Below are positions 1 through 64,000 of a stretch of DNA of 64,000 bases, piece after piece (positions within the stretch are counted from its first letter, which is position 1; every line of letters starts with the position of its first letter). The stretch comes from Bacteroidota bacterium (lineage in GTDB: Bacteria; Bacteroidota; Bacteroidia; JAIBAJ01), in contig CANJNG010000004.1 in NCBI GenBank assembly GCA_947475205.1, positions 2,769 to 66,768 of the forward strand, in the 5' to 3' direction. The position numbers and the translations under genes were made by a program. The notes beneath the pieces were generated by a model. It was given only the letters and a program-made list of their open reading frames with translations. It had not been told where the DNA came from and ran no database searches.

Positions 1-122
1 ATCGTATCCGGTGCGATGGCTTATAGTAGTTACCAGTTTGTTCAGCAGTTTGCTTTTGGCTGTTATTGCTATTTCTGCTATTGAAAATTACCGAAATAGT
101 AGCGAGCAATGAGAGTAGAGTA

Positions 123-1601
123 ATGAGTATCTCCGATTTATCTTCTTCAGCACAAATGAATAAATCATTACCCGCAAAATGGATATACTGGGTTGCGGGG
201 GTATTTATTGCACTAAACTGTGTGCTGATTGCCAATGGGTTTTTCTATGCTCCGCTTTTACCGCTTGGACTGGCCGTGATGCTACTTTCGCTTATTGCCC
301 TGGACAAGTTGGTGCTTTTTATTGTGTTTTGCACACCATTGGCCATCAATATTCCAAATATTGGTGGTGGTGTTGGATTGGCCATTCCCACCGACCCTCT
401 GCTTTTCGGTTCAATGTTGGTTTTCTTCTTAAAATTACTTTTTGAAGGAAAGTTTGACCAAAAATTGCTTTCGCACCCCGTAACTATTGCAATAATTATC
501 AATTTGGCCTGGATTGGCATTACTGCGTTTTCAAGCTCTATGCCAGTTGTTTCCTTCAAATTTTTGCTTTCGCGAATGTGGTTTGTGGTTACTTTTTATT
601 TTTTGGCGGCTCAAATGTTCAAGCAACCTAAGAATATTCAACGCTATATTTGGGTGTATGTTATTCCATTTATGGGAATTATTGGCTACACTATTTACCG
701 CCACTATACTTTTGGCTTCGACCAGCAATCGGCCAACTGGGTAATGTCGCCGTTCTATAATGACCACACGGTTTATGGTGCCATTTTGGCAATGTTTATG
801 CCTTTGTTACTCACTTATACGGTTTCCGACATCTATTCTCGCTCCACCCGAATTTACATTGCCATTGTTTTTGGAATTTATATTCTCGCACTAATTCTGT
901 CTTACACCCGTGCTGCTTGGGTGAGCCTTATTGTTGCTTTGGGGGTTTATGTTGTTATGAAACTGAGAATTCGGTTTACAACCTTACTTATTGGTGGAGC
1001 AACGGCTTTGGCAATCTTAGCTATGAGTTGGTCACAATTGCAAATGAAACTGGAAAAGAACCGTCAGGATAGTGCCGATGATTTTTCCAAACACGTTAAA
1101 AGTATTTCCAATATATCTTCCGATGCTAGTAATTTGGAACGCTTAAATCGTTGGGGCTCGGCCTTTCGAATGTTTGAACAACGACCTTTTGTGGGTTGGG
1201 GGCCGGGTACTTATGCCTTCAAATATGCTCCGTTTCAAATGAGTCAGGAAAAAACCATAATCAGCACAAATGCCGGTGATATGGGGAATGCTCATAGTGA
1301 GTATATAGGGCCCTTAGCTGAAAGTGGGGTATTTGGTATGCTTTCCATTTTACTCATCCTTATCACCTCAATCACTACCGGTATAAAGCTCTATTTTAGA
1401 CTTTCTGATCCAAAGACCAAAATGATGGTGATGGCTTTAACGCTTGGGATTATTACCTATTACATTCACGGATTCCTCAATAATTTCTTAGACACCGATA
1501 AGGCTTCCTGCCCGTTTTGGGGCTTTATTGCTATGCTCGTGATGATGGATATTACCCTCGATAAAACAACTTCGGAGGAAAAGGCTATAGAGGGAAAATA
1601 G
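123..1601 (+). CDS. O-antigen ligase (Wzy_C/WaaL-like) family polytopic membrane protein
   Basis: The ORF at 66..1601 is very hydrophobic with about 10 or more predicted TM segments. It carries the characteristic O-antigen-ligase motif region (NDHTVYGAILAMFMPLLL ... SYTRAAWVSLIVALG) and a large periplasmic loop. The first ATG in frame is at 123 and the frame opens after a stop at 27-29. Confidence 0.6.
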   Translation: MSISDLSSSAQMNKSLPAKWIYWVAGVFIALNCVLIANGFFYAPLLPLGLAVMLLSLIALDKLVLFIVFCTPLAINIPNIGGGVGLAIPTDPLLFGSMLVFFLKLLFEGKFDQKLLSHPVTIAIIINLAWIGITAFSSSMPVVSFKFLLSRMWFVVTFYFLAAQMFKQPKNIQRYIWVYVIPFMGIIGYTIYRHYTFGFDQQSANWVMSPFYNDHTVYGAILAMFMPLLLTYTVSDIYSRSTRIYIAIVFGIYILALILSYTRAAWVSLIVALGVYVVMKLRIRFTTLLIGGATALAILAMSWSQLQMKLEKNRQDSADDFSKHVKSISNISSDASNLERLNRWGSAFRMFEQRPFVGWGPGTYAFKYAPFQMSQEKTIISTNAGDMGNAHSEYIGPLAESGVFGMLSILLILITSITTGIKLYFRLSDPKTKMMVMALTLGIITYYIHGFLNNFLDTDKASCPFWGFIAMLVMMDITLDKTTSEEKAIEGK

Positions 1602-1628
1602 CGACTTATTGGCAATTCGGGAAACCCC

Positions 1629-3290
1629 TTATGTCTGAATCACCCCAACATTATACGGCTTGGTTATAGGAGCGTGGTTAGCAGCTTCTATTCCCATACT
1701 AATGTATTTGCGTGTATCAAGCGGATTGATGATAGCATCTACCCAAAGCCGTGCTGCACCATAATACGGCGAAATGGTATCGGCGTATTTTTGTTTGATT
1801 TTGTCAAGCAGAGCTGTTTCATCTTCGGGTAATATGGTTTTTCCTTTGGCTTTCAGGCTGCTTACTTCTATTTGAAGCAATGTTTTGGCGGCTTGTGCTC
1901 CTCCCATTACAGCAATTTGTGCTGATGGCCAAGCGAGCATTAGACGAGGGTCATAAGCTTTACCACACATGGCATAGTTTCCGGCTCCATAGCTGTTTCC
2001 GATTACTACCGTAAACTTAGGCACAACGCTATTCGCCATTGCATTCACCATTTTGGCTCCGTCTTTAATTATTCCGCTGTGTTCGGAACGGCTACCCACC
2101 ATAAATCCGGTTACATCGTGAAGAAACAAAAGAGGGATTTTCTTCTGGTTGCAATTCATAACAAACCGTGCAGCTTTATCGGCACTGTCGTTATAAATTA
2201 CGCCGCCCATCTGCATTTCGCCCTTCTTCGATTTCACAATCTTGCGGTCGTTGGCCACAATTCCAATTGCCCAACCTTCTATACGAGCTAACCCACAAAT
2301 AATACTCTGACCGTATTTTTCTTTGTAAGGCTCAAACGAACTTTCGTCAATCAGTCTGTCGATTATGGCTTGCATATCGTAGGCTTTGTTGCGATCATCG
2401 GGTAGGATGCCGAAAATTTCCTTGGGGTCTTTGGCAGGTTTTTGAGGCTTTTCGCGGTTAAATCCGGCTTTGTCATAATCTCCCACCTTGCTCATTATGT
2501 TTCGGATGCGTTTCAAGCAATCGTCGTCGTCTTTGCATTTATAATCTGTTACGCCCGATATTTCGCATTGAGTTGTTGCTCCTCCAAGGGTTTCGTTGTC
2601 CACATCTTCGCCAATGGCAGCTTTTACCAAATAGGAACCGGCCAGAAAGATGCTTCCGGTTTTGTCCACTATCATGGCCTCATCACTCATAATGGGAAGA
2701 TAGGCTCCTCCGGCAACGCAACTTCCCATAATGGCGGCAATTTGCAATACGCCCATCGAGCTCAGCACCGCATTGTTGCGGAATATGCGTCCGAAATGGT
2801 CTTTGTCGGCAAACACCTCGTCTTGCAAAGGCAGATAAACTCCTGCACTATCAACAAGATATATAATTGGTAAACGGTTTTCGATGGCAATTTCCTGAGC
2901 CCTGAGATTCTTTTTTGCGGTGATGGGAAACCAGGCTCCGGCTTTTACTGTGGCATCGTTAGCCACCACTATGCATTGGCGTTTGCTAACATATCCAATC
3001 ATAACCACTACGCCACCACCGGGGCAGCCGCCGTGTTCGGCATACATTCCTTCTCCGGCCAATGCTCCAATCTCGATGCGTTGACTATCGGGGTCGAGTA
3101 GCTTTTCGATGCGTTCGCGAGCGGTGAGTTTTCCTTTCTCGTGTTCTTTATCTATCCGTGTTTTTCCGCCGCCTAAGCCTACTTTCTCCAATCTTTTTTC
3201 CAATTGGCTGGCGAGCATTCGGTTTGCATCTTCGTTTTTATTGAATGTAATGTCCATTGATTTTTTGAGTGGGCGAAGATAGGGGTTCAA
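1629..3290 (-). CDS. Acyl-CoA carboxylase carboxyltransferase beta subunit (methylcrotonoyl-/propionyl-CoA carboxylase beta-like)
   Basis: 553 aa. Carboxyltransferase motifs are present: GKLTARERIEKLLDP, VVANDATVKAGAWFP, FGRIFRNNAVLSS, AIMGSCVAGGAYLP and GGATTQCEISGVTD, with a second CT half-domain (MQMGGVIYNDSADKAARFV...). These resemble MccB/PccB proteins. Confidence 0.8.
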   Translation of the reverse strand: MNPYLRPLKKSMDITFNKNEDANRMLASQLEKRLEKVGLGGGKTRIDKEHEKGKLTARERIEKLLDPDSQRIEIGALAGEGMYAEHGGCPGGGVVVMIGYVSKRQCIVVANDATVKAGAWFPITAKKNLRAQEIAIENRLPIIYLVDSAGVYLPLQDEVFADKDHFGRIFRNNAVLSSMGVLQIAAIMGSCVAGGAYLPIMSDEAMIVDKTGSIFLAGSYLVKAAIGEDVDNETLGGATTQCEISGVTDYKCKDDDDCLKRIRNIMSKVGDYDKAGFNREKPQKPAKDPKEIFGILPDDRNKAYDMQAIIDRLIDESSFEPYKEKYGQSIICGLARIEGWAIGIVANDRKIVKSKKGEMQMGGVIYNDSADKAARFVMNCNQKKIPLLFLHDVTGFMVGSRSEHSGIIKDGAKMVNAMANSVVPKFTVVIGNSYGAGNYAMCGKAYDPRLMLAWPSAQIAVMGGAQAAKTLLQIEVSSLKAKGKTILPEDETALLDKIKQKYADTISPYYGAARLWVDAIINPLDTRKYISMGIEAANHAPITKPYNVGVIQT

Positions 3291-3414
3291 TTACGAACGG
3301 CAAAGCCCTCAACGGAGTTAATTACGAATTGCGATTTTGGATGTGTAGCACGAAAATTTTCGTTCAAACAAAAATTGAATTTTCCTTTAAGAGGAAATAT
3401 CGCCATTAAGAGAG

Positions 3415-4398
3415 CTAAACACTTTTCATCCTCAACCACAGCAGCAACTGTACCCCAAACAGTACACTGGCCAATAGAATATGCACAGGTTGCATTGCTG
3501 CCGGAAAATCAAAATAAACAAGGGTTATTCCCGATAGGATTTCAACGCCTATTATGCCCATTATCCATTTCGATAATGGTTCACTGATAGGTTTTAGTTT
3601 CCAAAACAAAAAGCCGTTAAAACCCAGCACAAGTAGGGAGAAACTACGGTGCAGATAAAACTTCCAGTCTAACTGGGCTATCCAAATACTACGAAGGCCA
3701 TAATCATTCTGGTAAGAAATAACATCAATCTCTTTGCGGACTTCGGTTCCCAAATATACTTGAATAATGGAAAGTGATAGTGCAGCTAAGCAAATGGCCT
3801 TTAGGTGGCTTGGAACTTCTACCGTTAATGGGGAAATTATATGAAGCATTTTTATCAATATCCCAAATATAACGAAAGCCAACAACATGTGTATGGTGAT
3901 GGTCCCGGGCAGCAGATTGGTGGAAACCACAATGGAACCCAGCCAACCCTGAAACAAAGTGATTATGAATACGGCCAATGCCCAGCCAAAGATGGCTTTG
4001 AACTCATTTCTTCGTTTAAAGGAAATCCAAAGCAGAGCAAAAAGCAAGGGGCCGAGTACTACTCCACAAAGGCGATTGGCATACTCTATCCAAGCTTTTG
4101 TTACGTTAAAATCGGTTTCGGTTTTTACCGATGGGTCATTTACGATTAGGTAGGCTAAATTGGTAAACCCCGCAGCGGATAAATATTTGGCCAACTTCTC
4201 ATTTTTCTGAATGCGTTTGGCAATGTATATATCCTTGTAGTTGGCCGGTAATTGGCTGGCATCGGTAGGAGGGGCTAATTGTCCGAAGCATTTAGGCCAA
4301 TCGGGACAACCCATTCCGGAGCCGGTAGTGCGAACCACACTTCCTGCCAAAATGATTAAATAGGTATTAATAATGCAGGCTATGATGAGTTTTTTCAT
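3415..4398 (-). CDS. ctaA: Heme A synthase (COX15/CtaA family)
   Basis: The N-terminus reads SVVRTTGSGMGCPDWPKCFG, the Cys-containing CtaA signature. There are about 8 TM helices and conserved His residues in the paired halves. It lies next to the caa3 oxidase genes. Confidence 0.8.
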   Translation of the reverse strand: MKKLIIACIINTYLIILAGSVVRTTGSGMGCPDWPKCFGQLAPPTDASQLPANYKDIYIAKRIQKNEKLAKYLSAAGFTNLAYLIVNDPSVKTETDFNVTKAWIEYANRLCGVVLGPLLFALLWISFKRRNEFKAIFGWALAVFIITLFQGWLGSIVVSTNLLPGTITIHMLLAFVIFGILIKMLHIISPLTVEVPSHLKAICLAALSLSIIQVYLGTEVRKEIDVISYQNDYGLRSIWIAQLDWKFYLHRSFSLLVLGFNGFLFWKLKPISEPLSKWIMGIIGVEILSGITLVYFDFPAAMQPVHILLASVLFGVQLLLWLRMKSV

Positions 4399-4483
4399 TT
4401 TGCCCTGCTAAGAGAAACTGTACAATGAAACAGAGAGAACGCAGATTAAGCACACCCTGTTGAAGCATAAAAGAGAAGAAAAC

Positions 4484-4669
4484 TTATTTCGTTTCGGTGG
4501 AGTCAGTTTTACCATCGCCTTTCGAAGCATCCTTAAATTCCTTTACGCCTTGGCCTAAGCCTTTCATTAATTCAGGAATTTTTTTGCCACCAAAAAGCAA
4601 TAGCACTACTACCAGAATAATGATTAATTCCTGAGCACCTATAAAGCCGAGAAGAATAGATAAAAGCAT
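4484..4669 (-). CDS. tatA: Twin-arginine translocase TatA/E family protein
   Basis: 61 aa. It has a single N-terminal TM helix followed by an amphipathic helix ([25 protein letters not shown]). ActB downstream carries a Tat signal (RRDFLKF). Confidence 0.8.
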
Positions 4670-4846
4670 TGTTTCTATATTTTGGACAAAGGTAGGGGTA
4701 TTTGCCCAAATCTAAGTAATAAACCATTTAGTTTAAATACCCTTTTCTTGATTTGATTTAAGCATTAGTCGGTTAACCAAGGTTACAGTTAAATCTTGAC
4801 CTCCTTCTTAAAGGAAAAAGGCTATTATTGCATCCAATTTCAACAA

Positions 4847-7771
4847 ATGAAAAATCTTTTTACTTCAATATCAATTGGCCTTGCGGCATTGGCTTTTCAG
4901 TTTAATGCAATGGCTCAATGTCCGGGCTGTGTGATTGACCAAACCTGTGCAGTTGGGATAAATCCTGTTGCACCATCGCAATGCCCCGTGGTTTTACCTA
5001 ATGCCACACAAGGCGTTCCTTACGACCAAGACATTACGTTTTATATGCCCCGAAACTTCAACGTAAATACCCCAGCATATACAGGAGCGGTGCAATTAAA
5101 CTCTATAACTGTGGTTAGTTATACCGGAATGCCACAGGGTTTAAATTTCACTTGCAGTGTGCCAAGTTGCTCATTCACAGTAACCAACAATCCTGCATCC
5201 GAAAGAGCCTGTGCTAAAGTTTGTGGCACACCAACCGTTCCGGGTAATTATGTGATATTGATAAATGTAATTGCTAACGTAACGGCATTATCAGTTGGTG
5301 TTACACAAAACCAACCCAGCACAATCACCATTCCGCTAACTGTAGATCAACAGCCTGGAGGAAATTGCTGTTTTAATTTTAATCCACCCACTGCTTGCGG
5401 AGATTTAGATGTAACCTATCAGGCACTTATCGACCTTGCTCCAAACCAACCCACCAGCTACCAATGGACATTTGACAACGGAAACACCAGCACTTTGAAA
5501 AACCCTCCAGTGCAACATTACTCACAAGTGGGGCAACATTTTCCACGCCTGGTAACAACGGTTTCAAATTATGTGCTTACCGCAATAGACGTAACCGTAT
5601 CGGGCACTAATTGGTGTGGTGATATTGAAGAGCCAAACATTCTTACATGCCAAGGTTCACCTGATCCGTATTACTTATTTACGAATGGTTCTATATCTTT
5701 TCAGTCGGCTTATGTAAACAATAATGCCCATGCAACTTTCAATAATCTTCATCATGTTTTGGAAAATCCAATTATGTCTGTCCAGTTTTTAGATGATGAT
5801 GGCACCTCGCAAGATGATAATTTAGGAACTTTTGCAGCCAATATTACTGCTGCTGGAACTTTCAGTTTCTCCACCTCAGTAAGCGGGACTATCCAAACCT
5901 CCGGAACTTATACCATTTCTTTAGAAACCGATACTGTTTACGACACCACAGATACCGTAGAAGTTTATGCAAATCCCGCTATTCCAACCATTACATCAAG
6001 CCCTAACGACAGTGTTTGTATAGGCGATTCTATTTTGCTTTCTACACCAAGCGGCCCTTACAGCTATCAATGGTTCAATATCCATACACTTATTTCTGAC
6101 TCCATCGCCACTTATGTTTCCTTAGCCGGATATTATAGAGTTACGGTAGTGGACACCCTTCATATTTGCTCTGCTACTTCCGATAGCGTTTTTATGGCCT
6201 TCGTACAATATCCTCAAGCACCTGTAATCACAGTAAATACAACGTTGAACCAGTTGGAAATTGCAAACAATAGCGGAAACTTTGATGTGCAGTGGTATAA
6301 TAATGGTGTATTAATACCCAACGCAACCGGAAATGCCCTTGCCGGACAAACCACGGCGGGGCCTTACACCGCAACTTTTACAAATTCTGTTGGTTGTAAT
6401 TCCGAATCGTTTCCGTTTACGCTTTGCCTGTCGGGTACAGTTATTGCACCACCAAACGACACACTTTGTTGTGGTGAACTTCAAGAATACTTGGCCACTG
6501 GTTTTGTAACCAGCCTTGGATACACAACCGCTTGGGCCATTACACCTGCAAGTTTCGGTCCTATAAACAGTGCTCAAACTGTGGCTGCGGCAAATGCTGC
6601 TGGTTATGTTCATTTGCCAAGTACAAGTACAAGCATAGATTTCACCCGTGTTTGCTTCAACAATGCCGATAGCATAATTGATGGCGATTACTTTGTCACA
6701 CCTTTTATTGTTGAAGATGTTGCCATTCCTGCACCATTGGAATGGGATACACTTATCGGTTGCCGCCCACATGCATTTATGTGTCCTGTATTATCTGGCG
6801 ATTCGGGATGGGCAATGAATCCAATGCTATTTACGTTTCCCGATGGTTCACAGTTAAACGTAAATCAAGTGCAGGCGTTTGGTTTAGATATTACCGCACC
6901 GCTTTTAGCCGCAGCTTATCCGGCAGGTCTTCCTTGTATAGATTTAATGAATATTTTTCATGGCAATCCCAACGGACACTGGAATCTCTCGGCTACCAAT
7001 GTTGGAGTAGGTGATTTGCACGTTGATGTTCCGGCATTTCAGGTGATAAATTATGTGGATAGTTGTCCCCTAATTACTGCCAATCAGGTTTATACTATTG
7101 ATGCGGTTTCGCTCGTAATTCCGCCCGGACAAACCGGTCAAGTTGACATTGATATTCCGCCAATTCCCGGAGGTTTCCCATCTGTAACAAGTGAGTGTAG
7201 CGGATTTGGCGACAGCCATTTAGTTTATTTCAAGAATTGCTATCCCAATTTGACATGTACGCTTCACGCTGATAGTGTTCAGGCCGTAAACGTTACAACG
7301 GTAGGAGGCACAAATGGTTTTGCCGATATTTCTGTGGCGGGTGGAACTCCCCCTTATACGCTAACTTGGAACACAGGTAGCCACAACGAAGATCTATTTG
7401 GAGTTGCAGCAGGCACTTATACTCTAGCTGTTCGAGATGCTGCTGGATGCAAAGACACCCTACGCATTACAATTTCTGAACCGCCCACAGGAGTAGCGGC
7501 TCTTAATAATAACGGTATCATTTTGTTCCAGAACCAGCCCAACCCCGCCGATGCGTTTACCGATATTCTATTCACCAGCCCCAACACCGATAACTATGAA
7601 ATTTCGGTAAGCGGCATTGAAGGGAAAGTTCTTTTTTCGGAAACCATCAAAGCAAAATCAGGATTGAATACATACCGTTTAGATACCAAAAATCTTTCGG
7701 CAGGAAGCTACCTTTATTCTGTGAAAAGTAAAACGGCCAATGCTACTAAACGAATGTTGATTGTGAAATAA
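4847..7771 (+). CDS. Large Cys-rich secreted protein with SprB repeat and type-A T9SS C-terminal sorting domain
   Basis: The signal peptide starts at MKNLFTSISIGLAALAFQFNAMAQ, at the internal Met at 4847. A SprB-repeat motif is present (GGTPPYTLTWNTGSHNEDLFGVAAGTYTLAVRDAAGC). The C-terminal ~80 aa (FQNQPNP...GSYLYSVKS...KRMLIVK) match the Por secretion tail. Confidence 0.7.
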   Translation: MKNLFTSISIGLAALAFQFNAMAQCPGCVIDQTCAVGINPVAPSQCPVVLPNATQGVPYDQDITFYMPRNFNVNTPAYTGAVQLNSITVVSYTGMPQGLNFTCSVPSCSFTVTNNPASERACAKVCGTPTVPGNYVILINVIANVTALSVGVTQNQPSTITIPLTVDQQPGGNCCFNFNPPTACGDLDVTYQALIDLAPNQPTSYQWTFDNGNTSTLKNPPVQHYSQVGQHFPRLVTTVSNYVLTAIDVTVSGTNWCGDIEEPNILTCQGSPDPYYLFTNGSISFQSAYVNNNAHATFNNLHHVLENPIMSVQFLDDDGTSQDDNLGTFAANITAAGTFSFSTSVSGTIQTSGTYTISLETDTVYDTTDTVEVYANPAIPTITSSPNDSVCIGDSILLSTPSGPYSYQWFNIHTLISDSIATYVSLAGYYRVTVVDTLHICSATSDSVFMAFVQYPQAPVITVNTTLNQLEIANNSGNFDVQWYNNGVLIPNATGNALAGQTTAGPYTATFTNSVGCNSESFPFTLCLSGTVIAPPNDTLCCGELQEYLATGFVTSLGYTTAWAITPASFGPINSAQTVAAANAAGYVHLPSTSTSIDFTRVCFNNADSIIDGDYFVTPFIVEDVAIPAPLEWDTLIGCRPHAFMCPVLSGDSGWAMNPMLFTFPDGSQLNVNQVQAFGLDITAPLLAAAYPAGLPCIDLMNIFHGNPNGHWNLSATNVGVGDLHVDVPAFQVINYVDSCPLITANQVYTIDAVSLVIPPGQTGQVDIDIPPIPGGFPSVTSECSGFGDSHLVYFKNCYPNLTCTLHADSVQAVNVTTVGGTNGFADISVAGGTPPYTLTWNTGSHNEDLFGVAAGTYTLAVRDAAGCKDTLRITISEPPTGVAALNNNGIILFQNQPNPADAFTDILFTSPNTDNYEISVSGIEGKVLFSETIKAKSGLNTYRLDTKNLSAGSYLYSVKSKTANATKRMLIVK

Positions 7772-7813
7772 ATCAATCTTGCTGATCGACTAGGGTGAAT
7801 GCTAATTTGTATT

Positions 7814-10369
7814 TCATGGTTTCTTAATAAATATAAACTGCCCACCTTCATCTCCCGTGTTTTTAATGGGAGAAAATTTTGGTGTTTGTTCAGAATTGTT
7901 AATTACCGGAATTTTCACTTTGGTGTAAAGCTGACTGGCATCGAAGTATTTGCTTTGGTTTGATTCAAGCGTTTTTAGGAAATAATAGGCAAACACAGAG
8001 TGGCCATCTTTGCCGCCATCCATCACGGGTTCGAGTCCGCCTGATGTAAGTGCCTGGCGACTACTTAGGCTTTGAACTTCTTTGTAGTATTTTTCTGATT
8101 CTTCAAACGGCACCGAAACAGTATTTCCACGGAAGATATCCCCGCTAAAGCAAGCATCGGAAACTAATAAGGTGTGCTTACCCTTTATTCCGCTTATATA
8201 GGTTTGGATATCGGAATTGGAAATATACTTGGCTGTAGAAGAATTTTCGGCATCTGCCGGCACCCAATATCCTTTATTCAGCTCTTTTTTGTATTCGCCG
8301 TGGCCGGAATAGTAAATGAACACATTGTCTTCTGCTTTTACGTTGGCCACCAACCATTCTAATTGGGCAATTATATTTTCACGATTGGCTTGCTCGTTAT
8401 AAAGGGTTTTGAAAAACTCGAATTTGTAGCTGGCACGAAGCAGCTTTTCAATGGCACGGGCATCGTTGGTGGCATTTTGCAGTACCGGCCAAGTGCCTTT
8501 ATATTTATCAATCCCGATAATGAGAGCGTAATAATTGCCAATGACCATTGTTTTGGCTTTCGACACATTTAAACCTTTAAGGGGATCGCCACCTCCTCGA
8601 TACAAATTGGCATTAGGGTCGGTTTTTTGTTGTTCCAATTCGTTGGCCTGAGCTATAACATCAGCCGAATAGTCTTCGCCCGCCGAAAGGTTTTCGTTCA
8701 ACTTTACTCGTAGAATTAACTCTTTTGCATTGGTGAAAGCCGCTCCTTCAATATCCACTCCCATTTTTATTTCAGAAAGGGTAAATGTTTTATCTGCATA
8801 AAACTCCATAGCTATTTCTCGCTCTTCGCCTGCTGCCATTGCAGGGATTTGCTCTGAAATTTTATTCACCGCAAAAACGTGTTCAGGTAGCAGGAAATTC
8901 ACCTTAATATTTCGGGCTGCCCCTTTTGTAATGTTTTTAATTTTTAGTTTTAGCGTAATTGGAGCACCAATTTCAGCTTTTCCTGTGGCAGAAGTGTAGC
9001 TTTGATTCATCACCATGATGTAACTATAACTTCCGGCACCACCCGTTTGAAATGAGAGTCTGGTAGGGGAAGCATCGCTACCGTTGGCTTCAGAAATGTT
9101 CAACACGAATGCTCCGTTTCCGGCTTGCAAATCAGCATTGGCATTTATGGGAATACTTATACTCTGACTTTTATCCCCGCCCAAATTGCCAATAAATACT
9201 TCTTTATCAAAACTGATGTCGGACGTTGGATTATCGAGCGATAATTTTGCAATCAAACGATAGGCATCACCTTTGCTTTGATTTTTAACTGTGAATGTGA
9301 GGGATGCCTTCTCGCCTCCCTCTATTATTCCGTTGCTATTTTCATCAGCAATTGTCAGGTTAGTGCAAACTAAAGTTGGAGCAACTTCGGGCTTTGGGTA
9401 CTTTGGTAATCCGAATTTTAGTTCGGTCATATCCCAAAATATCAAGCCTCCATCTATCCCACCCGAAATCAATTGTGACATTGCACTATTAAAAGCAATT
9501 GCACTCACATTACTTCCAGTAATTCCAATTTCTTTAACCGTTTTTTCCGTTTCGGTATGCCAGATTAAAATCTTCTTGTCATCGCCGCCCGCAATAACAT
9601 ATTGCACATCGGGGCTAAACGTTACTGTATTTATCTGCCCTTTCACCCCTTCAAATTCTTTTACCTTGGTAAAAGTTTTCCCATCCCAAAGCGTTACTTT
9701 CCCATTTCCGCCGCCGCCTGCCAAATATTTCCCATCACCGCTGAAGGACAGTGCTGATACCCCTTTGCTATCAATATCTATAGTCTGAATTAAAGTTCCC
9801 GCTAGTGCATCCCAAATTTTGATGGTATTGTCTAAGGCAGCACTGACTAAGCGTTTGCCATCGGGACTAAAAACCACCGAAGTAATTTCCTTGCTGTGAC
9901 CACTGAGGGTAAAAACAGACGTTTTGCTTTTGCTATTATCCCACACCTTTAAGGAGTTGTCTTTAGCTCCGCTAACAATATAGTCGTTGATGGGATTAAA
10001 CGCCACAGCAGTAACGGCAGCAGTGTGTTCAGCCAAAATGCGAATCGGAACACCCTGAGCAATATCCACTACCCGCACTTTCATATCTGAGCAACCCGAA
10101 ACATAGAGTTTGTTACTTGCATTAATAGCCACAGCGTTCACCTTATCGTTCTGCTTCATTGCCCCTTTAAGCTTTTCAGTGGTTTTGGTGTTCCACACAA
10201 AGGTTTTGAAATCGTTTCCGCCCGATACCAAAATGTTTCCATCAGAACTTATTGCCAAAGCGTTTACGCCACCATCGTGAGCATTGGTTTTAATTTTCGC
10301 TGGCTGATCTTGGGCGTGAAGGTTGATGCCAAGGGTAATGAACCCAAACAGGATTATGCATTTTTTCAT
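7814..10369 (-). CDS. Secreted WD40-repeat / CARDB-like / caspase (peptidase C14) fusion protein
   Basis: The signal peptide is MKKCIILFGFITLGINLHAQ, from the internal Met at 10369. About seven WD40 blades follow (repeated xSGGxDxxxxxWD motifs). Two beta-sandwich CARDB-like segments come next. The C-terminal caspase domain has the His-Cys dyad (YYSGHGEY ... LLVSDACFSGDIF). Confidence 0.7.
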   Translation of the reverse strand: MKKCIILFGFITLGINLHAQDQPAKIKTNAHDGGVNALAISSDGNILVSGGNDFKTFVWNTKTTEKLKGAMKQNDKVNAVAINASNKLYVSGCSDMKVRVVDIAQGVPIRILAEHTAAVTAVAFNPINDYIVSGAKDNSLKVWDNSKSKTSVFTLSGHSKEITSVVFSPDGKRLVSAALDNTIKIWDALAGTLIQTIDIDSKGVSALSFSGDGKYLAGGGGNGKVTLWDGKTFTKVKEFEGVKGQINTVTFSPDVQYVIAGGDDKKILIWHTETEKTVKEIGITGSNVSAIAFNSAMSQLISGGIDGGLIFWDMTELKFGLPKYPKPEVAPTLVCTNLTIADENSNGIIEGGEKASLTFTVKNQSKGDAYRLIAKLSLDNPTSDISFDKEVFIGNLGGDKSQSISIPINANADLQAGNGAFVLNISEANGSDASPTRLSFQTGGAGSYSYIMVMNQSYTSATGKAEIGAPITLKLKIKNITKGAARNIKVNFLLPEHVFAVNKISEQIPAMAAGEEREIAMEFYADKTFTLSEIKMGVDIEGAAFTNAKELILRVKLNENLSAGEDYSADVIAQANELEQQKTDPNANLYRGGGDPLKGLNVSKAKTMVIGNYYALIIGIDKYKGTWPVLQNATNDARAIEKLLRASYKFEFFKTLYNEQANRENIIAQLEWLVANVKAEDNVFIYYSGHGEYKKELNKGYWVPADAENSSTAKYISNSDIQTYISGIKGKHTLLVSDACFSGDIFRGNTVSVPFEESEKYYKEVQSLSSRQALTSGGLEPVMDGGKDGHSVFAYYFLKTLESNQSKYFDASQLYTKVKIPVINNSEQTPKFSPIKNTGDEGGQFIFIKKP

Positions 10370-10481
10370 TTGGGGCAAATTTGGTGATAAATGCCGATGA
10401 AAAGAAATTAATTTCGATGTTACGATTCTCCTCAAAATTTAATAACCAGCATTTAGTTGTCTGTATTAGACTTCCAAACAA

Positions 10482-10514
10482 AAAAGGCCGTATTCATCAG
10501 AATACGGCCTTATC
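10482..10514. terminator. Bidirectional rho-independent terminator between the caspase gene and coxA
   Basis: AAAAAAGGCCGTATTC-ATCAG-AATACGGCCTT forms a perfect 12-bp stem with A/T runs on both sides. It sits downstream of the coxA stop on the minus strand. Confidence 0.55.
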
Positions 10515-10533
10515 CTTATTAGTTATATCGCTT

Positions 10534-12360
10534 TTAGTGCGATTCCACTTCTCCATTTTGCAGTGGAACAGTTTGCTGAACAAAATCTTCAGGCATTCCA
10601 GGCTTACTGTAATCGTAAGGCCAACGGTGAACTTCAGGAATTGCTCCCGGCCAGTTACCGTGAATATGTTCTGTTGGTGCTGTCCACTCCATTGTATTTG
10701 CATTCCAAGGATTGTGCTTGGTCTTGGCTCCTTTGAAGATGCTGTAGAAGAAGTTAAACAAAAACAAGCATTGAGCAATTGCACCAAGGATAGCAAAGGT
10801 TGAAATCATTGCGTTGATATCAGAGAAACTATCGAAAAGAGCAAACTCAGTATTTGTGTAATAACGACGAGGAATACCCGCTAAACCTAAGAAGTGCATA
10901 GGAAAGAACACTCCATAAACGCTAACAATAGTAAGCCAAAAGTGAGCAAACCCTAATTGTTTGTTCATCATCTTGCCATACATCCGAGGAAACCAGTGAT
11001 AAACGCCGGCAAACATTCCAAAGATAGCTGATGCACCCATTACGATGTGGAAGTGAGCCACAACGAAATAAGTATCGTGGATGTTAATATCCAAGGCAGA
11101 ATCACCAAGAATGATACCAGTAAGACCACCTGTGATGAAGGTTGAAACCAATCCTACAGCAAACAACATTGCTGGAGTGAAAACGATATTCCCTTTCCAA
11201 AGTGTGGTGATGTAGTTAAATACTTTTACCGCAGATGGAATAGCCACAAGCAGTGTTGTGAAAGTAAATACAGAACCTAAGAATGGATTCATACCGGTGA
11301 TGAACATGTGGTGACCCCAAACGATAAAGGAAAGGAAAGCGATAACCAAAATTGAACCAATCATCGCCTTGTAACCAAAGATAGGTTTACGTGCATTGGT
11401 AGAGATAATCTCAGAAGTTAAACCAAGTGCAGGAAGAAGTACGATATATACCTCAGGGTGTCCTAAGAACCAAAATAAGTGTTGGAAAAGGATTGGTGAT
11501 CCACCGGTGTGTTCCAAGGCTTGACCTCCGATATAGATATCAGAAAGGTAGAATGAAGTACCAAAAGAACGGTCAAAGATTAATAGCAGAGCAGCTGCAA
11601 ACAAAACTGGGAACGAAAGAACACCTAAGATAGCTGTTACTAAGAAAGCCCAGATAGTAAGAGGAAGGCGAGTCATCGACATTCCCTTTACACGAAGATT
11701 CACAACAGTAACGATGTAATTTAAACTTCCAAGTAATGAGGACACTATGAATATTGCCATACTTACCAACCAAAGCGTCATACCCATTCCTGAACCCGGC
11801 ATGGCTTGTGGCAATGCACTTAAAGGAGGATAAATGGTCCAACCTCCTGATGCCGGTCCTGTTTCTAAGAACAGAGAAATAACCATGATTACACTTGAAA
11901 GTAAAAAGAACCAATATGATAGCATATTCAAAAAGCCGGAAGCCATATCCCTTGCTCCAATTTGAAAAGGAATCAAAAGGTTAGAGAAGGTACCGCTTAA
12001 TCCGCCGGTCAATACAAAGAATACCATAATTGTACCGTGGATTGTAACCAAAGCTAAATACATATCCGGGGCAAGAACTCCACCCGGAGCCCATTTGCCT
12101 AAGAATGTTTCTAATATTGGGAACGACTTTCCTGGCCAGCCTAGTTGCAGACGGAAGAAGATGGACATCATCATCGCCAAAATGCCCATAAATACTGCAG
12201 TTACCAAAAACTGCTTTGAAATCATTTTATGGTCTTGCGAGAAAACGTATTTACTTATAAATGACTCCTCGTGGTGATCGTGGTCGTCGTGAAAATGCTC
12301 GTGATCGTGGCCATGAGCATCGTGGTGGCCGTGATCCAATGTTTCAGCGTGTGATGACAT
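10534..12360 (-). CDS. ctaD: Cytochrome c oxidase (caa3-type) subunit I
   Basis: 608 aa. It has about 12 TM helices and heme-copper oxidase signatures (WFFGHPEVYIVLLPALG; HHMF; the GxxHFH region). It also has an unusual His-rich N-terminal extension (HGHHDAHGHDHEHFHDDHDHHEE). Confidence 0.9.
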   Translation of the reverse strand: MSSHAETLDHGHHDAHGHDHEHFHDDHDHHEESFISKYVFSQDHKMISKQFLVTAVFMGILAMMMSIFFRLQLGWPGKSFPILETFLGKWAPGGVLAPDMYLALVTIHGTIMVFFVLTGGLSGTFSNLLIPFQIGARDMASGFLNMLSYWFFLLSSVIMVISLFLETGPASGGWTIYPPLSALPQAMPGSGMGMTLWLVSMAIFIVSSLLGSLNYIVTVVNLRVKGMSMTRLPLTIWAFLVTAILGVLSFPVLFAAALLLIFDRSFGTSFYLSDIYIGGQALEHTGGSPILFQHLFWFLGHPEVYIVLLPALGLTSEIISTNARKPIFGYKAMIGSILVIAFLSFIVWGHHMFITGMNPFLGSVFTFTTLLVAIPSAVKVFNYITTLWKGNIVFTPAMLFAVGLVSTFITGGLTGIILGDSALDINIHDTYFVVAHFHIVMGASAIFGMFAGVYHWFPRMYGKMMNKQLGFAHFWLTIVSVYGVFFPMHFLGLAGIPRRYYTNTEFALFDSFSDINAMISTFAILGAIAQCLFLFNFFYSIFKGAKTKHNPWNANTMEWTAPTEHIHGNWPGAIPEVHRWPYDYSKPGMPEDFVQQTVPLQNGEVESH

Positions 12361-12382
12361 TTCTAATAGAACTTATTAATTA

Positions 12383-13453
12383 TTAATGAACTTGGGCTAC
12401 AACTTTTACTGTTGCAGAATCAACTTTGGTAGAATCAGCAGCAACTGCAGCAGAATCAACTGTAGCAGCAACAGGTGCAGGCGGTGCTATTTCCTGGGCA
12501 AATGTCTTCTTTTCAGAAATCCATTTATCAAACTCTTCCTGACTTTCTACAACTATTTTCATTTGCATATTGAAGTGGGAAGCTCCGCAAATTTTATTAC
12601 ATAACAATAGGTAGTCGAACTTATCGTTTCCTGTTTTAACACGCATTTCAGCGGTAGTGATAGTAGGGACAAAGTGCAACATAGTTTCCATACCGGGTAC
12701 GCAGTTCATTTGAGCACGGAAGTGAGGCATATAAGCACTATGAATCACGTCGCGAGAGTGAAATTTGAAGTTTACAGATTTCCCTACAGGAATGTGAAAT
12801 TCGCCACGAACAATTTTGTCATCGCTGGCAGCTTCGTCTTTAACATCAATACCTAAAGCATTTACACCATCAATCAAGCGGAAAGAAGCCTTACCCAATT
12901 GATTATCCTTTCCGGCGTAACGAGCAGTCCAATCGTATTGTTTAGCATACAACTCAATTACCATAGTTTCCTGAGGAGCCGGAGTAGTGATTTCATTCCA
13001 AGTACCGATACCGTAAACTATTAATGATGTAAGTACAATTGTAGGGATAACTGTCCAAATCAATTCAAGTTTAGTGCTGTGAGCAAAAAACGTTGCCTTT
13101 TGACCTTTACGATGATAGTACTTGAAAATGTAATAGAATAAGAATATATGTGTAGCAAAGAAAGTAGGAGTAATAATCCACATGGAAACATCAAATAACA
13201 TATCGGTCTTTAAACCGTGTTCCGAAGCGGATTCAGGTAATAGCAATGCTCCATAATTTTTTACTTGCCAATAAAAAGCATAGAAAAATAATACACCAAA
13301 AACTATCCAAGTAAGGGCATTGTTCTTGTTATTATCCTCTGTAATGTCGTTTACGTCACCACCTCGCAAGGCAGCCGACAACTCCATCACCTTTAGCAAG
13401 CGGGCAACAGCCAACACGCCTAAAACTACTGTAAATATGATTAACCAATTCAT
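12383..13453 (-). CDS. ctaC: Cytochrome c oxidase subunit II (CuA centre)
   Basis: It has two N-terminal TM helices. The CuA ligand motif HSAYMPHF...CNKICGASHFNMQM is present. It sits immediately upstream of subunit I. Confidence 0.85.
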   Translation of the reverse strand: MNWLIIFTVVLGVLAVARLLKVMELSAALRGGDVNDITEDNNKNNALTWIVFGVLFFYAFYWQVKNYGALLLPESASEHGLKTDMLFDVSMWIITPTFFATHIFLFYYIFKYYHRKGQKATFFAHSTKLELIWTVIPTIVLTSLIVYGIGTWNEITTPAPQETMVIELYAKQYDWTARYAGKDNQLGKASFRLIDGVNALGIDVKDEAASDDKIVRGEFHIPVGKSVNFKFHSRDVIHSAYMPHFRAQMNCVPGMETMLHFVPTITTAEMRVKTGNDKFDYLLLCNKICGASHFNMQMKIVVESQEEFDKWISEKKTFAQEIAPPAPVAATVDSAAVAADSTKVDSATVKVVAQVH

Positions 13454-13482
13454 TGTTTGATTCTATTTCTTATGTTAATTAC

Positions 13483-14682
13483 TTAAACGTGGTGATGCTT
13501 AGACTCCTCCAAGAAGGGGTGATTTTTAGCTACAAGTGGTGCTTTGGCAAGCGAACTTAATACTACAAATATAAATAAGCCTAGGAAAGCCAACAACATT
13601 CCAATTTCTAATGGCCCGATTCCCCAATGCTCTTTTACTGTTCCGGGCATTACCATAATGAATACATCTAACCAATGTCCGATAATGATAACAGAGCCTA
13701 CAAATTTAACTGTTCCCCAACGGCGTTTAGCATCTCTGGTCATCAAGACAAGGAATGGGAAAACGAAATTGATAGCCAAATTGAAAACCCACAACCATTT
13801 GTAGTTTTCCCATCTGTCCATATAGTAAGTAACCTCCTCAGGAATGTTTGCATACCAAATCAAAAGGAATTGTGCTGTCCACAAGTAAGCCCAGAATACA
13901 CTAAATGCAAACATGAACTTGGTTAAGTCATGTAAGTGGTTCTCATTAATATGCTCAAAATATCCGTTTTCTTTCAAGTGGATAACCAATAGGTTTATGG
14001 TGATGAGAGCTGAAACAAACATCCCAGCGAAGCAATACCATCCAAACAAAGTAGAAAACCAGTGAGCATCAATGCTCATAATTATATCCCAAGACATTGT
14101 AGAAGAAGTAACAGCGAAGAATACTAAGAACCAAGCTGAGAAGTCCATTGATTTGCGGTGACGTAATACACTTTCTTGTAAGTCTTCTTGCAAAGAACGT
14201 TTGCGGAAAGCACGCATGAATAAAGACCAGCCAACGAAGTAGGCTAAAATTCTTGCCCAATAGAAGATAGGATTGAAATACGCTTGCTTGCCAACCATTA
14301 TTTCATCATAGTGTTCTGATTTTGGGTCGTACAAATCAGGATCCATAAAGTGATAAAGGTGATTTAAGTGCAATTGACTTCCTAAGATACATAAAAGAAC
14401 AACTCCACATCCAATAGGAAGGTATTGAGAAACGGCTTCAAAAACGCGTTTTAAACCTGCGGACCACCCAGCTTCGGCAGCATATTGAACTGCCATAAAG
14501 AAAGTAGCACCCAAAGCAATTGCCATAAAGTAAAAGCCATTAACCAAAAGGTTGGCCCATATACGTTGAGCAGCGTGCTCATGGATAGTGAATGCTCCGA
14601 GCAAGGCCAAAAGAACGCCACCACCCATTAGGCCGTAAGCTATCTTCTTGTTGTTGTCGGTAAAGTTATAATTGAGATTCAT
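13483..14682 (-). CDS. actF: Alternative complex III subunit ActF (NrfD-like membrane subunit)
   Basis: 399-aa polytopic membrane protein. It is the last gene of the act cluster, immediately upstream of coxB, matching the Bacteroidota ACIII-caa3 arrangement. Confidence 0.65.
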   Translation of the reverse strand: MNLNYNFTDNNKKIAYGLMGGGVLLALLGAFTIHEHAAQRIWANLLVNGFYFMAIALGATFFMAVQYAAEAGWSAGLKRVFEAVSQYLPIGCGVVLLCILGSQLHLNHLYHFMDPDLYDPKSEHYDEIMVGKQAYFNPIFYWARILAYFVGWSLFMRAFRKRSLQEDLQESVLRHRKSMDFSAWFLVFFAVTSSTMSWDIIMSIDAHWFSTLFGWYCFAGMFVSALITINLLVIHLKENGYFEHINENHLHDLTKFMFAFSVFWAYLWTAQFLLIWYANIPEEVTYYMDRWENYKWLWVFNLAINFVFPFLVLMTRDAKRRWGTVKFVGSVIIIGHWLDVFIMVMPGTVKEHWGIGPLEIGMLLAFLGLFIFVVLSSLAKAPLVAKNHPFLEESKHHHV

Positions 14683-14711
14683 TTAATTGAAGACTAATGA
14701 TTCTTTGGAAA

Positions 14712-15317
14712 TTAAAGTTTTTGTAAAGTTTGAACGTAACGAATAACTGTCCAACGCTCCACTTTGCTTAATTGTGATGCATGTGAACCCATCATACCTT
14801 TACCATAAGTAAGTGTGTGGAACATTTTACCTTCAGGCAATTCTTTCAATGCAGCATTGTAAGCCGGCGGAGGAGGGAAATTCCCGGTTTGGGTAATGCT
14901 TCCATCTCCTTTACCTTGATCGCCGTGGCAGTGAACACAAAACTTAGTGTAAATGTCTTTTCCTTTTTCAACAACTTGAGCCGTTGCAGCAATTGGATTT
15001 ACCACTGTTGCAGCCAATTCATAGTCCTCAGCCTTTAAAGAATAAGGAACATAGTTCACAGGATTCCCTTCATAAGGATAGTTACCTTGTGAAACAGTGC
15101 CTTCAACAGGTTTACGAGCAGTGATGCTATCCGTGAAGTTAGGGTTTACGTTATAGTATTCGTAACCCACTGGGCGATACATATCCGGCATGTACTCGTA
15201 ACCCGGGCTAAGAGGCTGTTTGCGGCAAGAGTCTAATACCACAACAGAACCTACAACGAGGGCTATAGTAACAGCGGTTTTTGAAATTTGGTTAATTCTC
15301 ATTTTAGGAAACTCCAC
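14712..15317 (-). CDS. actE: Alternative complex III subunit ActE (monoheme cytochrome c lipoprotein)
   Basis: It has a signal/lipobox (VVVLDSC), a single CVHCHG heme-binding motif, and a Met axial ligand region (MMGSHA). Confidence 0.7.
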   Translation of the reverse strand: MEFPKMRINQISKTAVTIALVVGSVVVLDSCRKQPLSPGYEYMPDMYRPVGYEYYNVNPNFTDSITARKPVEGTVSQGNYPYEGNPVNYVPYSLKAEDYELAATVVNPIAATAQVVEKGKDIYTKFCVHCHGDQGKGDGSITQTGNFPPPPAYNAALKELPEGKMFHTLTYGKGMMGSHASQLSKVERWTVIRYVQTLQKL

Positions 15318-15320
15318 AAA

Positions 15321-15845
15321 TTATTTTTCTGAGATTTCTTGTACACCTGTAGCCAACAAAATCTCTTTGATTTTGGCTTCTTCAACTTTGTTATCTGCAA
15401 GATTGATTTGCATCATAAACTTATCGTCGGTGGTGCGTGGATCAGGATTGTGAGGCTCGCGACCGGGATACAGTTTATTAATCAGCAAAAAGGTAATCAC
15501 CATTCCATGACCTGCACAGAATACTGTCATTTCAAACATTGGAGGGATGAATGCAGGCATATTCAAGTAAAAGGCAAAACTTGGTTTTCCACCAATGTTC
15601 ATTGGCCAGTCGTGAATCATCATATACCAAAGCATTAAACTTCCTAGAGAAAGTCCTGTGGCACCATAAATGAATGCTCCTATACCCAATCGGGTGCGGG
15701 GCACTCCTATTACAGGGTCGATACCGTGAATTGGGAAAGGAGAAAAGACATCCTTGATGCGAACACCATTGCGGCGAAGTTCTTTGGCAGACTTTAACAG
15801 CAACTCGTCGTCATCGAAAAGACCGTATATTATTGATTTGCTCAT
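15321..15845 (-). CDS. actD: Alternative complex III subunit ActD
   Basis: 174 aa with one central TM helix. It sits between actC and actE, the position and size expected for ActD. Confidence 0.6.
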   Translation of the reverse strand: MSKSIIYGLFDDDELLLKSAKELRRNGVRIKDVFSPFPIHGIDPVIGVPRTRLGIGAFIYGATGLSLGSLMLWYMMIHDWPMNIGGKPSFAFYLNMPAFIPPMFEMTVFCAGHGMVITFLLINKLYPGREPHNPDPRTTDDKFMMQINLADNKVEEAKIKEILLATGVQEISEK

Positions 15846-15869
15846 TTACTTATGTGTAAAAATGCTTGG

Positions 15870-17246
15870 TTATTTTTTATATTGACTACCTGAAGATTTC
15901 AAAATTGATTTGATTTCCGCAATAGCTATTACAGGAAAAGTACGACAGAAAAGTAGGAACAATGTAAAGAAGATACCGTTTGTTCCGATAAAGATACCTA
16001 TGTCAACGAAAGAAGGGTGATAAATCAACCAGCTTGATGGAACATAGTCACGGTGCAAAGAGGTAACGATAATTACAAAACGCTCGAACCACATACCGAT
16101 ATTTACGAAGATAGAGATAATGAATGTGGCAATCAAACTGCGACGAACGCTTTTGAACCAAAACAACTGTGGGGTAACCACATTGCAGGTCATCATACTT
16201 GCATAAGCCCACCAGTAAGGTCCTGTAGCCCGGTTGATAAAGGCATATTGCTCATATTCCACACCAGAGTACCAAGAGATGAATAACTCGGTTAGGTAAG
16301 CCACGCCCACGATTGAACCTGTAAGGGTGATTACCTTATTCATTGACTCCACGTGGTTGATGGTAATATACGCTTCTAGGTTCAATGTTTTACGGGCAAT
16401 CAACAACAAAGTCAAAACCATAGCAAAACCAGAGAAGATAGCACCCGCAACGAAGTAAGGTGGGAAGATAGTAGTATGCCATCCGGGAACGATAGAAGTA
16501 GCAAAGTCCATAGATACTATCGTGTGAACCGAAAGTACAAGTGGAGTAGAAAGACCTGCAAGCACTAAAGCTAATTCTTCAAAACGGTGCCAAGCACGAG
16601 CATTACCGCTCCAACCGAAAGAAAGGATGTTATAGATTTTGCGACGTAATGGTTTGCCTTGCATTTGTGCACGGTCGCGGATTGTACCGAAGTCAGGAAT
16701 CAAACCGGAATACCAGAATACAAGAGAGATGGTGAAATAGGTTGTTACCGCAAACACGTCCCACATAAGTGGTGAGTTGAAGTTAACCCAAAGCGAACCG
16801 AATTGGTTTGGCAATGGAAACAACCAGTAGTCTAACCAAGGACGACCTGTGTGCATAGTTACGAAGATGGCCGCACAGATTACCGCAAAGATGGTCATCG
16901 CTTCCGCAGAACGGTTGATAGACATACGCCATTTTTGACGGAACAATAAAAGGATAGCTGATATAAGTGTTCCGGCGTGTCCGATACCCACCCACCATAC
17001 GAAGTTAGTGATGTCCCAAGCCCAACCTACTGTTTTATTTGCTCCCCAAGTACCAATACCTGTTCCAATAGTATAAGCCAAACAGCCTATTCCGTAAAGA
17101 GCTGTTAATGCAGAGATGGAAAATACAATCCACCACCATTTATTGGCTTTTCCTTCTACCGGAAAAGAAATGTCCTCAGTAATTTGGTGCCAAGTTTTAT
17201 CGCCTAATATCAGCGGTTCCCTGACAGTCGATTCGTGATTTGCCAT
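15870..17246 (-). CDS. actC: Alternative complex III subunit ActC (NrfD/PsrC-like quinol-binding membrane subunit)
   Basis: 458 aa with about 10 TM helices and NrfD-family topology. It directly follows the molybdopterin-family ActB. Confidence 0.8.
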   Translation of the reverse strand: MANHESTVREPLILGDKTWHQITEDISFPVEGKANKWWWIVFSISALTALYGIGCLAYTIGTGIGTWGANKTVGWAWDITNFVWWVGIGHAGTLISAILLLFRQKWRMSINRSAEAMTIFAVICAAIFVTMHTGRPWLDYWLFPLPNQFGSLWVNFNSPLMWDVFAVTTYFTISLVFWYSGLIPDFGTIRDRAQMQGKPLRRKIYNILSFGWSGNARAWHRFEELALVLAGLSTPLVLSVHTIVSMDFATSIVPGWHTTIFPPYFVAGAIFSGFAMVLTLLLIARKTLNLEAYITINHVESMNKVITLTGSIVGVAYLTELFISWYSGVEYEQYAFINRATGPYWWAYASMMTCNVVTPQLFWFKSVRRSLIATFIISIFVNIGMWFERFVIIVTSLHRDYVPSSWLIYHPSFVDIGIFIGTNGIFFTLFLLFCRTFPVIAIAEIKSILKSSGSQYKK

Positions 17247-17279
17247 TTAGTATATCTCGAAATTAATATTGTATAATAA

Positions 17280-20200
17280 TTATGCTTCGTTCTCTTCTTT
17301 TGTGCGGTTACGTACTTTAGTCAAATACCATACGTTTGGTTGAATACCTATTTCTTCCAACATGTGATATCCTCGTTCGTCTTTTGATGATTTAGCCACA
17401 TTGGTTTCTGCATCGTTAAGGTCGCCAAACGAAATCGCGTTTGTTGGACAAGCTGATTGACATGCAGTAGTGATTTCGCCATCTGTAACCTTACGGCTTT
17501 CTTTCTTAGCTCTTAGTTTACCTGATTGGATACGGTGAACGCACATTGAGCATTTTTCCATAACTCCACGTGAACGAACAGTTACATCAGGATTGATAAC
17601 CATTTTCGCCAAATCATCATTGAAGTTGAATGGGAACTGTTCGTTATCAAAATATTTGAAGTAGTTGAAACGACGAACTTTGTATGGACAGTTGTTTGCA
17701 CAATATCTGGTTCCGATACAGCGGTTGTAAGTCATTTGGTTCAAGCCTTCATTGCTGTGTGTAGTTGCAGCAACCGGACAAACTGTTTCGCAAGGTGCGT
17801 GATTGCAGTGTTGACACATCAAAGGCTGGAATACAACTGAAGGATTCTCTTCAGCATCTTCCATCGCTAAGAACTTATCAATAGCACCAACTCCTTCTTT
17901 CTCCGCTCTTTCTTCTGTCATTGCAGAAGTGTAATAACGGTCAATACGAATCCAGTGCATTTCGCGGCTACGACGAACTTCGTCTTTACCAACTACAGCA
18001 ACGTTGTTTTCGCTTGTGCAACTTGTTACGCAAGAACCGCAACCGATACAGGAATTCAAGTCAATGGTCATTCCCCAACGATGTCCACGGTCATTGGGAT
18101 GGTCGTCCCAAAGGTTTACTTTAGTTGGAGCTTGTTTACCGTGGTTTGTAGTTTGGATAAACAAATCAGGATTGCCTGATTTAGGGTCCTTAATATAATC
18201 AGTAAGGATTGTTTCCTTTACCATATCACGGCCCATCAAAGTGTGGTGGGTTTGTGTTGCAGCTACAGGATATTGTTCTCCTGTTTTGGTAACACTAACG
18301 TTTAGGTTTTGATAATCAAAGAAACCTCCGGAGGTACTTACTAAGTCGAAAGCATTAACTCCGATTCCATTTCCGGTTTTACCGGCTTTGGTACGGCCAT
18401 AACCTAAAGCTATGGATATAGTTCCAGGTTTTTGTCCCGGCTGAGGAATTGCAGGAAGTTTAACTGTTTTACCATTCACGGTAACACTTACAACATCGGC
18501 TTGCTCCCAGTTATCTCCTTTCTCGAACCATGTTAAGCCAAGTTTCTTCATGTCCGAAACGGCCATTGCCACATAGTTGTCCCAAGTAAGTTTAGAGATA
18601 GGATCGGGGAACTCTTGCAACCATGGGTTGTTTGCTTGATTTCCATCACCTAATCCTGTTTTTACATAAATAACTAATTCTGTATTTCCACCATTATCTT
18701 TAGTGGCTTTAGCGGCAGCAGCGTTTAAGTCAGCCACATTGGTTGCAGCAGTAGCAGCCAAAGCAGGAGTTTCGAAAACACCGCCTTGCAGCGAGCGAAC
18801 CCAGAATTCTTCTGCACCAAAACCTTCAGTAGATTTAGGCTGCAAAGTTGTTTGCCAAGTTGATTTTAGGAAAGAATGATAATCACCACCCAAATCAGCC
18901 CAAGCGATAAGACTATCTTGGAATTGACGAGTTTTGAAAAGTGGAGCAATGGTAGGCTGAGTTAAACTGTATTGTCCAACTTTAGGCTCAGCATCATCCC
19001 AGCTTTCTAGGTAGTGATTAGATGGAGCTAAATATTTGGTTAATGAACCTGTTTCATCTGCACGGTCGGCAAAAGAAACGCTTAATTCAACTTTAGAAAC
19101 TGCATCAGCAAAACCGCTTAAGGTATAAGCAGGATTAACTCCTTGAACAAACAAAGCACTGATTCCACCGGCTTTCATTTCATTCAATAAAGCGATAACC
19201 TTAGTGTCGTCACCTTGACGGATGTTCAAATAATTATCTAGGTCAATGGTATTGCCATAGTTTCCTAAAAGAGCATTGATTCCGTTTACAACTGTTTGTA
19301 CGCTTGGGTCGTTTGAACCAGCTACAACGATTGTGTTTCCTTTATTTTCCCACAATTCGTTTGCGGCTTTAGCAATTGCTTTATCGCCTTCGGTAGAACC
19401 GGAAGGAAGAGAAGAAGCACCGGCTTTCTTAGCAATTTCGTTGTAAAGATTTACAACGGCTTTGTTTATTTGAGAAGCTTTTAGAGAAACTCGGATATCG
19501 GCATTTGAACCTGTCAATGATAGAGCAGTTTCAAATTGGAAGTGGCGGCTCATGGCTTTGTTCTTCGGGTTACGGGTTACACCGTAAGCCTTAGCGAACT
19601 TCACACCACTTAACCAAGTATTCAAGAAATCGGCTCCGAAGCTTACAACAACTTTAGCTTTTTCGAAGTAATAATCTGGAACTACTGCTTTGCCGAAACT
19701 AGCTTGATTTGCATTTATAATCCCTGAATAAGAAATAGGATCATACGTTACAACTTCGGTAGTCGGATATTTAGCTTTGAACTGAGCAAGAATTGCTTTT
19801 GTAGAAGGGCTAATAATTGTAGAAGTCAAGAAACGGATTTTTCCGCCTTTAGCAGCAATCGCCGCTAGTTTCTCTTTTACTTCTTTATCTAAAGTATCCC
19901 AAGTGATTTGACGACCTGCAGCCTCAGCTCCTTTAGCACGACCGCTGTCATATAAACCAAGTACGGATGAGTTAACACGAGAGTTAATCCCGCCTTTGGT
20001 AACGTTAGAAATTTTGTTTCCTTCAATTTTGATAGGACGGCCTTCGCGAACTTTTACTAAAATGCTTGCATAGTCGTTGCTATCATAGAATGTAGAAGCA
20101 TACCAGTTTGCAACACCGGGAGTGATCTCTTCGGGTTTGTTCAAATAAGGAATAGCTCTGTTTACAGGGGTTTCGCAAGCAGCAAGCGTTGCAGCGGCAG

Positions 20201-20378
20201 TTGAAAACCCTAAAAACTTAAGGAAGTCGCGGCGGTTTGATGACGTGTCACCAATATTGGCATTGCCAAGAAGTTCTTCAACTTTAGCGTTTTCAGGAAA
20301 CTCAGCTTCTACTGACTGTTTAAACTCAGCTGTTGGATTGAGTTCTGCGTGTCCTTTCCAGTATCTTTTATTGCTCAT
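17280..20378 (-). CDS. actB: Alternative complex III subunit ActB (molybdopterin-oxidoreductase-like + 4x[4Fe-4S] ferredoxin fusion)
   Basis: 1032 aa. It has a Tat signal ([20 protein letters not shown]) and an MopB-like N-terminal half. The C-terminal half carries multiple CxxCxxCxxxCP ferredoxin motifs ([41 protein letters not shown]...). Confidence 0.85.
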
Positions 20379-20417
20379 CGTTTGGATTATGCAAGTAATA
20401 TTTGGGAATTAATAAAA

Positions 20418-21728
20418 TTAGTGATGGCACTTGCCACATTCTGTTCCACCCATGGTTTCAACGGTAACTTTTTCCATTTTATCAAGGGTTTTAGTGTTAT
20501 GTTCTTTAGCGTATTTGTTGAAACGGTGGCTCATTTCGGTATAGTAACCGTTGCCTTCCATTTGAACTTGGGTTTCGCGGTGACAGTTGATACACCATCC
20601 CATTGTAAGTGGTGCATTTTGTTTCACCACGGCCATTGAATCCACCGCTCCGTGACACGATTTGCATTCAACCTTACCTACGGAAACGTGTTGTTGGTGG
20701 CTAAAGTAAACGTGATCGGGAAGGGTATGCACCTTTATCCATTTGATGGGTTTGGTGTTTGAACCGTAAGTTTGTGTAGCAGGGTTATAATCTAATGCGT
20801 TGTAGATTTTAGCAATCTCTGTTTTGCCGGTTGTTGGTCCTTCTTGAATAGCTTTGTGGCAATTCATACAAACGTTAGCCGAAGGAATACCGGCATGTTT
20901 GCTACGTTCAACACCTGAGTGACAATAAACGCAATTGATTTTGTTTTTCCCGGCGTGGATTTCGTGAGAGAACTTAATTGGTTGTTCGGGTTGGTAGCCT
21001 TGATAAACACCGATGCCTAACAAAGCATCCCAACCTATTTTGCTAATCCAAAGTATTCCGATGAATCCACCTAATGCAACAACTTTTTTGTTGTTGGCCA
21101 TCCAATATTTAACGCCATCCCATCCTGTGTGGTGAACCGGAGTAGGCAAACCGTTTTTGTCGGCAACTAAAGTTTCAAGGTTACGCTTGATTTGGCTTAG
21201 GAAGATAACTAATACTAAGAAGATAGCCGAAAGGCCGAATAATACATAGTTAAGTGTGTTGTCGGGAGCGGGTTTTTCGGTTGCTACTACTGCTCCGGCA
21301 GGGCCTGTTGTGGCTACTGGTGCAGGAGGGGCTACTATATAATCAACAACTGCTTTGATTTCATCATCGCTGAGGTATTCAAAAACGGTCATTGCCGCTT
21401 TGTTGTTCTCATTGAAAATCTTTACCGCATAAGCATCGCCCGAAGCAATAAGCTTGGTATTGTTTTTTACCCAGTTAAACAACCATTCGTTGGCTGGTTT
21501 TGGCACACGGTCGGCAATGCCTTTAAGACCGGGTCCGGTGAGCTTCTGGTCGGTGATTTTATGGCATGATGCACAATTTGCTTTGAAAATTGCGGCTCCA
21601 TCAGCAGCTGCAAAAGCCGACGATTGAGCAAAAACGCCTAAAACTACCGTGAAAAGAAGTAAATGTTTCCTAAAACCGAAATAGTCGTTACAGTTTGAAG
21701 TCATTGATTTTGCTGATGTTTTTAGCAT
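20418..21728 (-). CDS. actA: Alternative complex III subunit ActA (multiheme cytochrome c with N-terminal extra monoheme domain)
   Basis: It has six CxxCH motifs: CASCH, CVYCH, CMNCH, CKSCH, CINCH and CGKCH. A TM anchor separates the N-terminal monoheme domain from the pentaheme domain. It is the first gene of the cluster. Confidence 0.8.
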   Translation of the reverse strand: MLKTSAKSMTSNCNDYFGFRKHLLLFTVVLGVFAQSSAFAAADGAAIFKANCASCHKITDQKLTGPGLKGIADRVPKPANEWLFNWVKNNTKLIASGDAYAVKIFNENNKAAMTVFEYLSDDEIKAVVDYIVAPPAPVATTGPAGAVVATEKPAPDNTLNYVLFGLSAIFLVLVIFLSQIKRNLETLVADKNGLPTPVHHTGWDGVKYWMANNKKVVALGGFIGILWISKIGWDALLGIGVYQGYQPEQPIKFSHEIHAGKNKINCVYCHSGVERSKHAGIPSANVCMNCHKAIQEGPTTGKTEIAKIYNALDYNPATQTYGSNTKPIKWIKVHTLPDHVYFSHQQHVSVGKVECKSCHGAVDSMAVVKQNAPLTMGWCINCHRETQVQMEGNGYYTEMSHRFNKYAKEHNTKTLDKMEKVTVETMGGTECGKCHH

Positions 21729-22087
21729 TATACTAGTCCGAACACTGCCTTTGAATGCCGCCGCAAAAATAGAAACGCAGGATAATGGCGTTTAACTTTT
21801 TTTACGGATTGGGTAATTTAGAATGGTTCTAAATAGCGAGGTGGTTTGAGAAGAGAAATATTGCAGGGAAATTGAGGTGCTTTTGTGCCCTGACAGCCTT
21901 AAATTACGAATGGGACGCACGATTTTACTGATGTGCTGATTTGAAGACTGATTTTATGTAGGCCGAGAACATTGGATACGAGTCATTGGGGGCATATATG
22001 TTTTAAAGGAGAATGAGTGCGAAAGCATCCACAAAAAAAGCGAAGCACAATGCTTCGCTTTTTCCTATCAAAAAATACAATTACGAT

Positions 22088-23044
22088 TTAAAAGAACCGT
22101 TTCAAGGTGAACTCACCGTCTTGGTCGGTGTCGTTTCGTACAATAAAGTAACGGTAACCGTTATTCATTACCTGACTGCCCATGCAAGTGCTTTGACTAT
22201 GGCCGGTGATAGAAAAGAAGGGCGGACCGGTGAATGGTTCGGTGCGGGAAAGGCCAACACCAAAGTTAAGATCTGCATCGCCGTGGCTTGTTATCTCCAT
22301 TTTGTCGTTTGCTTTAAACGTGTGCACAAACACCACCTTCCAGGACTGCCTAGGCACAGTCACATCAAATGAAGTTTGCTTCTTGTTCATAATGTTTTCT
22401 ACATCGAAATAACCCAATAGCGAAGCAAGGTTATTGATAGCCGTTTTAATTAATGAGGCGTAGGCATCCATCAAACCATCGGCCATAAGTAAGCGTTGGG
22501 TTTCAACAGCAGCCGACGAAACCTCGGTGCCAGTAATGTCCATGCCCGATTCTTCGATGGCATTTTCATAACTAGTCAGAAATGCGGTAACCGTTACTTT
22601 CAGTGCAGCAAGGTTAGCATCGGTGCCAATGGCCTCTAAAAGAGTGGTTACAGCACTCAGGCGGTCTTGATGTCCGCCTTTTTGAAACGGTTTGCGGCGG
22701 TGGGGCAGCAACTCTTTGTAGCGGGTGCTGGGCACATCATAATGTTGCTGAATGGCGGCATCCCATTGGCGGATATACGTGCCGCTCAGCAACTTTTCAA
22801 GGGCTAATACGGCATCGGTACTGCTTATGTGGCCTTCGTCGCTGCTAAACCAAGCATCGTAAACATTTTTGAAGGCCAAATAAAGCGGATGATACACATT
22901 GTAGATAGCCAGAATTGCCGCATTGGCAATTTGACCGTGCAGAGCCAAATCGGTGTATTTGGCAATTGCCATCATTTTTAAATAATTCCCTCTTGTTACA
23001 ATTTCAAAAGGGTTGCGGAGAAATGCCCAAATTAAAGCTGCCAT
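22088..23044 (-). CDS. Hypothetical protein (no recognisable domain; C-terminal ...FTLKRFF)
   Basis: 318-aa ORF with no internal stops. It is transcribed divergently from the 42-bp tandem-repeat promoter region. No motif was recognised. Confidence 0.45.
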   Translation of the reverse strand: MAALIWAFLRNPFEIVTRGNYLKMMAIAKYTDLALHGQIANAAILAIYNVYHPLYLAFKNVYDAWFSSDEGHISSTDAVLALEKLLSGTYIRQWDAAIQQHYDVPSTRYKELLPHRRKPFQKGGHQDRLSAVTTLLEAIGTDANLAALKVTVTAFLTSYENAIEESGMDITGTEVSSAAVETQRLLMADGLMDAYASLIKTAINNLASLLGYFDVENIMNKKQTSFDVTVPRQSWKVVFVHTFKANDKMEITSHGDADLNFGVGLSRTEPFTGPPFFSITGHSQSTCMGSQVMNNGYRYFIVRNDTDQDGEFTLKRFF

Positions 23045-23220
23045 AATTTCTAGTTTTTAAAAGGTTAGTAAATATTGAATTATGACTGTAAAATTAAAAA
23101 CCCACTAAATTGCAAACGTTAAATTTTATTAACAAAATATTAACTGCTAGGAAACCCCAATCTGGGCATTATGTTCCCGCCCGTCTACAACCTAAAACCG
23201 ACCGGTAATTTCATATCCAA

Positions 23221-23472
23221 ACACGTGTTTTGCCAAGGTTCTATATGTAGAATGATGCCCGGACACGTGTTTTGCCAAGGTTCTATATGTGGAATGATGC
23301 CCGGACACGTGTTTTGCCAAGGTTCTACATGTAGAATGATGCCCGGACACGTGTTTTGCCAAGGTTCTATATGTAGAATGATGCCCGGACACATGTTTTG
23401 CCAAGGTTCTATAGTTAGAATGATGTCCGGACACGTGTTTTGCCAAGGTTCTATATGTGGAATGATGCTCGA
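23221..23472. repeat. Tandem array, 42-bp unit x6, each unit carrying ACACGTGT and TTCTA-N4-TAGAA palindromes
   Basis: Units start at 23221, 23263, 23305, 23347, 23389 and 23431. The consensus is ACACGTGTTTTGCCAAGGTTCTATATGTAGAATGATGCCCGG with 1-3 substitutions per unit. The ORFs at 23171..23545 and on the complementary strand are repeat artefacts. Confidence 0.9.
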
Positions 23473-23709
23473 TAAGTTTATTTTGCTAAAGGGTAGGTGT
23501 GATATTTATAGAATGGGATTATTCGGGGGTATTTGGATGGGGTAGGATGTGCGATGGGGTAGAGGGTTCAGATTTTATTTGTGGGATATTTAAAAATAGG
23601 CCTTAGACCTACAACGCGAAAGGGCAAGGTTGATAAGCTTTGCTCAGCGAAGTTTTGGGTTATCTAGGAGTGAGCTATAGATTTTATTGCATTTCCTATT
23701 TTTGCTCCA

Positions 23710-24341
23710 TGAAATTTACCATTGAAAACCTACACCATAAAATCGAAGATTTTTTGGGTGACGATAACGTTACCTTTCATTTCGATATTCATATTTCGGA
23801 ACCGGAAGAGTTTTTGATAAAAAACTATCCCTTCCATTATCATGAACTCACACACTATCTGCAAGAAGCCAATCCGGCCTTGCATGCTTATTTAAGTAAG
23901 ATTCGCAAGGATATTGGGGGTTGGGGGCCAAAGGAAAATAAAATATTCGAGGCCCTGGAACCCGACACTCTTAATGAAGTTTATAAGTATGTGGAAGAGT
24001 GCCTCCTTAAACGAGATTGGCAATTGGTATATGAACGAGAACAGAAATGGAAGAAAATGGCACTTGAAGCTAAGGTGGAAGAGCACAAGAAAATAGAGAA
24101 GGTTTTTGATGATCTTAGTGAGGGTATGCCCAATGCTTCAATGATGCAGCGAAAGTTTTACCGTTTTGCTGAAACTGTGGAAAAGCAAATTCAGGCAACT
24201 GCCGTTGATATTTACCCCGAACTAATGAATGGAAATGCCGAGCAAATGGACGAGTTCCGATATTTATTCAGCCGCGAAGTAAGCTCGATGCATGAAAGGC
24301 TTTCTAAACATTTAGAAAGCATAAGGAAGGCAAATACATGA
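23710..24341 (+). CDS. Hypothetical protein (charged, predicted helical/coiled-coil)
   Basis: The ORF at 23640..24341 has an internal Met at 23710 (MKFTIENLHHK...). It is rich in E/K heptad-like segments. No known domain was recognised. Confidence 0.45.
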
Positions 24342-24425
24342 CGAGAGAAGAGGCAATTGGAACAAGTCGAATTGGCAGTGTGTAATGCAATATAAAAGGG
24401 TTTATTGTCTAACCCATTTAAATAC

Positions 24426-24482
24426 AATTTTTCCACACCTTTGCCGCCCCCAATGAGCAAAGCCACCACCGCAACGGAAACG
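24426..24482 (+). repeat. Duplicate of the mutS promoter-proximal/5' coding segment (about 55 bp, ~93% identical to 25574-25630)
   Basis: AATTTTTCCACACCTTTGCCGCCCCCAATGAGCAAAGCCACCACCGCAACGGAAAC at 24426-24482 matches AATTTTTCCACACCTTTGCCACCCCAATGAGCAAAGCCACCACCGCAGCGGAAAC at the authentic mutS start. The copy encodes MSKATTATETKG followed by a stop. Confidence 0.85.
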
Positions 24483-24487
24483 AAGGG

Positions 24488-25336
24488 TTAATGCTGTACG
24501 CTTATTCTTGCATTTATGTGGCGATGACCTACTGTTAGTTTCAGTAAGTAAATGCCATTAGCCAAATTGCCGGTATTAAAGTCCACTTCGGTGATTCCTG
24601 ATGCCATAAATACATTATTTGTCGCCGAAATAGATTGCCCCAAACAGTTTTCTAAGCTATAAGATACATCATTAGGTTTGTCTAAGTTCAACCGAAGTTT
24701 GGTTGCCTCGTTAGCTGGATTTGGGAACAAATCATAACTAAAATCAAGATCCATGATTTCGGTAGTGCTATTAGGCGATATTCCGCACTTGCCAGCAATA
24801 TAATCTCTTAAATTTACTTCATTGGTAAGTGAATTGCTTAGTTTGTAAAGTTTCTTATCCTCGCAAACCACAAATATTGCAGGTAAACCATACGTTTGTC
24901 CGGGCTGCACGAATTTCAGAACAACAGAATTAGAATTTGCGGGATCGCAAATCGGATGGGTAGTCCCCGTAATCCAATCGCCTTGAGTATTTGTACCCGT
25001 TCCTTGCAAATCCGCCATATCTGTTGAATTATCCACTTCGTAAAGAAACACTTCTGCATCTTTTACTTCACTTGTTCCCGTAGGTCCATATAGATTATAG
25101 TATCTATCCAGCACTTCGCTTTGATGATACCCCCAACATATTCCGCACCAAGTAGCCGACAAATCAATAATGACATGTTTGCCTGCATTTGTCATAGTAA
25201 ACAGGTCGTGGCTTACGTTGTTTAAATCGGTAAGTGTAGCGGTAGTAGAAATTGCGGTTCCGTCCGGATAATACACCTGAGATCTAGAAGTGAAGGCTGT
25301 GGCTAAAATAGCCAATAAGAGTAGGTTTTTTTTCAT
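24488..25336 (-). CDS. Secreted thioredoxin-like protein with T9SS C-terminal sorting domain
   Basis: It has a signal peptide (MKKNLLLLAILATAFTSRSQ) and a CxxC motif in thioredoxin-like context (DLSATWCGICWGYH). The C-terminal Por secretion tail reads NGIYLLKLTVGHRHINARISVQH. Confidence 0.65.
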   Translation of the reverse strand: MKKNLLLLAILATAFTSRSQVYYPDGTAISTTATLTDLNNVSHDLFTMTNAGKHVIIDLSATWCGICWGYHQSEVLDRYYNLYGPTGTSEVKDAEVFLYEVDNSTDMADLQGTGTNTQGDWITGTTHPICDPANSNSVVLKFVQPGQTYGLPAIFVVCEDKKLYKLSNSLTNEVNLRDYIAGKCGISPNSTTEIMDLDFSYDLFPNPANEATKLRLNLDKPNDVSYSLENCLGQSISATNNVFMASGITEVDFNTGNLANGIYLLKLTVGHRHINARISVQH

Positions 25337-25601
25337 GACGAATATTTTCGTTTGGTTAATATAGACTACAAATATAGTATATCTGTTAAATATAAAGTTA
25401 GCATCCGTTGAAATAAATTCCTCTTATGGTAACTTTTCATCCAAATTTTAGACGCCTGAAGATTAGCCCCCGACCTATACTGACTCCAATCAAAGGAAGT
25501 TTCGGCTACGAAATTTGCTAATTGATATTAACGTTTGGTTCATAAACAATGGGGTAATTGTCATACTTTTCATCCAATTTTTCCACACCTTTGCCACCCC
25601 A

Positions 25602-28226
25602 ATGAGCAAAGCCACCACCGCAGCGGAAACCCCGCTGATGAAGCAATACAACGGCATTAAGTCCAAACATCCCGATGCGATATTGCTGTTTAGGGTAGGC
25701 GATTTCTACGAAACATTTGGCGAAGATGCCGTGAAGGCTTCCAAGGTGCTGGGCATCGTGCTTACCAAGCGGGGAAGTGGTTCGGCTACCGAGGTGGCTT
25801 TGGCCGGATTTCCCTACCACTCCCTCGAAACGTATTTGCCGAAATTGGTTCGGGCAGGCTATCGGGTGGCGGTGTGTGACCAGTTAGAAGATCCCAAGTT
25901 TACCAAAACCATTGTGAAGCGGGGCGTCACCGAAATGGTAACGCCGGGGGTAACGTTTAATGACCATATACTCGAAGCTAAATCGAACAACTTTTTGGCA
26001 GCAGTGTATTTTGACAAAACACAGTTCGGGCTTGCTTTTCTCGATGTATCCACCGGTGAGTTTCTAGCCGGAGCGGGAGATAAAGAATATGCCGACAAGT
26101 TGCTGCAAAGCTTCCGGCCCGGAGAAATTCTTTTCCCTAAACAAAACAAGAACATTTTCAGGGAAAACTTTGGCGGCATCAGCTCTGAGTTTGGGCTGGA
26201 AGATTGGGTGTTCTCCGACGATTATTCGCAAGAACTGCTGCTCAAGCATTTCGCCACCAAATCGCTAAAAGGTTTTGGGTTTGAAAAGAACGGATTGCAT
26301 ACCATAGCGGCGGGTGCGGCACTGCATTATTTGTCTGAAACCCGCCACGACAGGCTGAAACATATCACGAAGCTTCAGCTTATCCAAGAAGAGAATTTCG
26401 TTTGGCTGGATAAGTTCACGATTCGTAACCTCGAAATATTTGGTACAAACACACCAGGAGGAACAGCCTTGGTGGATATTCTGGATAATACATGCACGCC
26501 GATGGGTGGCCGCTTGCTGAAACGCTGGGTGGCATTGCCGCTCAAAAACCGCAAGGCGATAGAAGACCGATTGAATGCGGTTTCAGAACTGAAGGACAAT
26601 GCAGAGCTGAAAGATAATCTGCAAAAGCACCTGTCTTCGGTAGGCGATTTGGAAAGGCTGATGTCGAAGATTGCGGCAGCACGCATCAATCCCCGCGAGG
26701 TAGTGCAACTCCGAAGAACCTTAGAATTGCTTGTTCCGATAAAGGAACTGTGCCTGTCGGCCAACTCCGCTCCGCTCAAACATATAGGCGAACAACTGAA
26801 CCCCTGCCTTTCTATGGTGGAGAAGATTTTCAATGAGGTGCAAGAAGACCCACCGGCATTGGTAAACAAAGGCGGAGTGATAAAAACGGGTGTGAATGCC
26901 GAGTTGGACGAACTACGAGCAATAAGCTCAGCAGGGAAAGATTACCTGCTGCAAGTGCAGCAACGCGAAGCCCTCAAAACGGGCATTACCTCGCTAAAGG
27001 TGGCCTACAATCAGGTGTTTGGTTACTATATTGAAGTGACCAACGCCCACAAAAGTAGAGTGCCCGAAGAATGGGTGCGGAAGCAAACCCTCACCGGTGC
27101 CGAACGCTATATAACCGAGGAGCTAAAAGAATACGAAACCAAGATATTGGGGGCAGAAGAGAAGATTCTGGGCTTGGAAACCCGTCTCTTCGAAGAGTTG
27201 GTTACCGCCTTGGGCGAATACACCGAAGCGGTGCAATTGGATGCTACCTTGGTGGCAAGGCTCGACTGTTTGGTGAACTTTGCCCAAATAGCTATTGACA
27301 ACAACTACGCAAAACCACACCTGAACGATGGCAACATCCTTTCTATAAAACAGGCACGTCACCCGGTTATTGAAAAGCTATTGGCGGTGGGCGAAGAGTA
27401 TGTGCCGAATGATATTCTGCTCGACCCCGAAGATTGTCAGGTGATTATTATGACGGGGCCCAATATGTCGGGTAAATCTGCCTTGCTTCGGCAAACTGCT
27501 TTGGTGGTTATCATGGCTCAGATTGGCTGCTTTGTGCCTGCCCAAAGTGCCGAGATAGGCGTGGTGGACAAAATCTTCACTCGTGTGGGAGCGTCAGACA
27601 ACATTAGTTCGGGAGAGAGTACGTTTATGGTGGAAATGAACGAAACGGCCAGCATCCTGAATAACCTAACACCGAAATCCTTGGTAATATTGGACGAGAT
27701 AGGCCGAGGAACCAGCACCTACGATGGTATTTCTATTGCCTGGGCTATTACGGAATTCCTGCACGAACATCCTTCGGCACGGGCCAAAACAATGTTTGCT
27801 ACTCACTACCACGAACTGAACGAGATGGAAAAGTCCCTTAGCCGTGTGCGGAACTTCTCCATTGCAATAAAGGAGATAAACAACAAGATTATCTTTTTGC
27901 GAAAGCTAATTGCAGGTGGTAGCGAACATAGCTTCGGGATACACGTTGCCCGCATGGCCGGAATGCCGCCCAAGGTGATAGAGCGTGCCAACCAAATACT
28001 TTCGCACCTCGAAAAAGACCATAGTTCGGAAGTCCTAACGGATAGTAAACCTTCCACGGGCAAAAAGGCCGCCCAGCCCGATTACCAGCTTAGCTTCTTC
28101 CAACTCGACGACCCGGTTCTTTCGCAAATCAAAGACGAAATATTGAAAACGGACATCAACACCTTAACTCCTGTGGAGGCTTTGATGAAGCTGAATGAGA
28201 TTAAGAAGGTGCTGTTGGGGAAATGA
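25602..28226 (+). CDS. mutS: DNA mismatch repair protein MutS
   Basis: The ATG at 25602 gives [37 protein letters not shown]... Walker A is GPNMSGKS, and the [12 protein letters not shown] and HYHEL motifs are present. Length is about 875 aa. Confidence 0.92.
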
Positions 28227-28279
28227 ATTGACAATTAACAACGGCGAAGCCCTCTTGTCATCATTTAAAACAAACTAAA

Positions 28280-29032
28280 TTGACAAAATTGCCAATGAGC
28301 AGAACTTGCTTGCTTTTATTGTTGTTGCTTGCTTTTGAAGGCAAGGGACAATTACGGGGGAAGTATTGTTATACGTATACACTAGAAACGGAATGTTTGA
28401 ATTTCTTGAATGATTCGGTTTTAGAACGTGAATGTGAAAATTTTGAGCATGTGAAACAATCCAAATCTATAATGTGGTACACTGTAGAAGGAAATATGTT
28501 GCGATTTAAATCTATTCGGACAAAACCATTTCTCCAAAATACTGAGGTTGTAGAGATTGATGATGTTCCTGAACTGGAAATAAGCAAATCCCCTAGTGTA
28601 AAGGACTCTTTAAGTGTGTGTGTGAAAGTCTTTGATTTTAAAACTAAAGAAGAATTGAAAAACCTGGATTGTAGTATGACACTATTTCAAAACGGCAAAA
28701 GAATTGCCACAGCTAAGTCCCCAAGAAATTCAGCGATTGTTCCCTGCATCAAAATGAAAGGGCAATTGGATTCTCTTAGATTAAACATCTATGGATTTGA
28801 ATATTACAGAGCAAATAACATTGAAATCAAATCGGGGAACTCATACAGTATTAATGCTTTTTTGAAACCAATGCAACTTGAATCAATACATCCGGTTTTA
28901 ATAATCCCCAAGACTTTTGTATATGAAGTTGGTGATATTAAAAGGGAATACATTGAGTTGAAAGGAGAGCACTCACCAGATAGTTATTGGGAAGGCGTTC
29001 ATCAAAAGGTGAAATATTTGCGGGTGAAATAA
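28280..29032 (+). CDS. Hypothetical secreted protein (low-GC cassette inserted at the mutS 3' end)
   Basis: 250 aa with a hydrophobic N-terminus (LLLLLLLAFEGKG). No domain was recognised. The gene is about 35% GC against about 48% for mutS. Copies of the mutS terminus flank it. Confidence 0.5.
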   Translation: MTKLPMSRTCLLLLLLLAFEGKGQLRGKYCYTYTLETECLNFLNDSVLERECENFEHVKQSKSIMWYTVEGNMLRFKSIRTKPFLQNTEVVEIDDVPELEISKSPSVKDSLSVCVKVFDFKTKEELKNLDCSMTLFQNGKRIATAKSPRNSAIVPCIKMKGQLDSLRLNIYGFEYYRANNIEIKSGNSYSINAFLKPMQLESIHPVLIIPKTFVYEVGDIKREYIELKGEHSPDSYWEGVHQKVKYLRVK

Positions 29033-29045
29033 TTCTTGGCTTTAA

Positions 29046-29070
29046 TGAAACTGAATGAGATTAAGAAGGT
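29046..29070 (+). repeat. Partial second copy of the mutS 3' terminus (TGAAACTGAATGAGATTAAGAAGGT)
   Basis: 24 of 25 bases match 28186-28210 (TGAAGCTGAATGAGATTAAGAAGGT). Confidence 0.8.
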
Positions 29071-29071
29071 A

Positions 29072-29361
29072 CTACTCCACCTCGCCACCATATCTAATGT
29101 GATAGATAATTATACTTTGTTTACCCACCTTGTAAGCAAATACCCATTTTTTGTCAAATGTGGCACAATGTAGCCCTTGAGCCAAAAGTTTGGGGCTTTT
29201 ACATAGTGGATAAGCCTTGTAATAATTTCCGAGATGGTAGCCAAACTCAATTAAACTTTCGGCATACTTAATTGCCGTTTCCGGCATTTTTATTCAGTAG
29301 CAATATAGTCGGCTATTTGTTCAATACTTGATAGTGCTGCTTTTCTGATAAGCACTTTCAT
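29072..29361 (-). pseudogene. ParE/RelE-family type II toxin, disrupted by a 2-bp insertion (N-terminal 23-aa ORF plus C-terminal 71-aa ORF)
   Basis: The reverse strand encodes MKVLIRKAALSSIEQIADYIATE, then a stop, then in the +2 frame MPETAIKYAESLIEFGYHLGNYY...WVFAYKVGKQSIIIYHIRYGGEVE. Together they fit the ParE pattern (A-x-x-D-L-x-x-I-x-x-Y-I ... P-x-x-A ... Y-R-V-x-x-x-x-I-x-I-x-R-I-x-H). Removing TA from the complement of 29291-29292 would fuse them into a single ~95-aa ORF. Confidence 0.5.
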
Positions 29362-29555
29362 TACTTGGCCATTTTCTTTGCTTCAATTCTTTTACTCACC
29401 TCCCCTTTGAGTTCAGCAGCAAAAACATCAAACGAAACTGTATCAGCCTCTTCGTCCAAAAACACAATACCCTTACTCTTTTCGGCCAATACTTTTGCAG
29501 CAGCTAATAGTGCTTTCCCCGCATTGGTGTTTTCGTTTATTTCTATGGTAACCAT
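29361..29555 (-). CDS. Putative antitoxin of the ParE-like module
   Basis: 64-aa ORF directly upstream of the toxin. Its TAA stop shares the A of the toxin ATG (TAATG overlap). It is a small charged protein without a recognisable fold. Confidence 0.4.
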   Translation of the reverse strand: MVTIEINENTNAGKALLAAAKVLAEKSKGIVFLDEEADTVSFDVFAAELKGEVSKRIEAKKMAK

Positions 29556-29599
29556 TTGGTGAAAATTGATAAAGCAAAGATATAGGATTTGAGTAAGCC

Positions 29600-29656
29600 C
29601 CTGTGGAGGCTTTGATGAAGCTGAATTAGATTAAGAAGGTGTTTCTTGGGAGGGGA
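29600..29656 (+). repeat. Third copy of the mutS 3' terminus (about 45 bp with 1 mismatch, then divergent tail)
   Basis: CCTGTGGAGGCTTTGATGAAGCTGAATTAGATTAAGAAGGTG compared with authentic CCTGTGGAGGCTTTGATGAAGCTGAATGAGATTAAGAAGGTG at 28170-28211. Confidence 0.85.
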
Positions 29657-29796
29657 GGATTTGATGACTATTCCATTAAGTTATCTATACACTTGGTTTG
29701 ATATTACTCGATAATTCCCAAAAAAATTATTTTCCATCCCACACAATATCTTTTCCATTTTTCTGTTATGTGTATCAAAAACATACCTAATCAAAA

Positions 29797-31251
29797 ATGA
29801 AACTACCTTTGCCGCCCACAATGTCTTCTCGGATTCTACTTTTTTCTGCCATCATTGCCTTTCTTTGGCTTGGATTTTCTTCCTGTAAAAAGGATAAATT
29901 TACCACCAATGGTGCTTTAGATTTCAGTAACGATACCGTAATTTTCGACACCGTTTTTACTCAAATTGGCTCGTCCACCAAAGCGTTTAAGATTTACAAT
30001 ACCCACAACGAGAATATCCGCATCAGCAAAATATACATTGCGGGAGGCGAAACAAGTAAGTATAGGATGAATATTGACGGGGTTTCCGGTCGGGTTTTTA
30101 CCGATATTGAAATTGCCCCAAACGACAGTATGTGGGGTTTTGTAGAAGTTACCCTCGACCCCAACAATCAAAACACCCCGCTCATTGTTACCGATAGCAT
30201 TATCTTTGAAACCAACGGGGTTCAGCAAGATATAGATTTGGTGGCTTTTGGTCAGGACGCTATTTTCCTCTATCCCGAACCCGGTAATTTTGGCTTTTAC
30301 CTTGATTGCAGCGAACTTAACTGGAATAGCACAAAACCTTATGTGATATATGGCCAGGCAATTGTTAAACCTGGCTGCACTCTAGATATGGCTCCGGGTA
30401 CTCGGGTTTATATTCATAAATATTCCAGTTTGGCTATTGCAGAGGGGGCGGGCTTAGATATTCATGGGACTAAATCAGATAGTGTAATAATTCAAGGCGA
30501 TCGTTTAGAGTTGGACTACCGCGAACTACCCGGTCAGTGGCAAGGACTTTTCATCAAACAACCCATATTGGCCAATATTGATTATGCCGTTATTAAAAAT
30601 GGCAATTTGGGAATATTCTGTGATGGTGATAGCACAAATTCTATTCCGGCTTCTGCCACTGTTCATATTACCAATACTAAGGTCTTAAATATGGGAGCAA
30701 CCTGCTTTTATGGCCGGCATAGCAAAGTTAAGATGGAGAATTGTGTTTGGGGGAATGGAGCACAGTATGTTGCAGCATTTACTCAGGGAGGGGATTATGA
30801 ATGCAATAATTGCACCTTTGCTGATTATTATTCTTATGCTACTCGTAACACCCCTGCCGTACTCATTACCAATTATTTTCAAGACGAAAATGACGTGGTC
30901 TATTCTTACGACCTAACAAATATTCTTTTTAATAATTGCCTGATATATGGCAGTAATCCTTCTGAATTAGAATTTAGTAATCAAGGTGGCGGCCAATTTA
31001 ATTATAAGTTTAGAAATACTATGTTTCGGGTTAAAGATGATTTCAGTTCATCGGATGCCAATTATTTTGAATCCATTTACAGAAACCCCAATGGTGACAG
31101 CTTGTTCGTGAACTCGGCCATCAATGACTACCATTTAAGACAAACTTCACCTGCAAGAGACAAAGGCAATAGCGGTGCAACACCAATAGATATTGATGGT
31201 AAACCCCGTGATAGCTCCCCCGACCTTGGTGCTTATGAATTTATTCCGTAG
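29797..31251 (+). CDS. Putative lipoprotein with right-handed parallel beta-helix (pectate-lyase-like) repeats
   Basis: The N-terminus has a signal with a possible lipobox (WLGFSSC). Multiple N/G/T-rich repeats are typical of beta-helix proteins (NGNLGIFCDGDSTNS, NTKVLNMGATCFYGRHS, NNCLIYGSNPSE). Confidence 0.55.
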   Translation: MKLPLPPTMSSRILLFSAIIAFLWLGFSSCKKDKFTTNGALDFSNDTVIFDTVFTQIGSSTKAFKIYNTHNENIRISKIYIAGGETSKYRMNIDGVSGRVFTDIEIAPNDSMWGFVEVTLDPNNQNTPLIVTDSIIFETNGVQQDIDLVAFGQDAIFLYPEPGNFGFYLDCSELNWNSTKPYVIYGQAIVKPGCTLDMAPGTRVYIHKYSSLAIAEGAGLDIHGTKSDSVIIQGDRLELDYRELPGQWQGLFIKQPILANIDYAVIKNGNLGIFCDGDSTNSIPASATVHITNTKVLNMGATCFYGRHSKVKMENCVWGNGAQYVAAFTQGGDYECNNCTFADYYSYATRNTPAVLITNYFQDENDVVYSYDLTNILFNNCLIYGSNPSELEFSNQGGGQFNYKFRNTMFRVKDDFSSSDANYFESIYRNPNGDSLFVNSAINDYHLRQTSPARDKGNSGATPIDIDGKPRDSSPDLGAYEFIP

Positions 31252-31260
31252 AAAAGAGAT

Positions 31261-31791
31261 ATGACCCCACAACGACAAAAAGAAATAGAAACCCTACTTA
31301 AATCTCGCCACTCCGATGTGGTTTTAGACACACTTGACTTAATCCGAAAAGAGGGTAATTCCAATTTGATATTACCTATGGTTCAATTGCTAAATGACAC
31401 TGATAGCCAAGAAGTGATTGAATCTGTTCTAAGTATTCTACGATTCGTGAAAACGCAAGACGCTGTACCAAAATTGGTTGAAGCCATTGCCGACCCCGAT
31501 TCCTTTTTGAACCGTTCTGTATTAGTTGCAGCCTGTTGGGAAAGCGGATTAAATTTTGACGCACACCTAAATTTCTTTGTTGATTTGGCTCTTTCTGAAA
31601 ACTATTTAGTTTGTTTAGAGTGCATTACGCTAATTGAAAATACCGGAAATGATATTCCAGAAGCCGATTTGTTAGCCAATTGGTCGAAAGTGAAAAAGCA
31701 CATTCAGCCATCCGAAGACAAAAAAGATGAACTTTTAGTGGCACTTTTGGCCGTATTAGATGAAAAACGTAAACTTTCTTTACAGAATTAA
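31261..31791 (+). CDS. Hypothetical protein (alpha-helical, possible HEAT-like repeats)
   Basis: 176-aa ORF that starts 10 bp after the previous gene. No motif was recognised. Confidence 0.45.
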   Translation: MTPQRQKEIETLLKSRHSDVVLDTLDLIRKEGNSNLILPMVQLLNDTDSQEVIESVLSILRFVKTQDAVPKLVEAIADPDSFLNRSVLVAACWESGLNFDAHLNFFVDLALSENYLVCLECITLIENTGNDIPEADLLANWSKVKKHIQPSEDKKDELLVALLAVLDEKRKLSLQN

Positions 31792-31796
31792 CCGCT

Positions 31797-31810
31797 GTTC
31801 CACGTGGAAC
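31797..31810. promoter_or_regulatory. Perfect palindrome TGTTCCACGTGGAACA (copy 1), 20 bp upstream of mnmG
   Basis: An identical 16-mer recurs at 33709-33724, directly downstream of mnmG and upstream of the methyltransferase gene. Confidence 0.5.
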
Positions 31811-31829
31811 AACCAATATAAACCGAACT

Positions 31830-33701
31830 ATGTTTCCTGAATACGATGTAATTGTAGTTGGTGCCGGCCATGCTGGATGTGAGGCTGCTGCTGCTGCTGC
31901 CAATTTGGGGAGCAAAACCTTATTGGTTACCATGAATATGCAGACTATCGCCCAAATGAGCTGTAACCCTGCTATGGGAGGCATTGCCAAAGGCCAGATT
32001 GTTCGCGAAATTGATGCTTTGGGCGGTTATTCCGGAATAGTTAGCGACAAATCAGCTATTCAGTTTAAGATGCTTAACCGCAGCAAGGGGCCAGCAATGT
32101 GGAGCCCCAGAACGCAAAATGACAGAATGCTTTTTGCGGCTGAATGGCGTTCTATGTTGGAGAAAACTCCAAATCTTGATTTTTGGCAAGATATGGTTTC
32201 TGGTTTGATAATTAACAATGGAAAGGCTTACGGCGTTGTTACTGGAATGGGGCAACATATTCGTTCTAAATCTGTTGTTCTTACAAATGGAACATTTTTG
32301 AACGGAATTATTCACATTGGAGAAAAGAATTTCGGTGGTGGAAGGGCTGGAGAAAAAGCTGCAACCGGAATAACAGAACAATTAATCGATATTGGTTTTG
32401 AAGCCGGCAGAATGAAAACGGGTACACCTCCTCGTGTAGATGGTCGTTCGTTGGATTACTCTCAAATGATTATTCAACCGGGCGATGAACAACCGGATAA
32501 ATTTTCCTATACAGACACCAAACCGCTAACAACTCAAATTCCTTGCTGGCTTACGCATACTTCAGATGAAGTTCATGATATTTTGCGTACAGGTTTTGAT
32601 AAAAGTCCAATGTTTTCAGGAAGAATTCAGGGATTGGGGCCACGCTATTGCCCTTCAATTGAAGATAAAATTGACCGTTTTTCGGACAAGAATCAACATC
32701 AAATTTTTGTAGAGCCGGAAGGATGGGATACTGTTGAAATATACGTTAACGGTTTCTCTACATCACTTCCAGAAGATGTTCAAATGAAAGCCCTTCGGAA
32801 AATTAAGGGTTTCGAAAAGGTTAAGATGTTTCGTCCGGGATACGCCATTGAGTACGATTACTTCCCTCCTACCCAATTAGGTTTAACCTTAGAAACAAAA
32901 TTATTAGAGAATCTTTATTTTGCTGGTCAGATAAATGGCACAACCGGTTATGAAGAAGCGGCCTGTCAAGGATTAATGGCAGGAATAAACGCTCATCGTA
33001 AAGTTCACACTCAAGAACGCTTTATTCTTACTCGTTCCGATGCATATATTGGTGTTTTAATTGATGATTTGGTTACAAAAGGAACGGAAGAGCCTTACAG
33101 AATGTTTACCTCTCGTGCCGAATTTAGGACACTTCTACGTCAGGATAATGCCGATGTTAGACTGACCCCAATCGGCTATAAACTTGGTTTAGCCAGCAAA
33201 GAAAGAATGGATAAAGTGGAAACTAAAATTGCTGAATCTGCTCGTATCGTTAAGTTCTTTAAAGAAACGAGCGTTTCCCCTGATGAAGTAAATATTGGTT
33301 TAGCTGCCTTAAATTCAAGTCCAATCAATCAGAAAGTGAAACTTTCCACCGTACTTTCCCGTCCCCAAATTTCAATTGAATTCCTTAAAGAAAACTCAAA
33401 TTCAGTTAAGCAGCTGCACGATTCTTTAGGGGCTTCTGCAAACGAATACTTTACCACTGCTGAAATTCTAATGAAATACGAAGGTTATATTCACAAGGAA
33501 GAAGAAATGGCATACAAGCTGTCGAGGTTTGAAAACATTGAGCTTTTTGATAACTTTAATTATAACGGTTTGCAATCTTTAAGTACAGAAGCTCGCCAAA
33601 AACTTACTCGAATTCGTCCACGCACACTTGGTCAAGCTAGCCGTATATCAGGTGTTTCCCCTTCCGATATATCCGTAATATTAGTTCATATTGGTCGTTA
33701 G
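31830..33701 (+). CDS. mnmG: tRNA uridine-5-carboxymethylaminomethyl(34) synthesis enzyme MnmG (GidA)
   Basis: The FAD-binding N-terminus reads YDVIVVGAGHAGCEAA. The protein is 623 aa with a conserved C-terminal domain (RPRTLGQASRISGVSPSDISVIL). Confidence 0.95.
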   Translation: MFPEYDVIVVGAGHAGCEAAAAAANLGSKTLLVTMNMQTIAQMSCNPAMGGIAKGQIVREIDALGGYSGIVSDKSAIQFKMLNRSKGPAMWSPRTQNDRMLFAAEWRSMLEKTPNLDFWQDMVSGLIINNGKAYGVVTGMGQHIRSKSVVLTNGTFLNGIIHIGEKNFGGGRAGEKAATGITEQLIDIGFEAGRMKTGTPPRVDGRSLDYSQMIIQPGDEQPDKFSYTDTKPLTTQIPCWLTHTSDEVHDILRTGFDKSPMFSGRIQGLGPRYCPSIEDKIDRFSDKNQHQIFVEPEGWDTVEIYVNGFSTSLPEDVQMKALRKIKGFEKVKMFRPGYAIEYDYFPPTQLGLTLETKLLENLYFAGQINGTTGYEEAACQGLMAGINAHRKVHTQERFILTRSDAYIGVLIDDLVTKGTEEPYRMFTSRAEFRTLLRQDNADVRLTPIGYKLGLASKERMDKVETKIAESARIVKFFKETSVSPDEVNIGLAALNSSPINQKVKLSTVLSRPQISIEFLKENSNSVKQLHDSLGASANEYFTTAEILMKYEGYIHKEEEMAYKLSRFENIELFDNFNYNGLQSLSTEARQKLTRIRPRTLGQASRISGVSPSDISVILVHIGR

Positions 33702-33709
33702 GCAAAATT

Positions 33710-33723
33710 GTTCCACGTGGAAC
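33710..33723. promoter_or_regulatory. Perfect palindrome TGTTCCACGTGGAACA (copy 2), between mnmG and the methyltransferase gene
   Basis: Same 16-mer as at 31796-31811. It lies 11 bp upstream of the 33734 start. Confidence 0.5.
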
Positions 33724-33733
33724 ATTCTATAAA

Positions 33734-34615
33734 ATGGAAAAAATAATCTCTTGTCCGATATGCAAAAAGTCGGAATTTCAATCATTTCTAAACTGCAAAG
33801 ATTACACTGTAAGTAATGAAACTTTTAGCTTAGTTCAGTGCAAAGGCTGCGAATTTGTGTTTACAAATCCTCGACCAGAGCTTAATGCTATTGGAAAATA
33901 CTACGAAAGCCAGGATTACGTTTCGCATAGCGACACGAATACCGGACTAATCAATTCGCTTTACCAATTTGTAAAGAATTATACAATCGGCAAGAAAGTA
34001 AAGTTAGTTGATTCACTGTCCCAAAACAAAGCTATACTAGATGTGGGTTGCGGGACTGGGTCGTTTCTTGGTGCTTGCAAAAATGCAGGATGGCAGGTAT
34101 CGGGCGTTGAACCAAACTCAACTGCCTTTGAAAACTGTAAAAAGAATTTTAGCTTTACACCACAAACATACTTTCAGGCCGAAAACTATAAAGATGGTTC
34201 TTTAGGAATTATCACTATGTGGCACGTTTTAGAACATGTGCATGATTTGGACTATTATTTGTCGTCGTTTCATAAATTATTAGACAATAATGGAGTTCTG
34301 ATAATCGCTGTCCCTAACTTAACGTCTTATGATGCAATAGATTACAAAGAATATTGGGCTGCTTACGATGTTCCAAGACATCTTTGGCACTTCTCTCCAA
34401 AAGCAATTTCTCAGTTATGTTCTCAATATGGTTTTTCCGTAAAACGCACATTGCCAATGTGGTTCGATAGTTTTTATGTAAGTATGCTGAGCGAGAAGTA
34501 TAAAAATGGTGGCAATATTTTAAAGGCGTTCTTGATTGGATTTGTTTCAAACCTAAAAGCTTTGCTGAACCCGGGTACATGCAGCAGCCAAATTTACGTT
34601 TTTGTTAAAAAGTAG
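33734..34615 (+). CDS. Class I SAM-dependent methyltransferase with N-terminal Zn-ribbon
   Basis: Cys pairs CPICKK...CKGCEF form the ribbon. Motif I is ILDVGCGTGSF. Confidence 0.75.
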   Translation: MEKIISCPICKKSEFQSFLNCKDYTVSNETFSLVQCKGCEFVFTNPRPELNAIGKYYESQDYVSHSDTNTGLINSLYQFVKNYTIGKKVKLVDSLSQNKAILDVGCGTGSFLGACKNAGWQVSGVEPNSTAFENCKKNFSFTPQTYFQAENYKDGSLGIITMWHVLEHVHDLDYYLSSFHKLLDNNGVLIIAVPNLTSYDAIDYKEYWAAYDVPRHLWHFSPKAISQLCSQYGFSVKRTLPMWFDSFYVSMLSEKYKNGGNILKAFLIGFVSNLKALLNPGTCSSQIYVFVKK

Positions 34616-34799
34616 CTTTTTGTGGAGAATGCTTGCTTTTTGTGCAATTTGAAGTGGTTTACTTAAAACCGTCGTACTTTTTGAAAATTTACGTTGTTTT
34701 AAATTGACTCATTAACCCGCTGATTTATTAGCCACTATGTGATTGAAAGTCGTAAAACATACCCCAAACAGTGTAAATACCTACTTTTACTATAAAATC

Positions 34800-35438
34800 A
34801 TGAAAACAGCACTCCTTATTGGCAGCACCGGATTGGTGGGTGGACATTTGCTTCATCAACTTTTGAAAGATGAGCGATATGAATTAGTTAAAACCCTTGT
34901 GCGGAAACCGGGAACGATAAAACACGAAAAATTAGCCGAAGAAGTGGTGGACTTCAAGCAATTAGAAAAGTATGACTTGACCTCAAATGATGTGTTTTGT
35001 TGCCTTGGAACCACCATAGCCGTGGCTGGTAGTCAGACCGCATTCCGAAAAGTGGACTATGATTACCCTCTCGAAGTAGCAAAAGCCGCCTTAAAAAAGG
35101 GTGCAAAGCAGTACATTTTGGTGAGTGCTATCGGGGCAGATAAGAACTCTAAGGTGTTCTATAGCCGGGTGAAAGGCGAATTAGAAGCAAGTATTTCCGG
35201 TTTAGGCTACGAAACATTCGTATCGGTTCGGCCATCATTTCTGCTTGGCAACAGAACCGAGTTTCGAATTGGAGAAAAAATTGGAATTGGGGTTGCAAAA
35301 TTAATTGAGCCGCTAATGATAGGAGGTTTGCGAAAGTACAGAGGAGTAGAAGCCGAAGAGGTGGCAGCAAAAATGCTTCGAATTGCCCATAAGGATATAC
35401 CCGGAATTTATTTTGTGGAATCCGATGAGATCGGTTGA
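34800..35438 (+). CDS. NAD(P)-binding Rossmann-fold oxidoreductase (atypical SDR/NmrA-like)
   Basis: From the internal Met the sequence reads MKTALLIGSTGLVGGHLL, a GxxGxxG-type dinucleotide fold. Length is about 212 aa. Confidence 0.65.
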   Translation: MKTALLIGSTGLVGGHLLHQLLKDERYELVKTLVRKPGTIKHEKLAEEVVDFKQLEKYDLTSNDVFCCLGTTIAVAGSQTAFRKVDYDYPLEVAKAALKKGAKQYILVSAIGADKNSKVFYSRVKGELEASISGLGYETFVSVRPSFLLGNRTEFRIGEKIGIGVAKLIEPLMIGGLRKYRGVEAEEVAAKMLRIAHKDIPGIYFVESDEIG

Positions 35439-35539
35439 TCTTCTTTACAAATTGGAACGCTAATGACACGAATTAGGCTAATTAAAGCGAATAAGAAATG
35501 GCATTAATTTCTGATAATTTGCTCAATTAGCGTTCCCAT

Positions 35540-36412
35540 TTATTCTTCTTTCAATTCAGAATCCTGAATTAAATTATCCCAAACAGCATAAAACAGACAC
35601 AACATCACAATAACTGTGATTCCTTCCACAGGACCCATAATGTGGTAGCGGGCTTTGGTAAAGGAGTGAATAGTCCAAAAATTATCAGGATTCTGCATTT
35701 TGTTAAATGCAAAAACTGTGTTTGAGTTTTGAGTAGAAATATATTGGGCTAAATAGCCGGAATTGATGGCTAAAGCGGTTACTGTTAGCAATCCGAAAAG
35801 AAAAAGAATCTCCGGTTTTGCCCACAACGATTTGTTTGAGCATTTTGGATAAATTCCAAAAACAGAAAGGGTAACCAATGCAAGCCCGCTACCCAGAATA
35901 TCCATAACAATATCATTGAATTCGTAATACATGACATATTCCGGATAAAGCAGGATATATTGATTCCATTCGTCTAGAAGCATCACAGGAAGGGCAAAAA
36001 CTATGGCGAAACCCACACTACGGCTTAGGGCAAACAACAGATAAGCCAATAGCGAAAACTCAATGGAGTGAATAATCTCGATATTCATTTCAAACATTAC
36101 TCGGCTATGAATAACGATGAACAAAAGAGTGAGAAATAAATATACAAGTTTCTGTTTCAGAAATTGCCGATCTTTCCGAATTTGAAGCACAATAACTGTA
36201 AGAAACACACCCATTCCTAATAAACAGCCAGTTCCAACAACTTTATTAAAAATCGGAAGCGAAAGCCCATTCATTATCCATACAGATATATTCACCATTG
36301 GGTTATGCATCTCCAAAATGAACACGGAATACAGAAACACAAGTATTACCGTAATGGCTGTATTTTTAGATAACCAATTGGTCAATCGGGATAAGAGGGA
36401 AGTGAAATACAT
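35540..36412 (-). CDS. Hypothetical polytopic membrane protein
   Basis: 290 aa with about 8 hydrophobic segments. No motif was recognised. Confidence 0.45.
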   Translation of the reverse strand: MYFTSLLSRLTNWLSKNTAITVILVFLYSVFILEMHNPMVNISVWIMNGLSLPIFNKVVGTGCLLGMGVFLTVIVLQIRKDRQFLKQKLVYLFLTLLFIVIHSRVMFEMNIEIIHSIEFSLLAYLLFALSRSVGFAIVFALPVMLLDEWNQYILLYPEYVMYYEFNDIVMDILGSGLALVTLSVFGIYPKCSNKSLWAKPEILFLFGLLTVTALAINSGYLAQYISTQNSNTVFAFNKMQNPDNFWTIHSFTKARYHIMGPVEGITVIVMLCLFYAVWDNLIQDSELKEE

Positions 36413-36483
36413 TTGGGGTAAGTCAAAATTACGATTTCAGATGGAATAGTCCCTGACAACATTAAGGACTAATTAATTTACCA

Positions 36484-37365
36484 TTGAATCAAAGAGCAAA
36501 CCTCCGATTTGTTTTCTTTGCCAAAGTAGTTTTAGTTTTGGAAAAGATATTTCTATTTAGTGTTGATTTAGAAGATGTCCGATTAGGGATACCTTATGGG
36601 TTACAATACAAAGACCGCTTAGCGGCAAACACAATCGCCTATCTAAACTGGCTTAGAAAACATACTTTTAAGTGTACTTTTTTCACGGTGGGAAACGTGG
36701 CTGAAAAGTATCCATCTCTGATTAATGAAATTACCTCAGAAGGCCACGAAATAGCCAGCCATACACTTTCTCATATTCCGTTAGACCAACACACACCCGA
36801 AACATTTAAAGCCGACCTGTCGCAAAATATAGAATTATTGCTTAAGGCCGGAGCTAAAAGCGTTACCGGATTTCGAGCCCCGACCTTTTCCTTAACTGAA
36901 AAAACAAAATGGGCGTATCGGATTCTAAAAGAATTGAATCTAACCTATTCCAGTTCGGTGCTTCCGGCAGATAACCCTTTATATGGATGGAAAAACTTTG
37001 GTTCACAGCCTCGGAAAACGGATGAAGGAATACTGGAAATACCAATGACGGTGGGGAATTTTGGCCCTTTAGTTATTCCGTATGGCGGGGGGGTCTATTT
37101 TAGAATATTGCCGGAATTCCTCATCTCCCTGAAAACAAAAACGCATACTTCAGTGCAAAATCCTCTATTGGGATATTTCCATCCTTACGATATCGACACT
37201 GAGCAGGAGCATTTTATGCATCCGGGACTTAACAACAGCAAAGTGTATAATTACCTAATGTATTATAACCGTCACAAGGTTTATAATCGGCTTGAAACGC
37301 TGGTGAAACAAGGATTTAGCATAATGACCTATAGTGAATACGTTGGAAAACATTTATCAATTTAA
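36484..37365 (+). CDS. Polysaccharide deacetylase (NodB-homology) family protein
   Basis: The NodB-like motifs FFTVGNVAEKYPSLINEITSEGHEIASHTLSH and HPYD are present. The start is uncertain. Confidence 0.65.
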   Translation: MNQRANLRFVFFAKVVLVLEKIFLFSVDLEDVRLGIPYGLQYKDRLAANTIAYLNWLRKHTFKCTFFTVGNVAEKYPSLINEITSEGHEIASHTLSHIPLDQHTPETFKADLSQNIELLLKAGAKSVTGFRAPTFSLTEKTKWAYRILKELNLTYSSSVLPADNPLYGWKNFGSQPRKTDEGILEIPMTVGNFGPLVIPYGGGVYFRILPEFLISLKTKTHTSVQNPLLGYFHPYDIDTEQEHFMHPGLNNSKVYNYLMYYNRHKVYNRLETLVKQGFSIMTYSEYVGKHLSI

Positions 37366-37368
37366 GCA

Positions 37369-38187
37369 ATGTCGTATAGCTTTCAACCGACCGCAACCTC
37401 CCCCGAAAAGCTTAAGGAATATTCCGTTTTGCTCTCGACAGTTTTCCCCGAAAGCAAGAGGTTCACACCAGAATTCTTAAACTGGCAGTATGTTCAAAAT
37501 CCTAACGGAAAAGTGGTGGGATTTGATGCCTATTTGAACAACGAATTAGCAGCACACTATGTAACAATTCCTGTTTTGTATGCCATACATGGTAAGCCTA
37601 CAATGGGTTTATTGTCGTTAAACACAGCCACACATCCCAATCATCAGGGCAAAGGATTATTTACACAGCTAGCCAATAAAACATATGAACTGGCCCAGGA
37701 ATTGGGTTACGAATTTGTGATAGGAGTTGCCAACGCAAACAGCACTCCGGGTTTTCTAAACAAATTGGGCTTTAGGCTGGTGGGGCAATTGGAGGCAAAG
37801 CTCGGAATTGGAACCATCAAGCCTGGAAATGCAGCATATCTTCTTAAGTCTATTTGGACACATGAAAGTCGGGAATGGCGAATCAAAAACCCGGATAAAC
37901 AGTATTATATTGCTAATAACATAATTTTTACCGATACAGACAAACCCTTAATCTATGCTATTATGGGGCAAAGCCAAAATGTAGGGGAATCGCCAAAGAG
38001 AATCATGCCCTTGAAGGTTTGGATAGGCTTGGATGCCGGTAAAACAATAAATGGTCTGTTTGTTAATATTCCGGAGAAACTAAAGCCTTCGCCCCTGAAT
38101 TTAATTTTCAAAAGGCTAAACCCAGCTATCTCTTCTTTCCAACTCAAAGATGTATATTTTGAATTGATAGATTTTGATGCTTATTAG
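37369..38187 (+). CDS. GNAT-family N-acetyltransferase
   Basis: The acetyl-CoA-binding core is HPNHQGKGLFTQL...GFLNKLGF. It starts 4 bp after the deacetylase gene, so it is probably co-transcribed. Confidence 0.55.
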   Translation: MSYSFQPTATSPEKLKEYSVLLSTVFPESKRFTPEFLNWQYVQNPNGKVVGFDAYLNNELAAHYVTIPVLYAIHGKPTMGLLSLNTATHPNHQGKGLFTQLANKTYELAQELGYEFVIGVANANSTPGFLNKLGFRLVGQLEAKLGIGTIKPGNAAYLLKSIWTHESREWRIKNPDKQYYIANNIIFTDTDKPLIYAIMGQSQNVGESPKRIMPLKVWIGLDAGKTINGLFVNIPEKLKPSPLNLIFKRLNPAISSFQLKDVYFELIDFDAY

Positions 38188-38216
38188 CAATTTGCCATTA
38201 CACTAATCAAAAAACC

Positions 38217-39269
38217 TTACCGGGTTACATACTGGTCGCTGTAATATTTTTGGTAATCGCCGCTGGTGATGCGGTTCAGCCATTCTTCGTTAGCCAAATA
38301 CCAATCTACTGTGCGTTCCAAGCCTTCTTCAAATTGTAAAGATGGCTTCCAGCCCAATTTATTTTGAAGCTTTGAAGCATCAATAGCGTAACGCAAATCG
38401 TGGCCTGCACGGTCTTTTACATACGTTATCAATCCTTCGCTGGTGCCGGGTTTGCGGTTTAGTTTCCTATCCATCACCTGACAAAGCAAGAGTATTAAAT
38501 CAAGATTTTTCCATTCGTTGTGTCCACCGATATTGTAGGTTTCACCATTTTCGGCTTTGTGGAAAATCAAATCAATAGCCGAAGCGTGATCTTCTACAAA
38601 TAACCAATCCCGAACGTTTTCGCCTTTTCCGTAAACCGGTACAGATTTCATATTCTTGATATTGTTGATGGCTAAGGGAATCAGTTTTTCGGGAAAGTGA
38701 TGGCTACCGTAATTGTTGCTGCAATTCGATATAACAGCAGGTAAACCAAAGGTATCGCTATATGCCCTCACCAAATGGTCGCTGCTGGCTTTTGATGCCG
38801 AATAGGGGCTGTGCGGGTCGTAAGGTGTTTCTTCGGTAAAGAATCCGGTTTCACCCAACGAACCATACACCTCATCGGTAGAAACGTGGTAAAAGCGTTT
38901 CCCTTCGAAGTTTCCGGCCCAGAAATGCTTGGCGGAATTCAATAACGCAACTGTTCCCACAATATTGGTTTGAATAAACTCCATTGGGTTCGAGATACTT
39001 CTGTCCACATGGCTTTCGGCAGCAAGATGAATAATGGCCGTAATATTATTCTCGGCCAGAGTTTTCTCTACAAATGCAGCATCGCAAATATCACCCTTTA
39101 CAAAGCTGTAATTAGGCTTACTCTCAATATCACGCAGGTTTTCGAGATTTCCGGCGTAAGTGAGTTTGTCGAAATTTACAATTTTATAGTTGGGATAATT
39201 GTTTACAAAGCGTCTCACTAAATGAGAACCAATAAACCCTGCTCCGCCAGTGATAAGAATGTTCATCAA
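38217..39269 (-). CDS. rfbB: dTDP-glucose 4,6-dehydratase
   Basis: MNILITGGAGFIGSHLVRRF..., a YxxxK catalytic region (YSASKASSDHLV), and the extended SDR fold. Confidence 0.9.
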   Translation of the reverse strand: MMNILITGGAGFIGSHLVRRFVNNYPNYKIVNFDKLTYAGNLENLRDIESKPNYSFVKGDICDAAFVEKTLAENNITAIIHLAAESHVDRSISNPMEFIQTNIVGTVALLNSAKHFWAGNFEGKRFYHVSTDEVYGSLGETGFFTEETPYDPHSPYSASKASSDHLVRAYSDTFGLPAVISNCSNNYGSHHFPEKLIPLAINNIKNMKSVPVYGKGENVRDWLFVEDHASAIDLIFHKAENGETYNIGGHNEWKNLDLILLLCQVMDRKLNRKPGTSEGLITYVKDRAGHDLRYAIDASKLQNKLGWKPSLQFEEGLERTVDWYLANEEWLNRITSGDYQKYYSDQYVTR

Positions 39270-39309
39270 AAAAGATAAGTTATGAGTTATAAATTATAAG
39301 TGGAAACGC

Positions 39310-40329
39310 TTACTTTTTGCTTGACAATTGCTTCTCCCATTTCCAGGATGAGGCTAAGGCTTCTTCAAGTGTATGCTTGGCTTTCCAGCCCAGTTCATTG
39401 TTGGCAAGCGTAGTGTCGGCATACACTTTGGTAATATCACCATCGCGGCGTGGAACAAATTTATAATTGAGTTTTTGTCCACTTACTTTCTCGAAAGCAT
39501 TAACGGCTTCCAATACCGAATTGCCTGTGCCTGTACCGATATTAAAAACCTCGTAAGCTGTTTTGTTATTATTTTTCAAAAGTCGCTCAATAGCCACAAC
39601 GTGAGCATCGGCTAAGTCCACCACATGAATATAATCACGAATGCACGTTCCATCGGGGGTGTCGTAATCGTTTCCGTAAATGCTTAGCTCTTTACGTTTA
39701 CCAATGGCTGTTTGCGTGATAAAAGGAACAAGATTATTTGGAACGCCTCGGGGCAATTCGCCCAAAAGTGCCGTTTCGTGTGCCCCAACTGGATTGAAAT
39801 ACCGAAGTGCGATTCCTTTTAAATTGCTGCTCGCCACGGCATCTTGCAAAATCTGTTCACAAATTTGTTTGGTGTTTCCGTAAGGCGAAGTAGCTTTTTG
39901 CACCGGATGGTTTTCGTCCACCGGAAGATATTGGGGTTCGCCATACACCGTGCAGGAAGAGGAGAAAACAATGTTTGCAACTTTGGTTTCCTGCATACAT
40001 TCCAGAATATTTACCAACGAAAGCAGGTTATTCTTGTAATAGCCTAATGGATTTGAAACGCTTTCGCCAACTGCTTTATGTGCCGCAAAATGAATAACTG
40101 CTTTTATGTCGGAATGGAGTAAAAATAACTTTTTCAGGTCAGAAAGGTTGCAGCAATCTATTTCTGAAAAGTAAGGACGGCTTCCGGCTACTTGCTCAAT
40201 TCGGTCTAAAATCCACTCTTCCGAGTTGTTTAGATTATCCACCACCACCACATCATAGCCTTTTTTTAGCAACTCAGCAGTTGTGTGTGAACCAATATAG
40301 CCGGTTCCGCCCGTAACAAGTATTTTCAT
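39310..40329 (-). CDS. galE: UDP-glucose 4-epimerase
   Basis: MKILVTGGTGYIGSHT..., with the YGNTKQICEQIL YxxxK motif. Confidence 0.9.
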   Translation of the reverse strand: MKILVTGGTGYIGSHTTAELLKKGYDVVVVDNLNNSEEWILDRIEQVAGSRPYFSEIDCCNLSDLKKLFLLHSDIKAVIHFAAHKAVGESVSNPLGYYKNNLLSLVNILECMQETKVANIVFSSSCTVYGEPQYLPVDENHPVQKATSPYGNTKQICEQILQDAVASSNLKGIALRYFNPVGAHETALLGELPRGVPNNLVPFITQTAIGKRKELSIYGNDYDTPDGTCIRDYIHVVDLADAHVVAIERLLKNNNKTAYEVFNIGTGTGNSVLEAVNAFEKVSGQKLNYKFVPRRDGDITKVYADTTLANNELGWKAKHTLEEALASSWKWEKQLSSKK

Positions 40330-40343
40330 ATTTATCAGCCGCT

Positions 40344-41642
40344 TTATAGCGACCAGTAAGTCAAATCATTGATTTTCCCTTTGTAAATTCCTTTTACATC
40401 TATCACAATTCCATCGTTTGAAGAGAGGGCCTTGAAGTAGGCTTCGCTCAATTTTGCATAAGCGTTATGGTTTACTGCTACCACCACTGCATCGTAGTCT
40501 TTGCCGGGATTTTCTATTAAACCGAAACCATATTCATGTTGCAATTCCTTGCTGCTTGCGTGCGGATCAACCACATCTACCTCTACACTGAACGATTTAA
40601 GCTCGTTTATTACATCAGCAACCTTGGAGTTACGAATATCTGATACGTTTTCTTTAAACGTGGCCCCCATCACCAACACACGGCTCTTGCTGATGTCTTT
40701 TCCTTTTTTAGAAATCTTTTTAACGGTTTCCGAAGCAATGTATGCTCCCATACCATCATTTACAGCTCTTCCTGAAATAATTACCTGGGCATGATGCCCT
40801 TTTTGTTTAGCTTTATAGGTGAGATAGTATGGGTCAACGCCGATGCAGTGTCCGCCAACTAAACCGGGAAAAAATTTCAAGAAGTTCCACTTGGTTCCGG
40901 CAGCTTCCAACACATCGTAAGTGTTAATTTTCATTCGGTTAAAAATCATCGAAAGCTCGTTCATCAAAGCGATATTTACATCGCGTTGTGTGTTTTCTAT
41001 AATCTTTGCGGCTTCAGCCACTTTTATAGAACTGGCTTCGTGTACACCAGCTTCTACAACAATTTTATAAGTATCGGCAATGTTTCGCAACGATTCTGCA
41101 TCGCAGCCCGAAACCACTTTCATAATTTTAGTGAGGGTATGTTCTTTGTCGCCGGGGTTAATACGTTCAGGAGAATAACCAACTTTGAAATCTTCCAAAA
41201 ATTTCAATCCTGAAACTTCTTCCAATACCGGGATGCAATCTTCTTCGGTACAACCGGGATAAACGGTAGATTCATACACCACATAATCACCTTTTTTGAG
41301 GGCTTTTCCCACTGTGCGACTGGCGGCCAAAAGCGGCTTTAAGTCGGGAAGATTATGTTCATCGATAGGGGTAGGAACGGCTACAATATGGAAAGTTGCC
41401 TGTTTCAACACTTCAATAGAATTTGTGAACTCAATATCACGACCAACAAAATCCGACGCTTCCAATTCCTCGCTTGGGTCTTGGTTATTCCGCATCATTT
41501 CCAAGCGGGCTTCGTTAATATCAAAGCCTATAACATTGATTTTTTTGGCAAATTCTAAGGCAATTGGAAGGCCAACATATCCAAGGCCGATAACCGATAA
41601 TTTTGTTTCCTTCTGTAAGAGTTGTTCGTAAATACTTGACAT
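40344..41642 (-). CDS. Nucleotide-sugar (UDP-glucose/GDP-mannose family) dehydrogenase
   Basis: The N-terminal Rossmann motif is VIGLGYVGLPIALEFA. The catalytic Cys region is GGHCIGVDPYYL, and a C-terminal UDP-binding domain is present. Confidence 0.85.
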   Translation of the reverse strand: MSSIYEQLLQKETKLSVIGLGYVGLPIALEFAKKINVIGFDINEARLEMMRNNQDPSEELEASDFVGRDIEFTNSIEVLKQATFHIVAVPTPIDEHNLPDLKPLLAASRTVGKALKKGDYVVYESTVYPGCTEEDCIPVLEEVSGLKFLEDFKVGYSPERINPGDKEHTLTKIMKVVSGCDAESLRNIADTYKIVVEAGVHEASSIKVAEAAKIIENTQRDVNIALMNELSMIFNRMKINTYDVLEAAGTKWNFLKFFPGLVGGHCIGVDPYYLTYKAKQKGHHAQVIISGRAVNDGMGAYIASETVKKISKKGKDISKSRVLVMGATFKENVSDIRNSKVADVINELKSFSVEVDVVDPHASSKELQHEYGFGLIENPGKDYDAVVVAVNHNAYAKLSEAYFKALSSNDGIVIDVKGIYKGKINDLTYWSL

Positions 41643-41826
41643 TAATTTAGGTGTTTAGTTTGGGGGGGCGAATATCGCTAAAAAATTGAAAAATGTGCAG
41701 CTAAGGGCGAAGAAAACGAGAAACATCCCATGCAATATGGTGGTTTTTGAAATAATTTAACAAAACTTCCTGCTCTTTTTTAGCTGGATTTGTAAAATTT
41801 GGACCGGCTAAAAGCCATTCCTATAA

Positions 41827-41858
41827 AAACAAAACATCCCTCCTAAACTGGAAGGATG
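41827..41858. terminator. Hairpin plus T-run downstream of the acyl-CoA dehydrogenase gene
   Basis: AAAACATCCCTCC-TAAAC-TGGAAGGATGTTTCATTTT. It is sited 40-70 bp past the stop of the minus-strand gene ending at 41897. Confidence 0.45.
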
Positions 41859-41896
41859 TTTCATTTTGTAACAACGGATTAATTTCCGATGCCATA

Positions 41897-43039
41897 TTAA
41901 TTCGTCAGGATTTGCTTACTTATTACCAACTTCTGAATCTCTGAAGTTCCTTCGCCAATTGTACAAAGTTTACTGTCGCGGTAAAATTTCTCTACCGGGA
42001 AGTCCTTTGTATAACCATATCCTCCAAAAATCTGAACGGCTTCGGTGCTAACTCTCACAGCCACTTCCGAAGAATAATATTTTGCCATTGCCGCTTCTTT
42101 GGTCATTTTCTTATGGCGATTTTTAAGATCTGCAGCTTGCAAAATCAAAAGTTCGGCAGCTTCAATTTCGGTAGCCATATCGGCTAATTTGAAAGCTATT
42201 GCCTGAAAGTTTGAAATGGGTTGTCCGAATTGTTCCCGTTCTTTCGAATATTTTAATGCAGCTTCAAAAGCCCCTTTGGCAATTCCTAAGCCCAATGCAG
42301 CAATTGAAATTCTGCCTCCGTCAAGCACTTTCATAGCCTGAATAAAACCATCGCCCACTTTTCCAAGTACCTGGCTTTCGTGAACACGGCAATTATCAAA
42401 AATCATTTCCGCTGTTTCCGACGCACGCATACCGAGTTTGTTTTCTTTTTTCCCGGCTTTAAATCCGGGTGTTGTACGCTCTACTATAAAAGCTGTGATT
42501 CCGTGGGAATCTAATAATTCTCCCGTACGAGCTAAAACTACTGCCACATTTCCGCTGATGCCGTGAGTAATCCAATTTTTAGAACCGTTCAATACCCAAT
42601 GGTCGCCGTCTTTGGTGGCAACACATTTCATACGCATTGCATCGCTGCCGGTGTTTGATTCGGTCAGACCCCAAGCACCAATCCATTCGGCTGTAGCTAA
42701 TTTGGGAAGATACTTTTTCTTTTGCTCTTCGTTTCCAAATTGCAAAATATGGCCTGTGCAAAGGGAGTTGTGAGCGGCCAAAGAAAGACCTATGCTTCCG
42801 CATATTTTCGATACTTCAACAATAGCGGTTACGTATTCCAAATAACCAAATCCCGACCCGCCATATTCTGTGGGAACAAGTACACCCATCAAACCTAATT
42901 CGCCCAATTTCTTGAAAACTTCAACCGGAAATTCTTGACTTTCATCCCATTCCATTAATCGGGGACGAATGTGTTTTTCGCCAAAATCTTTAATCATTTT
43001 GGTCATCATCTCTTGGTTTTCGTTCGGTTCGAAGTTCAT
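41897..43039 (-). CDS. Acyl-CoA dehydrogenase
   Basis: 380 aa with the ACAD signatures GxxGLTExxxGSD and FGGYGY, and a catalytic Glu region near the C-terminus (GEGTSEIQ). Confidence 0.9.
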   Translation of the reverse strand: MNFEPNENQEMMTKMIKDFGEKHIRPRLMEWDESQEFPVEVFKKLGELGLMGVLVPTEYGGSGFGYLEYVTAIVEVSKICGSIGLSLAAHNSLCTGHILQFGNEEQKKKYLPKLATAEWIGAWGLTESNTGSDAMRMKCVATKDGDHWVLNGSKNWITHGISGNVAVVLARTGELLDSHGITAFIVERTTPGFKAGKKENKLGMRASETAEMIFDNCRVHESQVLGKVGDGFIQAMKVLDGGRISIAALGLGIAKGAFEAALKYSKEREQFGQPISNFQAIAFKLADMATEIEAAELLILQAADLKNRHKKMTKEAAMAKYYSSEVAVRVSTEAVQIFGGYGYTKDFPVEKFYRDSKLCTIGEGTSEIQKLVISKQILTN

Positions 43040-43202
43040 TTACGGGGTTTTTGTTTAGAGTGCAATATTATTGGTTTTGTTAATTCGTTTTGGTGGAAAT
43101 GTTGTAGAAAGAGCTTCTTTCTCCTTCACCACTACTACCGCTTCTTCTTAAATACCATTTTTGAACGTTTACCTTCTCCTTAATTAAATATTAAGCATTT
43201 CC

Positions 43203-43538
43203 TTATTTTTGAACTATACTATTCCTAAGTTGGATTTCGAGCTGCGGCAATTGATTTTCAACTATTCGCCAAACGGCAAAGAAATCAGTCCCCATATAAT
43301 CGTGTATCAAAACATCACGCATTCCAGCAATTTTTTTCCACGGAATTTCGGAATGCATTTCTCTAAAGGGTATTGAAAGCCTTTTAGTGGCCTCGCCCAT
43401 TATTTCAAAACATCTTACAACAGCATTGCATGTTTTCTTGTCTTTCAAAAACGAATCTTGTGTGTAACCGAGTGTAAATTCCTTAATTTGGTCAATGGCA
43501 TCCAAGATGTGACCAACGTAAATGGTGTCGTCTTTCAT
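43203..43538 (-). CDS. HepT-like (DUF86) toxin of HepT/MNT type II TA pair
   Basis: 111 aa with the R-x(4)-HxY-like motif region (MRDVLIHDY). It overlaps the upstream MNT gene by 1 nt. Confidence 0.75.
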   Translation of the reverse strand: MKDDTIYVGHILDAIDQIKEFTLGYTQDSFLKDKKTCNAVVRCFEIMGEATKRLSIPFREMHSEIPWKKIAGMRDVLIHDYMGTDFFAVWRIVENQLPQLEIQLRNSIVQK

Positions 43539-43819
43539 TAATTGATTTGCCTTAAATCCTTTTGGATTAGGGTACTCAAAACCACCGAAAGCGACTGCTT
43601 AGTAACCAAATCAATGCGAATGCCCAACTTTTCAGACAAGGCTTCTTTGATGTCGAATAAATCGAATAAGTCATATTCAGAATTCAAATCAACCAATAAG
43701 TCTAAATCGCTATCTGGGCGATTTTGGTTACGAGAATAAGAGCCAAATACACCAACATAGACCGGATTATAGGGCAATAACACCGCTAAAATTGTTTGTT
43801 GCTGTTGGGTAGATAGCAT
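43538..43819 (-). CDS. Minimal nucleotidyltransferase (MNT) antitoxin
   Basis: The GSxxRG-type motif is VGVFGSYSRNQNRPDSDLDLLVDL. Confidence 0.75.
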   Translation of the reverse strand: MLSTQQQQTILAVLLPYNPVYVGVFGSYSRNQNRPDSDLDLLVDLNSEYDLFDLFDIKEALSEKLGIRIDLVTKQSLSVVLSTLIQKDLRQIN

Positions 43820-43929
43820 TATGCAAAAATAGCGGAATTATGAATGAATGAGCGAAAAGACGCATTTCAAATGTTATTCTCAATTGTTTGGCGTAAGCAA
43901 GTAATAAAAATTTCCTATAAATTTGCCCA

Positions 43930-44634
43930 ATGAGCAATACCTACTCCGAAAACGAACACTATTCCATTAAAACTTGGGCAGAAGACGACAGACCCCGTGA
44001 AAAGCTTATGGCTAAAGGGAAATCGGCACTTTCGGATGCTGAATTAGTAGCTATACTCATCGGGTCGGGAAGCAGAAACGAAACTGCGGTGCAACTGTCG
44101 CAACGCATATTGCAAGCCTCACACAATAACCTTTTCGAGCTTTCAAAACTAACAGTAAAAGACCTTTGTAAGTTTAAAGGAATGGGTGAAGCTAAAGCTA
44201 TTTCTATTATTGCTGCTTTGGAATTGGGTCTTCGTCAAAAGGCTACGTTGAAATTAGAAAAGCCAAAAATTAGTTCTTCAGCTCAGTGTTTTCAAGAGTT
44301 ATACGATTTATTTGACCAAAACATTGAGGAGTTCTTTGTGCTGCTCCTAAATCAGTCTAACCATTTGATTGGTCGCCATAAAGTGAGCACAGGCGGAATT
44401 ACAGGAACTGTGGCTGACGTTCGGGTTATAGCCAGATTGGCTCTCGAACATCGGGCTGTTTCAGCCATTATTTCGCATAACCATCCTTCGGGCAACCTTA
44501 GACCCAGTGATGCAGATATTCAATTAACTAGAAAGGTAAAAGCCGGGTTAGAAACGCTTGATATAAAGCTGTTAGACCACATTATTGTTTCTGGAAACGA
44601 ATATTTTAGCTTTGGTGATGAGGGCTTGATGTAG
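43930..44634 (+). CDS. radC: RadC-like JAB-domain protein
   Basis: The N-terminal HhH region is DAELVAILIGSGSRNE. The JAMM motif is HNHPSG...SDAD. Confidence 0.85.
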   Translation: MSNTYSENEHYSIKTWAEDDRPREKLMAKGKSALSDAELVAILIGSGSRNETAVQLSQRILQASHNNLFELSKLTVKDLCKFKGMGEAKAISIIAALELGLRQKATLKLEKPKISSSAQCFQELYDLFDQNIEEFFVLLLNQSNHLIGRHKVSTGGITGTVADVRVIARLALEHRAVSAIISHNHPSGNLRPSDADIQLTRKVKAGLETLDIKLLDHIIVSGNEYFSFGDEGLM

Positions 44635-45119
44635 GTAGTATCATTTACGATTCTGAAACTAATTACTTCCTTCCGGCATTTCGGTTTGGGCAATGCCCCT
44701 AAAACCTTGACCATTTTGCTTGGATTCAGGAGTGATGCCTTTCAATTCTTAATAAAATTCCCTTTTTTGTTTTCTGTTGCTGCATACCTAAATGCTAAAA
44801 AAGAAGGAAAAAGGAAGAAGGAAACTTACAGAAACGCAGATGATATAAGCTATTGGATTAACTCTTCCGCTTTGGTAATTGGTATCGATGCATACACTGG
44901 TGAGTGGGCTTTTATCTCACCAATTTTTCAAGTATGGCTGAAATGTGAATGGCTGAGTCGCAGCTATTGGAATACCGGGCGACTATGCTTTTTGCTTTTC
45001 AATATGCATATTTCGGGGGAAGATGCACGAATGAAGTTGGGCTTATTTGGTTTTGTAGTGTATTGCAGAGTTGGAAGGAAATAGATTCAATATGTTCTAC
45101 TTTTGCAGAAATTTATAAA

Positions 45120-45506
45120 ATGAAACTCTTAAATGTTCTCTTTGTTGCCAGTGTATTTTTATCTTCTTGTGGGGAAAACAAACCTCAATTTGTAGCCAAC
45201 AAAACCATTAACTGCACCATAGAAGGTATGACCTGTGCCGAAGGTTGTGCTAAAACTATTCAGGAAGCGGTGGCCGAAATGCCCGGTATCACTTTAAGTA
45301 AAGTTGATTTTGAAAAGAAAATTGCTTTGTTCTCTTTCGATTCTGCCAAAGTAAACTCCACAGATATTCTTCAAAAGATACAAACCATTCACGAAGGGCA
45401 ATACAAAGTAAGCCTTTTGGGTGCTGAAACCCCTGCCACAGAAAAAGAAGCAACCAGTGAAGAAGCTGTGGAAGTAACAAAAAAGGAAGGCGAAGCTAAT
45501 TCTTAG
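45120..45506 (+). CDS. Heavy-metal-associated (HMA) domain lipoprotein
   Basis: Lipoprotein signal MKLLNVLFVASVFLSSC. The HMA metal-binding motif is GMTCAEGC. The internal Met of ORF 44949..45506 was chosen as the start. Confidence 0.7.
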   Translation: MKLLNVLFVASVFLSSCGENKPQFVANKTINCTIEGMTCAEGCAKTIQEAVAEMPGITLSKVDFEKKIALFSFDSAKVNSTDILQKIQTIHEGQYKVSLLGAETPATEKEATSEEAVEVTKKEGEANS

Positions 45507-45510
45507 TTAA

Positions 45511-46296
45511 GTGAGAATTGCATTCATTGGGGCGGGTAATGCTGCTTGGAATTTAGCCATTGCTCTATCAAAAGCAGGGAATGAAATAGTTTTAATTGTA
45601 AATAGAAGTCCTGAAAAAGCAGAAAGATTAGCTAAGGAAGTTGATTCAAAATATTCCACTTCGCTGGTCGATTTAAGCAATGTGGTTGCTGATTTAATCA
45701 TAGTAAGTACCCGAGATGATGGATACTCTCAAGTTGCTTCCGAACTGAAAACAAAGATTCCGGTGGTGCATACCTCAGGAAGCATTCCGATGAATGTTTT
45801 GCTGGAGTGTTCCTTTCAAATCGGTGTGTTTTATCCCTTACAATCCATGCTTCAAAGTAGGGAAACTAATTTTTTGGAAGTACCCTTTTGTTTAGAAGCC
45901 AATAACCAAACGCTCTTAGCTACCTTGAACACATTAGCTAAAAGCATTAGTAATGTAGTACTTGAAATTAATTCAGAACAACGAAAACAACTGCACTTGG
46001 GTGCCATATTCGCTTCCAATTTTTCTAACTTTCTGTATATCCTTTCAAAAGATTACTTACGGAAAAACAATCTACCTGAGCATATTCTCGACCCTTTAAT
46101 AACTGAAACCGCAAACAGAATTATTGGGAAAGAACCTGCCGACTTTCAAACAGGCCCTGCACGAAGAGGAGATTTTTCGGTATTACAAACGCACTTAAAA
46201 ATGCTTGAAGGAAATCCTTTGATGCAGGATGTTTATAAAATGCTAAGTGAGAAAATATTGGAATACTATGGGCATAGTGTTAACGGGATTTCTTAA
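45511..46296 (+). CDS. Rossmann-like NAD(P)-binding protein (DUF2520 / ProC-like)
   Basis: MRIAFIGAGNAAWNLA is a GxGxxA dinucleotide-binding start. Length is 261 aa. Confidence 0.55.
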   Translation: MRIAFIGAGNAAWNLAIALSKAGNEIVLIVNRSPEKAERLAKEVDSKYSTSLVDLSNVVADLIIVSTRDDGYSQVASELKTKIPVVHTSGSIPMNVLLECSFQIGVFYPLQSMLQSRETNFLEVPFCLEANNQTLLATLNTLAKSISNVVLEINSEQRKQLHLGAIFASNFSNFLYILSKDYLRKNNLPEHILDPLITETANRIIGKEPADFQTGPARRGDFSVLQTHLKMLEGNPLMQDVYKMLSEKILEYYGHSVNGIS

Positions 46297-46299
46297 CCC

Positions 46300-47262
46300 C
46301 TATACCAATCCCGCCTTCACACTTATATCCAACATCCTTCGCATGGGTAATTCTGCTTTCAACCGCAGGCCTTCTTCCATGGTTAATTCGGGCGTTTCGT
46401 TTTTCAGACAGAGATATACCTTTTCGAGCGTATTAAGCTTCATGTGTGGGCAATCGTTGCAAGCACAACTGTTGTTTGGCGGTGCCGGAATAAAGGTTTT
46501 ATTCGGGCTGGCTTTCATCATTTGGTGAATAATCCCCGTTTCAGTTGCCACTATAAATGCTTGTTCCGGACTTTTGATGGTGTAGTTCAACAGGGCAGTG
46601 GTGCTTCCAATGTATTCTGCCAGCTCCAACACCGGCTCTTCGCACTCGGGGTGAGCAATCACTATTGCCGCCGGGTTTTGTTCCTTTAGCCGCAATATGC
46701 GTTGTTGCGAAAATATTTCGTGCACCATGCAGCTTCCGTCCCATAGAATCATATCGCGTCCGGTTTTCCGGGCAATGTATCTTCCCAGGTTTTTATCCGG
46801 TGCAAAAATGATTTGCTTATCCTTCGGAATGCTGTTCACAATGGCTTCGGCATTGCTACTGGTGCAAATCAAATCGCTCAAGGCTTTAATTTCCGCCGTG
46901 CAGTTGATGTAGGAAACCACCACATGATCGGGATATTGCTGCTTAAACTTTGCAAACTCTTCGGGCGGACAACTATCGGCCAGCGAACACCCCGCTTTCA
47001 AATCGGGCAAAACCACTTTACGGGACGGATTGAGAATTTTGGCAGTTTCGGCCATGAAATGCACCCCGGCAAACACAATTATATCGGCATCGCTTTTGGC
47101 GGCCTGTTGCGAAAGTCCCAGGCTATCGCCAATATAATCGGCTATATCCTGAATATCGGGATTCTGATAATAGTGAGCCAGTATTACCGCATTCTTTTCT
47201 TTTTTGAGTTTCGCAATCTCTTCGAACAAATCTAATCCCTGCAATTCTAAATTTTTTGACAT
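46300..47262 (-). CDS. nadA: Quinolinate synthase NadA
   Basis: NadA signatures are present: [32 protein letters not shown], and Cys ligands in HPECEEP...C. The start was set at the internal Met MSKNLEL at 47262. Confidence 0.85.
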
Positions 47263-47811
47263 TTTGAAGTTATGAACACTTATATTAATTAAATCAATTT
47301 GTATTTTTTGAAATTTATAAAAATTAAAACCTTTTACTATTAATGATAGCCTGTTGAAACGGTTAGTAACCCTTGAAAAACGGGTGTTTTCCCGCAAGGT
47401 TATCAGCTACAGAATCCGGAGTTTTAAACATATTACAATTTGGCAAAAGTACAGAAATCAGCTACTTGTAAAGTAATTAACAAAGGCTGTAAAAACTTAT
47501 CATTTTCCCCGAAAAACATCTCTCCTTTTGTGTGTACTACTTGTGTGTAACTGCTCCCTAAAAAAGCATAAGTTTATGTAATTCGGCTGCATTCTATGCT
47601 AATGCACATTCCCAAACGATATACAAGCATAAAGTTTTGGAATTCTTCACACACACTAACCCGCCGTAGCTAACAATAAAACAGGGCAATTGTTAATAGA
47701 AAAAGCAGATTTTAGCATTGTAGTGAAAAGCTGTTCATAACCTGTGAATAGCTAACAAATTCATTTTTGGAGCAGAACTTTCCATCTTCCATCCCAACGT
47801 TTGGGTCCCGC

Positions 47812-47925
47812 TTTCGCCTATAGCCGCCTCAAATGCAGGCGGGCTATTTGGCTCTACCGGGGCTAGGGAGACAGGGAAGTGCTTTGATGGGAGGGTGTTT
47901 AATACCATTCGGGGGCATAAAAACG
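47812..47925 (+). repeat. About 110-bp element, copy A (GCCTATAGCCGCC...GGCGGGCTATTTGGC hairpin plus downstream conserved block)
   Basis: About 80% identical to 48574-48680. It lies roughly 70 bp upstream of the vapB-like gene. Confidence 0.8.
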
Positions 47926-47997
47926 AAACCTGAAAATTGCCAAGCCGCAACCCTGCTATTCCTGAATTTGTTTACTTTTGATAAATTTTAAAACAAA

Positions 47998-48189
47998 ATG
48001 ACTGTTATTCTTAAAAAAACCGACAGCCCCGAGGAGGTGAAACGGAAGATAGACCAGTTTATGGAAGCAAGAAGGTCGAAGAACTCCCCAAAAGAAGGGT
48101 TTGACCCCAGCAGATTTTTGGGAAAGTTGAAAGGAATGTATGGCGACCCCATGGAATATCAAAGGAGCGTTCGAGATGAGTGGGCTTGA
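47998..48189 (+). CDS. Putative antitoxin (VapB-like partner of the PIN toxin)
   Basis: 63 aa, charged. Its TGA stop lies 14 bp inside the PIN gene (ATGAGTGGGCTTGA overlap). Confidence 0.5.
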   Translation: MTVILKKTDSPEEVKRKIDQFMEARRSKNSPKEGFDPSRFLGKLKGMYGDPMEYQRSVRDEWA

Positions 48190-48550
48190 ATTATACTTGG
48201 TCGATACCAATATTTATATCCATTTATTTAATGGGAATATAAACGCCGAAAACGCTTTGAAAGGAAGGGTTTTGTATTTTTCCTACATTACCGAGATAGA
48301 GCTTTTGGGCTTTACCGGAATAAGCCCAGAGGCCATTCAAATAGTTAAGGATACACTGGCCTGCAATGTAAAAATTGACCACACCGAAACCATTACTCAA
48401 AAAGCTATTTGGCTGAAACAGCAGCAGAAAATGAAAACTCCCGATGCCATTATTGTAGCCACAGCAATATTGAACAATCTCCCTCTACTCACTGCCGATA
48501 AGGCCTTAGCCAATATCCCTGATTTAGACTGTATCCTCTTTGAAGGGTAA
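48176..48550 (+). CDS. vapC: PIN-domain toxin VapC
   Basis: Three acidic PIN residues sit in context: LYLVDTNIYIH, TPDAIIVATA and LLTADKAL. Confidence 0.75.
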   Translation: MSGLELYLVDTNIYIHLFNGNINAENALKGRVLYFSYITEIELLGFTGISPEAIQIVKDTLACNVKIDHTETITQKAIWLKQQQKMKTPDAIIVATAILNNLPLLTADKALANIPDLDCILFEG

Positions 48551-48573
48551 ACTCCCATAACATTTACTGCCTC

Positions 48574-48680
48574 TTTTGCCTATAGCCGCCCCAAATGCTG
48601 GTGGGCTATTTGGCTCAATCGGGGCTAGGTCGACAGGGCGATGCTATAATGGGCGGGTGCTAAATACCCATTCGGCAAAA
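48574..48680 (+). repeat. About 110-bp element, copy B
   Basis: The block runs TTTGCCTATAGCCGCCCCAAATGCTGGTGGGCTATTTGGCTC...GATGCTATAATGGGCGGGTGCTAAATACCCATTCGG. It contains a TGcTATAAT-like extended -10 box. It lies about 100 bp upstream of the methyltransferase gene. Confidence 0.8.
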
Positions 48681-48784
48681 ATCCAACGTTAATAAATAAG
48701 GATATATATTTTTTGAATCTTATTAAATGAATCAATTTCAGTTGTTCTTTTGTAACCATTGTATAAGGTTAAACTACTTGGTTA

Positions 48785-50025
48785 TGAAAGACTATTTATC
48801 ATTGACAGAAACTTCTGAGTATCTTGGGAAAAGCAAACAAACGCTAAGAAGATGGGATAAAGAAAAAAAGCTTGTTGCTGTTCGAGAGCCCATGAGTAAT
48901 TATAGGGTTTATAAAAGAGAACAACTTGAACTCTTTGCTGATTTCATTTCAAATACAGACAAAACTGATTATCCCAATGAAATAGATTCAGAAAACGAGT
49001 ACTCCGTTTTAGAACTATTTGCAGGAGCTGGTGGCTTAGCTGTAGGCTTGGAAAAAGCAGGATTAAAATGCGTTGCCTTAAATGAGATTGATAAATGGGC
49101 TTGCCAAACCTTAAGAAGAAACAGACCCAACTGGAAGGTGCTTGAGGGGGATATTAGAGCATTTGATTTCGTTGAATATAGAGATAGGGTCGATGTTGTT
49201 ACCGGAGGATTTCCATGCCAAGCCTTTAGTTATGCTGGCAAAAGACTTGGGTTGAGCGATGCCCGTGGAACTTTGTTTTACGAATTTGCAAGAGTGGTAA
49301 ATGAAATAAAACCACCAATTTGTATCGGTGAAAATGTGAGAGGGCTTTTAAGTCATGATAATGGCAGGACGTTAAGCGGAATGATTTCCATATTAGATGA
49401 AATTGGCTATAAAGTAGTTCCATATCGAATCCTGAAAGCGATAAACTATTATGTGCCGCAGAAAAGAGAACGATTGATTTTAGTTGGAGTTAGGAAAGAT
49501 ATTCAGATTGAATATCACTATCCAAAACCCACTAAGAAAATCTACACCCTAGCGGATGCACTAAAGAAAGGAGAACTATTTGACAAGGATGTTCCTGTTT
49601 CTGCCGGGGCTAAATATCCAAAGAGTAAAATTGATGTCATGAATTTGGTGCCTCCAAAGGGCTATTGGAGAGATTTGCCTTTAGATATCCAAAAGGAATT
49701 TATGGGTGGAAGTTTCTACCTTGGTGGAGGTAAGACCGGGATGGCAAGAAGAATAGGATGGGATGAGCCTTGCTTGACGCTTACTTGCAGCCCTGCTCAA
49801 AAGCAAACCGAAAGATGTCACCCCGATGAAACAAGACCTTTTACAGTAAGAGAATATGCCCGCATTCAAACATTCCCTGATGACTGGGAATTTGAAGGCT
49901 CAGTTGCTCAGCAATACAAGCAAATTGGAAATGCTGTACCAGTTAACTTAGGCAAGGAGGTTGGCTATTCCATAATCGAATTTTTGAATCAATATTATGC
50001 TCTAAAAGCCGAAAGAATAAAGTAA
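48785..50025 (+). CDS. DNA (cytosine-5)-methyltransferase with N-terminal MerR/Xis-like HTH
   Basis: C5-MTase motifs are present: I ELFAGAGGLAVG, IV GGFPCQAFSYAGK, VI ENVRGLL, and X near the C-terminus (GNAVPVNLG). The N-terminus reads LSLTETSEYLGKSKQTLRRWDKEKKL, consistent with an HTH. The start may instead be at 48727. Confidence 0.9.
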
Positions 50026-50733
50026 CTACTTGTATTTTTCTTGAATTTCTTTGGCCAGAGATTTTATAGTTTGTTCCACTACCTTACTTGCGTCAACTTC
50101 TAAAGCAACTTCACCAATGGCGTCAATCAATTCAAAATAAAAGTCGTCTTTTCCTGTAAGCCTATGCCAAAAATCTTTCCCAACAAAAACAGGATATGTA
50201 TTTCCGATTTTTTTATAATGTGAGCTAAGTTCTGCTGCTTCGCCATATACCACACAAACTATCATATCGTTGATGCCAACATTTATATTATTGGTTCTGG
50301 CAAGGCTACGAACGCCATTAAAGTGATTAATTATGGTAGTTACATCGTCATGATTGATTGTGTTTGGCCCTGCTTTTAACTGACAATATTTTTTCCTTCC
50401 GTCAATTGCATCTATAAATTCAATGTCGATTCCTTGAGTAGTAGAACCTAAGCCCTGAAATAAGGTGCTGATTAAACTCTGAATCTTCATTCCAAAGGAA
50501 GTATTAATTGAAGAGCCTAAAATTCGTGGCAGAACAAGAGCCCGGGCAATGCTTTCCGCATCATCGTTCCCTGTAAGGAAATTTGCCAGGTATTTAAATA
50601 AAAAGGGGTTAACATTGTATTCCGACAGTTTACTTGCTCTTTTGCAAGCACCGTCAATATGGCTTTGTACAATTTCATTTCTGAAAAACGTTTTTGCATT
50701 TTCAATTATTTGTTTTCTCTGACTATTGTTCAT
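50026..50733 (-). CDS. Putative type II restriction endonuclease (cognate of the C5-MTase)
   Basis: 235-aa ORF convergent with the MTase gene, with stop codons 1 bp apart. It has a candidate PD-(D/E)xK-like segment (GIDIEFIDAIDGRKKYCQLK). The region is low in GC. Confidence 0.45.
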   Translation of the reverse strand: MNNSQRKQIIENAKTFFRNEIVQSHIDGACKRASKLSEYNVNPFLFKYLANFLTGNDDAESIARALVLPRILGSSINTSFGMKIQSLISTLFQGLGSTTQGIDIEFIDAIDGRKKYCQLKAGPNTINHDDVTTIINHFNGVRSLARTNNINVGINDMIVCVVYGEAAELSSHYKKIGNTYPVFVGKDFWHRLTGKDDFYFELIDAIGEVALEVDASKVVEQTIKSLAKEIQEKYK

Positions 50734-50943
50734 TAGGTTACTATCAGATTCGGAGTTTATGCATTACAGAATTGCCTCAAAACTATATTAAATTCAACCT
50801 CGACAGATTTTCATTGTACAAATATGATTTCCCGTAACTTTCGTATACAACCATTTTTTTTCCTAATCACCTTACCTGTTAATAAATAAGTATATATATT
50901 TGCCCCTCAAATGGCAATAATCCTTACCTTTATAAGCCCGAAA

Positions 50944-50984
<41 letters not shown>

Positions 50985-51040
50985 TAAGCTATTAAATTCC
51001 AAAAAAATTTTTTCCGGGTTTAACGAAGGGAAGCAAACAG

Positions 51041-51300
51041 GGTCTATTTCTGTCCGAAGTAAGGCTATTTCCATCCGAAATAGGGCTGTTTCCATTCGAA
51101 ATAGGGCTGTTTCCATCCGAAACAGGGCTGTTTCCGTCCGAAATAGGGCTATTTCCATCCGAAATAGGGCTATTTCCATCCGAAGTAAGGCTATTTCCAT
51201 CCGAAACAGGGCTGTTTCCATCCGAAACAGGGCTGTTTCCATCCGAAATAGGGCTGTTTCCATCCGAAATAGGGCTGTTTCCATCCGAAATAGGTCTATT
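51041..51300. repeat. 21-bp minisatellite, about 12 units (consensus GGCTGTTTCCATCCGAAATAG)
   Basis: Units differ at 1-3 positions (ATTT vs GTTT, AATAG vs AACAG vs AGTAA). The ORFs 50911..51306 (+) and 50982..51284/50992..51312 (-) are repeat artefacts. Confidence 0.9.
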
Positions 51301-51362
51301 TTCTAAACTCAAAACTTCGTTTACATCTTAAATATTTATATTAATCCCTAAAAATCAATACA

Positions 51363-51980
51363 ATGGCAAAATTAACTTATCTCGAAAAAGAAATCAAACG
51401 CCTTAAACGTATCAAAGAAGGCATAGGTGCAAACTCGGCAGATTGGACCTCAACTCCAAATGCCGCAGCCGACATTCAAACAGTGATAGACGCACTCGAA
51501 GCTACCGATGTGTCTATCACGCAAACTGAGGTTTTGCTCAAGCAAAAGCGAAACGATGCGAGGAATGATGCTAAAACTGCATCTGAAACAGCCGACCAGT
51601 CTCAATTGGTGGTGATGGGTAAATACCCTGCCGACTCCGACAAATGGCTCGAATACGGCATAGAGGCCACCGCCCCCGGCACACCTCGCCCTGCTCCTGA
51701 TAAAGGCTTAATCAAAAAAATAAGCGACGACACCGATGGCGTGGGCTTCATAATTGAAGTAACCGTACTCGAAAATGCAGATAAAAACGAATTCCAACGC
51801 GGCGAAGGCCCCGCGAATGATGTGAACACTATTCCGGCGTTTACATATTTACGCACAGTGGGGAAATCTAAAATTGTGGACGATGATGTAGAACCCGGCA
51901 TTCGGTATTTCTACCGCTACCGTGGCATAAACCCCAGCGGCAATGGCGAATGGAGCGAACCCGTGAGCCGAGTGCAATAG
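51363..51980 (+). CDS. Hypothetical protein with C-terminal fibronectin-III-like segment
   Basis: 205 aa. The N-terminal half is coiled-coil-like. The C-terminal end reads PGIRYFYRYRGINPSGNGEWSEPV. Confidence 0.45.
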   Translation: MAKLTYLEKEIKRLKRIKEGIGANSADWTSTPNAAADIQTVIDALEATDVSITQTEVLLKQKRNDARNDAKTASETADQSQLVVMGKYPADSDKWLEYGIEATAPGTPRPAPDKGLIKKISDDTDGVGFIIEVTVLENADKNEFQRGEGPANDVNTIPAFTYLRTVGKSKIVDDDVEPGIRYFYRYRGINPSGNGEWSEPVSRVQ

Positions 51981-52006
51981 GCATTTATGTAATAAAGTAT
52001 AAAAAG

Positions 52007-52056
52007 GGCGAAGCGAATGTGGCTTCGCCTTTTTTTATGCCCACCCATGCCACGCC
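52007..52056 (+). terminator. Rho-independent terminator (GGCGAAGC-loop-GCTTCGCC + T7) followed by conserved box ATGCCCACCCATGCCACGCC
   Basis: The perfect 8-bp stem at 52007-52029 has T-run 52030-52036. The 27-nt string TTTTTTTATGCCCACCCATGCCACGCC recurs at 52936-52962, after the next gene. Confidence 0.7.
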
Positions 52057-52320
52057 GCCCGCTTTCTCCCCTTCAAAAGTTCAGCCGCAGTGTGCGATAT
52101 TATGCATCTGCCTTCGCTCACCTTTGCTATCACGAACCTAATCGTTTTCGGCTTGTTTCGTGGGTGCAGATTGGGTGGATGGTTTTGGGGGTGGTGGGGT
52201 TTTTTGGGTTGGTGGTGGTTGGGATGATGTAGGGAGAGTTTTTTATTTACTTTTCAGGCTTCAAATTTCTCAAACCAAATAAATAAAAACAACCGCCGAA
52301 AGGCACAAACACAAAACAAA

Positions 52321-52890
52321 ACGAAAAAATCAATTCTATTTTTTGCAATTACTTCTATTGCATTTGCAAGTTGTACCAAGAAGCCAACAGCATGTTTCAA
52401 TGCCGACACAACAGAGGCAAAAACCAATGAGAATATTAACTTTAATAGTTCTTGTTCAGAGAATGCCGAAAGTTATTCTTGGAATTTTGGCGATGGGTCT
52501 AGTGGTGATGGCTCCTCTGTTTCTCATAAATATACAGATGCCGGAGATTATACAGTTACCCTAACCGCAAAAGGAAAAAAGGATGAAGCCCAGACGACTA
52601 AGGCAGTTACTATTACAGGAGCAAGTTCTAATGACCCAATGTGTGTGCAGAATAATTCAGGAACAGTAAAAGTTACTAATTCTCACGATAGCAACTATAC
52701 TGTAGAAATCAATGGAGAAAACAAAGGACAAGTTGGAGGATATGGCACCACAGCAGCTTTTACATACACTGCGGGTACAGCTATTAACGTAACTATTACT
52801 CAAATTGATGGCTATTTAGTTTATCCATCTGTTTTTTATGGTAGCGGAACGGTTACTCAATGTCAAGAAATTACAATTATTCCTAACTAG
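52321..52890 (+). pseudogene. PKD-domain lipoprotein whose expected ATG is ACG (start-codon lesion or non-canonical start)
   Basis: The frame from 52321 reads (T)KKSILFFAITSIAFASCTKKPTACFNADTTEAKTNENINFNSSCSENAESYSWNFGDGSSGDGSSVSHKYTDAGDYTVTLTAKGK... and runs continuously to the TAG at 52888. This is a perfect lipoprotein signal plus a PKD domain. The in-frame codon preceding KKS is ACG, and there is no in-frame ATG, GTG or TTG between the upstream stop (TGA about 52222) and the signal peptide. Confidence 0.5.
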
Positions 52891-52911
52891 TCATTATCTA
52901 AATTAAAAAAA

Positions 52912-52962
52912 GGGCGTGGCTTAATTAGCTACGCCTTTTTTTATGCCCACCCATGCCACGCC
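52912..52962 (+). terminator. Second terminator plus ATGCCCACCCATGCCACGCC box
   Basis: An imperfect hairpin (GGGCGTGGCTTAATTAGCTACGCC) is followed by T7, then an identical 20-nt box. Confidence 0.6.
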
Positions 52963-53030
52963 AAAAACTTCGCCCGTAGTTAATACATCAACACTAAGTT
53001 ACGCTATGGCCTATCTTTGCTAAAAAAAAA

Positions 53031-54461
53031 ATGAAAACTACCTATCAAATTCAGCACACAGCAAAGTTATTGGCAAAGGCTCTTTGCCTTCAATTAGCGT
53101 TAACCACACCCATTTCAGCCTTTGCTCAATCGTCAGTACTCGACACTGAATTTTCGTCCTATTTGGGTAGTTATGCCAACTGCTTATCGCTGTATCCGGA
53201 TGGGAAAATTGTTGTAACCGGACGGTTTTCGAATGGCGGAAACTTTATTAAACGGCTATTGCCCAATGGCACTACCGATAGTTTTCATCACTACTACAAG
53301 AGCCCGGCAGGTGAACTTACCAGCAATGCTATTCAAAGCGATGGTAAAATTATAGTTGGGGGCTTCTTCACATTTTATGGCGATATGGATGCTAATTATT
53401 TATGGGGCGAGCATCCTTATATTGCACGGTTAAACTACAATGGAGAGATAGATACTACGTTTTCGCCCCTTATGCTTAACGCACCAGTTCGCACCTTAGC
53501 AATTGATGCTAACCAACGAATACTAGCCGGTGGTGATTTTACCGATAACGATGGCTATAACCTTAACAGTATTGCCCGCTTTATGCCCGATGGTAGTTTA
53601 GACCCATCTTTTAGTATAGGAACAGGTTTTAATGCCGCTGTTTTTAAGATACTTGTTCAGCCCGATGGTAAAATTTTAGTTGCAGGTAATTTTACTGAAT
53701 TTAACGGCGTTCCGGCTTTTCGCATCGCCCGTTTGAATGATGATGGTAGCTTAGATTCAGGCTTTGGAATTGGAGCCGGGTTCGATGATATTGTTCTCGA
53801 TTTGGCAGTTCAGCCCGACGGGAAAATTATAGCCGGTGGAAATTTTTTGGCCTGTCAAGGTCAGGAATGCACACGATTGGCCAGGCTAGAAGCCAATGGC
53901 AACCTTGATGTAACATTTTCGCAAAATGCCTCGGCCGATTCAACCGTTTTAGCCGTTGCCGTTACCGAAAGTGGTGCAATTGTGGTGGGGGGTGAATTTT
54001 TGAACCTAAATGGCGTGTCGCGAAGCAGGATTGGCCAGTTAAAACCAAATGGTACTCTCGACACTAATTTCGATCCCGGTGTAGGGTGCAATAAATATGT
54101 AGCCGATATTTTGATTCAGCCGGATAAACGCATTTTACTCACCGGATTTTTCACCAAATACAACAATGTTGTCGAAATCAGAATTTGCCGACTTATGGGC
54201 GAAGACCCATTAGCTATTTCTGATATTCATGATAGTCAGTTGTGGTATAGTTTTATTAACGACAACGGAAATCTGCAACTGGAAAACCTTCAGGCGAAAA
54301 GCAAAATTCAACTCCTCAATATCTCGGGGGTAGAAATACTTAACACCGATGAAATAAACGGAAAAGCACGATTAGCGACTTCTCTTATTCCGAAAGCTGT
54401 TTATATTCTCAAAGTGTATTCCGAGAGTACCGTAAGCACAAAGAAGGTTGTGGTTGATTAA
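53031..54461 (+). CDS. Secreted beta-propeller (delta-60/YVTN-like repeat) protein with T9SS C-terminal domain
   Basis: The signal peptide ends at AFAQ. Repeated blades follow: DGKIIVGGxF, PDGKILVAGNF and QPDGKIIAGGNF. The C-terminal tail reads KAVYILKVYSESTVSTKKVVVD. Confidence 0.7.
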   Translation: MKTTYQIQHTAKLLAKALCLQLALTTPISAFAQSSVLDTEFSSYLGSYANCLSLYPDGKIVVTGRFSNGGNFIKRLLPNGTTDSFHHYYKSPAGELTSNAIQSDGKIIVGGFFTFYGDMDANYLWGEHPYIARLNYNGEIDTTFSPLMLNAPVRTLAIDANQRILAGGDFTDNDGYNLNSIARFMPDGSLDPSFSIGTGFNAAVFKILVQPDGKILVAGNFTEFNGVPAFRIARLNDDGSLDSGFGIGAGFDDIVLDLAVQPDGKIIAGGNFLACQGQECTRLARLEANGNLDVTFSQNASADSTVLAVAVTESGAIVVGGEFLNLNGVSRSRIGQLKPNGTLDTNFDPGVGCNKYVADILIQPDKRILLTGFFTKYNNVVEIRICRLMGEDPLAISDIHDSQLWYSFINDNGNLQLENLQAKSKIQLLNISGVEILNTDEINGKARLATSLIPKAVYILKVYSESTVSTKKVVVD

Positions 54462-54583
54462 CCAAACTTTACCGTTTGTTTTGTGGCATCGTACCCAAAA
54501 ACACCGGCAATCACCAATTTTAAAAGAAACTAAACAATCTAAACAAAAACAGGTTTATTATTGTCGTTCCAAAAACGTTTCGA

Positions 54584-56674
54584 ATGACAAAACTATTTAC
54601 CCTTTTAGCAGCGGCTTTAGTTACCACAGTTTCTGCCCAAAATTACAGCATTGGTACCCGAACTATTACCTTTAACGACCCCGCCAGAACAGGAGGAACC
54701 GGGAGTGGAGGAGGGCCCGGCCGTCAAATTCAAACCTATTTAATATATCCATCGGTTACTTCAGGAGCCAATACTGCTGTTGCTACTGGTTCTTTTCCTG
54801 TTGTTGTTTTTGGACATGGCTTTTCCATGACCTACGATGCATACAAACCAATTTATGATAGTCTGGCAAGTTGGGGATATGTGGTTTGTCTGCCTTCCAC
54901 AGAAGGAGGAACATTATCCACCTCACATCCTGATTTTGCTCAGGACCTAGCGATTGTTTTAGATAAAACACTTGCTTTCAACACCAATAACGCCTCACCA
55001 TTTATCGGAAAAATCAATGGTAAAGGTGCAATAGGTGGCCATAGTATGGGTGGCGGGTGCAGCTTTTTGTCGGCACAATTTACCACTAATGAAACCTGCC
55101 TATTCAACTTTGCAGCGGCAGAAACCACACCTTCTGCTGTAGCACAATGCAGCACAACAGTTGATCAGCCATTGCTTGTTATTGCAGGTAGTTATGATGT
55201 AGTGGCACCTCCGGCTTCTAATCAGGATTTAATGTATAATGCTGCAATATCAGCCTGCAAAACGTATGTGAATATTACAGGGGCCTATCATTGCCAATTT
55301 TCAGATGTAAATCTTGCCTGTCAGTTTGGTGAAGGGTCTTTATTCCCCCCATCTGGCGGACCAAGCCGAGATCAACAATTGGCCACCACCCGCAAAGTCC
55401 TTCGCCCCTTTCTTGATTTTTGGTTGAAAGGAATATGTGCCCAATGGACAAACTTTGAGGCCCTGCTTACTGCCGGACAGGGTATAACCAGCCAACAAAA
55501 TTGCAATGTGAGTATTCCTACTACTCCCGTAATTCAAACAAGCGGAGCAACCACATTTTGTGCAGGAGGAAGCGTTGATTTAAGTGTTTCTGCCGGAAAT
55601 TCCAATGTTCTATGGAGCAACAATCAAACAACAAGTAGCATTACAGCCTCTACTAACAATACCTATGCAGTTACCCTTACCGGAACAAACAACTGTTCAG
55701 CAACATCGGCTCCAACCACAGTAACCGTAAACCCTGCACCTAACGCAACCATTGTTCCCCAGGGGGCAACTAGCGTTTGTGCACCCGCTACTGTTACCCT
55801 GACATCGCCATCTACCACCGGAAATTTATGGAGTACCGGACAAACAACACAAACAATTACCATAACCCAAACAAGCAATATTTCCTTGACCGTAACCGAC
55901 GGAAATAACTGTCAAGCTACATCGCAATCCGTTTCAGTAAGTATTGCAGATTCGCTGGTGCCGCCAATTACCGGTGAGTTTGGTGCGTTTTTCTGTCAAG
56001 GTACCACTGCCCAATTATCATTGCCCGATTTTTCAAATTACACCTCTGTTCTATGGAGCGATAACTCAACAGCACAAACTACAACAGCCAACCAAATAGG
56101 TCAGTATTGTGTAAGTGTAACCTCATCAGGGTGCAATGGCAGCAATTGTATAACCTTAACCGATGGCACACCCGCCGCAAACTTTACCGTTACTAATTTA
56201 GCTCCGCTTTTAGCCGGAAATGTAATTGATTTCGCTCCAAATATTTTTCAAGGCGACCCAAATTCAAGCGTGAGCTGGGATTATGGCGATGGAACAAACG
56301 GCACAGCCAATAACCATATTTATACCTCGATGGGTTTATTCAATGCCTGTATCACCGTTACCGACCCGCAAACCGGATGCAGTAGCATTCCATATTGCAG
56401 TGGATTTATGATTGATGGCTTTGTTGGAATAGAATCAAATAAACCGCAAACCTCTTTTGGCATAAAGCCCAATCCTGCACAAAATACAGTAACTGTTTTC
56501 GGAATAAAGAAGTTCCCGGAGCAAATTATCCTTTCAGATATGTCGGGTCGGGTAGTATTAGAATCAAGTCTAAATACCGAAATGAGCACCCTAAATATTA
56601 GTCAACTTAAATCGGGGATTTATTTCTTGAAATCGGTTAAGGAATCCAAGGTTCTTAAACTTGTTGTGGAATAG
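54584..56674 (+). CDS. Secreted alpha/beta-hydrolase esterase (cutinase/PETase-like, dienelactone-hydrolase fold) fused to Ig/PKD repeats and a T9SS C-terminal domain
   Basis: Signal peptide MTKLFTLLAAALVTTVSAQ. The lipase box is FPVVVFGHGFSMTYDAYKPIYDSLASWGYVVCLP. The nucleophile elbow is GHSMGGG, and candidate Asp/His residues sit in VIAGSYDVVAPP and GAYHCQF. The PKD signature is SWDYGDGTNGTANNHIYTSMGLFNACITVTD. The C-terminal tail is GIYFLKSVKESKVLKLVVE. Confidence 0.75.
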   Translation: MTKLFTLLAAALVTTVSAQNYSIGTRTITFNDPARTGGTGSGGGPGRQIQTYLIYPSVTSGANTAVATGSFPVVVFGHGFSMTYDAYKPIYDSLASWGYVVCLPSTEGGTLSTSHPDFAQDLAIVLDKTLAFNTNNASPFIGKINGKGAIGGHSMGGGCSFLSAQFTTNETCLFNFAAAETTPSAVAQCSTTVDQPLLVIAGSYDVVAPPASNQDLMYNAAISACKTYVNITGAYHCQFSDVNLACQFGEGSLFPPSGGPSRDQQLATTRKVLRPFLDFWLKGICAQWTNFEALLTAGQGITSQQNCNVSIPTTPVIQTSGATTFCAGGSVDLSVSAGNSNVLWSNNQTTSSITASTNNTYAVTLTGTNNCSATSAPTTVTVNPAPNATIVPQGATSVCAPATVTLTSPSTTGNLWSTGQTTQTITITQTSNISLTVTDGNNCQATSQSVSVSIADSLVPPITGEFGAFFCQGTTAQLSLPDFSNYTSVLWSDNSTAQTTTANQIGQYCVSVTSSGCNGSNCITLTDGTPAANFTVTNLAPLLAGNVIDFAPNIFQGDPNSSVSWDYGDGTNGTANNHIYTSMGLFNACITVTDPQTGCSSIPYCSGFMIDGFVGIESNKPQTSFGIKPNPAQNTVTVFGIKKFPEQIILSDMSGRVVLESSLNTEMSTLNISQLKSGIYFLKSVKESKVLKLVVE

Positions 56675-56825
56675 GTTTAGGATGTGGCAAGGGAGAAAAA
56701 AGGAATATTTAAGCCCAATTTCTTCCATTGAGAAAATAGATTAATGGTTAAGCTGTAATTTTCAAGGCCGAAGCACGGTAATTTGGATAATACTGATAAC
56801 TTTGCCCGAAATTTATATATAGTAT

Positions 56826-57188
56826 ATGTCAACGCCTGCCGATTACCTGCCGATTCTGCTTCAGTTTATTGCAGCTTTGGGTTTTGTTGTGCTCACGATA
56901 GGGGCAACCCATTTGTTAGGTCCCAAACGCCATACCAATGTTAAAAACGAAACCTTTGAATGCGGTATCGAGTCAGTTGGTAATGCCCGTGTACCGTTTA
57001 GTATTAAATACTTTTTGGTAGCCATCCTTTTTGTGCTTTTCGATGTGGAAGTAATATTTATGTATCCTTGGGCAGTGAACTTCAAAAGTTTGGGTGTGCG
57101 AGGTTTGATAGAAATGTTTATGTTCATGTCCTTATTGCTTCTCGGCTTCTTCTACATTATCAAGAAAGGTGCTTTGAAGTGGGAGTAA
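56826..57188 (+). CDS. nuoA: NADH-quinone oxidoreductase subunit A
   Basis: 120 aa with 3 TM helices and the conserved ECGxE motif (FECGIES). Confidence 0.9.
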   Translation: MSTPADYLPILLQFIAALGFVVLTIGATHLLGPKRHTNVKNETFECGIESVGNARVPFSIKYFLVAILFVLFDVEVIFMYPWAVNFKSLGVRGLIEMFMFMSLLLLGFFYIIKKGALKWE

Positions 57189-57261
57189 TTTCAATTACGA
57201 ATTGAAAATCCTCACAAAGTCTAATATCTCACATCTAATATCTCAAGTCTAAAAATAAAAA

Positions 57262-57834
57262 ATGGGTGCAGAAAAAATAAACCAATCGCTTCCTTCGCGG
57301 ATTCAGATTGTAGGAGCTCCTGACGGAATCGAAGGGCCGGGCTTCTTTGCCACACAGCTCGACACAGTGGTAGGAATGGCTCGCAAAAACTCTATTTGGC
57401 CTTTACCGTTTGCCACATCGTGTTGCGGTATCGAATTTATGGCTACAATGGGAGCACATTACGATTTAGGTCGTTTTGGGTCTGAAAGACTTTCATTTTC
57501 GCCCCGCCAAGCCGATTTGCTAATGGTGATGGGAACTATTGCAAAGAAAATGGGGCCAATTCTTCGTCAAGTGTATGAACAAATGGCTGAACCCCGCTGG
57601 GTGATTGCCGTTGGTGCCTGTGCATCGAGCGGAGGAATATTTGATACCTATAGCGTACTTCAAGGAATTGATAGGATTATACCTGTGGATGTTTACGTTC
57701 CCGGATGCCCACCCCGCCCCGAGCAAATATTGGATGGTGTAATGAAAATTCAGGAATTGGTACAAGCCGAGAGCCGTGGAAGAAGGGAGTCGGCTGAATA
57801 CAAGGCCGAACTAGGAAAGTATGGAATTGAGTAA
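57262..57834 (+). CDS. nuoB: NADH-quinone oxidoreductase subunit B
   Basis: Cys ligands of cluster N2 are CCGIEFMA...GACASSGG...CPP. Confidence 0.9.
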
Positions 57835-57864
57835 ATTATAGTTTCAGAAAGTATAAATTAGAAA

Positions 57865-58386
57865 ATGGCCTTAACAAACGAACTAGTTGCTGATAAACTT
57901 GCCGATAAATTTGGCGATGCTATTTTAAGCACTGAACAGCAATACGACTTTCAGGTTTGGACTGTGAAACGCGAAAAGATAGTTGAAATCATTCAGTTTC
58001 TGTATGAGGATGCTGCTTTGCAATATCAGTTTCTTACCACTATGTGTGGCATCCATATTCCGGCTAACACGGCCGATAAGCAAATGTGTGTAATGTATCA
58101 ATTGCACAATCTGCCCGAAAATCACCGCATTCGCTTAAAAGTATATTTCGCAGAAGCCGATAGGAATATGCCAACCATCACCCCGATTTTCCGCACTGCA
58201 AACTGGATGGAACGCGAAGCCTACGATTTTTATGGCATCATTTTCAAAGGGCATCCGAATTTGAAAAAGATTCTAAATATGGAAGACCAAGAGTTTTTCC
58301 CAATGATGAAATATTTCCCGTTAGAAGATGGAACACGGGAAGACAAAGATGATACGATGTTTGGCAGAAAGGCCTTGAATAAATGA
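57865..58386 (+). CDS. nuoC: NADH-quinone oxidoreductase subunit C
   Basis: 173 aa with the 30-kDa subunit signature (ERExYDxxGIxFxGHP). Confidence 0.9.
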   Translation: MALTNELVADKLADKFGDAILSTEQQYDFQVWTVKREKIVEIIQFLYEDAALQYQFLTTMCGIHIPANTADKQMCVMYQLHNLPENHRIRLKVYFAEADRNMPTITPIFRTANWMEREAYDFYGIIFKGHPNLKKILNMEDQEFFPMMKYFPLEDGTREDKDDTMFGRKALNK

Positions 58387-58486
58387 ATTTAGAATTCAGA
58401 TGTTAGACATTAGAAGTTAGACCATATTTATGCTGAGTCTAAAATCTAAAATCTAAAATCTAAAATCTCCTATCTAAACACACACA

Positions 58487-59695
58487 ATGAGCAACGTAAT
58501 AGCCGAACCTCAAAAGAAAGAAAAAGAATACTCCACCCTCAACCTGGGTCCAACCCATCCGGCTACGCATGGAATTTTTCAGAACGTACTGAAAATGGAC
58601 GGGGAGATTATTATGGATAGCGAAGCTACAATTGGGTATATCCACCGTGCGTTTGAGAAAATTGCCGAACACCGTCCATATTATCAAATCACTACCCTTA
58701 CTGATAGGATGAACTATTGCTCATCGCCTATCAACAATATGGGCTGGGAAATGACCGTGGAAAAACTTCTTGGGGTAGAAATTCCCAAACGGGTGGACTA
58801 TATGCGGATAGTAATTATGGAATTGGCCCGTATTGCCGACCATATTGTTTGCAATACCGTAATTGGTGTGGACACGGGTGCTTTATCGGGCTTTGTGTAT
58901 ATGTTTCAGTGGAGAGAAAAGATTTACGAAATATTTGAAGAAATATGTGGAGCCAGACTAACCACTAACATTGGAAGAATTGGTGGGTTTGAGCGTGATT
59001 TCTCTGATAAATCATGGAAGCAAATCAATGATTTTATTGCTGAATTTCCTGCTATTCTAAAAGAGTATGAGGGCTTATTGATGCGTAATCGAATCTTTAT
59101 GGATCGCACTATCGGAGCTGGACCTATTTCTCCCGAACTTGCTTTAAACTATGGTTTCACAGGGCCTAATCTTCGTGCGGCAGGTGTTGATTACGATGTG
59201 AGGGTTATGAATCCATATTCATCTTACCAAGATTTTGATTTCATTGTTCCGGTGGGTACCAAGGGCGATACTTATGATCGCTTTCAGGTGCGACACGAAG
59301 AAATGAAGCAAAGCCAGAGCATAATTAAACAAGCACTTCAAAAGCTTGAGGGTATGAAAGGCGGGCCGCACCATGCCGATGTTCCTGCTTTTTATCTTCC
59401 ACCTAAGGATGAGGTTTACAACAATATGGAAGCCTTAATCTATCACTTCAAAGTGGTGATGGGCGAAGTGGATGTTCCGGTTGGGGAAGTATATCACAGT
59501 GTAGAAGGCGGCAATGGAGAATTGGGCTTTTATGTTATCAGCGATGGGGGCAGGGCTCCTTTCCGGGTGCATTTCCGTCGGCCATGCTTTATTTATTACC
59601 AAGGATATGCCGATATGGTGAAAGGTTCCATGCTGTCAGATGCAATTCTTACGCTTTCGAGCATGAATGTGATAGCCGGGGAGTTGGATGCCTGA
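58487..59695 (+). CDS. nuoD: NADH-quinone oxidoreductase subunit D
   Basis: 402 aa. LGPTHPATHG is the 49-kDa subunit signature, and the C-terminal motif is RVHFRRPCF. Confidence 0.9.
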   Translation: MSNVIAEPQKKEKEYSTLNLGPTHPATHGIFQNVLKMDGEIIMDSEATIGYIHRAFEKIAEHRPYYQITTLTDRMNYCSSPINNMGWEMTVEKLLGVEIPKRVDYMRIVIMELARIADHIVCNTVIGVDTGALSGFVYMFQWREKIYEIFEEICGARLTTNIGRIGGFERDFSDKSWKQINDFIAEFPAILKEYEGLLMRNRIFMDRTIGAGPISPELALNYGFTGPNLRAAGVDYDVRVMNPYSSYQDFDFIVPVGTKGDTYDRFQVRHEEMKQSQSIIKQALQKLEGMKGGPHHADVPAFYLPPKDEVYNNMEALIYHFKVVMGEVDVPVGEVYHSVEGGNGELGFYVISDGGRAPFRVHFRRPCFIYYQGYADMVKGSMLSDAILTLSSMNVIAGELDA

Positions 59696-59863
59696 TAAAA
59701 GGGAGTTTTTTTTCATCGCTTTCCTTATTCCATTTAGCAACAGTAAAAAATGTTGCAAAAACAGCTATATCCAAACGGTGCAAGCAAATTCTATTTCAAA
59801 CTGAATTTACAATTGGTATAATTTCGCCACCCACAGTAAAAGGCTAAATTCATTACCAAGCGT

Positions 59864-60862
59864 ATGCGAATATTAAAATTTGGAGGCTCATCGGTAGCCG
59901 ATGCCGGACAGTTAAAGAACGTTTCGGCCATTGTAAAAACATATATTTCGCGTAGCCCCGATTTGGTGATGGTGGTGTCGGCTCAATCGGGAGTTACCGA
60001 TGATTTGGTGAAACTGTGCAGCATTATTCCGATTGATTTTAGTGCCTGCGAACCCATTTTAACCCATATTGCCCAGCGGCACGTTGCTACTTTAAAGGAA
60101 TTGCTGCCAGCCTTGCAACAACCCGCAGCCCTGGCAGAGGTGCTATCGCTGTGCAAAGAACTAAACGATATTGCCAAAGGTGCATCGCTTGTGGGTGAGG
60201 TTACAGCTCGCACTCGCGATTTGATTTTAAGTTTTGGCGAACGCCTTTCGGCTTTTTGTGTGAGTGCTGTTTTTAAGTTAGAAATTCCGAACATACACTT
60301 TGCCGATGCCCGCAATTTGATTCGCACCGACGAAACCTTTGGTTATGCCAAGGTTAATTTTACCGAAACAAATAAGCGTGTTCAGGAATATTTTGCGGCC
60401 AACAAAGGTTTGCAAGTGGTTACAGGTTTTATTGCGAGTTCGGAATCGGGTCAAACCACCACTTTGGGACGAAGCGGCTCTGATTACACTGCCGCTATTT
60501 TAGGAGCAGCCCTAACCGCCGAAGCCATCGAAATATGGACCGATGTGGATGGAGTTATGACTGCCGACCCACGTTTTGTGCAAGAAGCTCAGCATATCGA
60601 GCAGCTTTCGTACAGCGAGGCGATGGAGCTTTCGCATTTTGGGGCGAAAGTGATTTTCCCTGCTACCATGCAGCCGGCAATGGTGAAATCCATTCCTATT
60701 TGGGTGAAGAATACGTTTAATCCCACCTTTAAAGGAACACTTATTTGTGATACCACCGGAGCCGATAATGGTTTTGTGAAAGGTATTACTTCCCTCAAAA
60801 CTCTTCGGCTCGATACTCCGATGAAGAAATGTAGATTGCAACCGAAAACAGAATTAAAATAA
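59864..60862 (+). CDS. Aspartate kinase catalytic domain, C-terminally truncated (ACT regulatory domains missing)
   Basis: MRILKFGGSSVADAG..., then VSAQSGVTDDLV..., then TTLGRSGSDYTAAILGAAL..., then IWTDVDGVMTADPR. It ends 25 aa into the first ACT domain (VKGITSLKTLRL...), and a stop follows at 60860. Only 48 bp separate it from the convergent response-regulator gene. Confidence 0.65.
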   Translation: MRILKFGGSSVADAGQLKNVSAIVKTYISRSPDLVMVVSAQSGVTDDLVKLCSIIPIDFSACEPILTHIAQRHVATLKELLPALQQPAALAEVLSLCKELNDIAKGASLVGEVTARTRDLILSFGERLSAFCVSAVFKLEIPNIHFADARNLIRTDETFGYAKVNFTETNKRVQEYFAANKGLQVVTGFIASSESGQTTTLGRSGSDYTAAILGAALTAEAIEIWTDVDGVMTADPRFVQEAQHIEQLSYSEAMELSHFGAKVIFPATMQPAMVKSIPIWVKNTFNPTFKGTLICDTTGADNGFVKGITSLKTLRLDTPMKKCRLQPKTELK

Positions 60863-60910
60863 GCGAAACAATAATGGTAAACTGTAGGGTGAGTTTAGCC
60901 CGTATTTGCA

Positions 60911-61591
60911 TTATTCGTCCTCCTTCAAAATATAGCCTAATCCAAATGCAGTATGGATAAGCTTTTTATCGAATTTTTTGTCAATTTTCTGACGAAGATA
61001 AAAAATGTAAAGGTCAATAATATTTGTTCCGGTATCGAAGGTTATGCCCCAAATTTTCTCGGCTATGTCGCTTCTGGTCAGCACGCTTCCTTTATTTCGA
61101 ATAAGCAATTCCAAGAGGTTAAATTCTTTGATAGTAAGGTCAATTCGTTTCCCGCCTCGTCTTACCGATTTTGCACTCAAGTCCATTTCCAAATCCAACA
61201 CTTTCAACACCTTAACACTGTTATTTGCCGTACTGCGTTTTATTAAGGCTTTTAACCGGGCAAGCAGTTCGTCAAATTCAAAGGGCTTTACTAAATAATC
61301 ATCGGCTCCAATATCAAAACCTTTCAATTTATTACCAGTTGTGCCGAGTGCAGAAAGCATCAAAATAGGCACTGAATTGTCGGCTTCCCGTATTTTCTGA
61401 CACACCTCAAAGCCGTTTATCCCCGGCAAATTAATGTCTAAAACTATGGCATCAAACTCTGCATTTAGGGCCGAGCGGCTTCCGGCCAAACCATCATAGG
61501 CTATTTCTGAATTATATCCATTCAAAGCTAAGCCTTTGTTGATAAATCCGGCTACTTTGGGTTCATCCTCGATGATTAGAATATTAGGCAT
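60911..61591 (-). CDS. OmpR-family two-component response regulator
   Basis: The receiver domain has the phospho-acceptor D in AIVLDINLPG, and also T in LMLSALGT and K in YLVKPF. The C-terminal winged-helix domain reads LTIKEFNLLELLIRNKGSVLTRSDIAEKIWG. Confidence 0.85.
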   Translation of the reverse strand: MPNILIIEDEPKVAGFINKGLALNGYNSEIAYDGLAGSRSALNAEFDAIVLDINLPGINGFEVCQKIREADNSVPILMLSALGTTGNKLKGFDIGADDYLVKPFEFDELLARLKALIKRSTANNSVKVLKVLDLEMDLSAKSVRRGGKRIDLTIKEFNLLELLIRNKGSVLTRSDIAEKIWGITFDTGTNIIDLYIFYLRQKIDKKFDKKLIHTAFGLGYILKEDE

Positions 61592-61603
61592 AGTCGAAAG
61601 TGC

Positions 61604-62626
61604 TTATTTGAATTTCAAGTAAGAAGTATATTGTCCATCAGTAAGTTCTTTCTTAGCTTCGGAGGTAAGCTGTTTGCCAACCCTCGACCCTCTTATGCGT
61701 GTAGTGAATATGCCATATCCTTCCGAAATATTGGTGTAAGTAGGTTTATCTTGCACCACTGTTGAAGTAGGCTGATTGAGCGTTAGGTAATTATAGAACT
61801 CTCGCCCTCCTACATCGGCTATAAAATCAATACCTGTAAAGACCCTTTCGAGCGTATCACCTGGGTTAGGTATGGCTGCTTGAATTTTTTTGTAAAACTC
61901 TTTGCCTTGCAACTCTAAACTAAACGCACCATCGCCTTTACTCCAAAATACTGCTGATTGCGGCCACATAATACTGTCCTGCAAATAGCTTGGAACTCCA
62001 TTATTCATATATTTTGCGGTATATTTAAACACAAGAAAGAGTTCTGAGTAATAGCCATTTTTATCCGAATTCCAGTCTATGGTAAATGACCTGTATGTGC
62101 CTAAATCACTTGCAAAACCAATTTTTGAGACTTCAGAAGTATTTGGCTTTGTAATGGTTATATGATTTATTAATGGAGTGAATGCTGTATAAACTTTGCC
62201 GCTTTGGTTGTTTATTACTTCTAATTTTACCGAGAAAGAAGAATCTAATTTAGCATGAGTAATGTATAACTTTTGCCCAGGTTGAAAAAACAGTCCGCCA
62301 TCTTTTCCTTGAATTACGGTATCTGTTAAAGTAATTGCTTTGGGTGTTTTGAAAGTTGAGTCTCCACTGTCGCTAAGTTTATACTGAATTAGCTTAACTG
62401 TGATGTCTTTAAAATAGTTTGAATCTGAAACTGCCGAAAAGGAGTAAGCATCGCCTGCTCCTAAAAACGCTTTTTGAACCCGGATGTAATGTGTTGGGTC
62501 GCGGTGGTTGATTACGCCATAAATAACAGGAATTTCTTTGTATGGGGCTAGGATATCGAGGTCGGTTTTGCAGCTATTAAAGGTGAAAAGGGTAATAAGA
62601 CAAAAAAGAGAAAAGCGTATTTTCAT
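61604..62626 (-). CDS. Hypothetical lipoprotein (co-transcribed upstream of the response regulator)
   Basis: Internal Met MKIRFSLFCLITLFTFNSC gives signal plus lipobox. No domain was recognised. It ends 13 bp before the RR gene. Confidence 0.5.
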   Translation of the reverse strand: MKIRFSLFCLITLFTFNSCKTDLDILAPYKEIPVIYGVINHRDPTHYIRVQKAFLGAGDAYSFSAVSDSNYFKDITVKLIQYKLSDSGDSTFKTPKAITLTDTVIQGKDGGLFFQPGQKLYITHAKLDSSFSVKLEVINNQSGKVYTAFTPLINHITITKPNTSEVSKIGFASDLGTYRSFTIDWNSDKNGYYSELFLVFKYTAKYMNNGVPSYLQDSIMWPQSAVFWSKGDGAFSLELQGKEFYKKIQAAIPNPGDTLERVFTGIDFIADVGGREFYNYLTLNQPTSTVVQDKPTYTNISEGYGIFTTRIRGSRVGKQLTSEAKKELTDGQYTSYLKFK

Positions 62627-62958
62627 TAAAAAGGGCGTAAGTTGGAGTTGAAATTCAGCGACAAAGATAGGGCAGGAATTGAAAATGCCAACTGCATCAA
62701 CATATCTTGTTCTACAAAAGCAGTATGCCATACTAATTAAAGGATTTAACGATTATCTATTCGGATTGCTCTTTTCCTGAAGTTTCAATTTTATTTTTAT
62801 ACTCAAATTGAAACCTATCTCGAAATTCCTTTCCCAAGGAAAAGGTTGGGTGCAGGCTCTACAATGCGTGAATACCCAAAACGGTTCAAAATAAACCCGC
62901 CCCGACCTCATTGCTGAAATCGGGGCGGGTTAAGTTGCTTACTAGTTAGAAAGGCGAA

Positions 62959-64000
62959 TTATTCCTTCATAACACGTAACACCTTGCGTTGGTCGCCTAC
63001 GGTTACTGTTACATGGTATAATCCTTTTGCAAGTCCATTGCCAATGGTAATTTCTGAAGCAGTTGTTTTTGCTTCGTAAACTAGCTTACCAACTAAATCA
63101 ACCATTTGGATGTTTACTTCATGACCTGTGGCGTTGTGGCTGATGTTGAGTGTACTTGAGAAAGGGTTTGGATATGCGTTTACATCAAAGGCTACAGGTT
63201 CAACTCTTCCATCCTCTAATGATTCCTCTAGTTTCAAGGCTGATGTAATCGTTAAACTACATGGAGTGGAAAAACTTCCCCATGAACCATTTACAAAAGC
63301 TCTTACCGTTACGGTATATGTCCTTCCACCTACCAAGCCGAGAACAGAGCTTGGCTTCATGCTGGCGGATAGACTACCTCTTTGATAAGTTTGATTAAAC
63401 CCTGAAGCTGTATGGACAAAACGATATTCGTAATTTGTGGCACCAGTTACAGTGTATATATAAACAAAATCATTAATAGTTGCTATTGTTGCTCCGCAGG
63501 ACGCAGGGGTTAGTTGAGTGGCTGTTGAAATACTCAATGCACAAGCATCCCCGTATTCACCCCATCTGCCGCCAACAAACGCTCTAACAGATACTTGATA
63601 AGTAGCTGGCACCGGTAAGCCGCTTATATAGTTCGGGCGAGCAGTATTTTGTCCATTACCCCTCTGAAAGCTCTGACTATAGCCTGCCGCAGAATTAACG
63701 AAGCGATATTCGTAATTGGTGGCTCCAGAAACCGAAACACATGAGATTATATCGCCAAGGGCTACAGTTGTGCCGCAATATGAAGTGGTGAGTTTGGTGC
63801 ATTTCTCATCTGTTTGGCCATTACAGTTATCATCAATTCCATTCCCACAAATCTCAGGAGCTCCGGGGTTTGTTGTTGAAACTGCATCGTTGCAATCTCC
63901 ACTTAATGCTGTTAATGCTGTCGCTAATTTGTGGTCAACTGGTTGTGCACATTGTGTGATTGTGCTGCCATTAGAATAAGCGTCATTATCTGCATCTCTG
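62959..64000 (-). CDS. Repeat-domain cell-surface protein with T9SS C-terminal sorting domain (5' end beyond the window)
   Basis: The C-terminal Por tail is NPFSSTLNISHNATGHEVNIQMVDLVGKLVYEAK...GLYHVTVTVGDQRKVLRVMKE. The upstream frame stays open on the minus strand from 63613 to 64000, with the ~50-aa module (GATNYEYRFV...YQRG...) occurring three times. The listed ORF start at 63612 is an internal GTG. Confidence 0.6.
   Translation of the reverse strand, partial: RDADNDAYSNGSTITQCAQPVDHKLATALTALSGDCNDAVSTTNPGAPEICGNGIDDNCNGQTDEKCTKLTTSYCGTTVALGDIISCVSVSGATNYEYRFVNSAAGYSQSFQRGNGQNTARPNYISGLPVPATYQVSVRAFVGGRWGEYGDACALSISTATQLTPASCGATIATINDFVYIYTVTGATNYEYRFVHTASGFNQTYQRGSLSASMKPSSVLGLVGGRTYTVTVRAFVNGSWGSFSTPCSLTITSALKLEESLEDGRVEPVAFDVNAYPNPFSSTLNISHNATGHEVNIQMVDLVGKLVYEAKTTASEITIGNGLAKGLYHVTVTVGDQRKVLRVMKE

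Follow-up and report, generated by a model that had tools for sequence, protein, structure and literature searches.

A tandem array of six 42-bp units (23221..23472, no strand) in the 64,000-nucleotide stretch of Bacteroidota DNA analysed here, hereafter the window, belongs to the adjacent minus-strand gene for a 318-aa protein (22088..23044), which is a member of a large uncharacterised Bacteroidota family, and not to a divergent gene pair. Arrays of the same period lie upstream of every family member examined, and the sequence comparisons suggest that the array is most likely an in-phase row of binding sites controlling the family gene.

Structure of the tandem array

The array was delimited by Tandem Repeats Finder (TRF) and by a unit scan. 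TRF reported a repeat at 23221..23468 with a period of 42, 5.9 copies, 93% matches, no indels and a score of 447, while scanning with the consensus unit (ACACGTGTTTTGCCAAGGTTCTATATGTAGAATGATGCCCGG on the plus strand) yielded units starting at 23221, 23263, 23305, 23347, 23389 and 23431, all in register and with 0, 1, 1, 0, 4 and 3 mismatches to the consensus, respectively (Hamming scan). The head-to-tail array of six 42-bp units claimed in the preliminary description is therefore real. When up to 3 mismatches were permitted, the consensus unit matched five times in the window versus 0 expected, and the copies follow one another head to tail without spacers, as in a tandem repeat or minisatellite, above chance. 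Independent assemblies (L003 and L004/L008) contained the identical six units. Taken alone, a 42-mer is not unusually rich in palindromes (P about 0.16-0.23 versus shuffled units); the features beyond chance expectation are the repetition in tandem and the fact that related loci conserve the period and one dyad.

On its distal side the array is bordered by a G/T-rich flank, or tail (23473..23557, no strand). In an alternative arrangement of the locus (L007), which has one unit, that unit is followed by a diverged version of the tail (72% over 170 bp). No terminal inverted repeats were found around the array, its flanks having weak 10-11 nt pairs only, and the exact unit core (CRTGTTTTGCCAAGGTTCTA) had 0 matches in 185,579 representative genomes. 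A CRISPR array was rejected because the units abut without unique spacers and are 93% alike along the whole length.

Long open reading frames (ORFs) run through the array as had been described (23171..23545 on the plus strand, 23185..23394 and 23192..23446 on the minus strand), raising the alternatives of a translated product with 14-residue repeats (42 bp being 14 codons) or of a structured RNA. In the window array three of the six frames lack stop codons, and public gene callers have annotated ORFs in three related arrays (180 aa at L015, 132 aa at L023 and 122 aa at L156). However, any 42-mer has about half of its frames free of stop codons by chance, the open frames and strands vary by array, and the resulting peptides are unrelated even where the adjacent proteins are 44-52% identical. 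Moreover, every unit difference in the window alters an amino acid in the long plus-strand frame, the 41-bp periods of some related arrays (L150, L153 and L156) are not divisible by three, and the 124-aa ORF product had no Pfam match above the cut-off. As regards RNA, Rfam 15 gave 0 matches at the gathering score in the whole window, and loop-less perfect palindromes make poor hairpins. We thus consider either form of product extremely improbable; open frames that differ and peptides that are unrelated between arrays bear out the earlier view that the array is non-coding and its ORFs are repeat artefacts.

One recurrent dyad per unit

The core dyad, ACA-NN-TGT (first of six copies at 23221..23228, no strand), is shared with the arrays of distant relatives and shows low variability. 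It reads ACACGTGT at 23221, 23263, 23305, 23347 and 23431 and ACACATGT at 23389 (unit 5), and hence occurs once per unit in all six units of the window array when ACACATGT is allowed. In the orientation of the gene it is preceded by GGCAAAAC, giving AAAACACGTGT. All five matches of ACACGTGT in the window, where 0.39 were expected, are inside the array. A second dyad, TTCTA-N4-TAGAA (23239..23252, no strand), is perfect in units 1, 3, 4 and 5 only, units 2 and 6 having a TGGAA half-site instead. Both palindromes had been described as present in each unit, making 12 dyad sites; this stands for the 8-bp palindrome in five of the six units and fails for TTCTA-N4-TAGAA, found in four of six, so that the perfect dyads number nine (5 + 4) rather than 12. 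A counterpart of the second dyad 21 bp from the core was not significant in related arrays (combined P = 0.73). Without conservation there, this dyad is probably incidental, and the idea that each unit is built around two different palindromes found no support.

Unit sequences are otherwise mostly unrelated between arrays, and the dyad that recurs across them is ACA-NN-TGT, often as AAACA-NN-TGTTT. Among the 12 arrays found by searching with the protein first (see below), ACANNTGT occurs once per unit in six (chance expectation about 1% per 42-mer) and CANNTG is present in 10. The exact 8-mer is missing from five of the 12 arrays (near-variants in L015, L021 and L022, GCACGTGC in L150), and L153 and L156 have wholly different dyads, so the core is frequent and not universal.

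Within arrays, ACA and TGT deviate from the consensus in 2.6% of cells versus 11.4% for the remaining unit (Fisher P = 5e-9; n = 13 arrays, a test biased by the choice of seven of them for three exact cores). The half-sites thus vary about four times less than the other positions, and variation peaks at the central NN (21% of cells). The six protein-first arrays alone had the same pattern, with about 1 mismatch in 186 core cells versus about 10% elsewhere. A core that recurs in distant arrays and appears to be selectively preserved favours the earlier suggestion that the array may be an in-phase set of dyads for a DNA-binding factor. Outside the array, ACANNTGT is not enriched in the window (9 sites versus about 17 expected in all), and there is consequently no sign here of a wider regulon.

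Linkage of the array to one gene family

We identified 12 independent family members with upstream DNA by a protein-first search (the window, L015, L021, L022, L023, L025, L028, L030, L150, L152, L153 and L156; 24-52% identity to the window's 318-aa protein). All 12 have a tandem array with a period of 41-42 bp, or higher-order units of 84 or 126 bp. The distance from the array end to the start codon downstream of it is 50-310 bp, and the period is 41 bp in L150, L153 and L156. Conversely, a genome-wide array-first scan for three copies of ACANNTGT at 42-bp spacing returned 117 loci, at seven of which a family gene is immediately 3' of the array, forming the second largest flanking-gene cluster. 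The same module, a 41-42 bp array ending 50-310 bp upstream of a family gene, was accordingly found at 12/12 protein-first and seven further, array-first loci. No further 41/42-bp arrays were found in 127 kb of family loci, in which the remaining repeats have periods of 7-36. Beyond the core, the unit sequence diverges together with the protein.

The array had been described as lying in a divergent promoter. We found no support for this: the plus-strand neighbour, a 210-aa orphan gene (23709..24341, its start being 23709 and not 23710 as first given), is not a conserved partner, whereas 12/12 relatives have the array linked to their copy of the 318-aa gene. One distant homologue of the 210-aa gene was found, with no array at its locus. 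Across 18 loci no conserved partner gene was found apart from frequent T9SS-cargo genes, nor was a transcription-factor gene conserved beside the module. The window array is chromosomal, in the interval between an alternative complex III operon and mutS. Distal to it is a terminator-like hairpin (23596..23612, minus strand), a consensus match only in a region where the number of such sites is not above shuffle expectation; it might shield both array and gene against incoming transcription.

The 318-aa family gene is monocistronic, and the 176-bp spacer between the array and its start codon (23045..23220, minus strand) is presumably the site of its core promoter and 5' UTR. An exact TAnnTTTG box is absent from 23045..23220, where the closest sequence is AACGTTTG. 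Eight of 17 related loci do have such a box in the corresponding spacer, at a distance of 40-107 nt from the ATG, and in these relatives the array is upstream of the predicted -7 boxes.

The 318-aa protein and possible self-recognition

The 318-aa family comprises 946 clusters at 50% identity and is unannotated. Searches of Pfam, NCBIfam, PHROGs and PADLOC with the flanking proteins and distant family members gave no match, as did a PDB profile search with the family. The AF2 model (pLDDT 93.6) consists of long helical hairpins in the N-terminal part and a beta-sandwich in the C-terminal part. Foldseek with this model against PDB and BFVD gave only weak hits to Tc-toxin shells and, for the C-terminal domain, generic jelly-roll hits. 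Comparison by hhalign with DUF6261, helix + FN3 proteins and two other array-associated proteins detected no significant homology, and no relatives were found in viral contigs.

Given that array and gene are co-inherited at 12/12 loci while every other neighbour changes, we questioned whether the 318-aa protein could itself assemble on its own array, whether for autoregulation, in a cognate pairing of the centromere or iteron type, or to build a nucleoprotein structure, with the lineage-specific part of the unit giving a specificity that co-evolves with the protein. Consistent with this, the non-core unit sequence diverges along with the protein, the format (a period of about 42 bp, one dyad per unit and 6-13 copies) is like that of F sopC, and the long helical hairpins of the predicted model would suit oligomerisation. 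However, neither sequence nor structure searches detected HTH, RHH or any other recognisable DNA-binding fold in the family or a resemblance of the 318-aa protein to ParB, SopB or Rep, a partner NTPase is absent, and the setting is chromosomal, from the alternative complex III operon to mutS. Furthermore, it is the core dyad that the family's arrays conserve, as would suit a conserved reader, but a conserved host factor explains this equally well. We therefore regard self-recognition as unlikely.

A bolder version, which we rate as quite unlikely, would be a new, self-contained and co-evolving protein-DNA system, in which the 318-aa protein (with a new DNA-binding mode), or a complex that it nucleates, polymerises on the array. 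One subunit or dimer would then be placed per four helical turns in a nucleoprotein structure of about 6-8 units, whose role might extend beyond autoregulation to, for example, scaffolding anchored on the chromosome, heritable switching of expression or mobility as a single-gene module. A further class of comparable build, in which helix + FN3-like proteins of about 200 aa follow 21/42-bp arrays, may belong to the same phenomenon; one example is in the window (51053..51980).

Copy number variation and rearrangement

Unit number at the window locus is 1 (L007), 6 (window, L003 and L004), 6.5 (L002) or 7.5 (L001), and a paralogous locus (P0003) has 7 versus 4 units; the copy number is thus variable between strains, as had been anticipated. 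Changes occur by whole units or by higher-order blocks, for example of 126 bp. The arrangement with one unit retains the same gene, so a long array is not indispensable. Contingency repeats are short units that alter promoter spacing or frame, whereas this unit is 42 bp long and lies 176 bp upstream of the ATG. The additional suggestion of a contingency promoter is a poor fit, given the unit length, the position upstream of the predicted core promoter and the maintenance of arrays of 4-13 units across deep divergence.

Two contigs from one sample show that the array is a rearrangement breakpoint between strains. L007 is 100% identical to the window over 19088..23261 and continues into other DNA after unit 1, while L001 is 99.8% identical over 23221..27341 and has other DNA on its left. 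In this population, U1-type units are present in two or more genomic contexts (based on metagenome contigs), with one copy in the 64-kb window. In the proposed reading, arrays of the same type at separate genomic places recombine as a by-product, which would alter unit number and generate large rearrangements.

These dynamics are also what a selfish or neutral minisatellite or MITE-like repeat would produce, one that is functionless, persists by unequal recombination and occasional spread, and has only incidental promoter effects. Units of the U1 type in at least two contexts (the left flank differing in L001 and L002, the right flank in L007), a distal tail common to both contexts, the many contigs that end within the array, and the 84/126-bp higher-order units and unit-number changes typical of satellites all agree with it. 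It also has a precedent in BrickBuilt, a 23-nt repeat with leader and tail that is intergenic and has bidirectional promoter activity (PMC4596501). However, a neutral repeat would not retain a 41-42 bp period, a position by one gene family and 3-13 copies despite complete sequence turnover, and the format is kept in relatives down to about 25% protein identity. The core half-sites are depleted of variation, terminal inverted repeats do not flank the array, and the exact unit core is missing from the 185,579 representative genomes. Overall, we find a functionless repeat distinctly unlikely.

The L007 and L001 junctions also match an inversion between two inverted array copies, such as would arise if the array promoted programmed rearrangement in the manner of a shufflon or invertible-promoter-like switch. 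Yet a recombinase gene was found beside the module at 0 loci, the exchange partners are ordinary homologous repeats for which RecA-type recombination suffices, and most family loci keep one stable arrangement across samples (L015-L019, L025-L027), making a dedicated inversion site very improbable.

Proposed mechanism and implications

We propose, with roughly even confidence, that the array regulates the 318-aa gene in cis from its upstream position, forming one module with it and serving as an in-phase operator or enhancer for a putative dimeric factor. This proposal builds on the linkage of array and gene, the conserved 41-42 bp period, the core protected from variation and the position upstream of predicted promoters. 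Each 42-bp unit would have one functional dyad, ACA-NN-TGT with A/T-rich shoulders (AAAACA-NN-TGT...), and since 42 bp corresponds to four helical turns, the six dyads would be presented on one face of the DNA. A sequence-specific dimeric DNA-binding protein could then occupy every dyad, with adjacent dimers interacting along that face in a cooperative filament, by wrapping or by looping, and the outcome would be repression or activation of the promoter in the 176 bp between array and ATG. The ACA-NN-TGT core has the form of operators of the TetR, CopY/BlaI and Crp/PrfA types, and we infer protein binding by a dimer of one of these kinds, its cooperativity and an effect on transcription in one direction or the other.

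If the proposal is true, a Bacteroidota family of around a thousand clusters, unannotated in Pfam, NCBIfam, PHROGs, PADLOC and PDB, would carry a built-in and recognisable cis element with a period fixed at four helical turns, a dyad that is conserved and a remainder that varies, offering an experimental handle on the family. It would also be a naturally occurring case of operators multimerised within a homogenised tandem repeat of a bacterial chromosome. In practical terms, such arrays break short-read assemblies, yield spurious public gene calls and mark the breakpoints of large rearrangements between strains.

Comparison with known systems

The centromere of the F plasmid, sopC, has 12 units of 43 bp, with an inverted repeat in each, bound by SopB. 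Like sopC, parC of R1 and the iterons of plasmid Rep systems, the window array consists of head-to-tail direct repeats near four helical turns, with one inverted repeat per unit, and adjoins the gene it would serve; in all of these, relatives keep the format although their array sequences differ. A repeat array with inverted repeats, as expected of a partition centromere, is therefore present. In contrast to those systems, there is no nearby gene for a ParA/SopA-type ATPase, ParB/SopB, ParR or Rep, the linked protein lacks a known DNA-binding fold, and the array accompanies a single monocistronic gene in chromosomal housekeeping DNA. A partition centromere was rejected because partition NTPase and centromere-binding genes are not adjacent and the array is not on a separately segregating replicon, and a Rep-iteron origin because the 318-aa protein could be assigned neither to Rep or winged-helix proteins nor to any other known family or fold.

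Promoter contingency loci, such as those of Neisseria and Haemophilus, have units of 1-9 bp, and slippage alters the -35/-10 spacing or the reading frame. Strain-to-strain variation in repeat number, which could tune expression, is common to both; the differences are the 42-bp unit, the location upstream of the core promoter and the changes by whole units or 126-bp blocks.

The core dyad itself resembles operators of dimeric HTH regulators, including the CopY/CopR 'cop box' (TACANNTGTA; PMC7253601), the PrfA box (TTAACANNTGTTAA; PMC5359189), the tTtAAACaNNtGTTT motif upstream of Shewanella lipid catabolism genes (PMC2532739) and the sites of a Sulfurovum TetR-family gene, which has four copies of GAACANNTGTTC upstream of itself, 39-42 bp apart. 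These share half-sites of 3-5 bp around a free central dinucleotide with the window array, and in the Sulfurovum case also the 42-bp centre-to-centre spacing of several sites. Such operators differ in having 1-4 sites in unique sequence and a regulator that is identified and either adjacent or controlling, whereas arrays of the window type place 6-13 sites on a homogenised tandem repeat, and their binder is putative.

The literature on 42-bp or 41-bp tandem repeats in bacteria gave nothing relevant, and the sole comparison found was BrickBuilt of Porphyromonas gingivalis, a 23-nt minisatellite with leader and tail that is always intergenic, 49-591 nt from genes, and for which bidirectional promoter activity has been reported (PMC4596501). 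Both are intergenic, spacer-less minisatellites of Bacteroidota with non-repeat leader and tail flanks; BrickBuilt has more than one genomic copy, as the array probably does. BrickBuilt, however, is restricted to one species, where it forms 19 dispersed copies with small inverted-repeat ends and a unit of 23 nt rather than 41-42, and it has no reported tie to one gene family, whereas the array type described here is tied to a single family phylum-wide.

The array and its flanking genes

The proposed tandem array is real: six head-to-tail 42-bp units occupy 23221..23472, with consensus-unit matches in register at 23221, 23263, 23305, 23347, 23389 and 23431 (0, 1, 1, 0, 4 and 3 mismatches, respectively), and Tandem Repeats Finder reported a period of 42, 5.9 copies, 93% matches and no indels. 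The preliminary description had placed two palindromes in every unit, giving 12 dyad sites. This was an overstatement, as ACACGTGT is intact in five of six units (unit 5 reads ACACATGT) and TTCTA-N4-TAGAA in four (units 2 and 6 read TGGAA). All five copies of ACACGTGT in the 64-kb window lie inside the array, versus 0.39 expected in the window by chance. The second palindrome did not stand up as part of a paired design: it does not exceed chance in the window unit (P about 0.2), and across 14 unit types a second dyad showed neither excess nor preferred position (combined P = 0.73).

The array is flanked by ORFs of 318 aa (22088..23044, minus strand) and 210 aa (23709..24341, plus strand), neither of which matched Pfam or NCBIfam. 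On this Bacteroidota chromosome they lie between alternative complex III genes and a T9SS-sorted protein plus mutS. The plus-strand neighbour had been recognised earlier, with its start (23710) off by one. The accompanying idea of a divergent promoter was not borne out. The array belongs to the 318-aa gene rather than to a divergent pair, because no neighbours are conserved around the family gene across the loci compared (it stands alone), the only homologue of the 210-aa gene is distant and has no array, and at L015, the locus of a relative, the array has just another gene's terminator on its far side.

T9SS-sorted proteins are encoded close to the family gene at 11 or more of 18 loci (window 24488..25336, minus strand; L015 882..3134; L023 5148..6656; L028 5316..6830; L038 5883..6806; L067 1213..2646; plus others), which, as an informal impression, is commoner than we would expect. 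Por_Secre_tail or CHU_C genes lie within a few kb of the family gene, and some are the divergent neighbour across the array.

A large protein family preceded by arrays

In a word-indexed search the 318-aa protein had just three clusters of close homologues. Profile searching of 1.84 billion representatives returned 946 clusters (424 at E <= 1e-30), nearly all of 313-325 aa, so the family is large. Pfam, PHROGs, NCBIfam and PADLOC gave no assignment for any member scanned. The N-terminal motif M..W.Y..NPF.N.T is nearly invariant, and the 318-aa protein has no signal peptide-like N-terminus. Its AlphaFold2 model (52 family sequences; pLDDT 93.6, pTM 0.67) is confident: 42-99 and 143-201 each form a helix of about 58 residues, surrounded by shorter ones, and 225-316 an eight-stranded beta-sandwich. 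Foldseek against PDB and BFVD matched only the sandwich (PirA, endospore appendage subunits and phage decoration proteins), besides a weak match to the helical shell of Tc toxins, and a PDB profile search found nothing. No recognisable DNA-binding fold emerged from the model, Foldseek or the PDB profile search; that the family protein itself reads its dyads is an unlikely possibility.

Genomic context was taken for all relatives for which it could be obtained, with selection by protein only. An array of period 41-42 bp (or 126 bp, 3 x 42) precedes the family gene in all 12 of these protein-first loci, window included, ending 50-310 bp before the start codon. At L015 (P0003, 44% identical to the window protein), 42 bp x 7.2 at 3458..3761 and a second array of 42 bp x 3.2 at 3219..3354 precede a gene starting at 3868. 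The other relatives carry 42 bp x 2.7 up to a contig end (L021; P0002, 52% identity), 42 bp x 4.0 plus a scaffold gap (L022; P0004, 39% identity), 42 bp x 7.1 (L023, P0157), 126 bp x 2.2 (L025, P0156), 42 bp x 6.2 (L028, P0158), 42 bp x 3.2 up to a contig end (L030, P0154), 41 bp x 13.0 (L150), 42 bp x 8.2 (L152), 41 bp x 8.7 (L153) and 41 bp x 6.2 (L156; P0159, with a different C-terminal domain). The same 127 kb of loci held no further period-41/42 repeats, the other repeats there being of 7-36 bp. Uninformative family contigs start just 110-170 bp before the gene, where a break of the assembly within a repeat would put their ends. At L150, a metagenome contig, the 1.2 kb upstream of the array (381..1625) is packed with 18-23-bp tandem repeats sharing GCCCTGTCTCTAC.

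The 41-bp periods, the unrelated peptides of different arrays and the absence of Rfam matches (none anywhere in the window) contradict coding and RNA readings of the array. The ORF through the window array (23171..23545, plus strand, 124 aa) is, as initially suggested, almost certainly a repeat artefact of stop-free units. Public gene calls run through the arrays of relatives too (L015 3241..3783, minus, 180 aa; L023 3557..3955, minus, 132 aa; L156 191..559, plus, 122 aa), and such artefacts would inflate counts of 'hypothetical proteins'.

Period, core and promoter position

Unit sequences are mostly unalignable between loci, and the 41-42 bp period is kept where the proteins share only about 25-35% identity. 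A purely selfish minisatellite, similar to BrickBuilt (PMC4596501), would explain why the array is dispersed, has a tail and breaks assemblies, but would leave the conserved period, position and core unexplained; with units fully replaced over such divergence, a drifting satellite is not expected to hold a 41-42 bp length. ACA-NN-TGT occurs once per unit in six of the 12 protein-first arrays (random 42-mer chance about 1%), as ACACGTGT in the window and L152, ACAACTGT/ACAGTTGT in L023, ACAAGTGT/ACAACTGT in L025, ACAGTTGT in L028 and ACACTTGT in L030, and CANNTG is present in 10 of 12. The shoulders of the core are often A/T runs (AAAACA-NN-TGTTTT), and beyond it the window units can be aligned with those of L030 and L023 (ACANNTGT-NN-CGTGCCATTC), in identical orientation relative to the gene.

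Variation within arrays suggests that the ACA/TGT half-sites are under selective constraint. Across 13 arrays, the six half-site positions deviated from the array consensus in 2.6% of cells and the remaining 34 positions in 11.4% (Fisher P = 5e-9), a comparison biased in that seven of the 13 had been found by core search; the six protein-first arrays alone gave about one deviation in 186 core cells versus about 10% elsewhere. The central NN was the most variable position (21%). Such a pattern, constant half-sites around a freely varying central dinucleotide, typically marks a site for a dimeric protein.

The canonical Bacteroidota -7 box consensus, TAnnTTTG, occurs between array and ATG in eight of 17 loci, 40-107 nt before the ATG; the window spacer holds near-matches only. 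Judged by these predicted boxes, the arrays would lie on the upstream side of the core promoter, the place from which activator or repressor arrays work, and a 5' leader is disfavoured.

Copy number and rearrangement between strains

Fourteen lake-metagenome contigs were retrieved from public assemblies via both array-flanking proteins. Three independent contigs (L003 and L004/L008) carry an array identical to that of the window, with six units each, and many others end within it. Copy number, proposed to be variable, does differ between strains (1, 6, 6.5 and 7.5 units). L007, a 114-kb contig, is 100% identical to 19088..23261, a stretch that takes in the 318-aa gene and unit 1; beyond it come a G/T-rich distal flank in diverged form (72% over 170 bp) and then unrelated genes. 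The L007 junction reflects real reads, because it spans less than one assembly k-mer. From the array rightwards, L001 and L002 are 99.7-99.8% identical to the window (L001: 23221..27341), with 7.5 and 6.5 units. Left of these units is another 42-bp array (ACTGAACCACATGGTTTAGCCAAAATTGTAATTACAATGGCA x 5.4) whose sequence differs; beyond it, 44 bp remain of the 3' end of the 318-aa gene, followed by a different neighbour. The array is a rearrangement breakpoint. The A-array-C and D-array-B junctions are the pattern expected from inversion between two inverted array copies, which may have produced them; a programmed inversion is unlikely, as no recombinase gene lies beside the module in any locus.

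Unit-number polymorphism by unequal exchange has clean evidence at the paralogous or orthologous P0003 locus: seven units in two samples and four in one (L015 3458..3761 versus L020 81..265), the alleles differing by exactly one 126-bp higher-order block, with support from k-mers unique to the short allele. In one Chitinophagaceae MAG, two contigs (L093 1..210 and L120 1..257) start inside an L152-type 42-bp array (CATCTACACGTGTCGGAAG...) in opposite orientations, with the family gene on neither, which suggests more than one locus of this array type in that genome.

Other array-gene pairs

An array-first scan for ACANNTGT cores, three of them spaced 42 bp apart, covered one genome per species and found at least 117 loci, and 103 among the matches listed are tandem arrays of period 21, 42 or 63. 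Among these matches, a 318-aa family member starts 48-262 bp downstream of the array in seven loci, all MAGs labelled Bacteroidales, Bacteroidia or Bacteroidetes, making the family the second largest flanking-gene cluster after a Sulfurovum TetR-family regulator. This Sulfurovum/Sulfurovaceae gene (217 aa) has four GAACANNTGTTC palindromes 39-42 bp apart in unique, non-repeated upstream DNA (L056 2133..2300, also L062, L068, L082, L109, L114, L133 and L142), and its upstream region resembles an autoregulated promoter with several operators at the four-turn spacing of the arrays.

The window holds a second array-gene pair (50945..51980): a 7-bp x 5.7 GGTCAGC repeat (50945..50984), a 21-bp x 11.9 array of TCCGAAATAGGGCTGTTTCCA (51053..51301) and, about 60 bp downstream, a 205-aa orphan (51363..51980) without a Pfam match, helical in its N-terminal half and FN3-like at the C-terminal end. 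Directly adjoining this repeat-rich intergenic region is the gene for an EcoO109I-type type II restriction endonuclease (PF14511, E = 1e-34; 50026..50733, minus strand). Mutually homologous helix + FN3 proteins of 200-220 aa, built like the orphan, stand behind 21/42-bp arrays in Pedobacter planticolens (L126), Bacteroidia (L102), Bacteroidota (L146) and Chitinophagales (L065); hhalign gave no significant homology to the 318-aa family (E = 0.025). A Prevotellaceae MAG has a 42-bp x 4.0 array with a ACAAATGT core and, 152 bp downstream, a gene for DUF6261 (L081 189..959, minus strand; PF19775, E = 4e-37), a further uncharacterised family of helical Bacteroidota proteins.

Interpretation and comparison with known systems

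The evidence best supports the array as the upstream control region of the family gene. In-phase dyad operators would line up in it, one every four helical turns, for a dimeric factor that could interact along one DNA face; the version in which a host regulator or an unspecified binder reads the dyads has about an even chance. A self-contained protein-DNA system of a new type is a minority possibility. Operator dyads, iteron-like arrays and minisatellites are components of known kinds. Their combination, in a phylum-wide protein family with each member behind a 41-42-bp array with a shared core, looks new; no description of the module was found in the searchable literature, whose incomplete coverage makes this weak evidence. 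Operators with an ACA-NN-TGT core are known for CopY/CopR (PMC7253601) and PrfA (PMC5359189), and in Shewanella a tTtAAACaNNtGTTT motif is the mark of lipid catabolism genes (PMC2532739). The spacing recurs in the Sulfurovum TetR promoter, a conventional and apparently autoregulated one whose sites lie in unique DNA, whereas the arrays are unusual in setting operators on a homogenised tandem repeat, kept beside one gene family across a phylum.

Follow-up and report, generated by a model that had tools for sequence, protein, structure and literature searches.

Within the 64,000-nucleotide stretch of DNA analysed here (hereafter the window), mutS is an intact gene, in whose ORF a Pfam scan found all of the MutS domains (5/5). 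It is accompanied on both sides by short copies of its own ends: one orphaned 5' copy (11 codons) and two orphaned 3' copies (13 and 17 codons). The 5' copy, termed copy A, is separated from the functional start (copy B) by a gene for a T9SS-secreted protein on the opposite strand, and the 3' copies (c2 and c3) alternate with small cargo genes downstream of the resident 3' end (c1; Table 1).

Table 1. Features at the mutS locus, numbered from the first letter of the window
Feature	Position	Strand	Remarks
210-aa hypothetical gene	23709..24341	+	233-aa ORF if from TTG 23640; left neighbour of copy A
Copy A, orphaned mutS 5' copy	24395..24481	+	High-identity core 24425-24481, weaker homology back to 24395
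Gene for T9SS-secreted thioredoxin-fold protein, 282 aa	24488..25336	-	PF18962, TIGR04183
Possible third, degraded copy of distal mutS leader (ACTTTTCATCCAAATTTT...)	25432..25457	+	Repeat search, BLAST
Copy B, functional mutS 5' copy	25548..25630	+	Leader, codons 1-10, first two bases of codon 11
mutS	25602..28226	+	Intact, 874 aa, true ATG at 25602
Copy c1, resident mutS 3' terminal segment	28170..28221	+	Encodes 17 residues
Cargo 1, 245-aa secreted or lipoprotein-like ORFan gene	28295..29032	+	AT-rich, GC 0.35
Copy c2, orphaned mutS 3' copy	29038..29077	+	13 codons
Cargo 2, degenerate toxin-antitoxin-like pair	29072..29555	-	64-aa gene and ParE-like toxin
Copy c3, orphaned mutS 3' copy	29600..29651	+	In-frame TAG, differing C-terminal tail, 17 codons
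484-aa beta-helix gene	29797-31251		Downstream of c3

The core of copy A runs from leader position -25 to codon 11. In a BLAST search against the 64-kb window, 24425-24481 aligned with 25575-25630 over 57 columns, 54 of which (94.7%) are identical, with one 1-nt indel (E=1.4e-18), and a weaker extension to 24395/25548 lengthens the match to 87 nt at 84%. The two copies are 95% identical in their leader and coding part and ~65% identical farther upstream. An earlier note on this DNA had placed the duplicated start at 24426-24482 and 25574-25630, both within 1 nt of the BLAST result, and had described the upstream pseudo-start as abutting the stop of the minus-strand gene. Such is the case: the pseudo-ORF of copy A (24453-24491) reads ATG(24453) MSKATTATETKG, then TAA(24489-24491), and this TAA overlaps the stop codon of the T9SS gene. 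The end of copy A is abrupt: its last bases are ...GGAAAC, which places the break between codons T and P of the conserved ETPLMKQY motif, 6 nt from that stop codon. On its other side it is adjoined in 13 of 13 contigs by the 210-aa gene, which presumably once adjoined an earlier mutS allele on its upstream side and whose product gave no Pfam, NCBIfam or meaningful PHROG match. At copy B, a 6-bp inverted repeat forms a small hairpin, CAGCGG-AAACC-CCGCUG, whose loop contains the repeat boundary (25630). A possible third copy of the distal leader is 85% identical over 26 nt in the repeat search, and 18 nt of it match at 94% in BLAST with a marginal E=0.018.

The T9SS protein has a WCGICW motif and a C-terminal Por_Secre_tail domain, and its homologues carry thioredoxin/AhpC-TSA-type Pfam domains (PF00085, PF08534, PF00578) or the JGI name thiol-disulfide isomerase/thioredoxin. 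Its gene looks native, with genome-typical GC3, has a canonical -7 box of its own (TATATTTG, 25376, minus strand) and is chromosomal elsewhere; in ~60%-identity relatives it stands in a PagL-GHL10-T9SS context, away from mutS. A sister lineage, referred to as L172 (Logan contig SRR12053443_322687), is informative here, as it conserves the unit T9SS-intergenic-mutS start at ~81% DNA identity, although it lacks a stretch of ~95 nt that opens with the possible third leader copy. Given this conserved unit, the T9SS gene is not just an insert lodged between copies A and B. The adjacency of T9SS and mutS is older than copy A, which is therefore better read as the displaced remnant of another mutS start. 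The proposal of the earlier note that the duplicates bound inserted genes thus stands as far as the duplicated ends go, and needs correction for the T9SS gene. In L172 the mutS start is itself orphaned after codon 15 (about +46), following ...ELMRQ of the homologous motif, and abuts the stop of another opposite-strand gene; no mutS orphan occurs in the 66 nt of contig beyond the L172 T9SS stop.

These comparisons bear on whether the duplicated block could be a functional leader, with copy A acting as a second promoter, a decoy start or a T9SS terminator, which we consider highly improbable. The real start region is unusually structured (RNA fold of 25565-25640, z=-4.5), and distal copy A contains, at 24415-24398, a hairpin that weakly resembles a terminator of the T9SS transcript, but the predicted fold of copy A is no more stable than that of shuffled sequences (plus strand, z=+0.56; minus strand, z=+0.46). 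Nor does copy A have a -7-like box. The earlier note had the block take in the last bases of the mutS promoter, yet the canonical Bacteroidota -7 box (TAnnTTTG) does not occur within the duplicated 5' block, and the closest -7-like element (TACTTTTC at 25564) falls a little beyond the high-identity part and is not matched in copy A. Further, the regions upstream of mutS in relatives with 77-83% identical mutS genes are unrelated, and L172 has no copy downstream of its T9SS gene, which largely refutes the idea of a conserved regulatory leader, a possibility the note had raised against its own proposal.

The 3' end of mutS recurs as well, as the earlier note had claimed in stating that both gene ends are duplicated. 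By BLAST, c1 matches c2 at 29038-29070 (33 nt, 93.9%, E=4e-9) and c3 at 29600-29641 (42 nt, 97.6%, E=8e-17), and the three copies have a common 33-nt core with 2 mismatches. All five coding differences between c2 and c1 are synonymous, four of them being G to A at third codon positions, and c2 retains the lineage-specific IKKVLL. The stop codon of cargo 1 lies 3-6 nt ahead of c2. Its 245-aa product had no match in Pfam, NCBIfam, PHROGs, plasmids or phages, and is the single member of its 90% cluster. Cargo 2 consists of a 64-aa upstream gene (29361-29555), with a canonical -7 box (TATCTTTG) at 29582, and a ParE-like toxin gene (29072-29361) that is broken by a frameshift near 29288-29292; once reconstructed, the toxin gives a weak match to PF05016 along its entire length (E=7e-4; 20.5 bits, cut-off 23). 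The cargo genes have a GC content of 0.35-0.40, compared with 0.49 for mutS, and cargo boundaries lie 3-16 nt from stop codons. The junctions fall at +32 and about +46 on the 5' side, in the two lineages, and at 57 and 49 nt before the stop on the 3' side.

Because the divergence of c2 is synonymous only, the identity between copies A and B is graded, and c3 has a tail of its own, the copies appear to be what is left of diverged mutS alleles and not fresh duplications. The orphans are probably non-functional today, though, being direct repeats, they still offer RecA a means of deleting the cargo genes.

The resident mutS is itself atypical in both composition and location. Its GC3 of 0.570 ranks top among the 44 ORFs of the window (mean 0.395, sd 0.057; z=+3.1), and a scan along the gene showed this high GC3 to be uniform over the whole length. 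A mosaic test against four relatives showed no visible breakpoint, although at 77-83% identity the test has little power. These are the closest relatives of the gene, their flanks differ, and none of the genes flanking mutS in these four is present in the 64-kb window. A strain-level rearrangement breakpoint lies 1 kb upstream of mutS. The gene thus occupies a non-ancestral neighbourhood, and is the sole conserved anchor of a flexible stretch. A search of GTDB genomes and JGI metagenomes with MutS gave relatives of at most 65% identity among the matches listed, which served as background loci and not for synteny. Taken together, the scars on both sides of mutS look like the product of repeated recombination that changed its neighbours and probably mutS too. 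The exchange of mutS alleles, suggested in the earlier note beside an att-like site as one of two options, gains support from the synonymous-only divergence of c2, the outlying GC3 and the missing flanks.

The same structure was found in 15 or more contigs, which derive from 10 or more samples and three assembly pipelines and include two NCBI MAGs. An assembly artefact can be dismissed, as the copies are too diverged for common k-mers and independent assemblers agree. All junction-spanning contigs of the species (about 15-18) carry the same filled structure, so that the presence/absence polymorphism of 24483-25573 on which the earlier note would have had its proposal turn was not found within the species, and only L172 differs. 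Look-ups by exact protein (MutS, T9SS, 484-aa, 210-aa) or by cluster returned no empty-site or donor-type variants, and the exact-protein look-ups recovered no genome in which the 210-aa gene adjoins mutS without T9SS, or in which mutS adjoins the ParDE-like or the 484-aa gene. Duplication of a mutS tip was seen in none of ~150 other Bacteroidota mutS loci. Among 130 upstream neighbours of mutS in Bacteroidota, no integrase family was among the families common to two or more.

Recombinase, transposase and phage genes were absent from ~38 ORFs of the window by Pfam and from the eight ORFs nearest mutS by NCBIfam and PHROGs; no terminal inverted repeats were found at the cargo ends; neither the 5' nor the 3' repeat block was found in viral contigs; and the cargo proteins had no plasmid or phage tblastn match. 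Rfam and tRNA scans of the window returned nothing, and hence no tRNA-type att site. One E. coli mutS locus inspected for comparison holds no element. The earlier note had argued for recombination at the mutS boundaries over a transposon target-site duplication, and rightly so: the repeats span 33-87 nt and are non-identical, and neither terminal inverted repeats nor a transposase accompanies them. An integron cassette array was also rejected, since the repeats are mutS coding ends with no attC-like fold and no IntI integrase.

Two further loci in the window, at 47.8 kb and 52 kb, have diverged direct repeats of 64-106 nt around cassettes of ~0.8-0.9 kb, the pair at 52 kb being two terminators with compensatory stem changes. 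Compared with 2.3 Mb of other Bacteroidota loci, the window has such repeats at a ~7-fold higher frequency. The genome also has tandem arrays and several other short dispersed repeats.

Might purely local events, such as slippage, unequal crossing-over or template switching, have copied the mutS tips with no foreign DNA involved? The copies are close together (0.6-1.4 kb apart) and in direct orientation, copy A and c3 differ from the resident tips at few positions (95-98% identity), and the tandem arrays and dispersed repeats just mentioned would suit such an origin. However, the synonymous-only divergence of c2 implies that it evolved separately, as a real gene end kept under selection. The unrelated cargo between the copies also differs from mutS in composition, the terminators at 52 kb carry compensatory changes, and the ~150 other mutS loci are free of tip duplications. 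We accordingly regard local copying as improbable.

Our best explanation, to which we give about even credence, is that the copies are scars of ‘terminal displacement’. DNA from related strains, with other mutS neighbours, would enter the cell and recombine homologously within the conserved mutS, while its far end, lacking homology, would undergo an illegitimate join some tens of nucleotides within the tip of the resident gene. This would amount to homology-facilitated illegitimate recombination; the product would be identical had a circularised fragment integrated by a single crossover. Each event would bring a complete gene tip together with the flanking gene or genes of the donor, and would displace the old tip outward as a short orphan, its former neighbour still attached. 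On the 3' side, mutS(c3) next to the 484-aa gene would have come first, followed by mutS(c2) with the ParDE-like module and last by mutS(c1) with the 245-aa gene. On the 5' side, an arrangement of the 210-aa gene and mutS(A) would have been overrun by T9SS-intergenic-mutS(B). As neither a donor arrangement nor a within-species polymorphism was recovered, this order of events is reconstructed and not observed.

Displacement is favoured by the allele-like divergence of the copies, by the evidence from L172 that the T9SS-mutS unit predates copy A, and by the standing of mutS as sole conserved anchor; in addition, every orphan has cargo on one side and a plausible former neighbour on the other, as in Rhs/T6SS arrays. 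The differing end points of the 5' orphans in L172 and here fit illegitimate joins, the repeats around cassettes at two other loci indicate that the pattern is not specific to mutS sequences, and we also count in its favour that no recombinase, transposase or phage gene turned up in the scanned ORFs, no terminal inverted repeats at the cargo ends, and neither repeat block in viral contigs. On the other hand, the junctions on both sides are tighter than random illegitimate joins would be, cargo boundaries hug gene ends, both 5' junctions lie in or beside TPLMKQY, the target of proteobacterial integrase elements, and a 6-bp inverted repeat encloses the 5' boundary in its spacer, in a layout resembling a recombinase core site.

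The last two features also speak for decayed site-specific integrative elements, inserted successively at att-like sites in the mutS start motif and 3' end, the main rival explanation, which we hold to be rather unlikely. Each element would have supplied a new tip, orphaned the tip of the host and later lost its recombinase and most of its cargo, to leave remnants of 0.5-1.1 kb between attL-like and attR-like repeats. Elements of comparable anatomy are known from hundreds of beta- and gammaproteobacteria, in which they are inserted within the HTPMMQQ start motif of mutS; they orphan the host start upstream and provide a new start and promoter, at a precise position that varies, measure 4 to >150 kb, have an integrase within about 300 bp of mutS, and in some cases excise as circles (Chu et al., 2017; PMC5296598). 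As in those elements, the orphaned start here lies upstream and the start and leader of the intact gene lie at the mutS-proximal end of the insert, with a break in or beside (H/E)TP(M/L)M(Q/K)Q at an exact position that varies by lineage (...ET|PLMKQY in orphan A, after ...ELMRQ in that of L172). In addition, one 33-nt core recurs in the three 3' copies, as in tandem accretion at an att site, and one cargo is an addiction-type module. Unlike the proteobacterial cases, however, the insert here is of only 1.1 kb, far below their sizes, has no recombinase, either in itself or among the ~38 scanned ORFs, and comprises a single native-looking gene, and it is found in Bacteroidota, with the 3' end of mutS duplicated too. 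The supplied and orphaned starts here are nearly identical (95%) over 57 nt including the leader, whereas those in Vibrio differ. L172 lacks an orphan past its T9SS stop, where the left att would be expected, and a second, unrelated att site would be needed for the 3' end, with more for the repeats at 47.8 kb and 52 kb. Also against such elements are the want of an integrase family common among the 130 upstream neighbours, the absence of both blocks from viral contigs, and the failure to find an empty site or excision product among the about 15-18 contigs of the species.

[quoted passage not shown] There, too, an intact gene is accompanied, on its downstream side, by an array of orphan fragments from different alleles, and the orphans keep a short conserved piece of the gene end with their former downstream genes (Jackson et al., 2009; Kirchberger et al., 2017). 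In contrast, those arrays involve polymorphic toxins, whose turnover is driven by selection for new toxin-immunity pairs, while the anchor here is a housekeeping repair gene, with displacement at both its 5' and 3' ends and orphans of 11-17 codons.

The locus resembles the enterobacterial mutS in its atypical composition, non-ancestral neighbourhood and strain-variable flanks. Mismatch-repair genes are reportedly exchanged horizontally among enterobacteria, in which the mutS flank (the mutS-rpoS region) is variable; the evidence in that group consists of phylogenetic mosaicism and variable intergenic content. To our knowledge, physical remnants of earlier tips on both sides of mutS have not been described in enterobacteria. 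The ICESt/CIME elements at fda in Streptococcus thermophilus, in turn, grow by tandem accretion and have direct repeats of the gene 3' end, near-identical att cores and a known integrase. As in these, 3'-end direct repeats here separate successive small cassettes, some without a recombinase, but no integrase is present and the repeats vary in extent and sequence.

The usual evidence for horizontal turnover of mismatch-repair genes comes by inference from phylogenies, whereas here earlier gene tips still physically flank an intact, compositionally foreign mutS; given sister genomes, the order of exchanges and their donors could be reconstructed. More speculatively, and in our view unlikely, the nested orphan tips record repeated loss or replacement and re-acquisition of mutS, possibly as mutator rescue (at least two 5' and three 3' alleles), or else cassettes mobilised by a recombinase in trans target the same N-terminal MutS motif in Bacteroidota, swapping start and promoter. 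That the 5' break falls at the MutS motif used by proteobacterial elements raises the question of whether this motif is a general recombination target across phyla. At a more practical level, the remnants at this locus mislead gene callers, which extend c2 into a spurious ORF of 42 aa.

Both ends of the mutS gene are duplicated outside the gene, as the earlier note had claimed (see table). The start of the intact gene (copy B) recurs upstream as an orphan (copy A), and a BLAST search of the 64-kb window aligned the two over 57 columns with 94.7% identity and one 1-nt indel (E = 1.4e-18), a repeat far above chance expectation; weaker homology reaches back to 24395 and 25548 (87 nt, 84%). Copy A reads MSKATTATETKG before a stop codon, which overlaps the stop of a gene for a T9SS-secreted protein (hereafter the T9SS gene). 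At the other end, the resident 3' terminus (c1) recurs twice downstream (c2 and c3), with one 33-nt core common to all three copies.

Features of the mutS region and of other loci in the window
Feature	Position	Strand	Remarks
WD40-caspase gene	7814-10369		851 aa
42-bp tandem array	23221-23468		5.9 copies, 93% matches; contains palindrome ACACGTGT
Copy A	24425-24481		orphaned mutS start
T9SS-secreted thioredoxin-fold protein, 282 aa	24488-25336	-	WCGICW motif, Por_Secre_tail domain, canonical -7 box
mutS leader and start	25565-25640		two hairpins
Copy B	25575-25630		start of intact mutS
mutS	25602 (ATG)-28226		874 aa, all five MutS domains present
c1	28170-28221		resident mutS 3' end
245-aa protein			AT-rich ORFan
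c2	29038-29070		93.9%, E = 4e-9
42-aa ORF	29045-29173		public gene call
TA-like pair		-	degenerate addiction-like module; ParE-like toxin frameshifted; Pfam match weak, below cut-off
c3	29600-29641		97.6%, E = 8e-17
106-nt direct repeat	47808-47912 / 48570-48675		83% identity, conserved hairpin; flanks PIN/VapC toxin module
HTH-Dcm methylase / EcoO109I-type restriction pair	48727-50733
7-bp array	50945-50984		5.7 copies
21-bp array	51053-51301		11.9 copies
Intrinsic terminators	51993-52056 / 52899-52962		identical 31-nt tails

The gene order runs 210-aa gene, copy A, T9SS gene, copy B with mutS, 245-aa gene, c2, toxin-antitoxin (TA)-like pair, c3 and 484-aa gene. At least 15 contigs share it without variation, MAGs GCA_947477075.1 and GCA_947468485.1 among them; they represent at least 10 samples and the output of three assembly pipelines. 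This agreement shows that the arrangement is real, and the population sampled appears to be fixed for it. In a test of its rarity, mutS 5' and 3' tips were re-blasted against their own flanks at 158 and 152 other Bacteroidota loci, respectively, and none of these had a duplicated coding tip. A shared cause is needed to explain why a single lineage has both ends of one gene affected.

Three features of the copies indicate that they are what is left of diverged mutS alleles, not in-situ duplicates in decay. First, all five differences between c2 and the resident mutS end are synonymous (four being G-to-A changes in the third position of the codon), and c2 retains IKKVLL, which is specific to the lineage, in place of the relatives' IKRVLGK. 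Second, copies A and B share 95% identity in the leader and coding part, falling to ~65% farther upstream, a gradient that orthologous regulatory DNA should show and a neutral copy should not. Third, c3 matches for 42 nt and then runs into a different C-terminal tail with an in-frame TAG. A purely local duplication we consider improbable. The hairpins at the resident leader and start (-16.8 kcal/mol, z = -4.5 versus shuffled sequence), the first of which encloses the AUG, may control the translation of mutS. Copy A, the orphan, is without this fold. A regulatory role as the explanation of the duplications seems very improbable. The 42-aa ORF in public gene calls is the orphaned mutS C-terminal fragment running into non-coding DNA, and those calls miss the ParE-like toxin, frameshifted and on the other strand.

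The T9SS gene is indeed bracketed by the repeats, which the earlier note took to bound an insert. Its protein family is widespread, and homologues at ~60% identity lie in a PagL-GHL10-T9SS context, not adjoining mutS. A sister-lineage contig of 1,249 bp (L172) carries the unit of T9SS gene, intergenic region and mutS leader and start at ~81% DNA identity, its T9SS protein being 83% identical to the window's, and has no copy A in the 66 nt available downstream of the T9SS stop. From these sequences, the adjacency of T9SS gene and mutS is older than copy A, and the gene is therefore not a simple insert, while the reading of the mutS boundaries as recombination scars still holds. The L172 mutS frame reads MSKAITAAETELMRQ up to a stop codon and diverges after it, and an opposite-strand gene has its stop 16 nt farther on. 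The start was thus orphaned independently in L172, and at another position (+46 versus +32).

We regard terminal displacement as an even bet for the origin of these scars. A relative's DNA would pair inside mutS and its heterologous tail would be joined illegitimately near the homology border; with a join just inside the resident tip, the old tip would survive as an orphan. [quoted passage not shown] No recombinase, transposase or phage gene turned up in a Pfam scan of ~38 window ORFs or in NCBIfam and PHROGs scans of the eight ORFs nearest mutS, inverted repeats are lacking at the ends of the cargo, and neither repeat block was found in viral contigs.

Integrase-bearing elements, 4 to >150 kb long, lie within the HTPMMQQ motif of the mutS start in many beta- and gammaproteobacteria, where they orphan the host start and bring a replacement for it together with a promoter (Chu et al., 2017; PMC5296598). 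The scars could likewise be decayed att sites of an integrative element: ETPLMKQY is the homologous motif here, copy A stops between its T and P, the L172 orphan stops directly after its Q, the 5' boundary falls within the spacer of a 6-bp inverted repeat, and the 3' copies share their single core. We nonetheless think this origin unlikely, given the lack of a recombinase among the window ORFs scanned, a tiny, native-looking insert, near-identical orphaned and supplied starts, a left orphan missing in L172, the several unrelated att sites required, and the absence of integrases among common mutS upstream neighbours at 130 Bacteroidota loci (SpoU methylase, 45 of 130). Orphaned gene tips from recombination at a conserved anchor are a known phenomenon, of which the feature is a variant; it is unusual in affecting a housekeeping repair gene at both of its ends, in occurring in Bacteroidota, and in having a 5' break point shared with the proteobacterial elements.

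The GC3 of mutS (0.570) is the highest of 44 window ORFs (mean 0.395, sd 0.057; z = +3.1), with the excess spread uniformly along the gene. Two relatives, 82% and 80% identical, have mutS genes with GC3 of 0.41 and 0.36, similar to the genes next to them. Of the four closest lineages, three share a conserved Rhomboid/M16 peptidase-mutS-CarbopepD_reg_2-IMPDH context, and no gene from the relatives' mutS neighbourhoods occurs anywhere in the 64-kb window. The 42-bp array, 1 kb upstream, is the exact breakpoint between two left contexts in strains otherwise >99.7% identical (also L001, L005, L185 and L197): cytochrome c with a 318-aa gene, or, beside a longer array, a pair of Metallophos genes not present in the window, one of which has a T9SS sorting domain. 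Taken together, composition, missing neighbours and breakpoint show mutS to be an isolated conserved gene within a flexible stretch. Across the 130 Bacteroidota loci (L007-L166) the SpoU-family rRNA methylase, mostly on the strand opposite mutS, is its commonest upstream neighbour, an arrangement found neither in the window lineage nor in its 77-83% relatives.

Displacement would also account for two non-mutS loci of the window with diverged direct repeats of 64-106 nt around 0.8-0.9 kb cassettes; per 64 kb, such repeats number 4 in the window and 0.58 in other loci totalling 2.33 Mb. The 106-nt repeat has no Rfam match and lies just upstream of the methylase/restriction pair. The two terminators, whose stems differ with compensatory changes, flank a ~0.9 kb cassette for a small PKD-like lipoprotein, the same pattern of allelic duplicates around cargo as at mutS. 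The 7-bp and 21-bp arrays separate the restriction gene from a 205-aa gene and give artefactual long repeat ORFs on both strands. Finally, the WD40-caspase gene, which adjoins the cytochrome oxidase/alternative complex III cluster, encodes WD40 repeats (about five matched) and a C-terminal caspase (Peptidase_C14) domain.

Follow-up and report, generated by a model that had tools for sequence, protein, structure and literature searches.

The window analysed here, a stretch of 64 kb from the metagenome assembly of an uncultured freshwater Bacteroidota bacterium, carries the 3′ terminus of mutS three times (copies A, B and C; Table 1), and the copies bound two small units of 860 and 570 nt that contain only cargo open reading frames. 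Nearly all the differences that separate the internal copies from the working mutS end are synonymous, which indicates that these copies evolved as real mutS ends and not as decaying local duplicates. The explanation that we favour, with confidence about evenly poised, is that non-autonomous cassettes were inserted by homology-dependent recombination, each bringing a replacement mutS terminus, in the manner of the class known as insertion with long target duplication.

Results

The three copies of the mutS terminus

The threefold recurrence of the mutS 3′ end, claimed in a preliminary description of this DNA, was confirmed. The 33-nt core, GGCTTTGATGAAGCTGAATGAGATTAAGAAGGT, occurs exactly at 28178-28210, with two mismatches at 29038-29070 and with one mismatch at 29608-29640; no fourth copy lies within the 64-kb window, and 0 of 100 shuffled sequences matched. 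Two of the boundaries given earlier were corrected: mutS ends at 28226 instead of 28211, with the copies running on at lower identity through the VLLGK* tail, and copy B is longer than the segment 29046-29070 first assigned to it. The shared repeat amounts to 42 nt between copies A and C (57 nt with the tail) and to 33-41 nt between A and B and between B and C. Among the copies of the window and those of a second array, L095, the left boundaries fall at different points of the mutS sequence (CTGAAAAC..., CCTGTGG..., TGGAGG... and TGG-CTTT...), and the left junction of copy B, AATAATTC.TGG, is common to the window and the L095 repeat r2.

The possibility that the repeat is a dispersed genome-wide element unrelated to mutS, which would have undermined the preliminary description, did not hold. 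All three copies in the 64 kb lie just downstream of mutS and correspond to its coding end; no additional copy was found in 80 other Bacteroidota mutS loci beyond each gene's own single end, and the repeat is absent in this sequence form from viral contigs. Eight contigs, assembled independently from different samples, match the window without a single difference over positions 28101-29800; all of them are clonal, and neither an empty site nor a polymorphic array was found in this organism.

In base composition, the outlier of the window is mutS and not the cassettes. Its GC content is 0.49, and its GC3 of 0.57 is the highest among the 55 genes of the window (GC3 0.40, sd 0.06), the elevation being uniform from the first through the last codons.

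Table 1 Features of the mutS region (positions counted from the first letter of the window)
Feature	Position	Strand	Remarks
Displaced mutS 5′-end copy	24417..24481	+	~35 nt of upstream sequence and first 10 codons; partner 25567-25630
Gene for 282-aa protein with T9SS sorting tail	24488..25336	-	between both mutS 5′-end copies
mutS, 874 aa, target gene	25602..28226	+	ORF; all five MutS Pfam domains in gene tables
Copy A, working mutS terminus	28170..28226	+	18 codons and stop; core 28170-28211, tail 28212-28226
Cargo 1 leader	28227..28294	+	alignment with L095 cassette
Cargo 1, 245-aa protein	28295..29032	+	signal-peptide-like N-terminus; no known family
Copy B, displaced mutS terminus	29037..29077	+	truncated on 5′ side
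Toxin pseudogene, possibly ParE/RelE-like	29072..29361	-	frameshift in A-run near 29288-29296
Putative antitoxin, 64 aa	29361..29555	-	no family; stop overlaps toxin start (TAATG)
Copy C, displaced mutS terminus	29600..29656	+	
Beta-helix / choice-of-anchor Q protein, 484 aa	29797..31251	+	first gene past the array

Coding signature of the copies

Copy B differs from copy A in five codons, and all five differences are synonymous; the L095 repeat r1 differs from the working end in six codons, five of them synonymous and the sixth a K to R replacement. Random change would be expected to be synonymous in ~21% of cases, and for the 42-nt core taken alone, in which 5 of 6 changes are synonymous, P is ~0.002. 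In-situ duplication followed by neutral decay was ruled out by these statistics. At its synonymous sites, copy B has A/T-ending codons, which are typical of the genome, in place of the G-ending ones found in the working end. The core of copy C is identical to that of copy A at 41 of 42 nt (GAG is changed to TAG), the 15-nt tail differs at seven positions, and the former stop codon now reads GGA; such an abruptly divergent tail next to a near-identical core indicates a recombination boundary and not uniform decay. Judged by their allele-like, synonymous differences and abruptly different tails, the copies look like distinct mutS alleles, and not like duplicates of the recipient's own target. 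Because these repeats are coding, they record whether each copy was once a working gene end, and the record is affirmative.

Cargo of the two units

The protein encoded by cargo 1 has a single homologue (P0122, 36% identity); at the nucleotide level, the ends of the two genes are conserved and the middle is saturated. Two stretches of the leader are conserved in the L095 cassette: ~15 nt at its start (TTGACAATTAAC) and ~15 nt immediately upstream of the ATG. The AF2 model of the protein was unusable (pLDDT 40).

The second unit carries the toxin-antitoxin pair on the opposite strand, as had been described earlier, with the toxin frameshifted and its stop codon adjoining the core of copy B. After repair of the frame, the toxin sequence scored below threshold against Pfam ParE_toxin (E 0.003, 18.5 bits, gathering score 23) and matched PHROG 2455 with E 1.6e-6; the best Foldseek matches were ParE proteins, none of them significant. 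The assignment to the ParE family, as suggested by these comparisons, is thus weak. The antitoxin gene lies upstream of the toxin gene and overlaps it, as in ParDE systems, and an intact ParE toxin above threshold is missing from the pair. The designation of both cassettes as low in GC is correct for the cargo 1 gene (35%) and not for the toxin-antitoxin genes, which at 39-40% match the window mean of 41%. The proposal that the copies bound separable units and that the mutS end was regenerated at each insertion is supported.

A second array and the nearest relatives

The same kind of array was found in L095, an unrelated metagenome contig, which gave a positive answer to the earlier suggestion that other cargo should be sought between the same repeats. 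A cargo 1 homologue lies there between mutS-end repeats, with a HigBA pair upstream, an aspartyl protease gene downstream and a third, longer mutS-end relic encoding 28 residues. The window and L095 agree exactly at the right-hand junction of cargo 1, and both flanking repeats accompany the cassette. With these, the known arrays are two in total. The aspartyl protease was tried as a lead to more arrays and was abandoned: its homologues with at least 90% identity belong to GC-rich genomes, where they lie in unrelated contexts and show no similarity at the nucleotide level. Metagenome contigs from JGI, searched with a degenerate repeat pattern, yielded only one ordinary mutS end.

Two contigs of a sister species (L090 and L091) share an identical mutS over 2633 nt, and their sequences separate precisely at the stop codon's third base. 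In the nearest relatives (77-83% MutS identity), a single mutS end stands directly before other genes, and the mutS neighbours are all different; as synteny is not conserved among these relatives, none of them provides a true empty site. MutS look-ups in sister lineages returned only cassette-free loci.

Other repeat-bounded units in the window

Several more small units in the window are bounded by repeats that are unrelated in sequence. On the 5′ side of mutS, the arrangement mirrors that of the 3′ side, with a repeat of 57-64 nt enclosing the gene for the T9SS-tailed protein. Elsewhere, a 24-nt repeat flanks a restriction-modification system, and a 64-nt terminator-containing repeat flanks a unit of ~840 nt, the hairpin stem differing between the two copies at complementary positions. 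Since the repeats are unrelated and include the mutS 5′ end, these units would not be the product of one sequence-specific recombinase.

Search for a recombinase, attachment sites and RNA features

The absence of an integrase or transposase from the window, noted in the preliminary description, was borne out by Pfam scans of window ORFs of at least 90 aa, by the gene tables of overlapping contigs and by tblastn with a Bacteroidota integrase query. No remnants of integration or transfer genes were found inside the units, no integrase or integrase remnant in L095, and the 80 Bacteroidota genomes compared had none within 10 kb of mutS. The repeats contain no attC-like hairpin or inverted repeat (z-scores -1.65 to +0.39), and no intI, attI or dif-like dyad was detected in the window. 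There was no tRNA, tmRNA or Rfam match in the window and, at a permissive Rfam threshold, none in the array or the 99-nt repeat; the mutS-end repeat does not correspond to the 3′ portion of any tRNA or tmRNA gene, which separates the locus from islands targeting such genes.

No mutS-end fragment was found on viral, phage or plasmid records. The “phage” record MT837444 and the “plasmid” matches, considered as possible attP carriers, contain full-length mutS and are therefore misfiled chromosomal DNA. A prophage at mutS in IMG/VR (L096) was also rejected, because its integrase adjoins tRNA genes downstream of mutS, so that its target is tRNA and not mutS.

Discussion

According to the explanation favoured here, DNA carrying a cargo gene and its own version of the last ~15-20 mutS codons would have passed from cell to cell and recombined into the mutS end more than once. 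Each time, the incoming version would have become the new working terminus, by which MutS is kept intact, and the previous terminus would have been displaced downstream, to persist as a non-coding relic. The units themselves would be non-autonomous and devoid of a recombinase; joining would be performed by homology-dependent recombination of the host, with the highly conserved mutS terminus serving as a portable homology arm. Insertion could have proceeded either by a double crossover of the incoming “mutS plus distal repeat” with the recipient's single mutS end, or by Campbell-type integration of a circle arising between two repeats. Copies A and C would then be the youngest pair, with cargo 1, copy B and the toxin-antitoxin pair enclosed between them as one composite, and copy B would be an older junction with a different right-hand partner in another lineage. 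In favour of this explanation, we counted the coding signature, the abrupt change in copy C, the re-use of the cassette in L095, the variable left boundaries, the lack of a recombinase, the unrelated repeats of the other units and the precedent in PMC2853133. Against it stands the length of the arms, since 33-57 nt is short for RecA-type recombination.

The identical right junction of cargo 1 and the sharp homology boundaries would also be expected of att sites, and the precise start of the L090/L091 divergence at the stop codon is more suggestive of a site-specific than of a homology-driven process. A recombinase encoded elsewhere might have inserted elements without an integrase of their own, cis-mobilisable or decayed, in a tandem series at an att site within the mutS 3′ end, with the attP of each bringing the replacement gene end. 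We consider this somewhat unlikely, yet a serious alternative. The attL/attR logic fits, in that the gene is regenerated, the core is identical and the arms differ, and both flanking repeats move with the cargo 1 cassette in two lineages. Tandem accretion at gene 3′ ends with integrase-less members is well described for the Streptococcus ICESt1 family (PMC5704250) and for the Dehalococcoides ssrA islands (PMC3146451). Moreover, in other Bacteroidota tiny islets bounded by att sites occur at the tRNA-Leu gene that follows mutS closely, an integrase adjoining this gene in one case, and, as the recombinase search covered 64 kb of the genome, the enzyme could be encoded elsewhere. However, the dedicated integrase with an att site in mutS that the preliminary description envisaged gained no support: neither the window and L095 nor the 10-kb surroundings of mutS in the 80 Bacteroidota loci revealed one, the viral, phage and plasmid collections hold no attP-like mutS fragment, the left boundaries of the repeats vary, and the other units of the window use unrelated repeats, among which the mutS 5′ end is inexplicable by a 3′-end-specific integrase. 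An undiscovered dedicated recombinase of an integron-like system appears quite improbable.

The compositional deviation of mutS, the strongest among the 55 genes and uniform along its length, could be explained if the gene itself had been replaced repeatedly by horizontal transfer, an incoming allele anchoring inside the gene, joining illegitimately in the resident terminus and dragging its donor neighbours along; the resident 5′ and 3′ termini would be fossils and the cassettes hitchhikers. Fossil termini do flank mutS on both sides, the synonymous codons of copy B are typical of the genome, and the mutS neighbourhood is entirely unlike that of the nearest relatives. In enterobacteria, mismatch-repair genes are frequently transferred horizontally and the mutS-rpoS region is polymorphic, which we also counted in favour of replacement. 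We nevertheless regard it as clearly unlikely, because copy C and the 5′ copy, the outer relics, hardly differ from today's GC3-rich allele and must therefore be younger than its arrival, the composition of the flanking cargo genes is unlike that of mutS, and the cassette junction common to the window and L095 argues for movement as a unit. We assign a negligible probability to an origin by local tandem duplication or through faulty assembly, without any history of insertion: all data are metagenome assemblies, and repeats can mislead assemblers, but the eight contigs agree base for base, no two copies are the same and each has its own junctions, synonymous-only differences exclude a recent on-the-spot duplication, and the two units enclosed by the copies bear no relation to each other.

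That the copies were once working ends points to insertion guided by a donor-supplied arm rather than to a filled-in staggered cut, a prediction testable wherever gene termini carry repeats of this kind. The finding also shows a way in which genes for toxin-antitoxin pairs and secreted proteins could spread in uncultured freshwater Bacteroidota without mobile-element machinery, and it flags mutS, the loss and re-acquisition of which shapes mutation rates, as a local recombination hotspot in this lineage. More tentatively, and with more doubt than confidence on our part, the locus may represent a recurrent integrase-less cassette platform in which an ultra-conserved housekeeping-gene terminus (mutS, at both ends) serves as a portable recombination arm and each cassette carries its own replacement terminus; on such a platform, cassettes would hop between related lineages, stack and leave a fossil series of gene ends. 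Were such a platform general, “long target duplications” would likewise be accounted for as pairs of donor and recipient alleles and not as duplications.

Insertion with long target duplication was reportedly described by Nobusato in 2000. The documented cases lack mobility genes and come mostly from naturally competent species; up to the 2010 survey (PMC2853133; Furuta et al. 2010), the mechanism had not been supported by experiment. The earlier opinion that the present pattern was not described is too strong, as PMC2853133, PMC5704250 and PMC3146451 describe related ones. Like the documented cases, the mutS units are small inserts (<20 kb) of “selfish” cargo modules with no mobility gene, flanked by direct repeats of >30 bp; in the documented cases these correspond to a single-copy target, as they may at mutS, and the restriction-modification unit of the window has that form as well. 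Unlike them, the mutS cargo is a toxin-antitoxin pair and a secreted protein in place of restriction-modification genes, the events are stacked at one target, and the repeats are gene termini with a coding signature, resembling donor and recipient alleles, and not true duplicates of the recipient's own target.

Accreted ICEs and IMEs share with the array one direct repeat of the target 3′ end per element, with the gene left intact, as well as tandem stacking and integrase-less members; they differ in their size of several kb and in the identified integrase on some members, whereas the mutS units measure 0.57-0.86 kb, have no known integrase and lack integration or transfer remnants. The protein-coding housekeeping gene mutS as an att site was not reported in the literature searched. 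Integron cassette arrays and Acinetobacter pdif modules consist of promoter-poor single-gene or toxin-antitoxin cassettes with short recombination sites, the recombinase being encoded off the cassette. The mutS array resembles them in its single-gene and toxin-antitoxin units separated by short sites, but it has no IntI, attI, attC-like hairpins with their inverted repeats, or dif-like dyad, and its site is a coding gene end. In the microcin H47 island of E. coli, RecA-independent recombination between short direct repeats deletes the intervening DNA (PMC3191183; PMC5426353). This island is likewise small, flanked by direct repeats and without a site-specific recombinase gene; it is a single island in another host, and its repeats are not a gene terminus.

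Copies of the mutS 3' terminus and the units between them

The presence of three copies of the mutS 3' terminus (A, B and C) claimed in the preliminary description was confirmed by their 33-nt core, GGCTTTGATGAAGCTGAATGAGATTAAGAAGGT, which had no further copy elsewhere in the 64-kb window and was matched in none of 100 shuffled sequences. Copies A and C have 42 nt in common (28170-28211 and 29600-29641) with a single difference, GAG to TAG, and beyond them the similarity persists at far lower identity to the end of the triplet where mutS stops; copy B has a later start (TGG-CTTT at 29037) and could be traced up to 29077. The repeat codes for an 18-residue motif that all examined Bacteroidota MutS proteins have in common at their C-terminus, and neither inverted-repeat nor hairpin character was found in it. 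Eight contigs assembled separately from different samples (ENA; NCBI MAGs GCA_947477075.1 and GCA_947468485.1) were identical to the window over 28101-29800, so the array structure is not an assembly artefact.

The putatively secreted protein encoded between A and B had no family match in Pfam, NCBIfam or PHROGs. The toxin gene between B and C (~96 aa, minus strand) is broken by a frameshift within an A-run; after its repair, the product aligned end to end with Pfam ParE_toxin below threshold (E 0.003) and matched PHROG 2455, and ParE toxins were the top matches, none of them significant, in a fold search with a low-confidence model; "ParE-like pseudogene" is a fair label. The low GC content ascribed to both units holds for the 245-aa gene (35%) but not for the toxin-antitoxin genes (39–40%, against a window mean of 41%). 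The real compositional outlier is mutS itself, with 49% GC and GC3 of 0.57 compared to 55-gene means of 0.41 and 0.40 (sd 0.06), respectively; its GC3 is uniformly high from the first through the last codons, and this outlier status suggests that the mutS allele was itself horizontally acquired.

Features of the window and of the second array, contig L095
Feature	Position	Strand	Description
mutS	25602-28226	+	target gene
Copy A	28170-28226		core 28178-28210
Copy B	29037-29077		core 29038-29070, 2 mismatches
Copy C	29600-29656		core 29608-29640, 1 mismatch
Unit 1 ORF	28295-29032		between A and B; 245-250 aa; hydrophobic signal-like N-terminus
Unit 2 small ORF	29361-29555	-	between B and C; 64 aa; stop overlaps toxin ATG
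mutS 5'-end repeat	24417-24481 and 25567-25630		~35 nt upstream + 10 codons; 57-64 nt, ~95% identical
Gene inside mutS 5'-end repeats	24488-25336	-	282-aa T9SS-tail protein; mirrors the 3' side
Terminator repeat	51993-52056 and 52899-52962		64 nt, 84% identical; holds terminator hairpin; encloses ~840 nt
Restriction-modification repeat	48688-48711 and 50878-50901		24 nt, 23/24 identical
C5 cytosine methylase + EcoO109I-like restriction endonuclease	48727-50733		inside the 24-nt repeat
99-nt structured repeat	47808-47906 and 48570-48668		83% identical; flanks 47998-48550
VapB-like / PIN (VapC) pair	47998-48550		between the 99-nt repeats
HepT / MNT (nucleotidyltransferase) toxin-antitoxin pair	43203-43819	-	between acyl-CoA dehydrogenase gene and radC; flanking repeat not found
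Coding tandem repeat	50999-51355		21-nt period, ~17 copies; SIRNRAV heptads within ORF 50911-51306
Coding tandem repeat	23179-23513		42-nt period, ~8 copies; within ORF 23171-23545
WD40/caspase protein	7814-10435	-	873 aa; WD40 propeller N-terminal, caspase (Peptidase_C14) domain C-terminal
L095, order 1	1-640		HigB gene with in-frame stop + frameshifted HigA
L095, order 2			repeat r1; codes for 16-residue MutS-end motif
L095, order 3			P0122 gene
L095, order 4			repeat r2, decayed
L095, order 5	1486-1863		retropepsin-like aspartyl protease, 125 aa
L095, order 6			relic r3, longer; codes for 28 residues of MutS end
L095, order 7			hairpin + convergent T9SS-tail gene

A second array with the same cassette

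The decisive evidence came from outside the window. Among 5.8 billion proteins, the 245-aa protein had a single homologue, P0122 (36% identity), and the 3.1-kb metagenome contig carrying it, L095, turned out to be another mutS-end array, giving two known arrays in all. The leader following the repeat, TTGACAATTA..., and the right-hand junction, GGGTGAAATAATTC.TGG..., are common to the window and L095, and beyond each repeat their content differs; hence, one cassette with both of its flanking repeats resides in two arrays beside different partners. Other cargo between the same repeats, proposed as a check on the initial reading, was thereby found, and the view of modular units that regenerate the mutS end was borne out both by the copies and by this re-use of the cassette. 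The toxins are inactivated in both arrays, by the ParE-like frameshift in the window and by the HigB in-frame stop and HigA frameshift in L095. The L095 protease has 145-aa homologues of at least 90% amino-acid identity in GC-rich genomes (L098) in a non-mutS context, with no detectable similarity at the nucleotide level.

Coding signature of the repeats

Comparison of the repeats with the working mutS end, codon by codon in the mutS frame, revealed five differing codons in copy B, all synonymous, and six in r1 of L095, five synonymous and one K to R. Random substitutions would be synonymous in ~21% of cases, and in the core alone 5 of 6 were so (P ~0.002). This excess indicates that selection acted on copy B and r1 as real MutS C-termini, and it rules out on-site copies left to decay. 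Five codons also differ in copy C: one nonsense change in the 42-nt core, and L to F, L to L (synonymous), K to R and stop to Gly in the tail. Its match to copy A falls from 41 of 42 nt in the core to 7 differences in 15 nt in the tail, and this abrupt step is a recombination boundary. A and C resemble each other more closely than any other two copies and would represent the youngest event, with cargo 1, copy B and the toxin-antitoxin pair enclosed between them as a composite; copy B would be an older junction with a different right-hand partner in L095. At synonymous sites, copy B has A/T-ending codons where the working end has G-ending ones, which fits descent from a mutS allele of genome-typical codon usage.

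Related loci and search for a recombinase

A second copy of its own mutS end was detected in none of 80 Bacteroidota mutS loci (MutS identity up to 65%; downstream flank up to 10 kb, shorter where the contig ended) by either nucleotide or six-frame motif scan. In the nearest relatives (77–83% MutS identity) the mutS neighbours are different, mostly with other genes starting within ~35 nt downstream of mutS, and the sister lineage has the conserved order M16 peptidase, mutS, CarbopepD_reg_2, IMPDH without the cassette; the data therefore contain no true empty site. The mutS genes of two sister-species contigs, L090 and L091, are identical over 2633 nt and differ from precisely the last base of the stop codon onwards (TAG vs TAA), a hint of polymorphism; the AT-rich sequence after the L091 stop contains TTTGTCAATAAAC, reminiscent of the cassette leader, and the contig ends 35 nt on. 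In many Bacteroidota (L008, L022, L026, L053, L096), tRNA-Gly(gcc) and tRNA-Leu(taa) lie downstream of mutS, and the tRNA-Leu 3' part recurs 350–860 nt further on, bounding tiny att-flanked islets.

The dedicated integrase postulated initially was not supported. Neither Pfam scans of window ORFs of at least 90 aa nor the gene tables of overlapping contigs contained an integrase, transposase or resolvase, and tblastn with a Bacteroidota tyrosine integrase gave no match in the window or the 80 loci. The sole viral-collection contig with the motif, L096, carries a complete mutS and a tyrosine integrase adjoining the downstream tRNA genes, a position that indicates a tRNA target, and was rejected as a mutS-targeting element; the motif-bearing entries among phages and plasmids include whole mutS genes and were discounted as carriers of a mutS-end fragment.

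Other repeat-bounded units in the window

Scanning all 64 kb for repeats yielded further small units between long direct repeats of unrelated sequence. The unit within the 24-nt repeat looks like a textbook case of a restriction-modification system inserted with duplication of its target. In the terminator repeat, complementary positions of the hairpin stem differ between the two copies; by eye, the enclosed ~840 nt hold a putative lipoprotein ORF, possibly disrupted. For the 99-nt element, RNAalifold predicted a hairpin with six compensatory pairs, and no Rfam match was found. Downstream of mutS, the relative L102 has a related structured element (about 11660-11790), so the 99-nt sequence may be dispersed, as a structured repeat, rather than a target duplication, or may be a small RNA. 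Unrelated repeats at several sites cannot be explained by one sequence-specific integrase, but can be by a homology-dependent process.

Possible mechanism and place among known systems

We infer, with about even confidence, that non-autonomous cassettes enter by homology-dependent recombination, in which the conserved end of mutS serves as an arm. A cassette that already lies in a "mutS ... repeat" context would offer two arms for one single target in a naive recipient, and a double crossover, or integration of a circle generated from two repeats, would recreate the bracketed structure; each insertion would bring a new working terminus and push the old one aside. Such a process would explain why the copies have a coding signature, hybrid boundaries and variable left ends, and likewise the stacking beside mutS, the 5' mirror image and the lack of a recombinase. 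That a site-specific recombinase acts in trans on cis-mobilisable elements accreted at the mutS end, as at Streptococcus gene ends and Dehalococcoides ssrA, seems rather unlikely: the junction common to both arrays, the sharp repeat boundaries and the L090/L091 stop-codon difference speak for it, but no integrase was found and the window's other repeat-bounded units argue against it.

Serial horizontal replacement of mutS, with the repeats as its fossils, would agree with the outlying composition of the gene and with relics on both its flanks; however, the outer relics agree with today's mutS allele, from which the cargo differs in composition, and this reading is improbable. Assembly artefact or local duplication has a negligible likelihood, being excluded by the eight identical contigs together with the synonymous-change statistics.

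To call the pattern undescribed was an overstatement, as "insertion with long target duplication" is a documented class whose mechanism is unexplained (PMC2853133), and the mutS array would belong to it. Unlike known repeat-bounded insertions without machinery, the array is stacked at the terminus of a protein-coding housekeeping gene, its cargo is not restriction-modification, and its repeats are demonstrable as former working gene ends, which is new relative to known systems.

What the first reader, a model, noticed from the sequence alone, without database searches (positions are those of the whole stretch)
47812..48680. vapBC module flanked by two ~110-bp direct repeats that each sit just upstream of a foreign gene
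Copies at 47812-47925 and 48574-48680 are about 80% identical. Both begin with an imperfect hairpin (GCCTATAGCCGCC … GGCGGGCTATTTGGC) and continue with a conserved block ending …ATACC(C)ATTCGG. Copy B contains TGCTATAAT, an extended -10-like box. Each lies 70-100 bp upstream of a plus-strand gene, vapB and the methyltransferase. They could be portable promoter or 5'-leader elements, a small structured RNA, or the ends of a miniature mobile cassette carrying vapBC.
Basis: seen in the sequence. Interest (0 to 1): 0.6.

Follow-up and report, generated by a model that had tools for sequence, protein, structure and literature searches.

The report
Conserved stem-loop repeats flanking vapBC
The two repeats around the vapBC toxin-antitoxin genes are real, and they are copies of a previously undescribed non-coding stem-loop element found between genes in several Bacteroidota genomes; they are most likely an RNA hairpin in untranslated regions, not a promoter or the ends of a mobile cassette.

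Summary
There are two direct copies, at 47808-47912 and 48570-48675, 83% identical over 106 nt, and the 64-kb window holds no others. Weaker homology extends the unit to about 47790-47930 and 48552-48690.

The conserved core is a 55-nt irregular hairpin: 47807-47861 in copy A and 48569-48623 in copy B. It is not specific to vapBC. Related copies occur in Flavobacterium psychrotolerans, in a JGI metagenome contig, and three or more times in two related Bacteroidia genomes, each next to unrelated genes.

Across eight copies, 93% of pair cells form pairs and 12 of 19 pairs show compensatory changes. G·U wobbles are strongly one-sided, 21 on the sense strand against 2 on the antisense strand. The + strand is therefore the folded one.

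Copy A has positional orthologues upstream of nadA in two relatives. Copy B shares copy A's apex and 3' extension, so it is a diverged local duplicate.

No Rfam family matches. No promoter is conserved inside the repeat, and vapB and the methyltransferase each have a Bacteroidota-type -7 box outside it. No integrase or transposase lies within about 10 kb.

Best reading: a new structured intergenic RNA element, functionally REP-like. Its function is inferred, not shown.

The parts
47790..47930 (+). Repeat unit A, full extent of homology with unit B. It comprises a 5' flank, hairpin 1, a G-rich linker, hairpin 2 and an A-rich tail.
   Evidence: Pairwise alignments.
47807..47861 (+). Hairpin 1 of copy A, the family-defining core. 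Layout: CCCG / 5x5 internal loop / GCC / 1x2 loop / ATAGCC-GCC, apex, then the complementary arm. An outer helix may extend it to 47801-47866.
   Evidence: Folds; covariance model hits of 84 and 80 bits; covariation.
47886..47909 (+). Hairpin 2 of copy A (GATGG ... CCATT). It lies in the 3' extension that only copies A and B share.
   Evidence: Read from the sequence and from the MFE folds. With only two sequences it is weakly supported.
48552..48690 (+). Repeat unit B. It starts right after the vapC stop codon. Its 5' end is degenerate: two of the four pairs of the basal helix (CCCG/CGGG in copy A) are broken.
   Evidence: pair table.
48569..48623 (+). Hairpin 1 of copy B.
   Evidence: Covariance model hits of 74 and 68 bits; fold.
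48648..48672 (+). Hairpin 2 of copy B (AATGGG ... CCCATT).
   Evidence: Sequence; fold.
47998..48189 (+). 63-aa ORF in the antitoxin position (vapB-like). It overlaps the PIN gene by 14 nt and matches no family.
   Evidence: The exact protein is found only at this same locus in 16 metagenome contigs.
48176..48550 (+). PIN-domain toxin (VapC-like).
   Evidence: Pfam PIN E=5.7e-12; NCBIfam VapC is below its cut-off. The nearest homologues are only 43-50% identical.
47973..47980 (+). Perfect Bacteroidota-type -7 box (TACTTTTG), 17 nt before the vapB ATG and outside repeat A.
   Evidence: My own motif scan. The consensus is taken from established knowledge, and its function here is inferred.
48745..48752 (+). 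A -7-like box (TTCTTTTG, one mismatch) upstream of the ATG at 48784 of the methyltransferase, outside repeat B.
48784..50025 (+). HTH-fused C5 DNA methyltransferase, 413 aa.
   Evidence: Homologues at about 80% identity are abundant in Bacteroidota.
50026..50733 (-). EcoO109I-family restriction endonuclease, convergent with the methyltransferase.
46300..47262 (-). nadA. Its roughly 500-nt upstream region (47263-47790) is conserved in relatives, and copy A sits at the distal end of that region.

Best explanation
The two repeats are paralogous copies of an undescribed non-coding element of Bacteroidota.

Anatomy (shown). The core is an irregular stem-loop of 55-85 nt. It has a basal helix (CCCG/CGGG), a conserved 5x5 internal loop (CUUUC / UCUAU), a 3-bp helix, a conserved 1x2 loop (U / UU), an upper helix, and an apex that varies in sequence and length.

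Structure (shown). The structure is maintained by compensatory substitutions, and it is maintained on one strand, the + strand of the window.

Origin of the two copies (inferred). Copy A is the resident copy at the distal end of the conserved nadA upstream region; relatives have a copy at the same place and in the same orientation. Copy B is a diverged duplicate of A that sits immediately 3' of vapC. It shares A's apex and 3' extension, but its 5' end is degenerate. vapBC therefore ended up bracketed by two direct copies.

Mechanism (inferred). The element is transcribed as part of neighbouring transcripts, in 3'-UTR, intercistronic or 5'-UTR positions. It acts as an RNA stem-loop whose conserved unpaired nucleotides are recognised by a host factor. 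Its role would be REP-like 'punctuation': protection against exonucleases, a processing site, or modulation of transcript ends. It is not a promoter and not the boundary of a vapBC cassette.

The confidence of 0.5 is for the whole statement. Membership in a conserved structured hairpin family is about 0.85, action as RNA rather than DNA about 0.5-0.6, and the specific punctuation role about 0.25.
For: Family membership beyond this locus:
- L131, a JGI contig, 83% identical over 65 nt.
- L134, Flavobacterium psychrotolerans, 78% over 64 nt, lying between rpsA and a membrane-protein ORF.
- L126, two copies.
- L159, two copies.

Structure:
- A MAFFT alignment of 8 copies gives a 19-pair consensus, 12 pairs with both-sided changes.
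- 93.4% of cells are paired. 0/500 shuffles reach the covariation score of 0.553. Slid controls are at most 52% paired.
- A model-fitted alignment gives the same picture.
- The second subtype alone has 11 compensatory pairs and invariant G·U pairs.

Strand:
- 142/152 cells pair on the sense strand, with 21 G·U. Only 123/152 pair on the antisense strand, with 2 G·U.
- The antisense consensus has only 12 pairs at -9.5 kcal/mol, against 19 pairs at -17.3 kcal/mol.

Not coding: substitutions between A and B fall in codon phases 6/5/6, with Ts/Tv 8/9.

Position and orientation:
- Copy A, L126c1 and L159c1 lie at the same end of the conserved nadA upstream region and in the same orientation.
- In all three intergenic regions that lie between co-oriented genes, the element is in the sense orientation. 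In the window, L131 and L159c2 it starts within about 0-20 nt of the upstream stop codon.
- Several copies (winB, L131, L159c1) have no -7-like box within 200 nt upstream, so they would be transcribed by read-through.

A and B share an apex and a 3' extension that no other copy has.
Against: - No expression data exist, so transcription is not shown.
- Single-sequence folding energies are not significantly better than shuffles: z = +0.07 and -0.58 for the full units, -0.9 to -1.4 for the core on the + strand.
- There are only eight copies from about five lineages. Related sequences can inflate shuffle statistics, and the structure was predicted on the strand it is then counted on.
- A strand bias in G·U would also fit a single-stranded-DNA hairpin.
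- The orientation evidence rests on three informative intergenic regions (chance about 1/8).
- Copy number per genome is unknown. The source genome is not in the genome collection, and I could scan each large collection only once, with one exact pattern.
- The mechanism that duplicated the unit around vapBC is unknown.
- The specific RNA role (stabiliser, processing or termination) is a guess by analogy.
Confidence: 0.5

Rival explanations
1. The element is a DNA-level selfish or semi-selfish interspersed repeat (REP/RAYT-type or a short MITE). The two arms of the 'hairpin' are really terminal inverted repeats recognised by a transposase supplied in trans. The two copies here are independent insertions or a local duplication, with no RNA function.
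For: - It is multi-copy and intergenic, next to unrelated genes, with two copies within 15 kb in L126 and two within about 12 kb in L159.
- The window subtype is more similar to a Flavobacterium copy than to the positional orthologues in closer relatives (84 bits against 26-30 bits with model R1; biased, because R1 was built from the window subtype, including the Flavobacterium copy). That pattern suggests horizontal spread or turnover.
- Co-evolution of inverted-repeat arms would also look like 'compensatory' change.
Against: - No target-site duplication is visible at any copy (read).
- No transposase or RAYT gene is seen in the annotated 20 kb around the locus.
- Compensatory changes also occur in the apex, which would not be a transposase-binding arm. 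They occur even between two paralogues in one genome.
- Conserved G·U positions and a 21-to-2 wobble asymmetry are not expected for inverted-repeat arms.
- Three lineages share the same position upstream of nadA.
- No copies were found in plasmid or viral collections.
Confidence: 0.2
2. The copies are trans-acting small RNA paralogues, independent sRNA genes with their own promoters and terminators.
For: - The fold is conserved and strand-specific.
- In L131 a canonical terminator hairpin follows 27 nt downstream.
- L134 and L126c1 have -7-like boxes 76-99 nt upstream.
- The second subtype carries an upstream small hairpin with a C-rich loop.
Against: - No promoter box lies at a conserved distance. 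Three copies have none within 200 nt.
- No terminator follows most copies, and none is called on the + strand here.
- The L131 terminator has its long T-run on the opposite strand and probably serves the convergent 5S rRNA gene.
Confidence: 0.12
3. The hairpin is a single-stranded-DNA recombination or insertion site, analogous to an integron attC or an IS200/IS605 end. vapBC was captured by recombination at it, leaving one site on each side of the cassette.
For: - The architecture resembles attC in outline: a basal box, an unpaired central spacer, a second box with extrahelical bases, and a variable terminal structure. It is strand-specific.
- One accessory module is flanked by two same-orientation sites. 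Copy B abuts the stop codon of the cassette's last gene, as attC sites do.
- A restriction-modification module follows.
Against: - The attC core sites R'' RYYYAAC and R' GTTRRRY are absent from the corresponding positions (sequence).
- There is no third site after the restriction-modification module.
- No integrase is seen nearby.
- A and B are each other's closest relatives over 140 nt including non-hairpin sequence, which points to duplication of resident DNA rather than a foreign cassette site.
- Other copies flank housekeeping genes, not cassettes.
- vapC and methyltransferase homologues elsewhere lack the element.
- No strain lacking vapBC was found among 13-16 contigs.
Confidence: 0.07
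4. The repeats are a portable promoter or operator, a duplicated regulatory region that drives or regulates vapB and the methyltransferase. For example, they could be an operator for the HTH domain of the methyltransferase or for VapB.
For: - Both copies lie upstream of a + strand gene.
- Copy B contains TGCTATAAT.
- HTH-fused methyltransferases and VapB proteins typically autoregulate through palindromic operators (established knowledge).
Against: - The -10-like box is not conserved in copy A, and no -35 partner is found.
- Bacteroidota housekeeping promoters use a different consensus (established knowledge).
- Better -7 boxes lie between each repeat and its gene.
- The same element lies next to genes unrelated to toxin-antitoxin or restriction-modification systems in other genomes.
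- A methyltransferase homologue (81% identical) has only 48 nt of upstream spacer and no element.
Confidence: 0.04

Closest known systems
REP / BIME elements of Enterobacteria and Pseudomonas
   Same: Both are G+C-rich imperfect palindromes found in several copies in intergenic regions. Both often sit just after stop codons, are co-transcribed with flanking genes, and are unrelated to the function of those genes. The proposed role, as an RNA stem-loop that punctuates transcripts, is what REPs are known to do.
   Different: REPs are shorter (about 20-40 nt), carry a GTAG/GTGG head, occur in hundreds of copies and in both orientations (often as inverted pairs), and are tied to RAYT transposases. 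Here the stem-loop is 55-85 nt with conserved internal loops. It shows a strand bias, its copy number appears low (2 in 64 kb), and no RAYT was seen.
ERIC/IRU, Correia/NEMIS, RUP and BOX: long palindromic MITE-like repeats
   Same: These are also intergenic elements of about 100-150 nt that fold into long irregular hairpins when transcribed and can affect mRNA processing and stability.
   Different: They have clear terminal inverted repeats and target-site duplications (Correia: TA), and they show insertion polymorphism. None of these features was seen here. In addition, three lineages keep a copy at the same locus with compensatory changes.
Integron attC sites / CALIN arrays
   Same: Both are strand-specific hairpins whose structure, more than their sequence, is conserved. 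Both have a variable apex, unpaired spacer and bulged bases, form same-orientation copies flanking an accessory gene module, and have the site abutting the 3' end of the cassette ORF.
   Different: The RYYYAAC/GTTRRRY core sites are absent. There is no integrase. There are only two sites, and the second module is not closed by a third. The loops are conserved in sequence, and copies lie next to housekeeping genes.
Orphan structured-RNA motifs of Bacteroidota found by comparative genomics, as collected in Rfam
   Same: It is defined in the same way: a conserved intergenic sequence with covarying helices and no known function.
   Different: No Rfam 15 family matches either copy or its relatives, at gathering thresholds or at E up to 5-10 in local scans.

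Membership tests
Integron attC site | Core sites R'' (RYYYAAC) at the 5' end and R' (GTTRRRY) at the 3' end, pairing with each other at the base of the hairpin. | tested here: not met
   The base of the hairpin is CCCG/CGGG. AAC/GTT occurs only as AACGTT, once upstream of copy A (47797-47802) and once downstream of copy B (48685-48690), not at equivalent positions.
Integron attC site | Occurs in arrays separating cassettes, usually next to an intI integrase (or as CALIN clusters). | tested here: not met
   The 64 kb holds only two sites. No integrase domain appears among genes annotated from about 38 to 58.5 kb. The remainder of the window was not annotated.
REP (repetitive extragenic palindrome) | A short (20-40 nt) palindrome with a conserved GTAG/GTGG head, tens to hundreds of copies per genome, and an associated RAYT. 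| tested here: inconclusive
   The length (55-85 nt) and the lack of a 5' GTAG head do not fit, although the second subtype has GTAG inside the stem. Genome-wide copy number could not be measured, and no RAYT was seen in the annotated part.
MITE | Terminal inverted repeats plus target-site duplication, and presence/absence polymorphism. | tested here: not met
   The arms could be read as imperfect inverted repeats, but no flanking duplication is seen at any of four inspected copies. All 13-16 contigs of the species carry the same arrangement.
Any Rfam 15 RNA family | A covariance-model score at or above the gathering threshold. | tested here: not met
   There are no hits in the window at gathering thresholds. 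Nothing overlaps the repeats at E<=10 or E<=5. Nothing matches at the related copies.
tRNA/tmRNA-derived attachment site | The repeat corresponds to the 3' part of a tRNA or tmRNA gene. | tested here: not met
   ARAGORN finds no tRNA or tmRNA in the window, L131 or L134.
DGR template/variable repeat pair | Differences confined to adenines of one copy, one copy inside a target gene, and a reverse transcriptase nearby. | tested here: not met
   The 17 differences involve all bases (Ts/Tv 8/9). Both copies are intergenic. No reverse transcriptase is in the annotated neighbourhood.
Type II VapBC toxin-antitoxin module (the genes between the repeats) | A PIN-domain toxin preceded by a small overlapping antitoxin gene. 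| tested here: met
   PIN E=5.7e-12. A 63-aa ORF overlaps it by 14 nt. The antitoxin matches no family, so 'VapB' is assigned by position only.
Structured RNA motif (generic criterion) | Helices supported by compensatory substitutions above controls, on one strand. | tested here: met
   12 of 19 pairs are compensatory. 0/500 shuffles reach the observed score. Slid controls are at most 52% paired against 93%. G·U pairs are 21 on the sense strand against 2 on the antisense strand. The caveat is that there are only eight sequences.

The most novel reading that the evidence does not exclude
The hairpin is a strand-specific, single-stranded recombination site of Bacteroidota, functionally like an integron attC but with different core sequences and an unlinked, unknown recombinase. 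Small defence modules such as vapBC are captured at it. The A-vapBC-B arrangement would be one captured cassette.
Probability: 0.07. Interest if true: 0.8.

Novelty: new member of a known kind. Interest (0 to 1): 0.38.

Why it matters
If the reading is right, this is an uncatalogued structured non-coding element shared by distant Bacteroidota, a Flavobacterium and an uncultured Bacteroidia lineage. Its conserved unpaired nucleotides imply a dedicated binding partner. Post-transcriptional control is poorly charted in Bacteroidota, which lack Hfq/ProQ-type chaperones and mostly lack Shine-Dalgarno sequences, so a reusable UTR stem-loop would be a useful handle. For annotation, the result shows that the repeats are not evidence that vapBC is a self-contained mobile cassette. 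It is a modest finding, not a surprising one: many bacterial phyla have such repeats.

Tried and rejected
1. Known RNA family, tRNA or tmRNA: Rfam and ARAGORN were negative.

2. Small ORF: A and B share an ATG and an open frame (MQAGYL.../MLVGYL...). However, substitutions show no codon periodicity, and the frame is not kept in L131 or L134 (sequence).

3. Element travelling with vapBC: the nearest VapC homologues (43-50% identical) in L136-L143 have no element.

4. Element travelling with the restriction-modification module: an 81%-identical methyltransferase in a 5.7-Mb genome has a different endonuclease partner and no element.

5. Deletion or empty-site variants within the species: none was found. 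All contigs carrying the exact VapB, methyltransferase or NadA show the same locus at >=99.9% identity.

6. Contig breaks inside copy A (L001 and L003 start at 47856): considered as a sign of more copies, but rejected as uninformative because other contigs break at many unrelated positions.

7. Plasmid and viral homes: there are no real matches. The viral hits are chance matches to the search word.

8. Sigma-70 promoter or intrinsic terminator in the repeats: none on the + strand.

9. Thermodynamic stability alone: z-scores are not significant, so the case rests on comparative data.

10. DGR, attC and MITE readings: see the membership tests.

11. The conserved nadA upstream region as a large structured RNA or a small gene: it is not coding, and its consensus fold is very weak.

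12. Searching the protein database with translations of the repeat: considered but not run. The apex length varies, so only 7-8 residues would be shared.

Full report
**The observation**

The two direct repeats exist.
- An ungapped comparison gives 47808-47906 vs 48570-48668 at 83% identity.
- A gapped comparison gives 47808-47912 vs 48570-48675, 83% over 106 nt, E=6e-24.
- A 21-nt pattern from the 5' end occurs only at these two places, with none expected by chance.
- Weaker homology extends the unit to about 47790-47930 and 48552-48690. Copy B therefore starts at the vapC stop codon.
- The repeats are G+C-rich, 55% and 53% against 41% for the window.

**The genes**

- A 63-aa ORF with no family match (47998-48189) overlaps a PIN/VapC gene (48176-48550).
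- Next comes an HTH-fused C5 methyltransferase (most likely 48784-50025).
- A convergent EcoO109I-type endonuclease follows (50026-50733, - strand).
- nadA lies upstream on the - strand (46300-47262).
- T9SS sorting domains nearby place the organism in Bacteroidota.

**What it is not**

- No Rfam family matches at gathering thresholds or in permissive local scans.
- There is no tRNA or tmRNA.
- The differences between A and B show no codon periodicity (phases 6/5/6) and no adenine bias. The repeat is therefore neither coding nor a DGR pair.
- The TGCTATAAT in copy B (48642-48650) reads TGCTTTGAT in copy A, and no sigma-70-like site is called on the + strand.
- From established knowledge, Bacteroidota housekeeping promoters use -33 TTTG / -7 TAnnTTTG. 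A perfect -7 box (TACTTTTG, 47973-47980) lies between repeat A and vapB. A one-mismatch box (TTCTTTTG, 48745-48752) lies between repeat B and the ATG at 48784. Both are outside the repeats.
- Single-sequence folding energies are unremarkable.

**Relatives elsewhere**

All contigs carrying the exact VapB, VapC, methyltransferase or NadA are the same locus at >=99.9% identity. They give no variation, and no vapBC-less variant.

One exact-pattern scan of each large collection found real homologues of the 5' half only.
- A JGI contig, L131 7578-7640. It lies after a + ORF and before a convergent 5S rRNA gene.
- Flavobacterium psychrotolerans, L134 6001-6063. It lies between rpsA on the - strand and a membrane-protein ORF on the + strand.

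The source genome itself is not in the genome collection.

A covariance model built on these four sequences finds only the two copies in the window, even with filters off. It does detect diverged copies in genomes whose NadA is 84-85% identical.
- L126 has two copies.
- L159/L160 has one copy.
- A rebuilt model adds a second copy in L159, between hflX and gidA.
- Plasmid and viral collections hold nothing real.

**Structure**

All copies fold into the same irregular stem-loop. From base to tip it has:
- a basal helix;
- a conserved 5x5 internal loop;
- a 3-bp helix;
- a 1x2 loop;
- an upper helix;
- an apex that varies from about 14 to 36 nt but stays paired.

On a MAFFT alignment of eight copies, RNAalifold predicts 19 pairs, 12 with both-sided changes. 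Of the pair cells, 93.4% are paired. No shuffle out of 500 reaches the covariation score, and structures slid by 1-3 columns drop to 22-52% paired. The second subtype alone shows 11 compensatory pairs, including changes between two paralogues of one genome.

The structure is strand-specific.
- Sense strand: 142/152 cells paired, with 21 G·U.
- Antisense strand: 123/152 cells paired, with 2 G·U.
- Folding the reverse-complement alignment gives only 12 pairs at -9.5 kcal/mol, against 19 pairs at -17.3 kcal/mol.

Caveats: the sequences are few and related, and the sense structure was predicted on the strand on which it was then counted.

**History at this locus**

The roughly 500 nt upstream of nadA are conserved at the nucleotide level in five lineages. 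In three of them (the window, L126 and L159) the element sits at the distal end of that region, on the strand opposite to nadA. Copy A is therefore best read as a resident, vertically inherited copy. It has since diverged through compensatory changes: GCC/GGC to GGC/GCC or GGU/ACC, and AUAG/CUAU to GUAG/CUAC.

Copies A and B share an apex and a 45-60-nt 3' extension, with a second small hairpin, that no other copy has. They are each other's closest relatives. B has a degenerate basal helix and lacks the upstream flank, which is replaced by vapC.

I infer that B is a diverged duplicate of resident sequence, not a site brought in with a foreign cassette. How the duplication arose around vapBC is unknown. 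The longest exact match between A and B is 14 nt, so RecA-mediated deletion should be rare. That is consistent with the absence of deletion variants.

**Association with the flanked genes**

- VapC homologues elsewhere (43-50% identical) lack the element.
- The methyltransferase family is abundant in Bacteroidota at about 80% identity.
- One methyltransferase homologue, in a 5.7-Mb genome, has an Eco47II-type endonuclease partner, a 48-nt upstream spacer and no element.
- Other copies of the element neighbour ABC-F, aquaporin, gidA, rpsA and 5S rRNA genes.

The element is therefore generic, not tied to toxin-antitoxin or restriction-modification modules.

**Mechanism (inferred)**

- The element is always in the sense orientation in the three intergenic regions that lie between co-oriented genes.
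- It often begins within 0-20 nt of the upstream stop codon.
- It has no promoter box at a fixed distance. Three copies have none within 200 nt.
- No terminator follows most copies.

Together with the strand-specific covariation and the conserved unpaired nucleotides, this fits best a cis-acting RNA stem-loop in untranslated regions that is recognised by a host factor. That would be REP-like transcript punctuation.

The rivals are a DNA-level mobile repeat, independent sRNA genes, an attC-like recombination site, and a duplicated promoter or operator. They are scored in the report with their evidence. None is excluded by experiment.

**Verdict**

The element is a new family of a familiar kind, of modest interest.

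Noticed in passing
window 47263-47790 (also L126 3740-4406, L159 210-824, L161 9351-10000, L128 2856-3506): The roughly 500-nt region upstream of nadA is conserved at the nucleotide level in five lineages whose NadA is only about 85% identical. It includes a tandem TTCAACAG motif (GGTTTTCAACAGTTTCAACAGG in the nadA sense). Similarity appears in several frames and on both strands, so the region is not coding. There is no Rfam hit and only a weak consensus fold. It may be a long regulatory region or leader for nadA.
   Followed up: partly
window 50945-50984 and 51053-51301: Two tandem arrays lie just beyond the endonuclease gene: GGTCAGC x5.7 and a 21-nt unit x11.9. Spurious ORFs are called over them. 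Metagenome assemblies of the same species differ here (different ORF sizes in L145, L146 and L005), and several contigs end at 50984, so the array length is probably variable.
   Followed up: partly
window 43203-43819 and 43930-44634; L136-L140: A second toxin-antitoxin pair (HepT-like HEPN plus MNT nucleotidyltransferase) lies next to radC, about 4 kb upstream of vapBC. In another lineage, the distant vapBC homologue (43% identical) sits directly downstream of radC.
   Followed up: no
window 48727 vs 48784; L165 10001-11982: The methyltransferase ORF can start at 48727 or 48784. The -7-like box at 48745-48752 and most gene calls favour 48784 (413 aa). This HTH-fused C5 methyltransferase family is very common in Bacteroidota at about 80% identity, and it changes its endonuclease partner: EcoO109I-type here, Eco47II-type in L165.
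   Followed up: partly
L126 3790-3810 and 14895-14915; L159 255-275 and 4010-4030 (approximate): The second subtype of the element carries, about 50 nt upstream of the main hairpin, a small conserved hairpin with a C-rich loop (GCGGGCCCCCTCCGC). The window copies lack it. L131 and L134 instead share a GGAGCGA-like block 35-45 nt upstream, and window copy A has a weak version of that block (GGAGCAGA, 47770-47777).
   Followed up: partly
L126 14460-14631: Two tandem 86-nt units (74% identical), each itself an inverted repeat, lie between the second copy of the element and the aquaporin gene. They appear to be another, unrelated repeat family in the same long intergenic region.
   Followed up: no
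window 9796-9873 (+): This is the weak third-best covariance-model hit (14 bits, E about 0.3). It lies inside a long - strand ORF, with ATCGGGGCTA-like words nearby (9608, 9860). I take it to be chance.
   Followed up: partly
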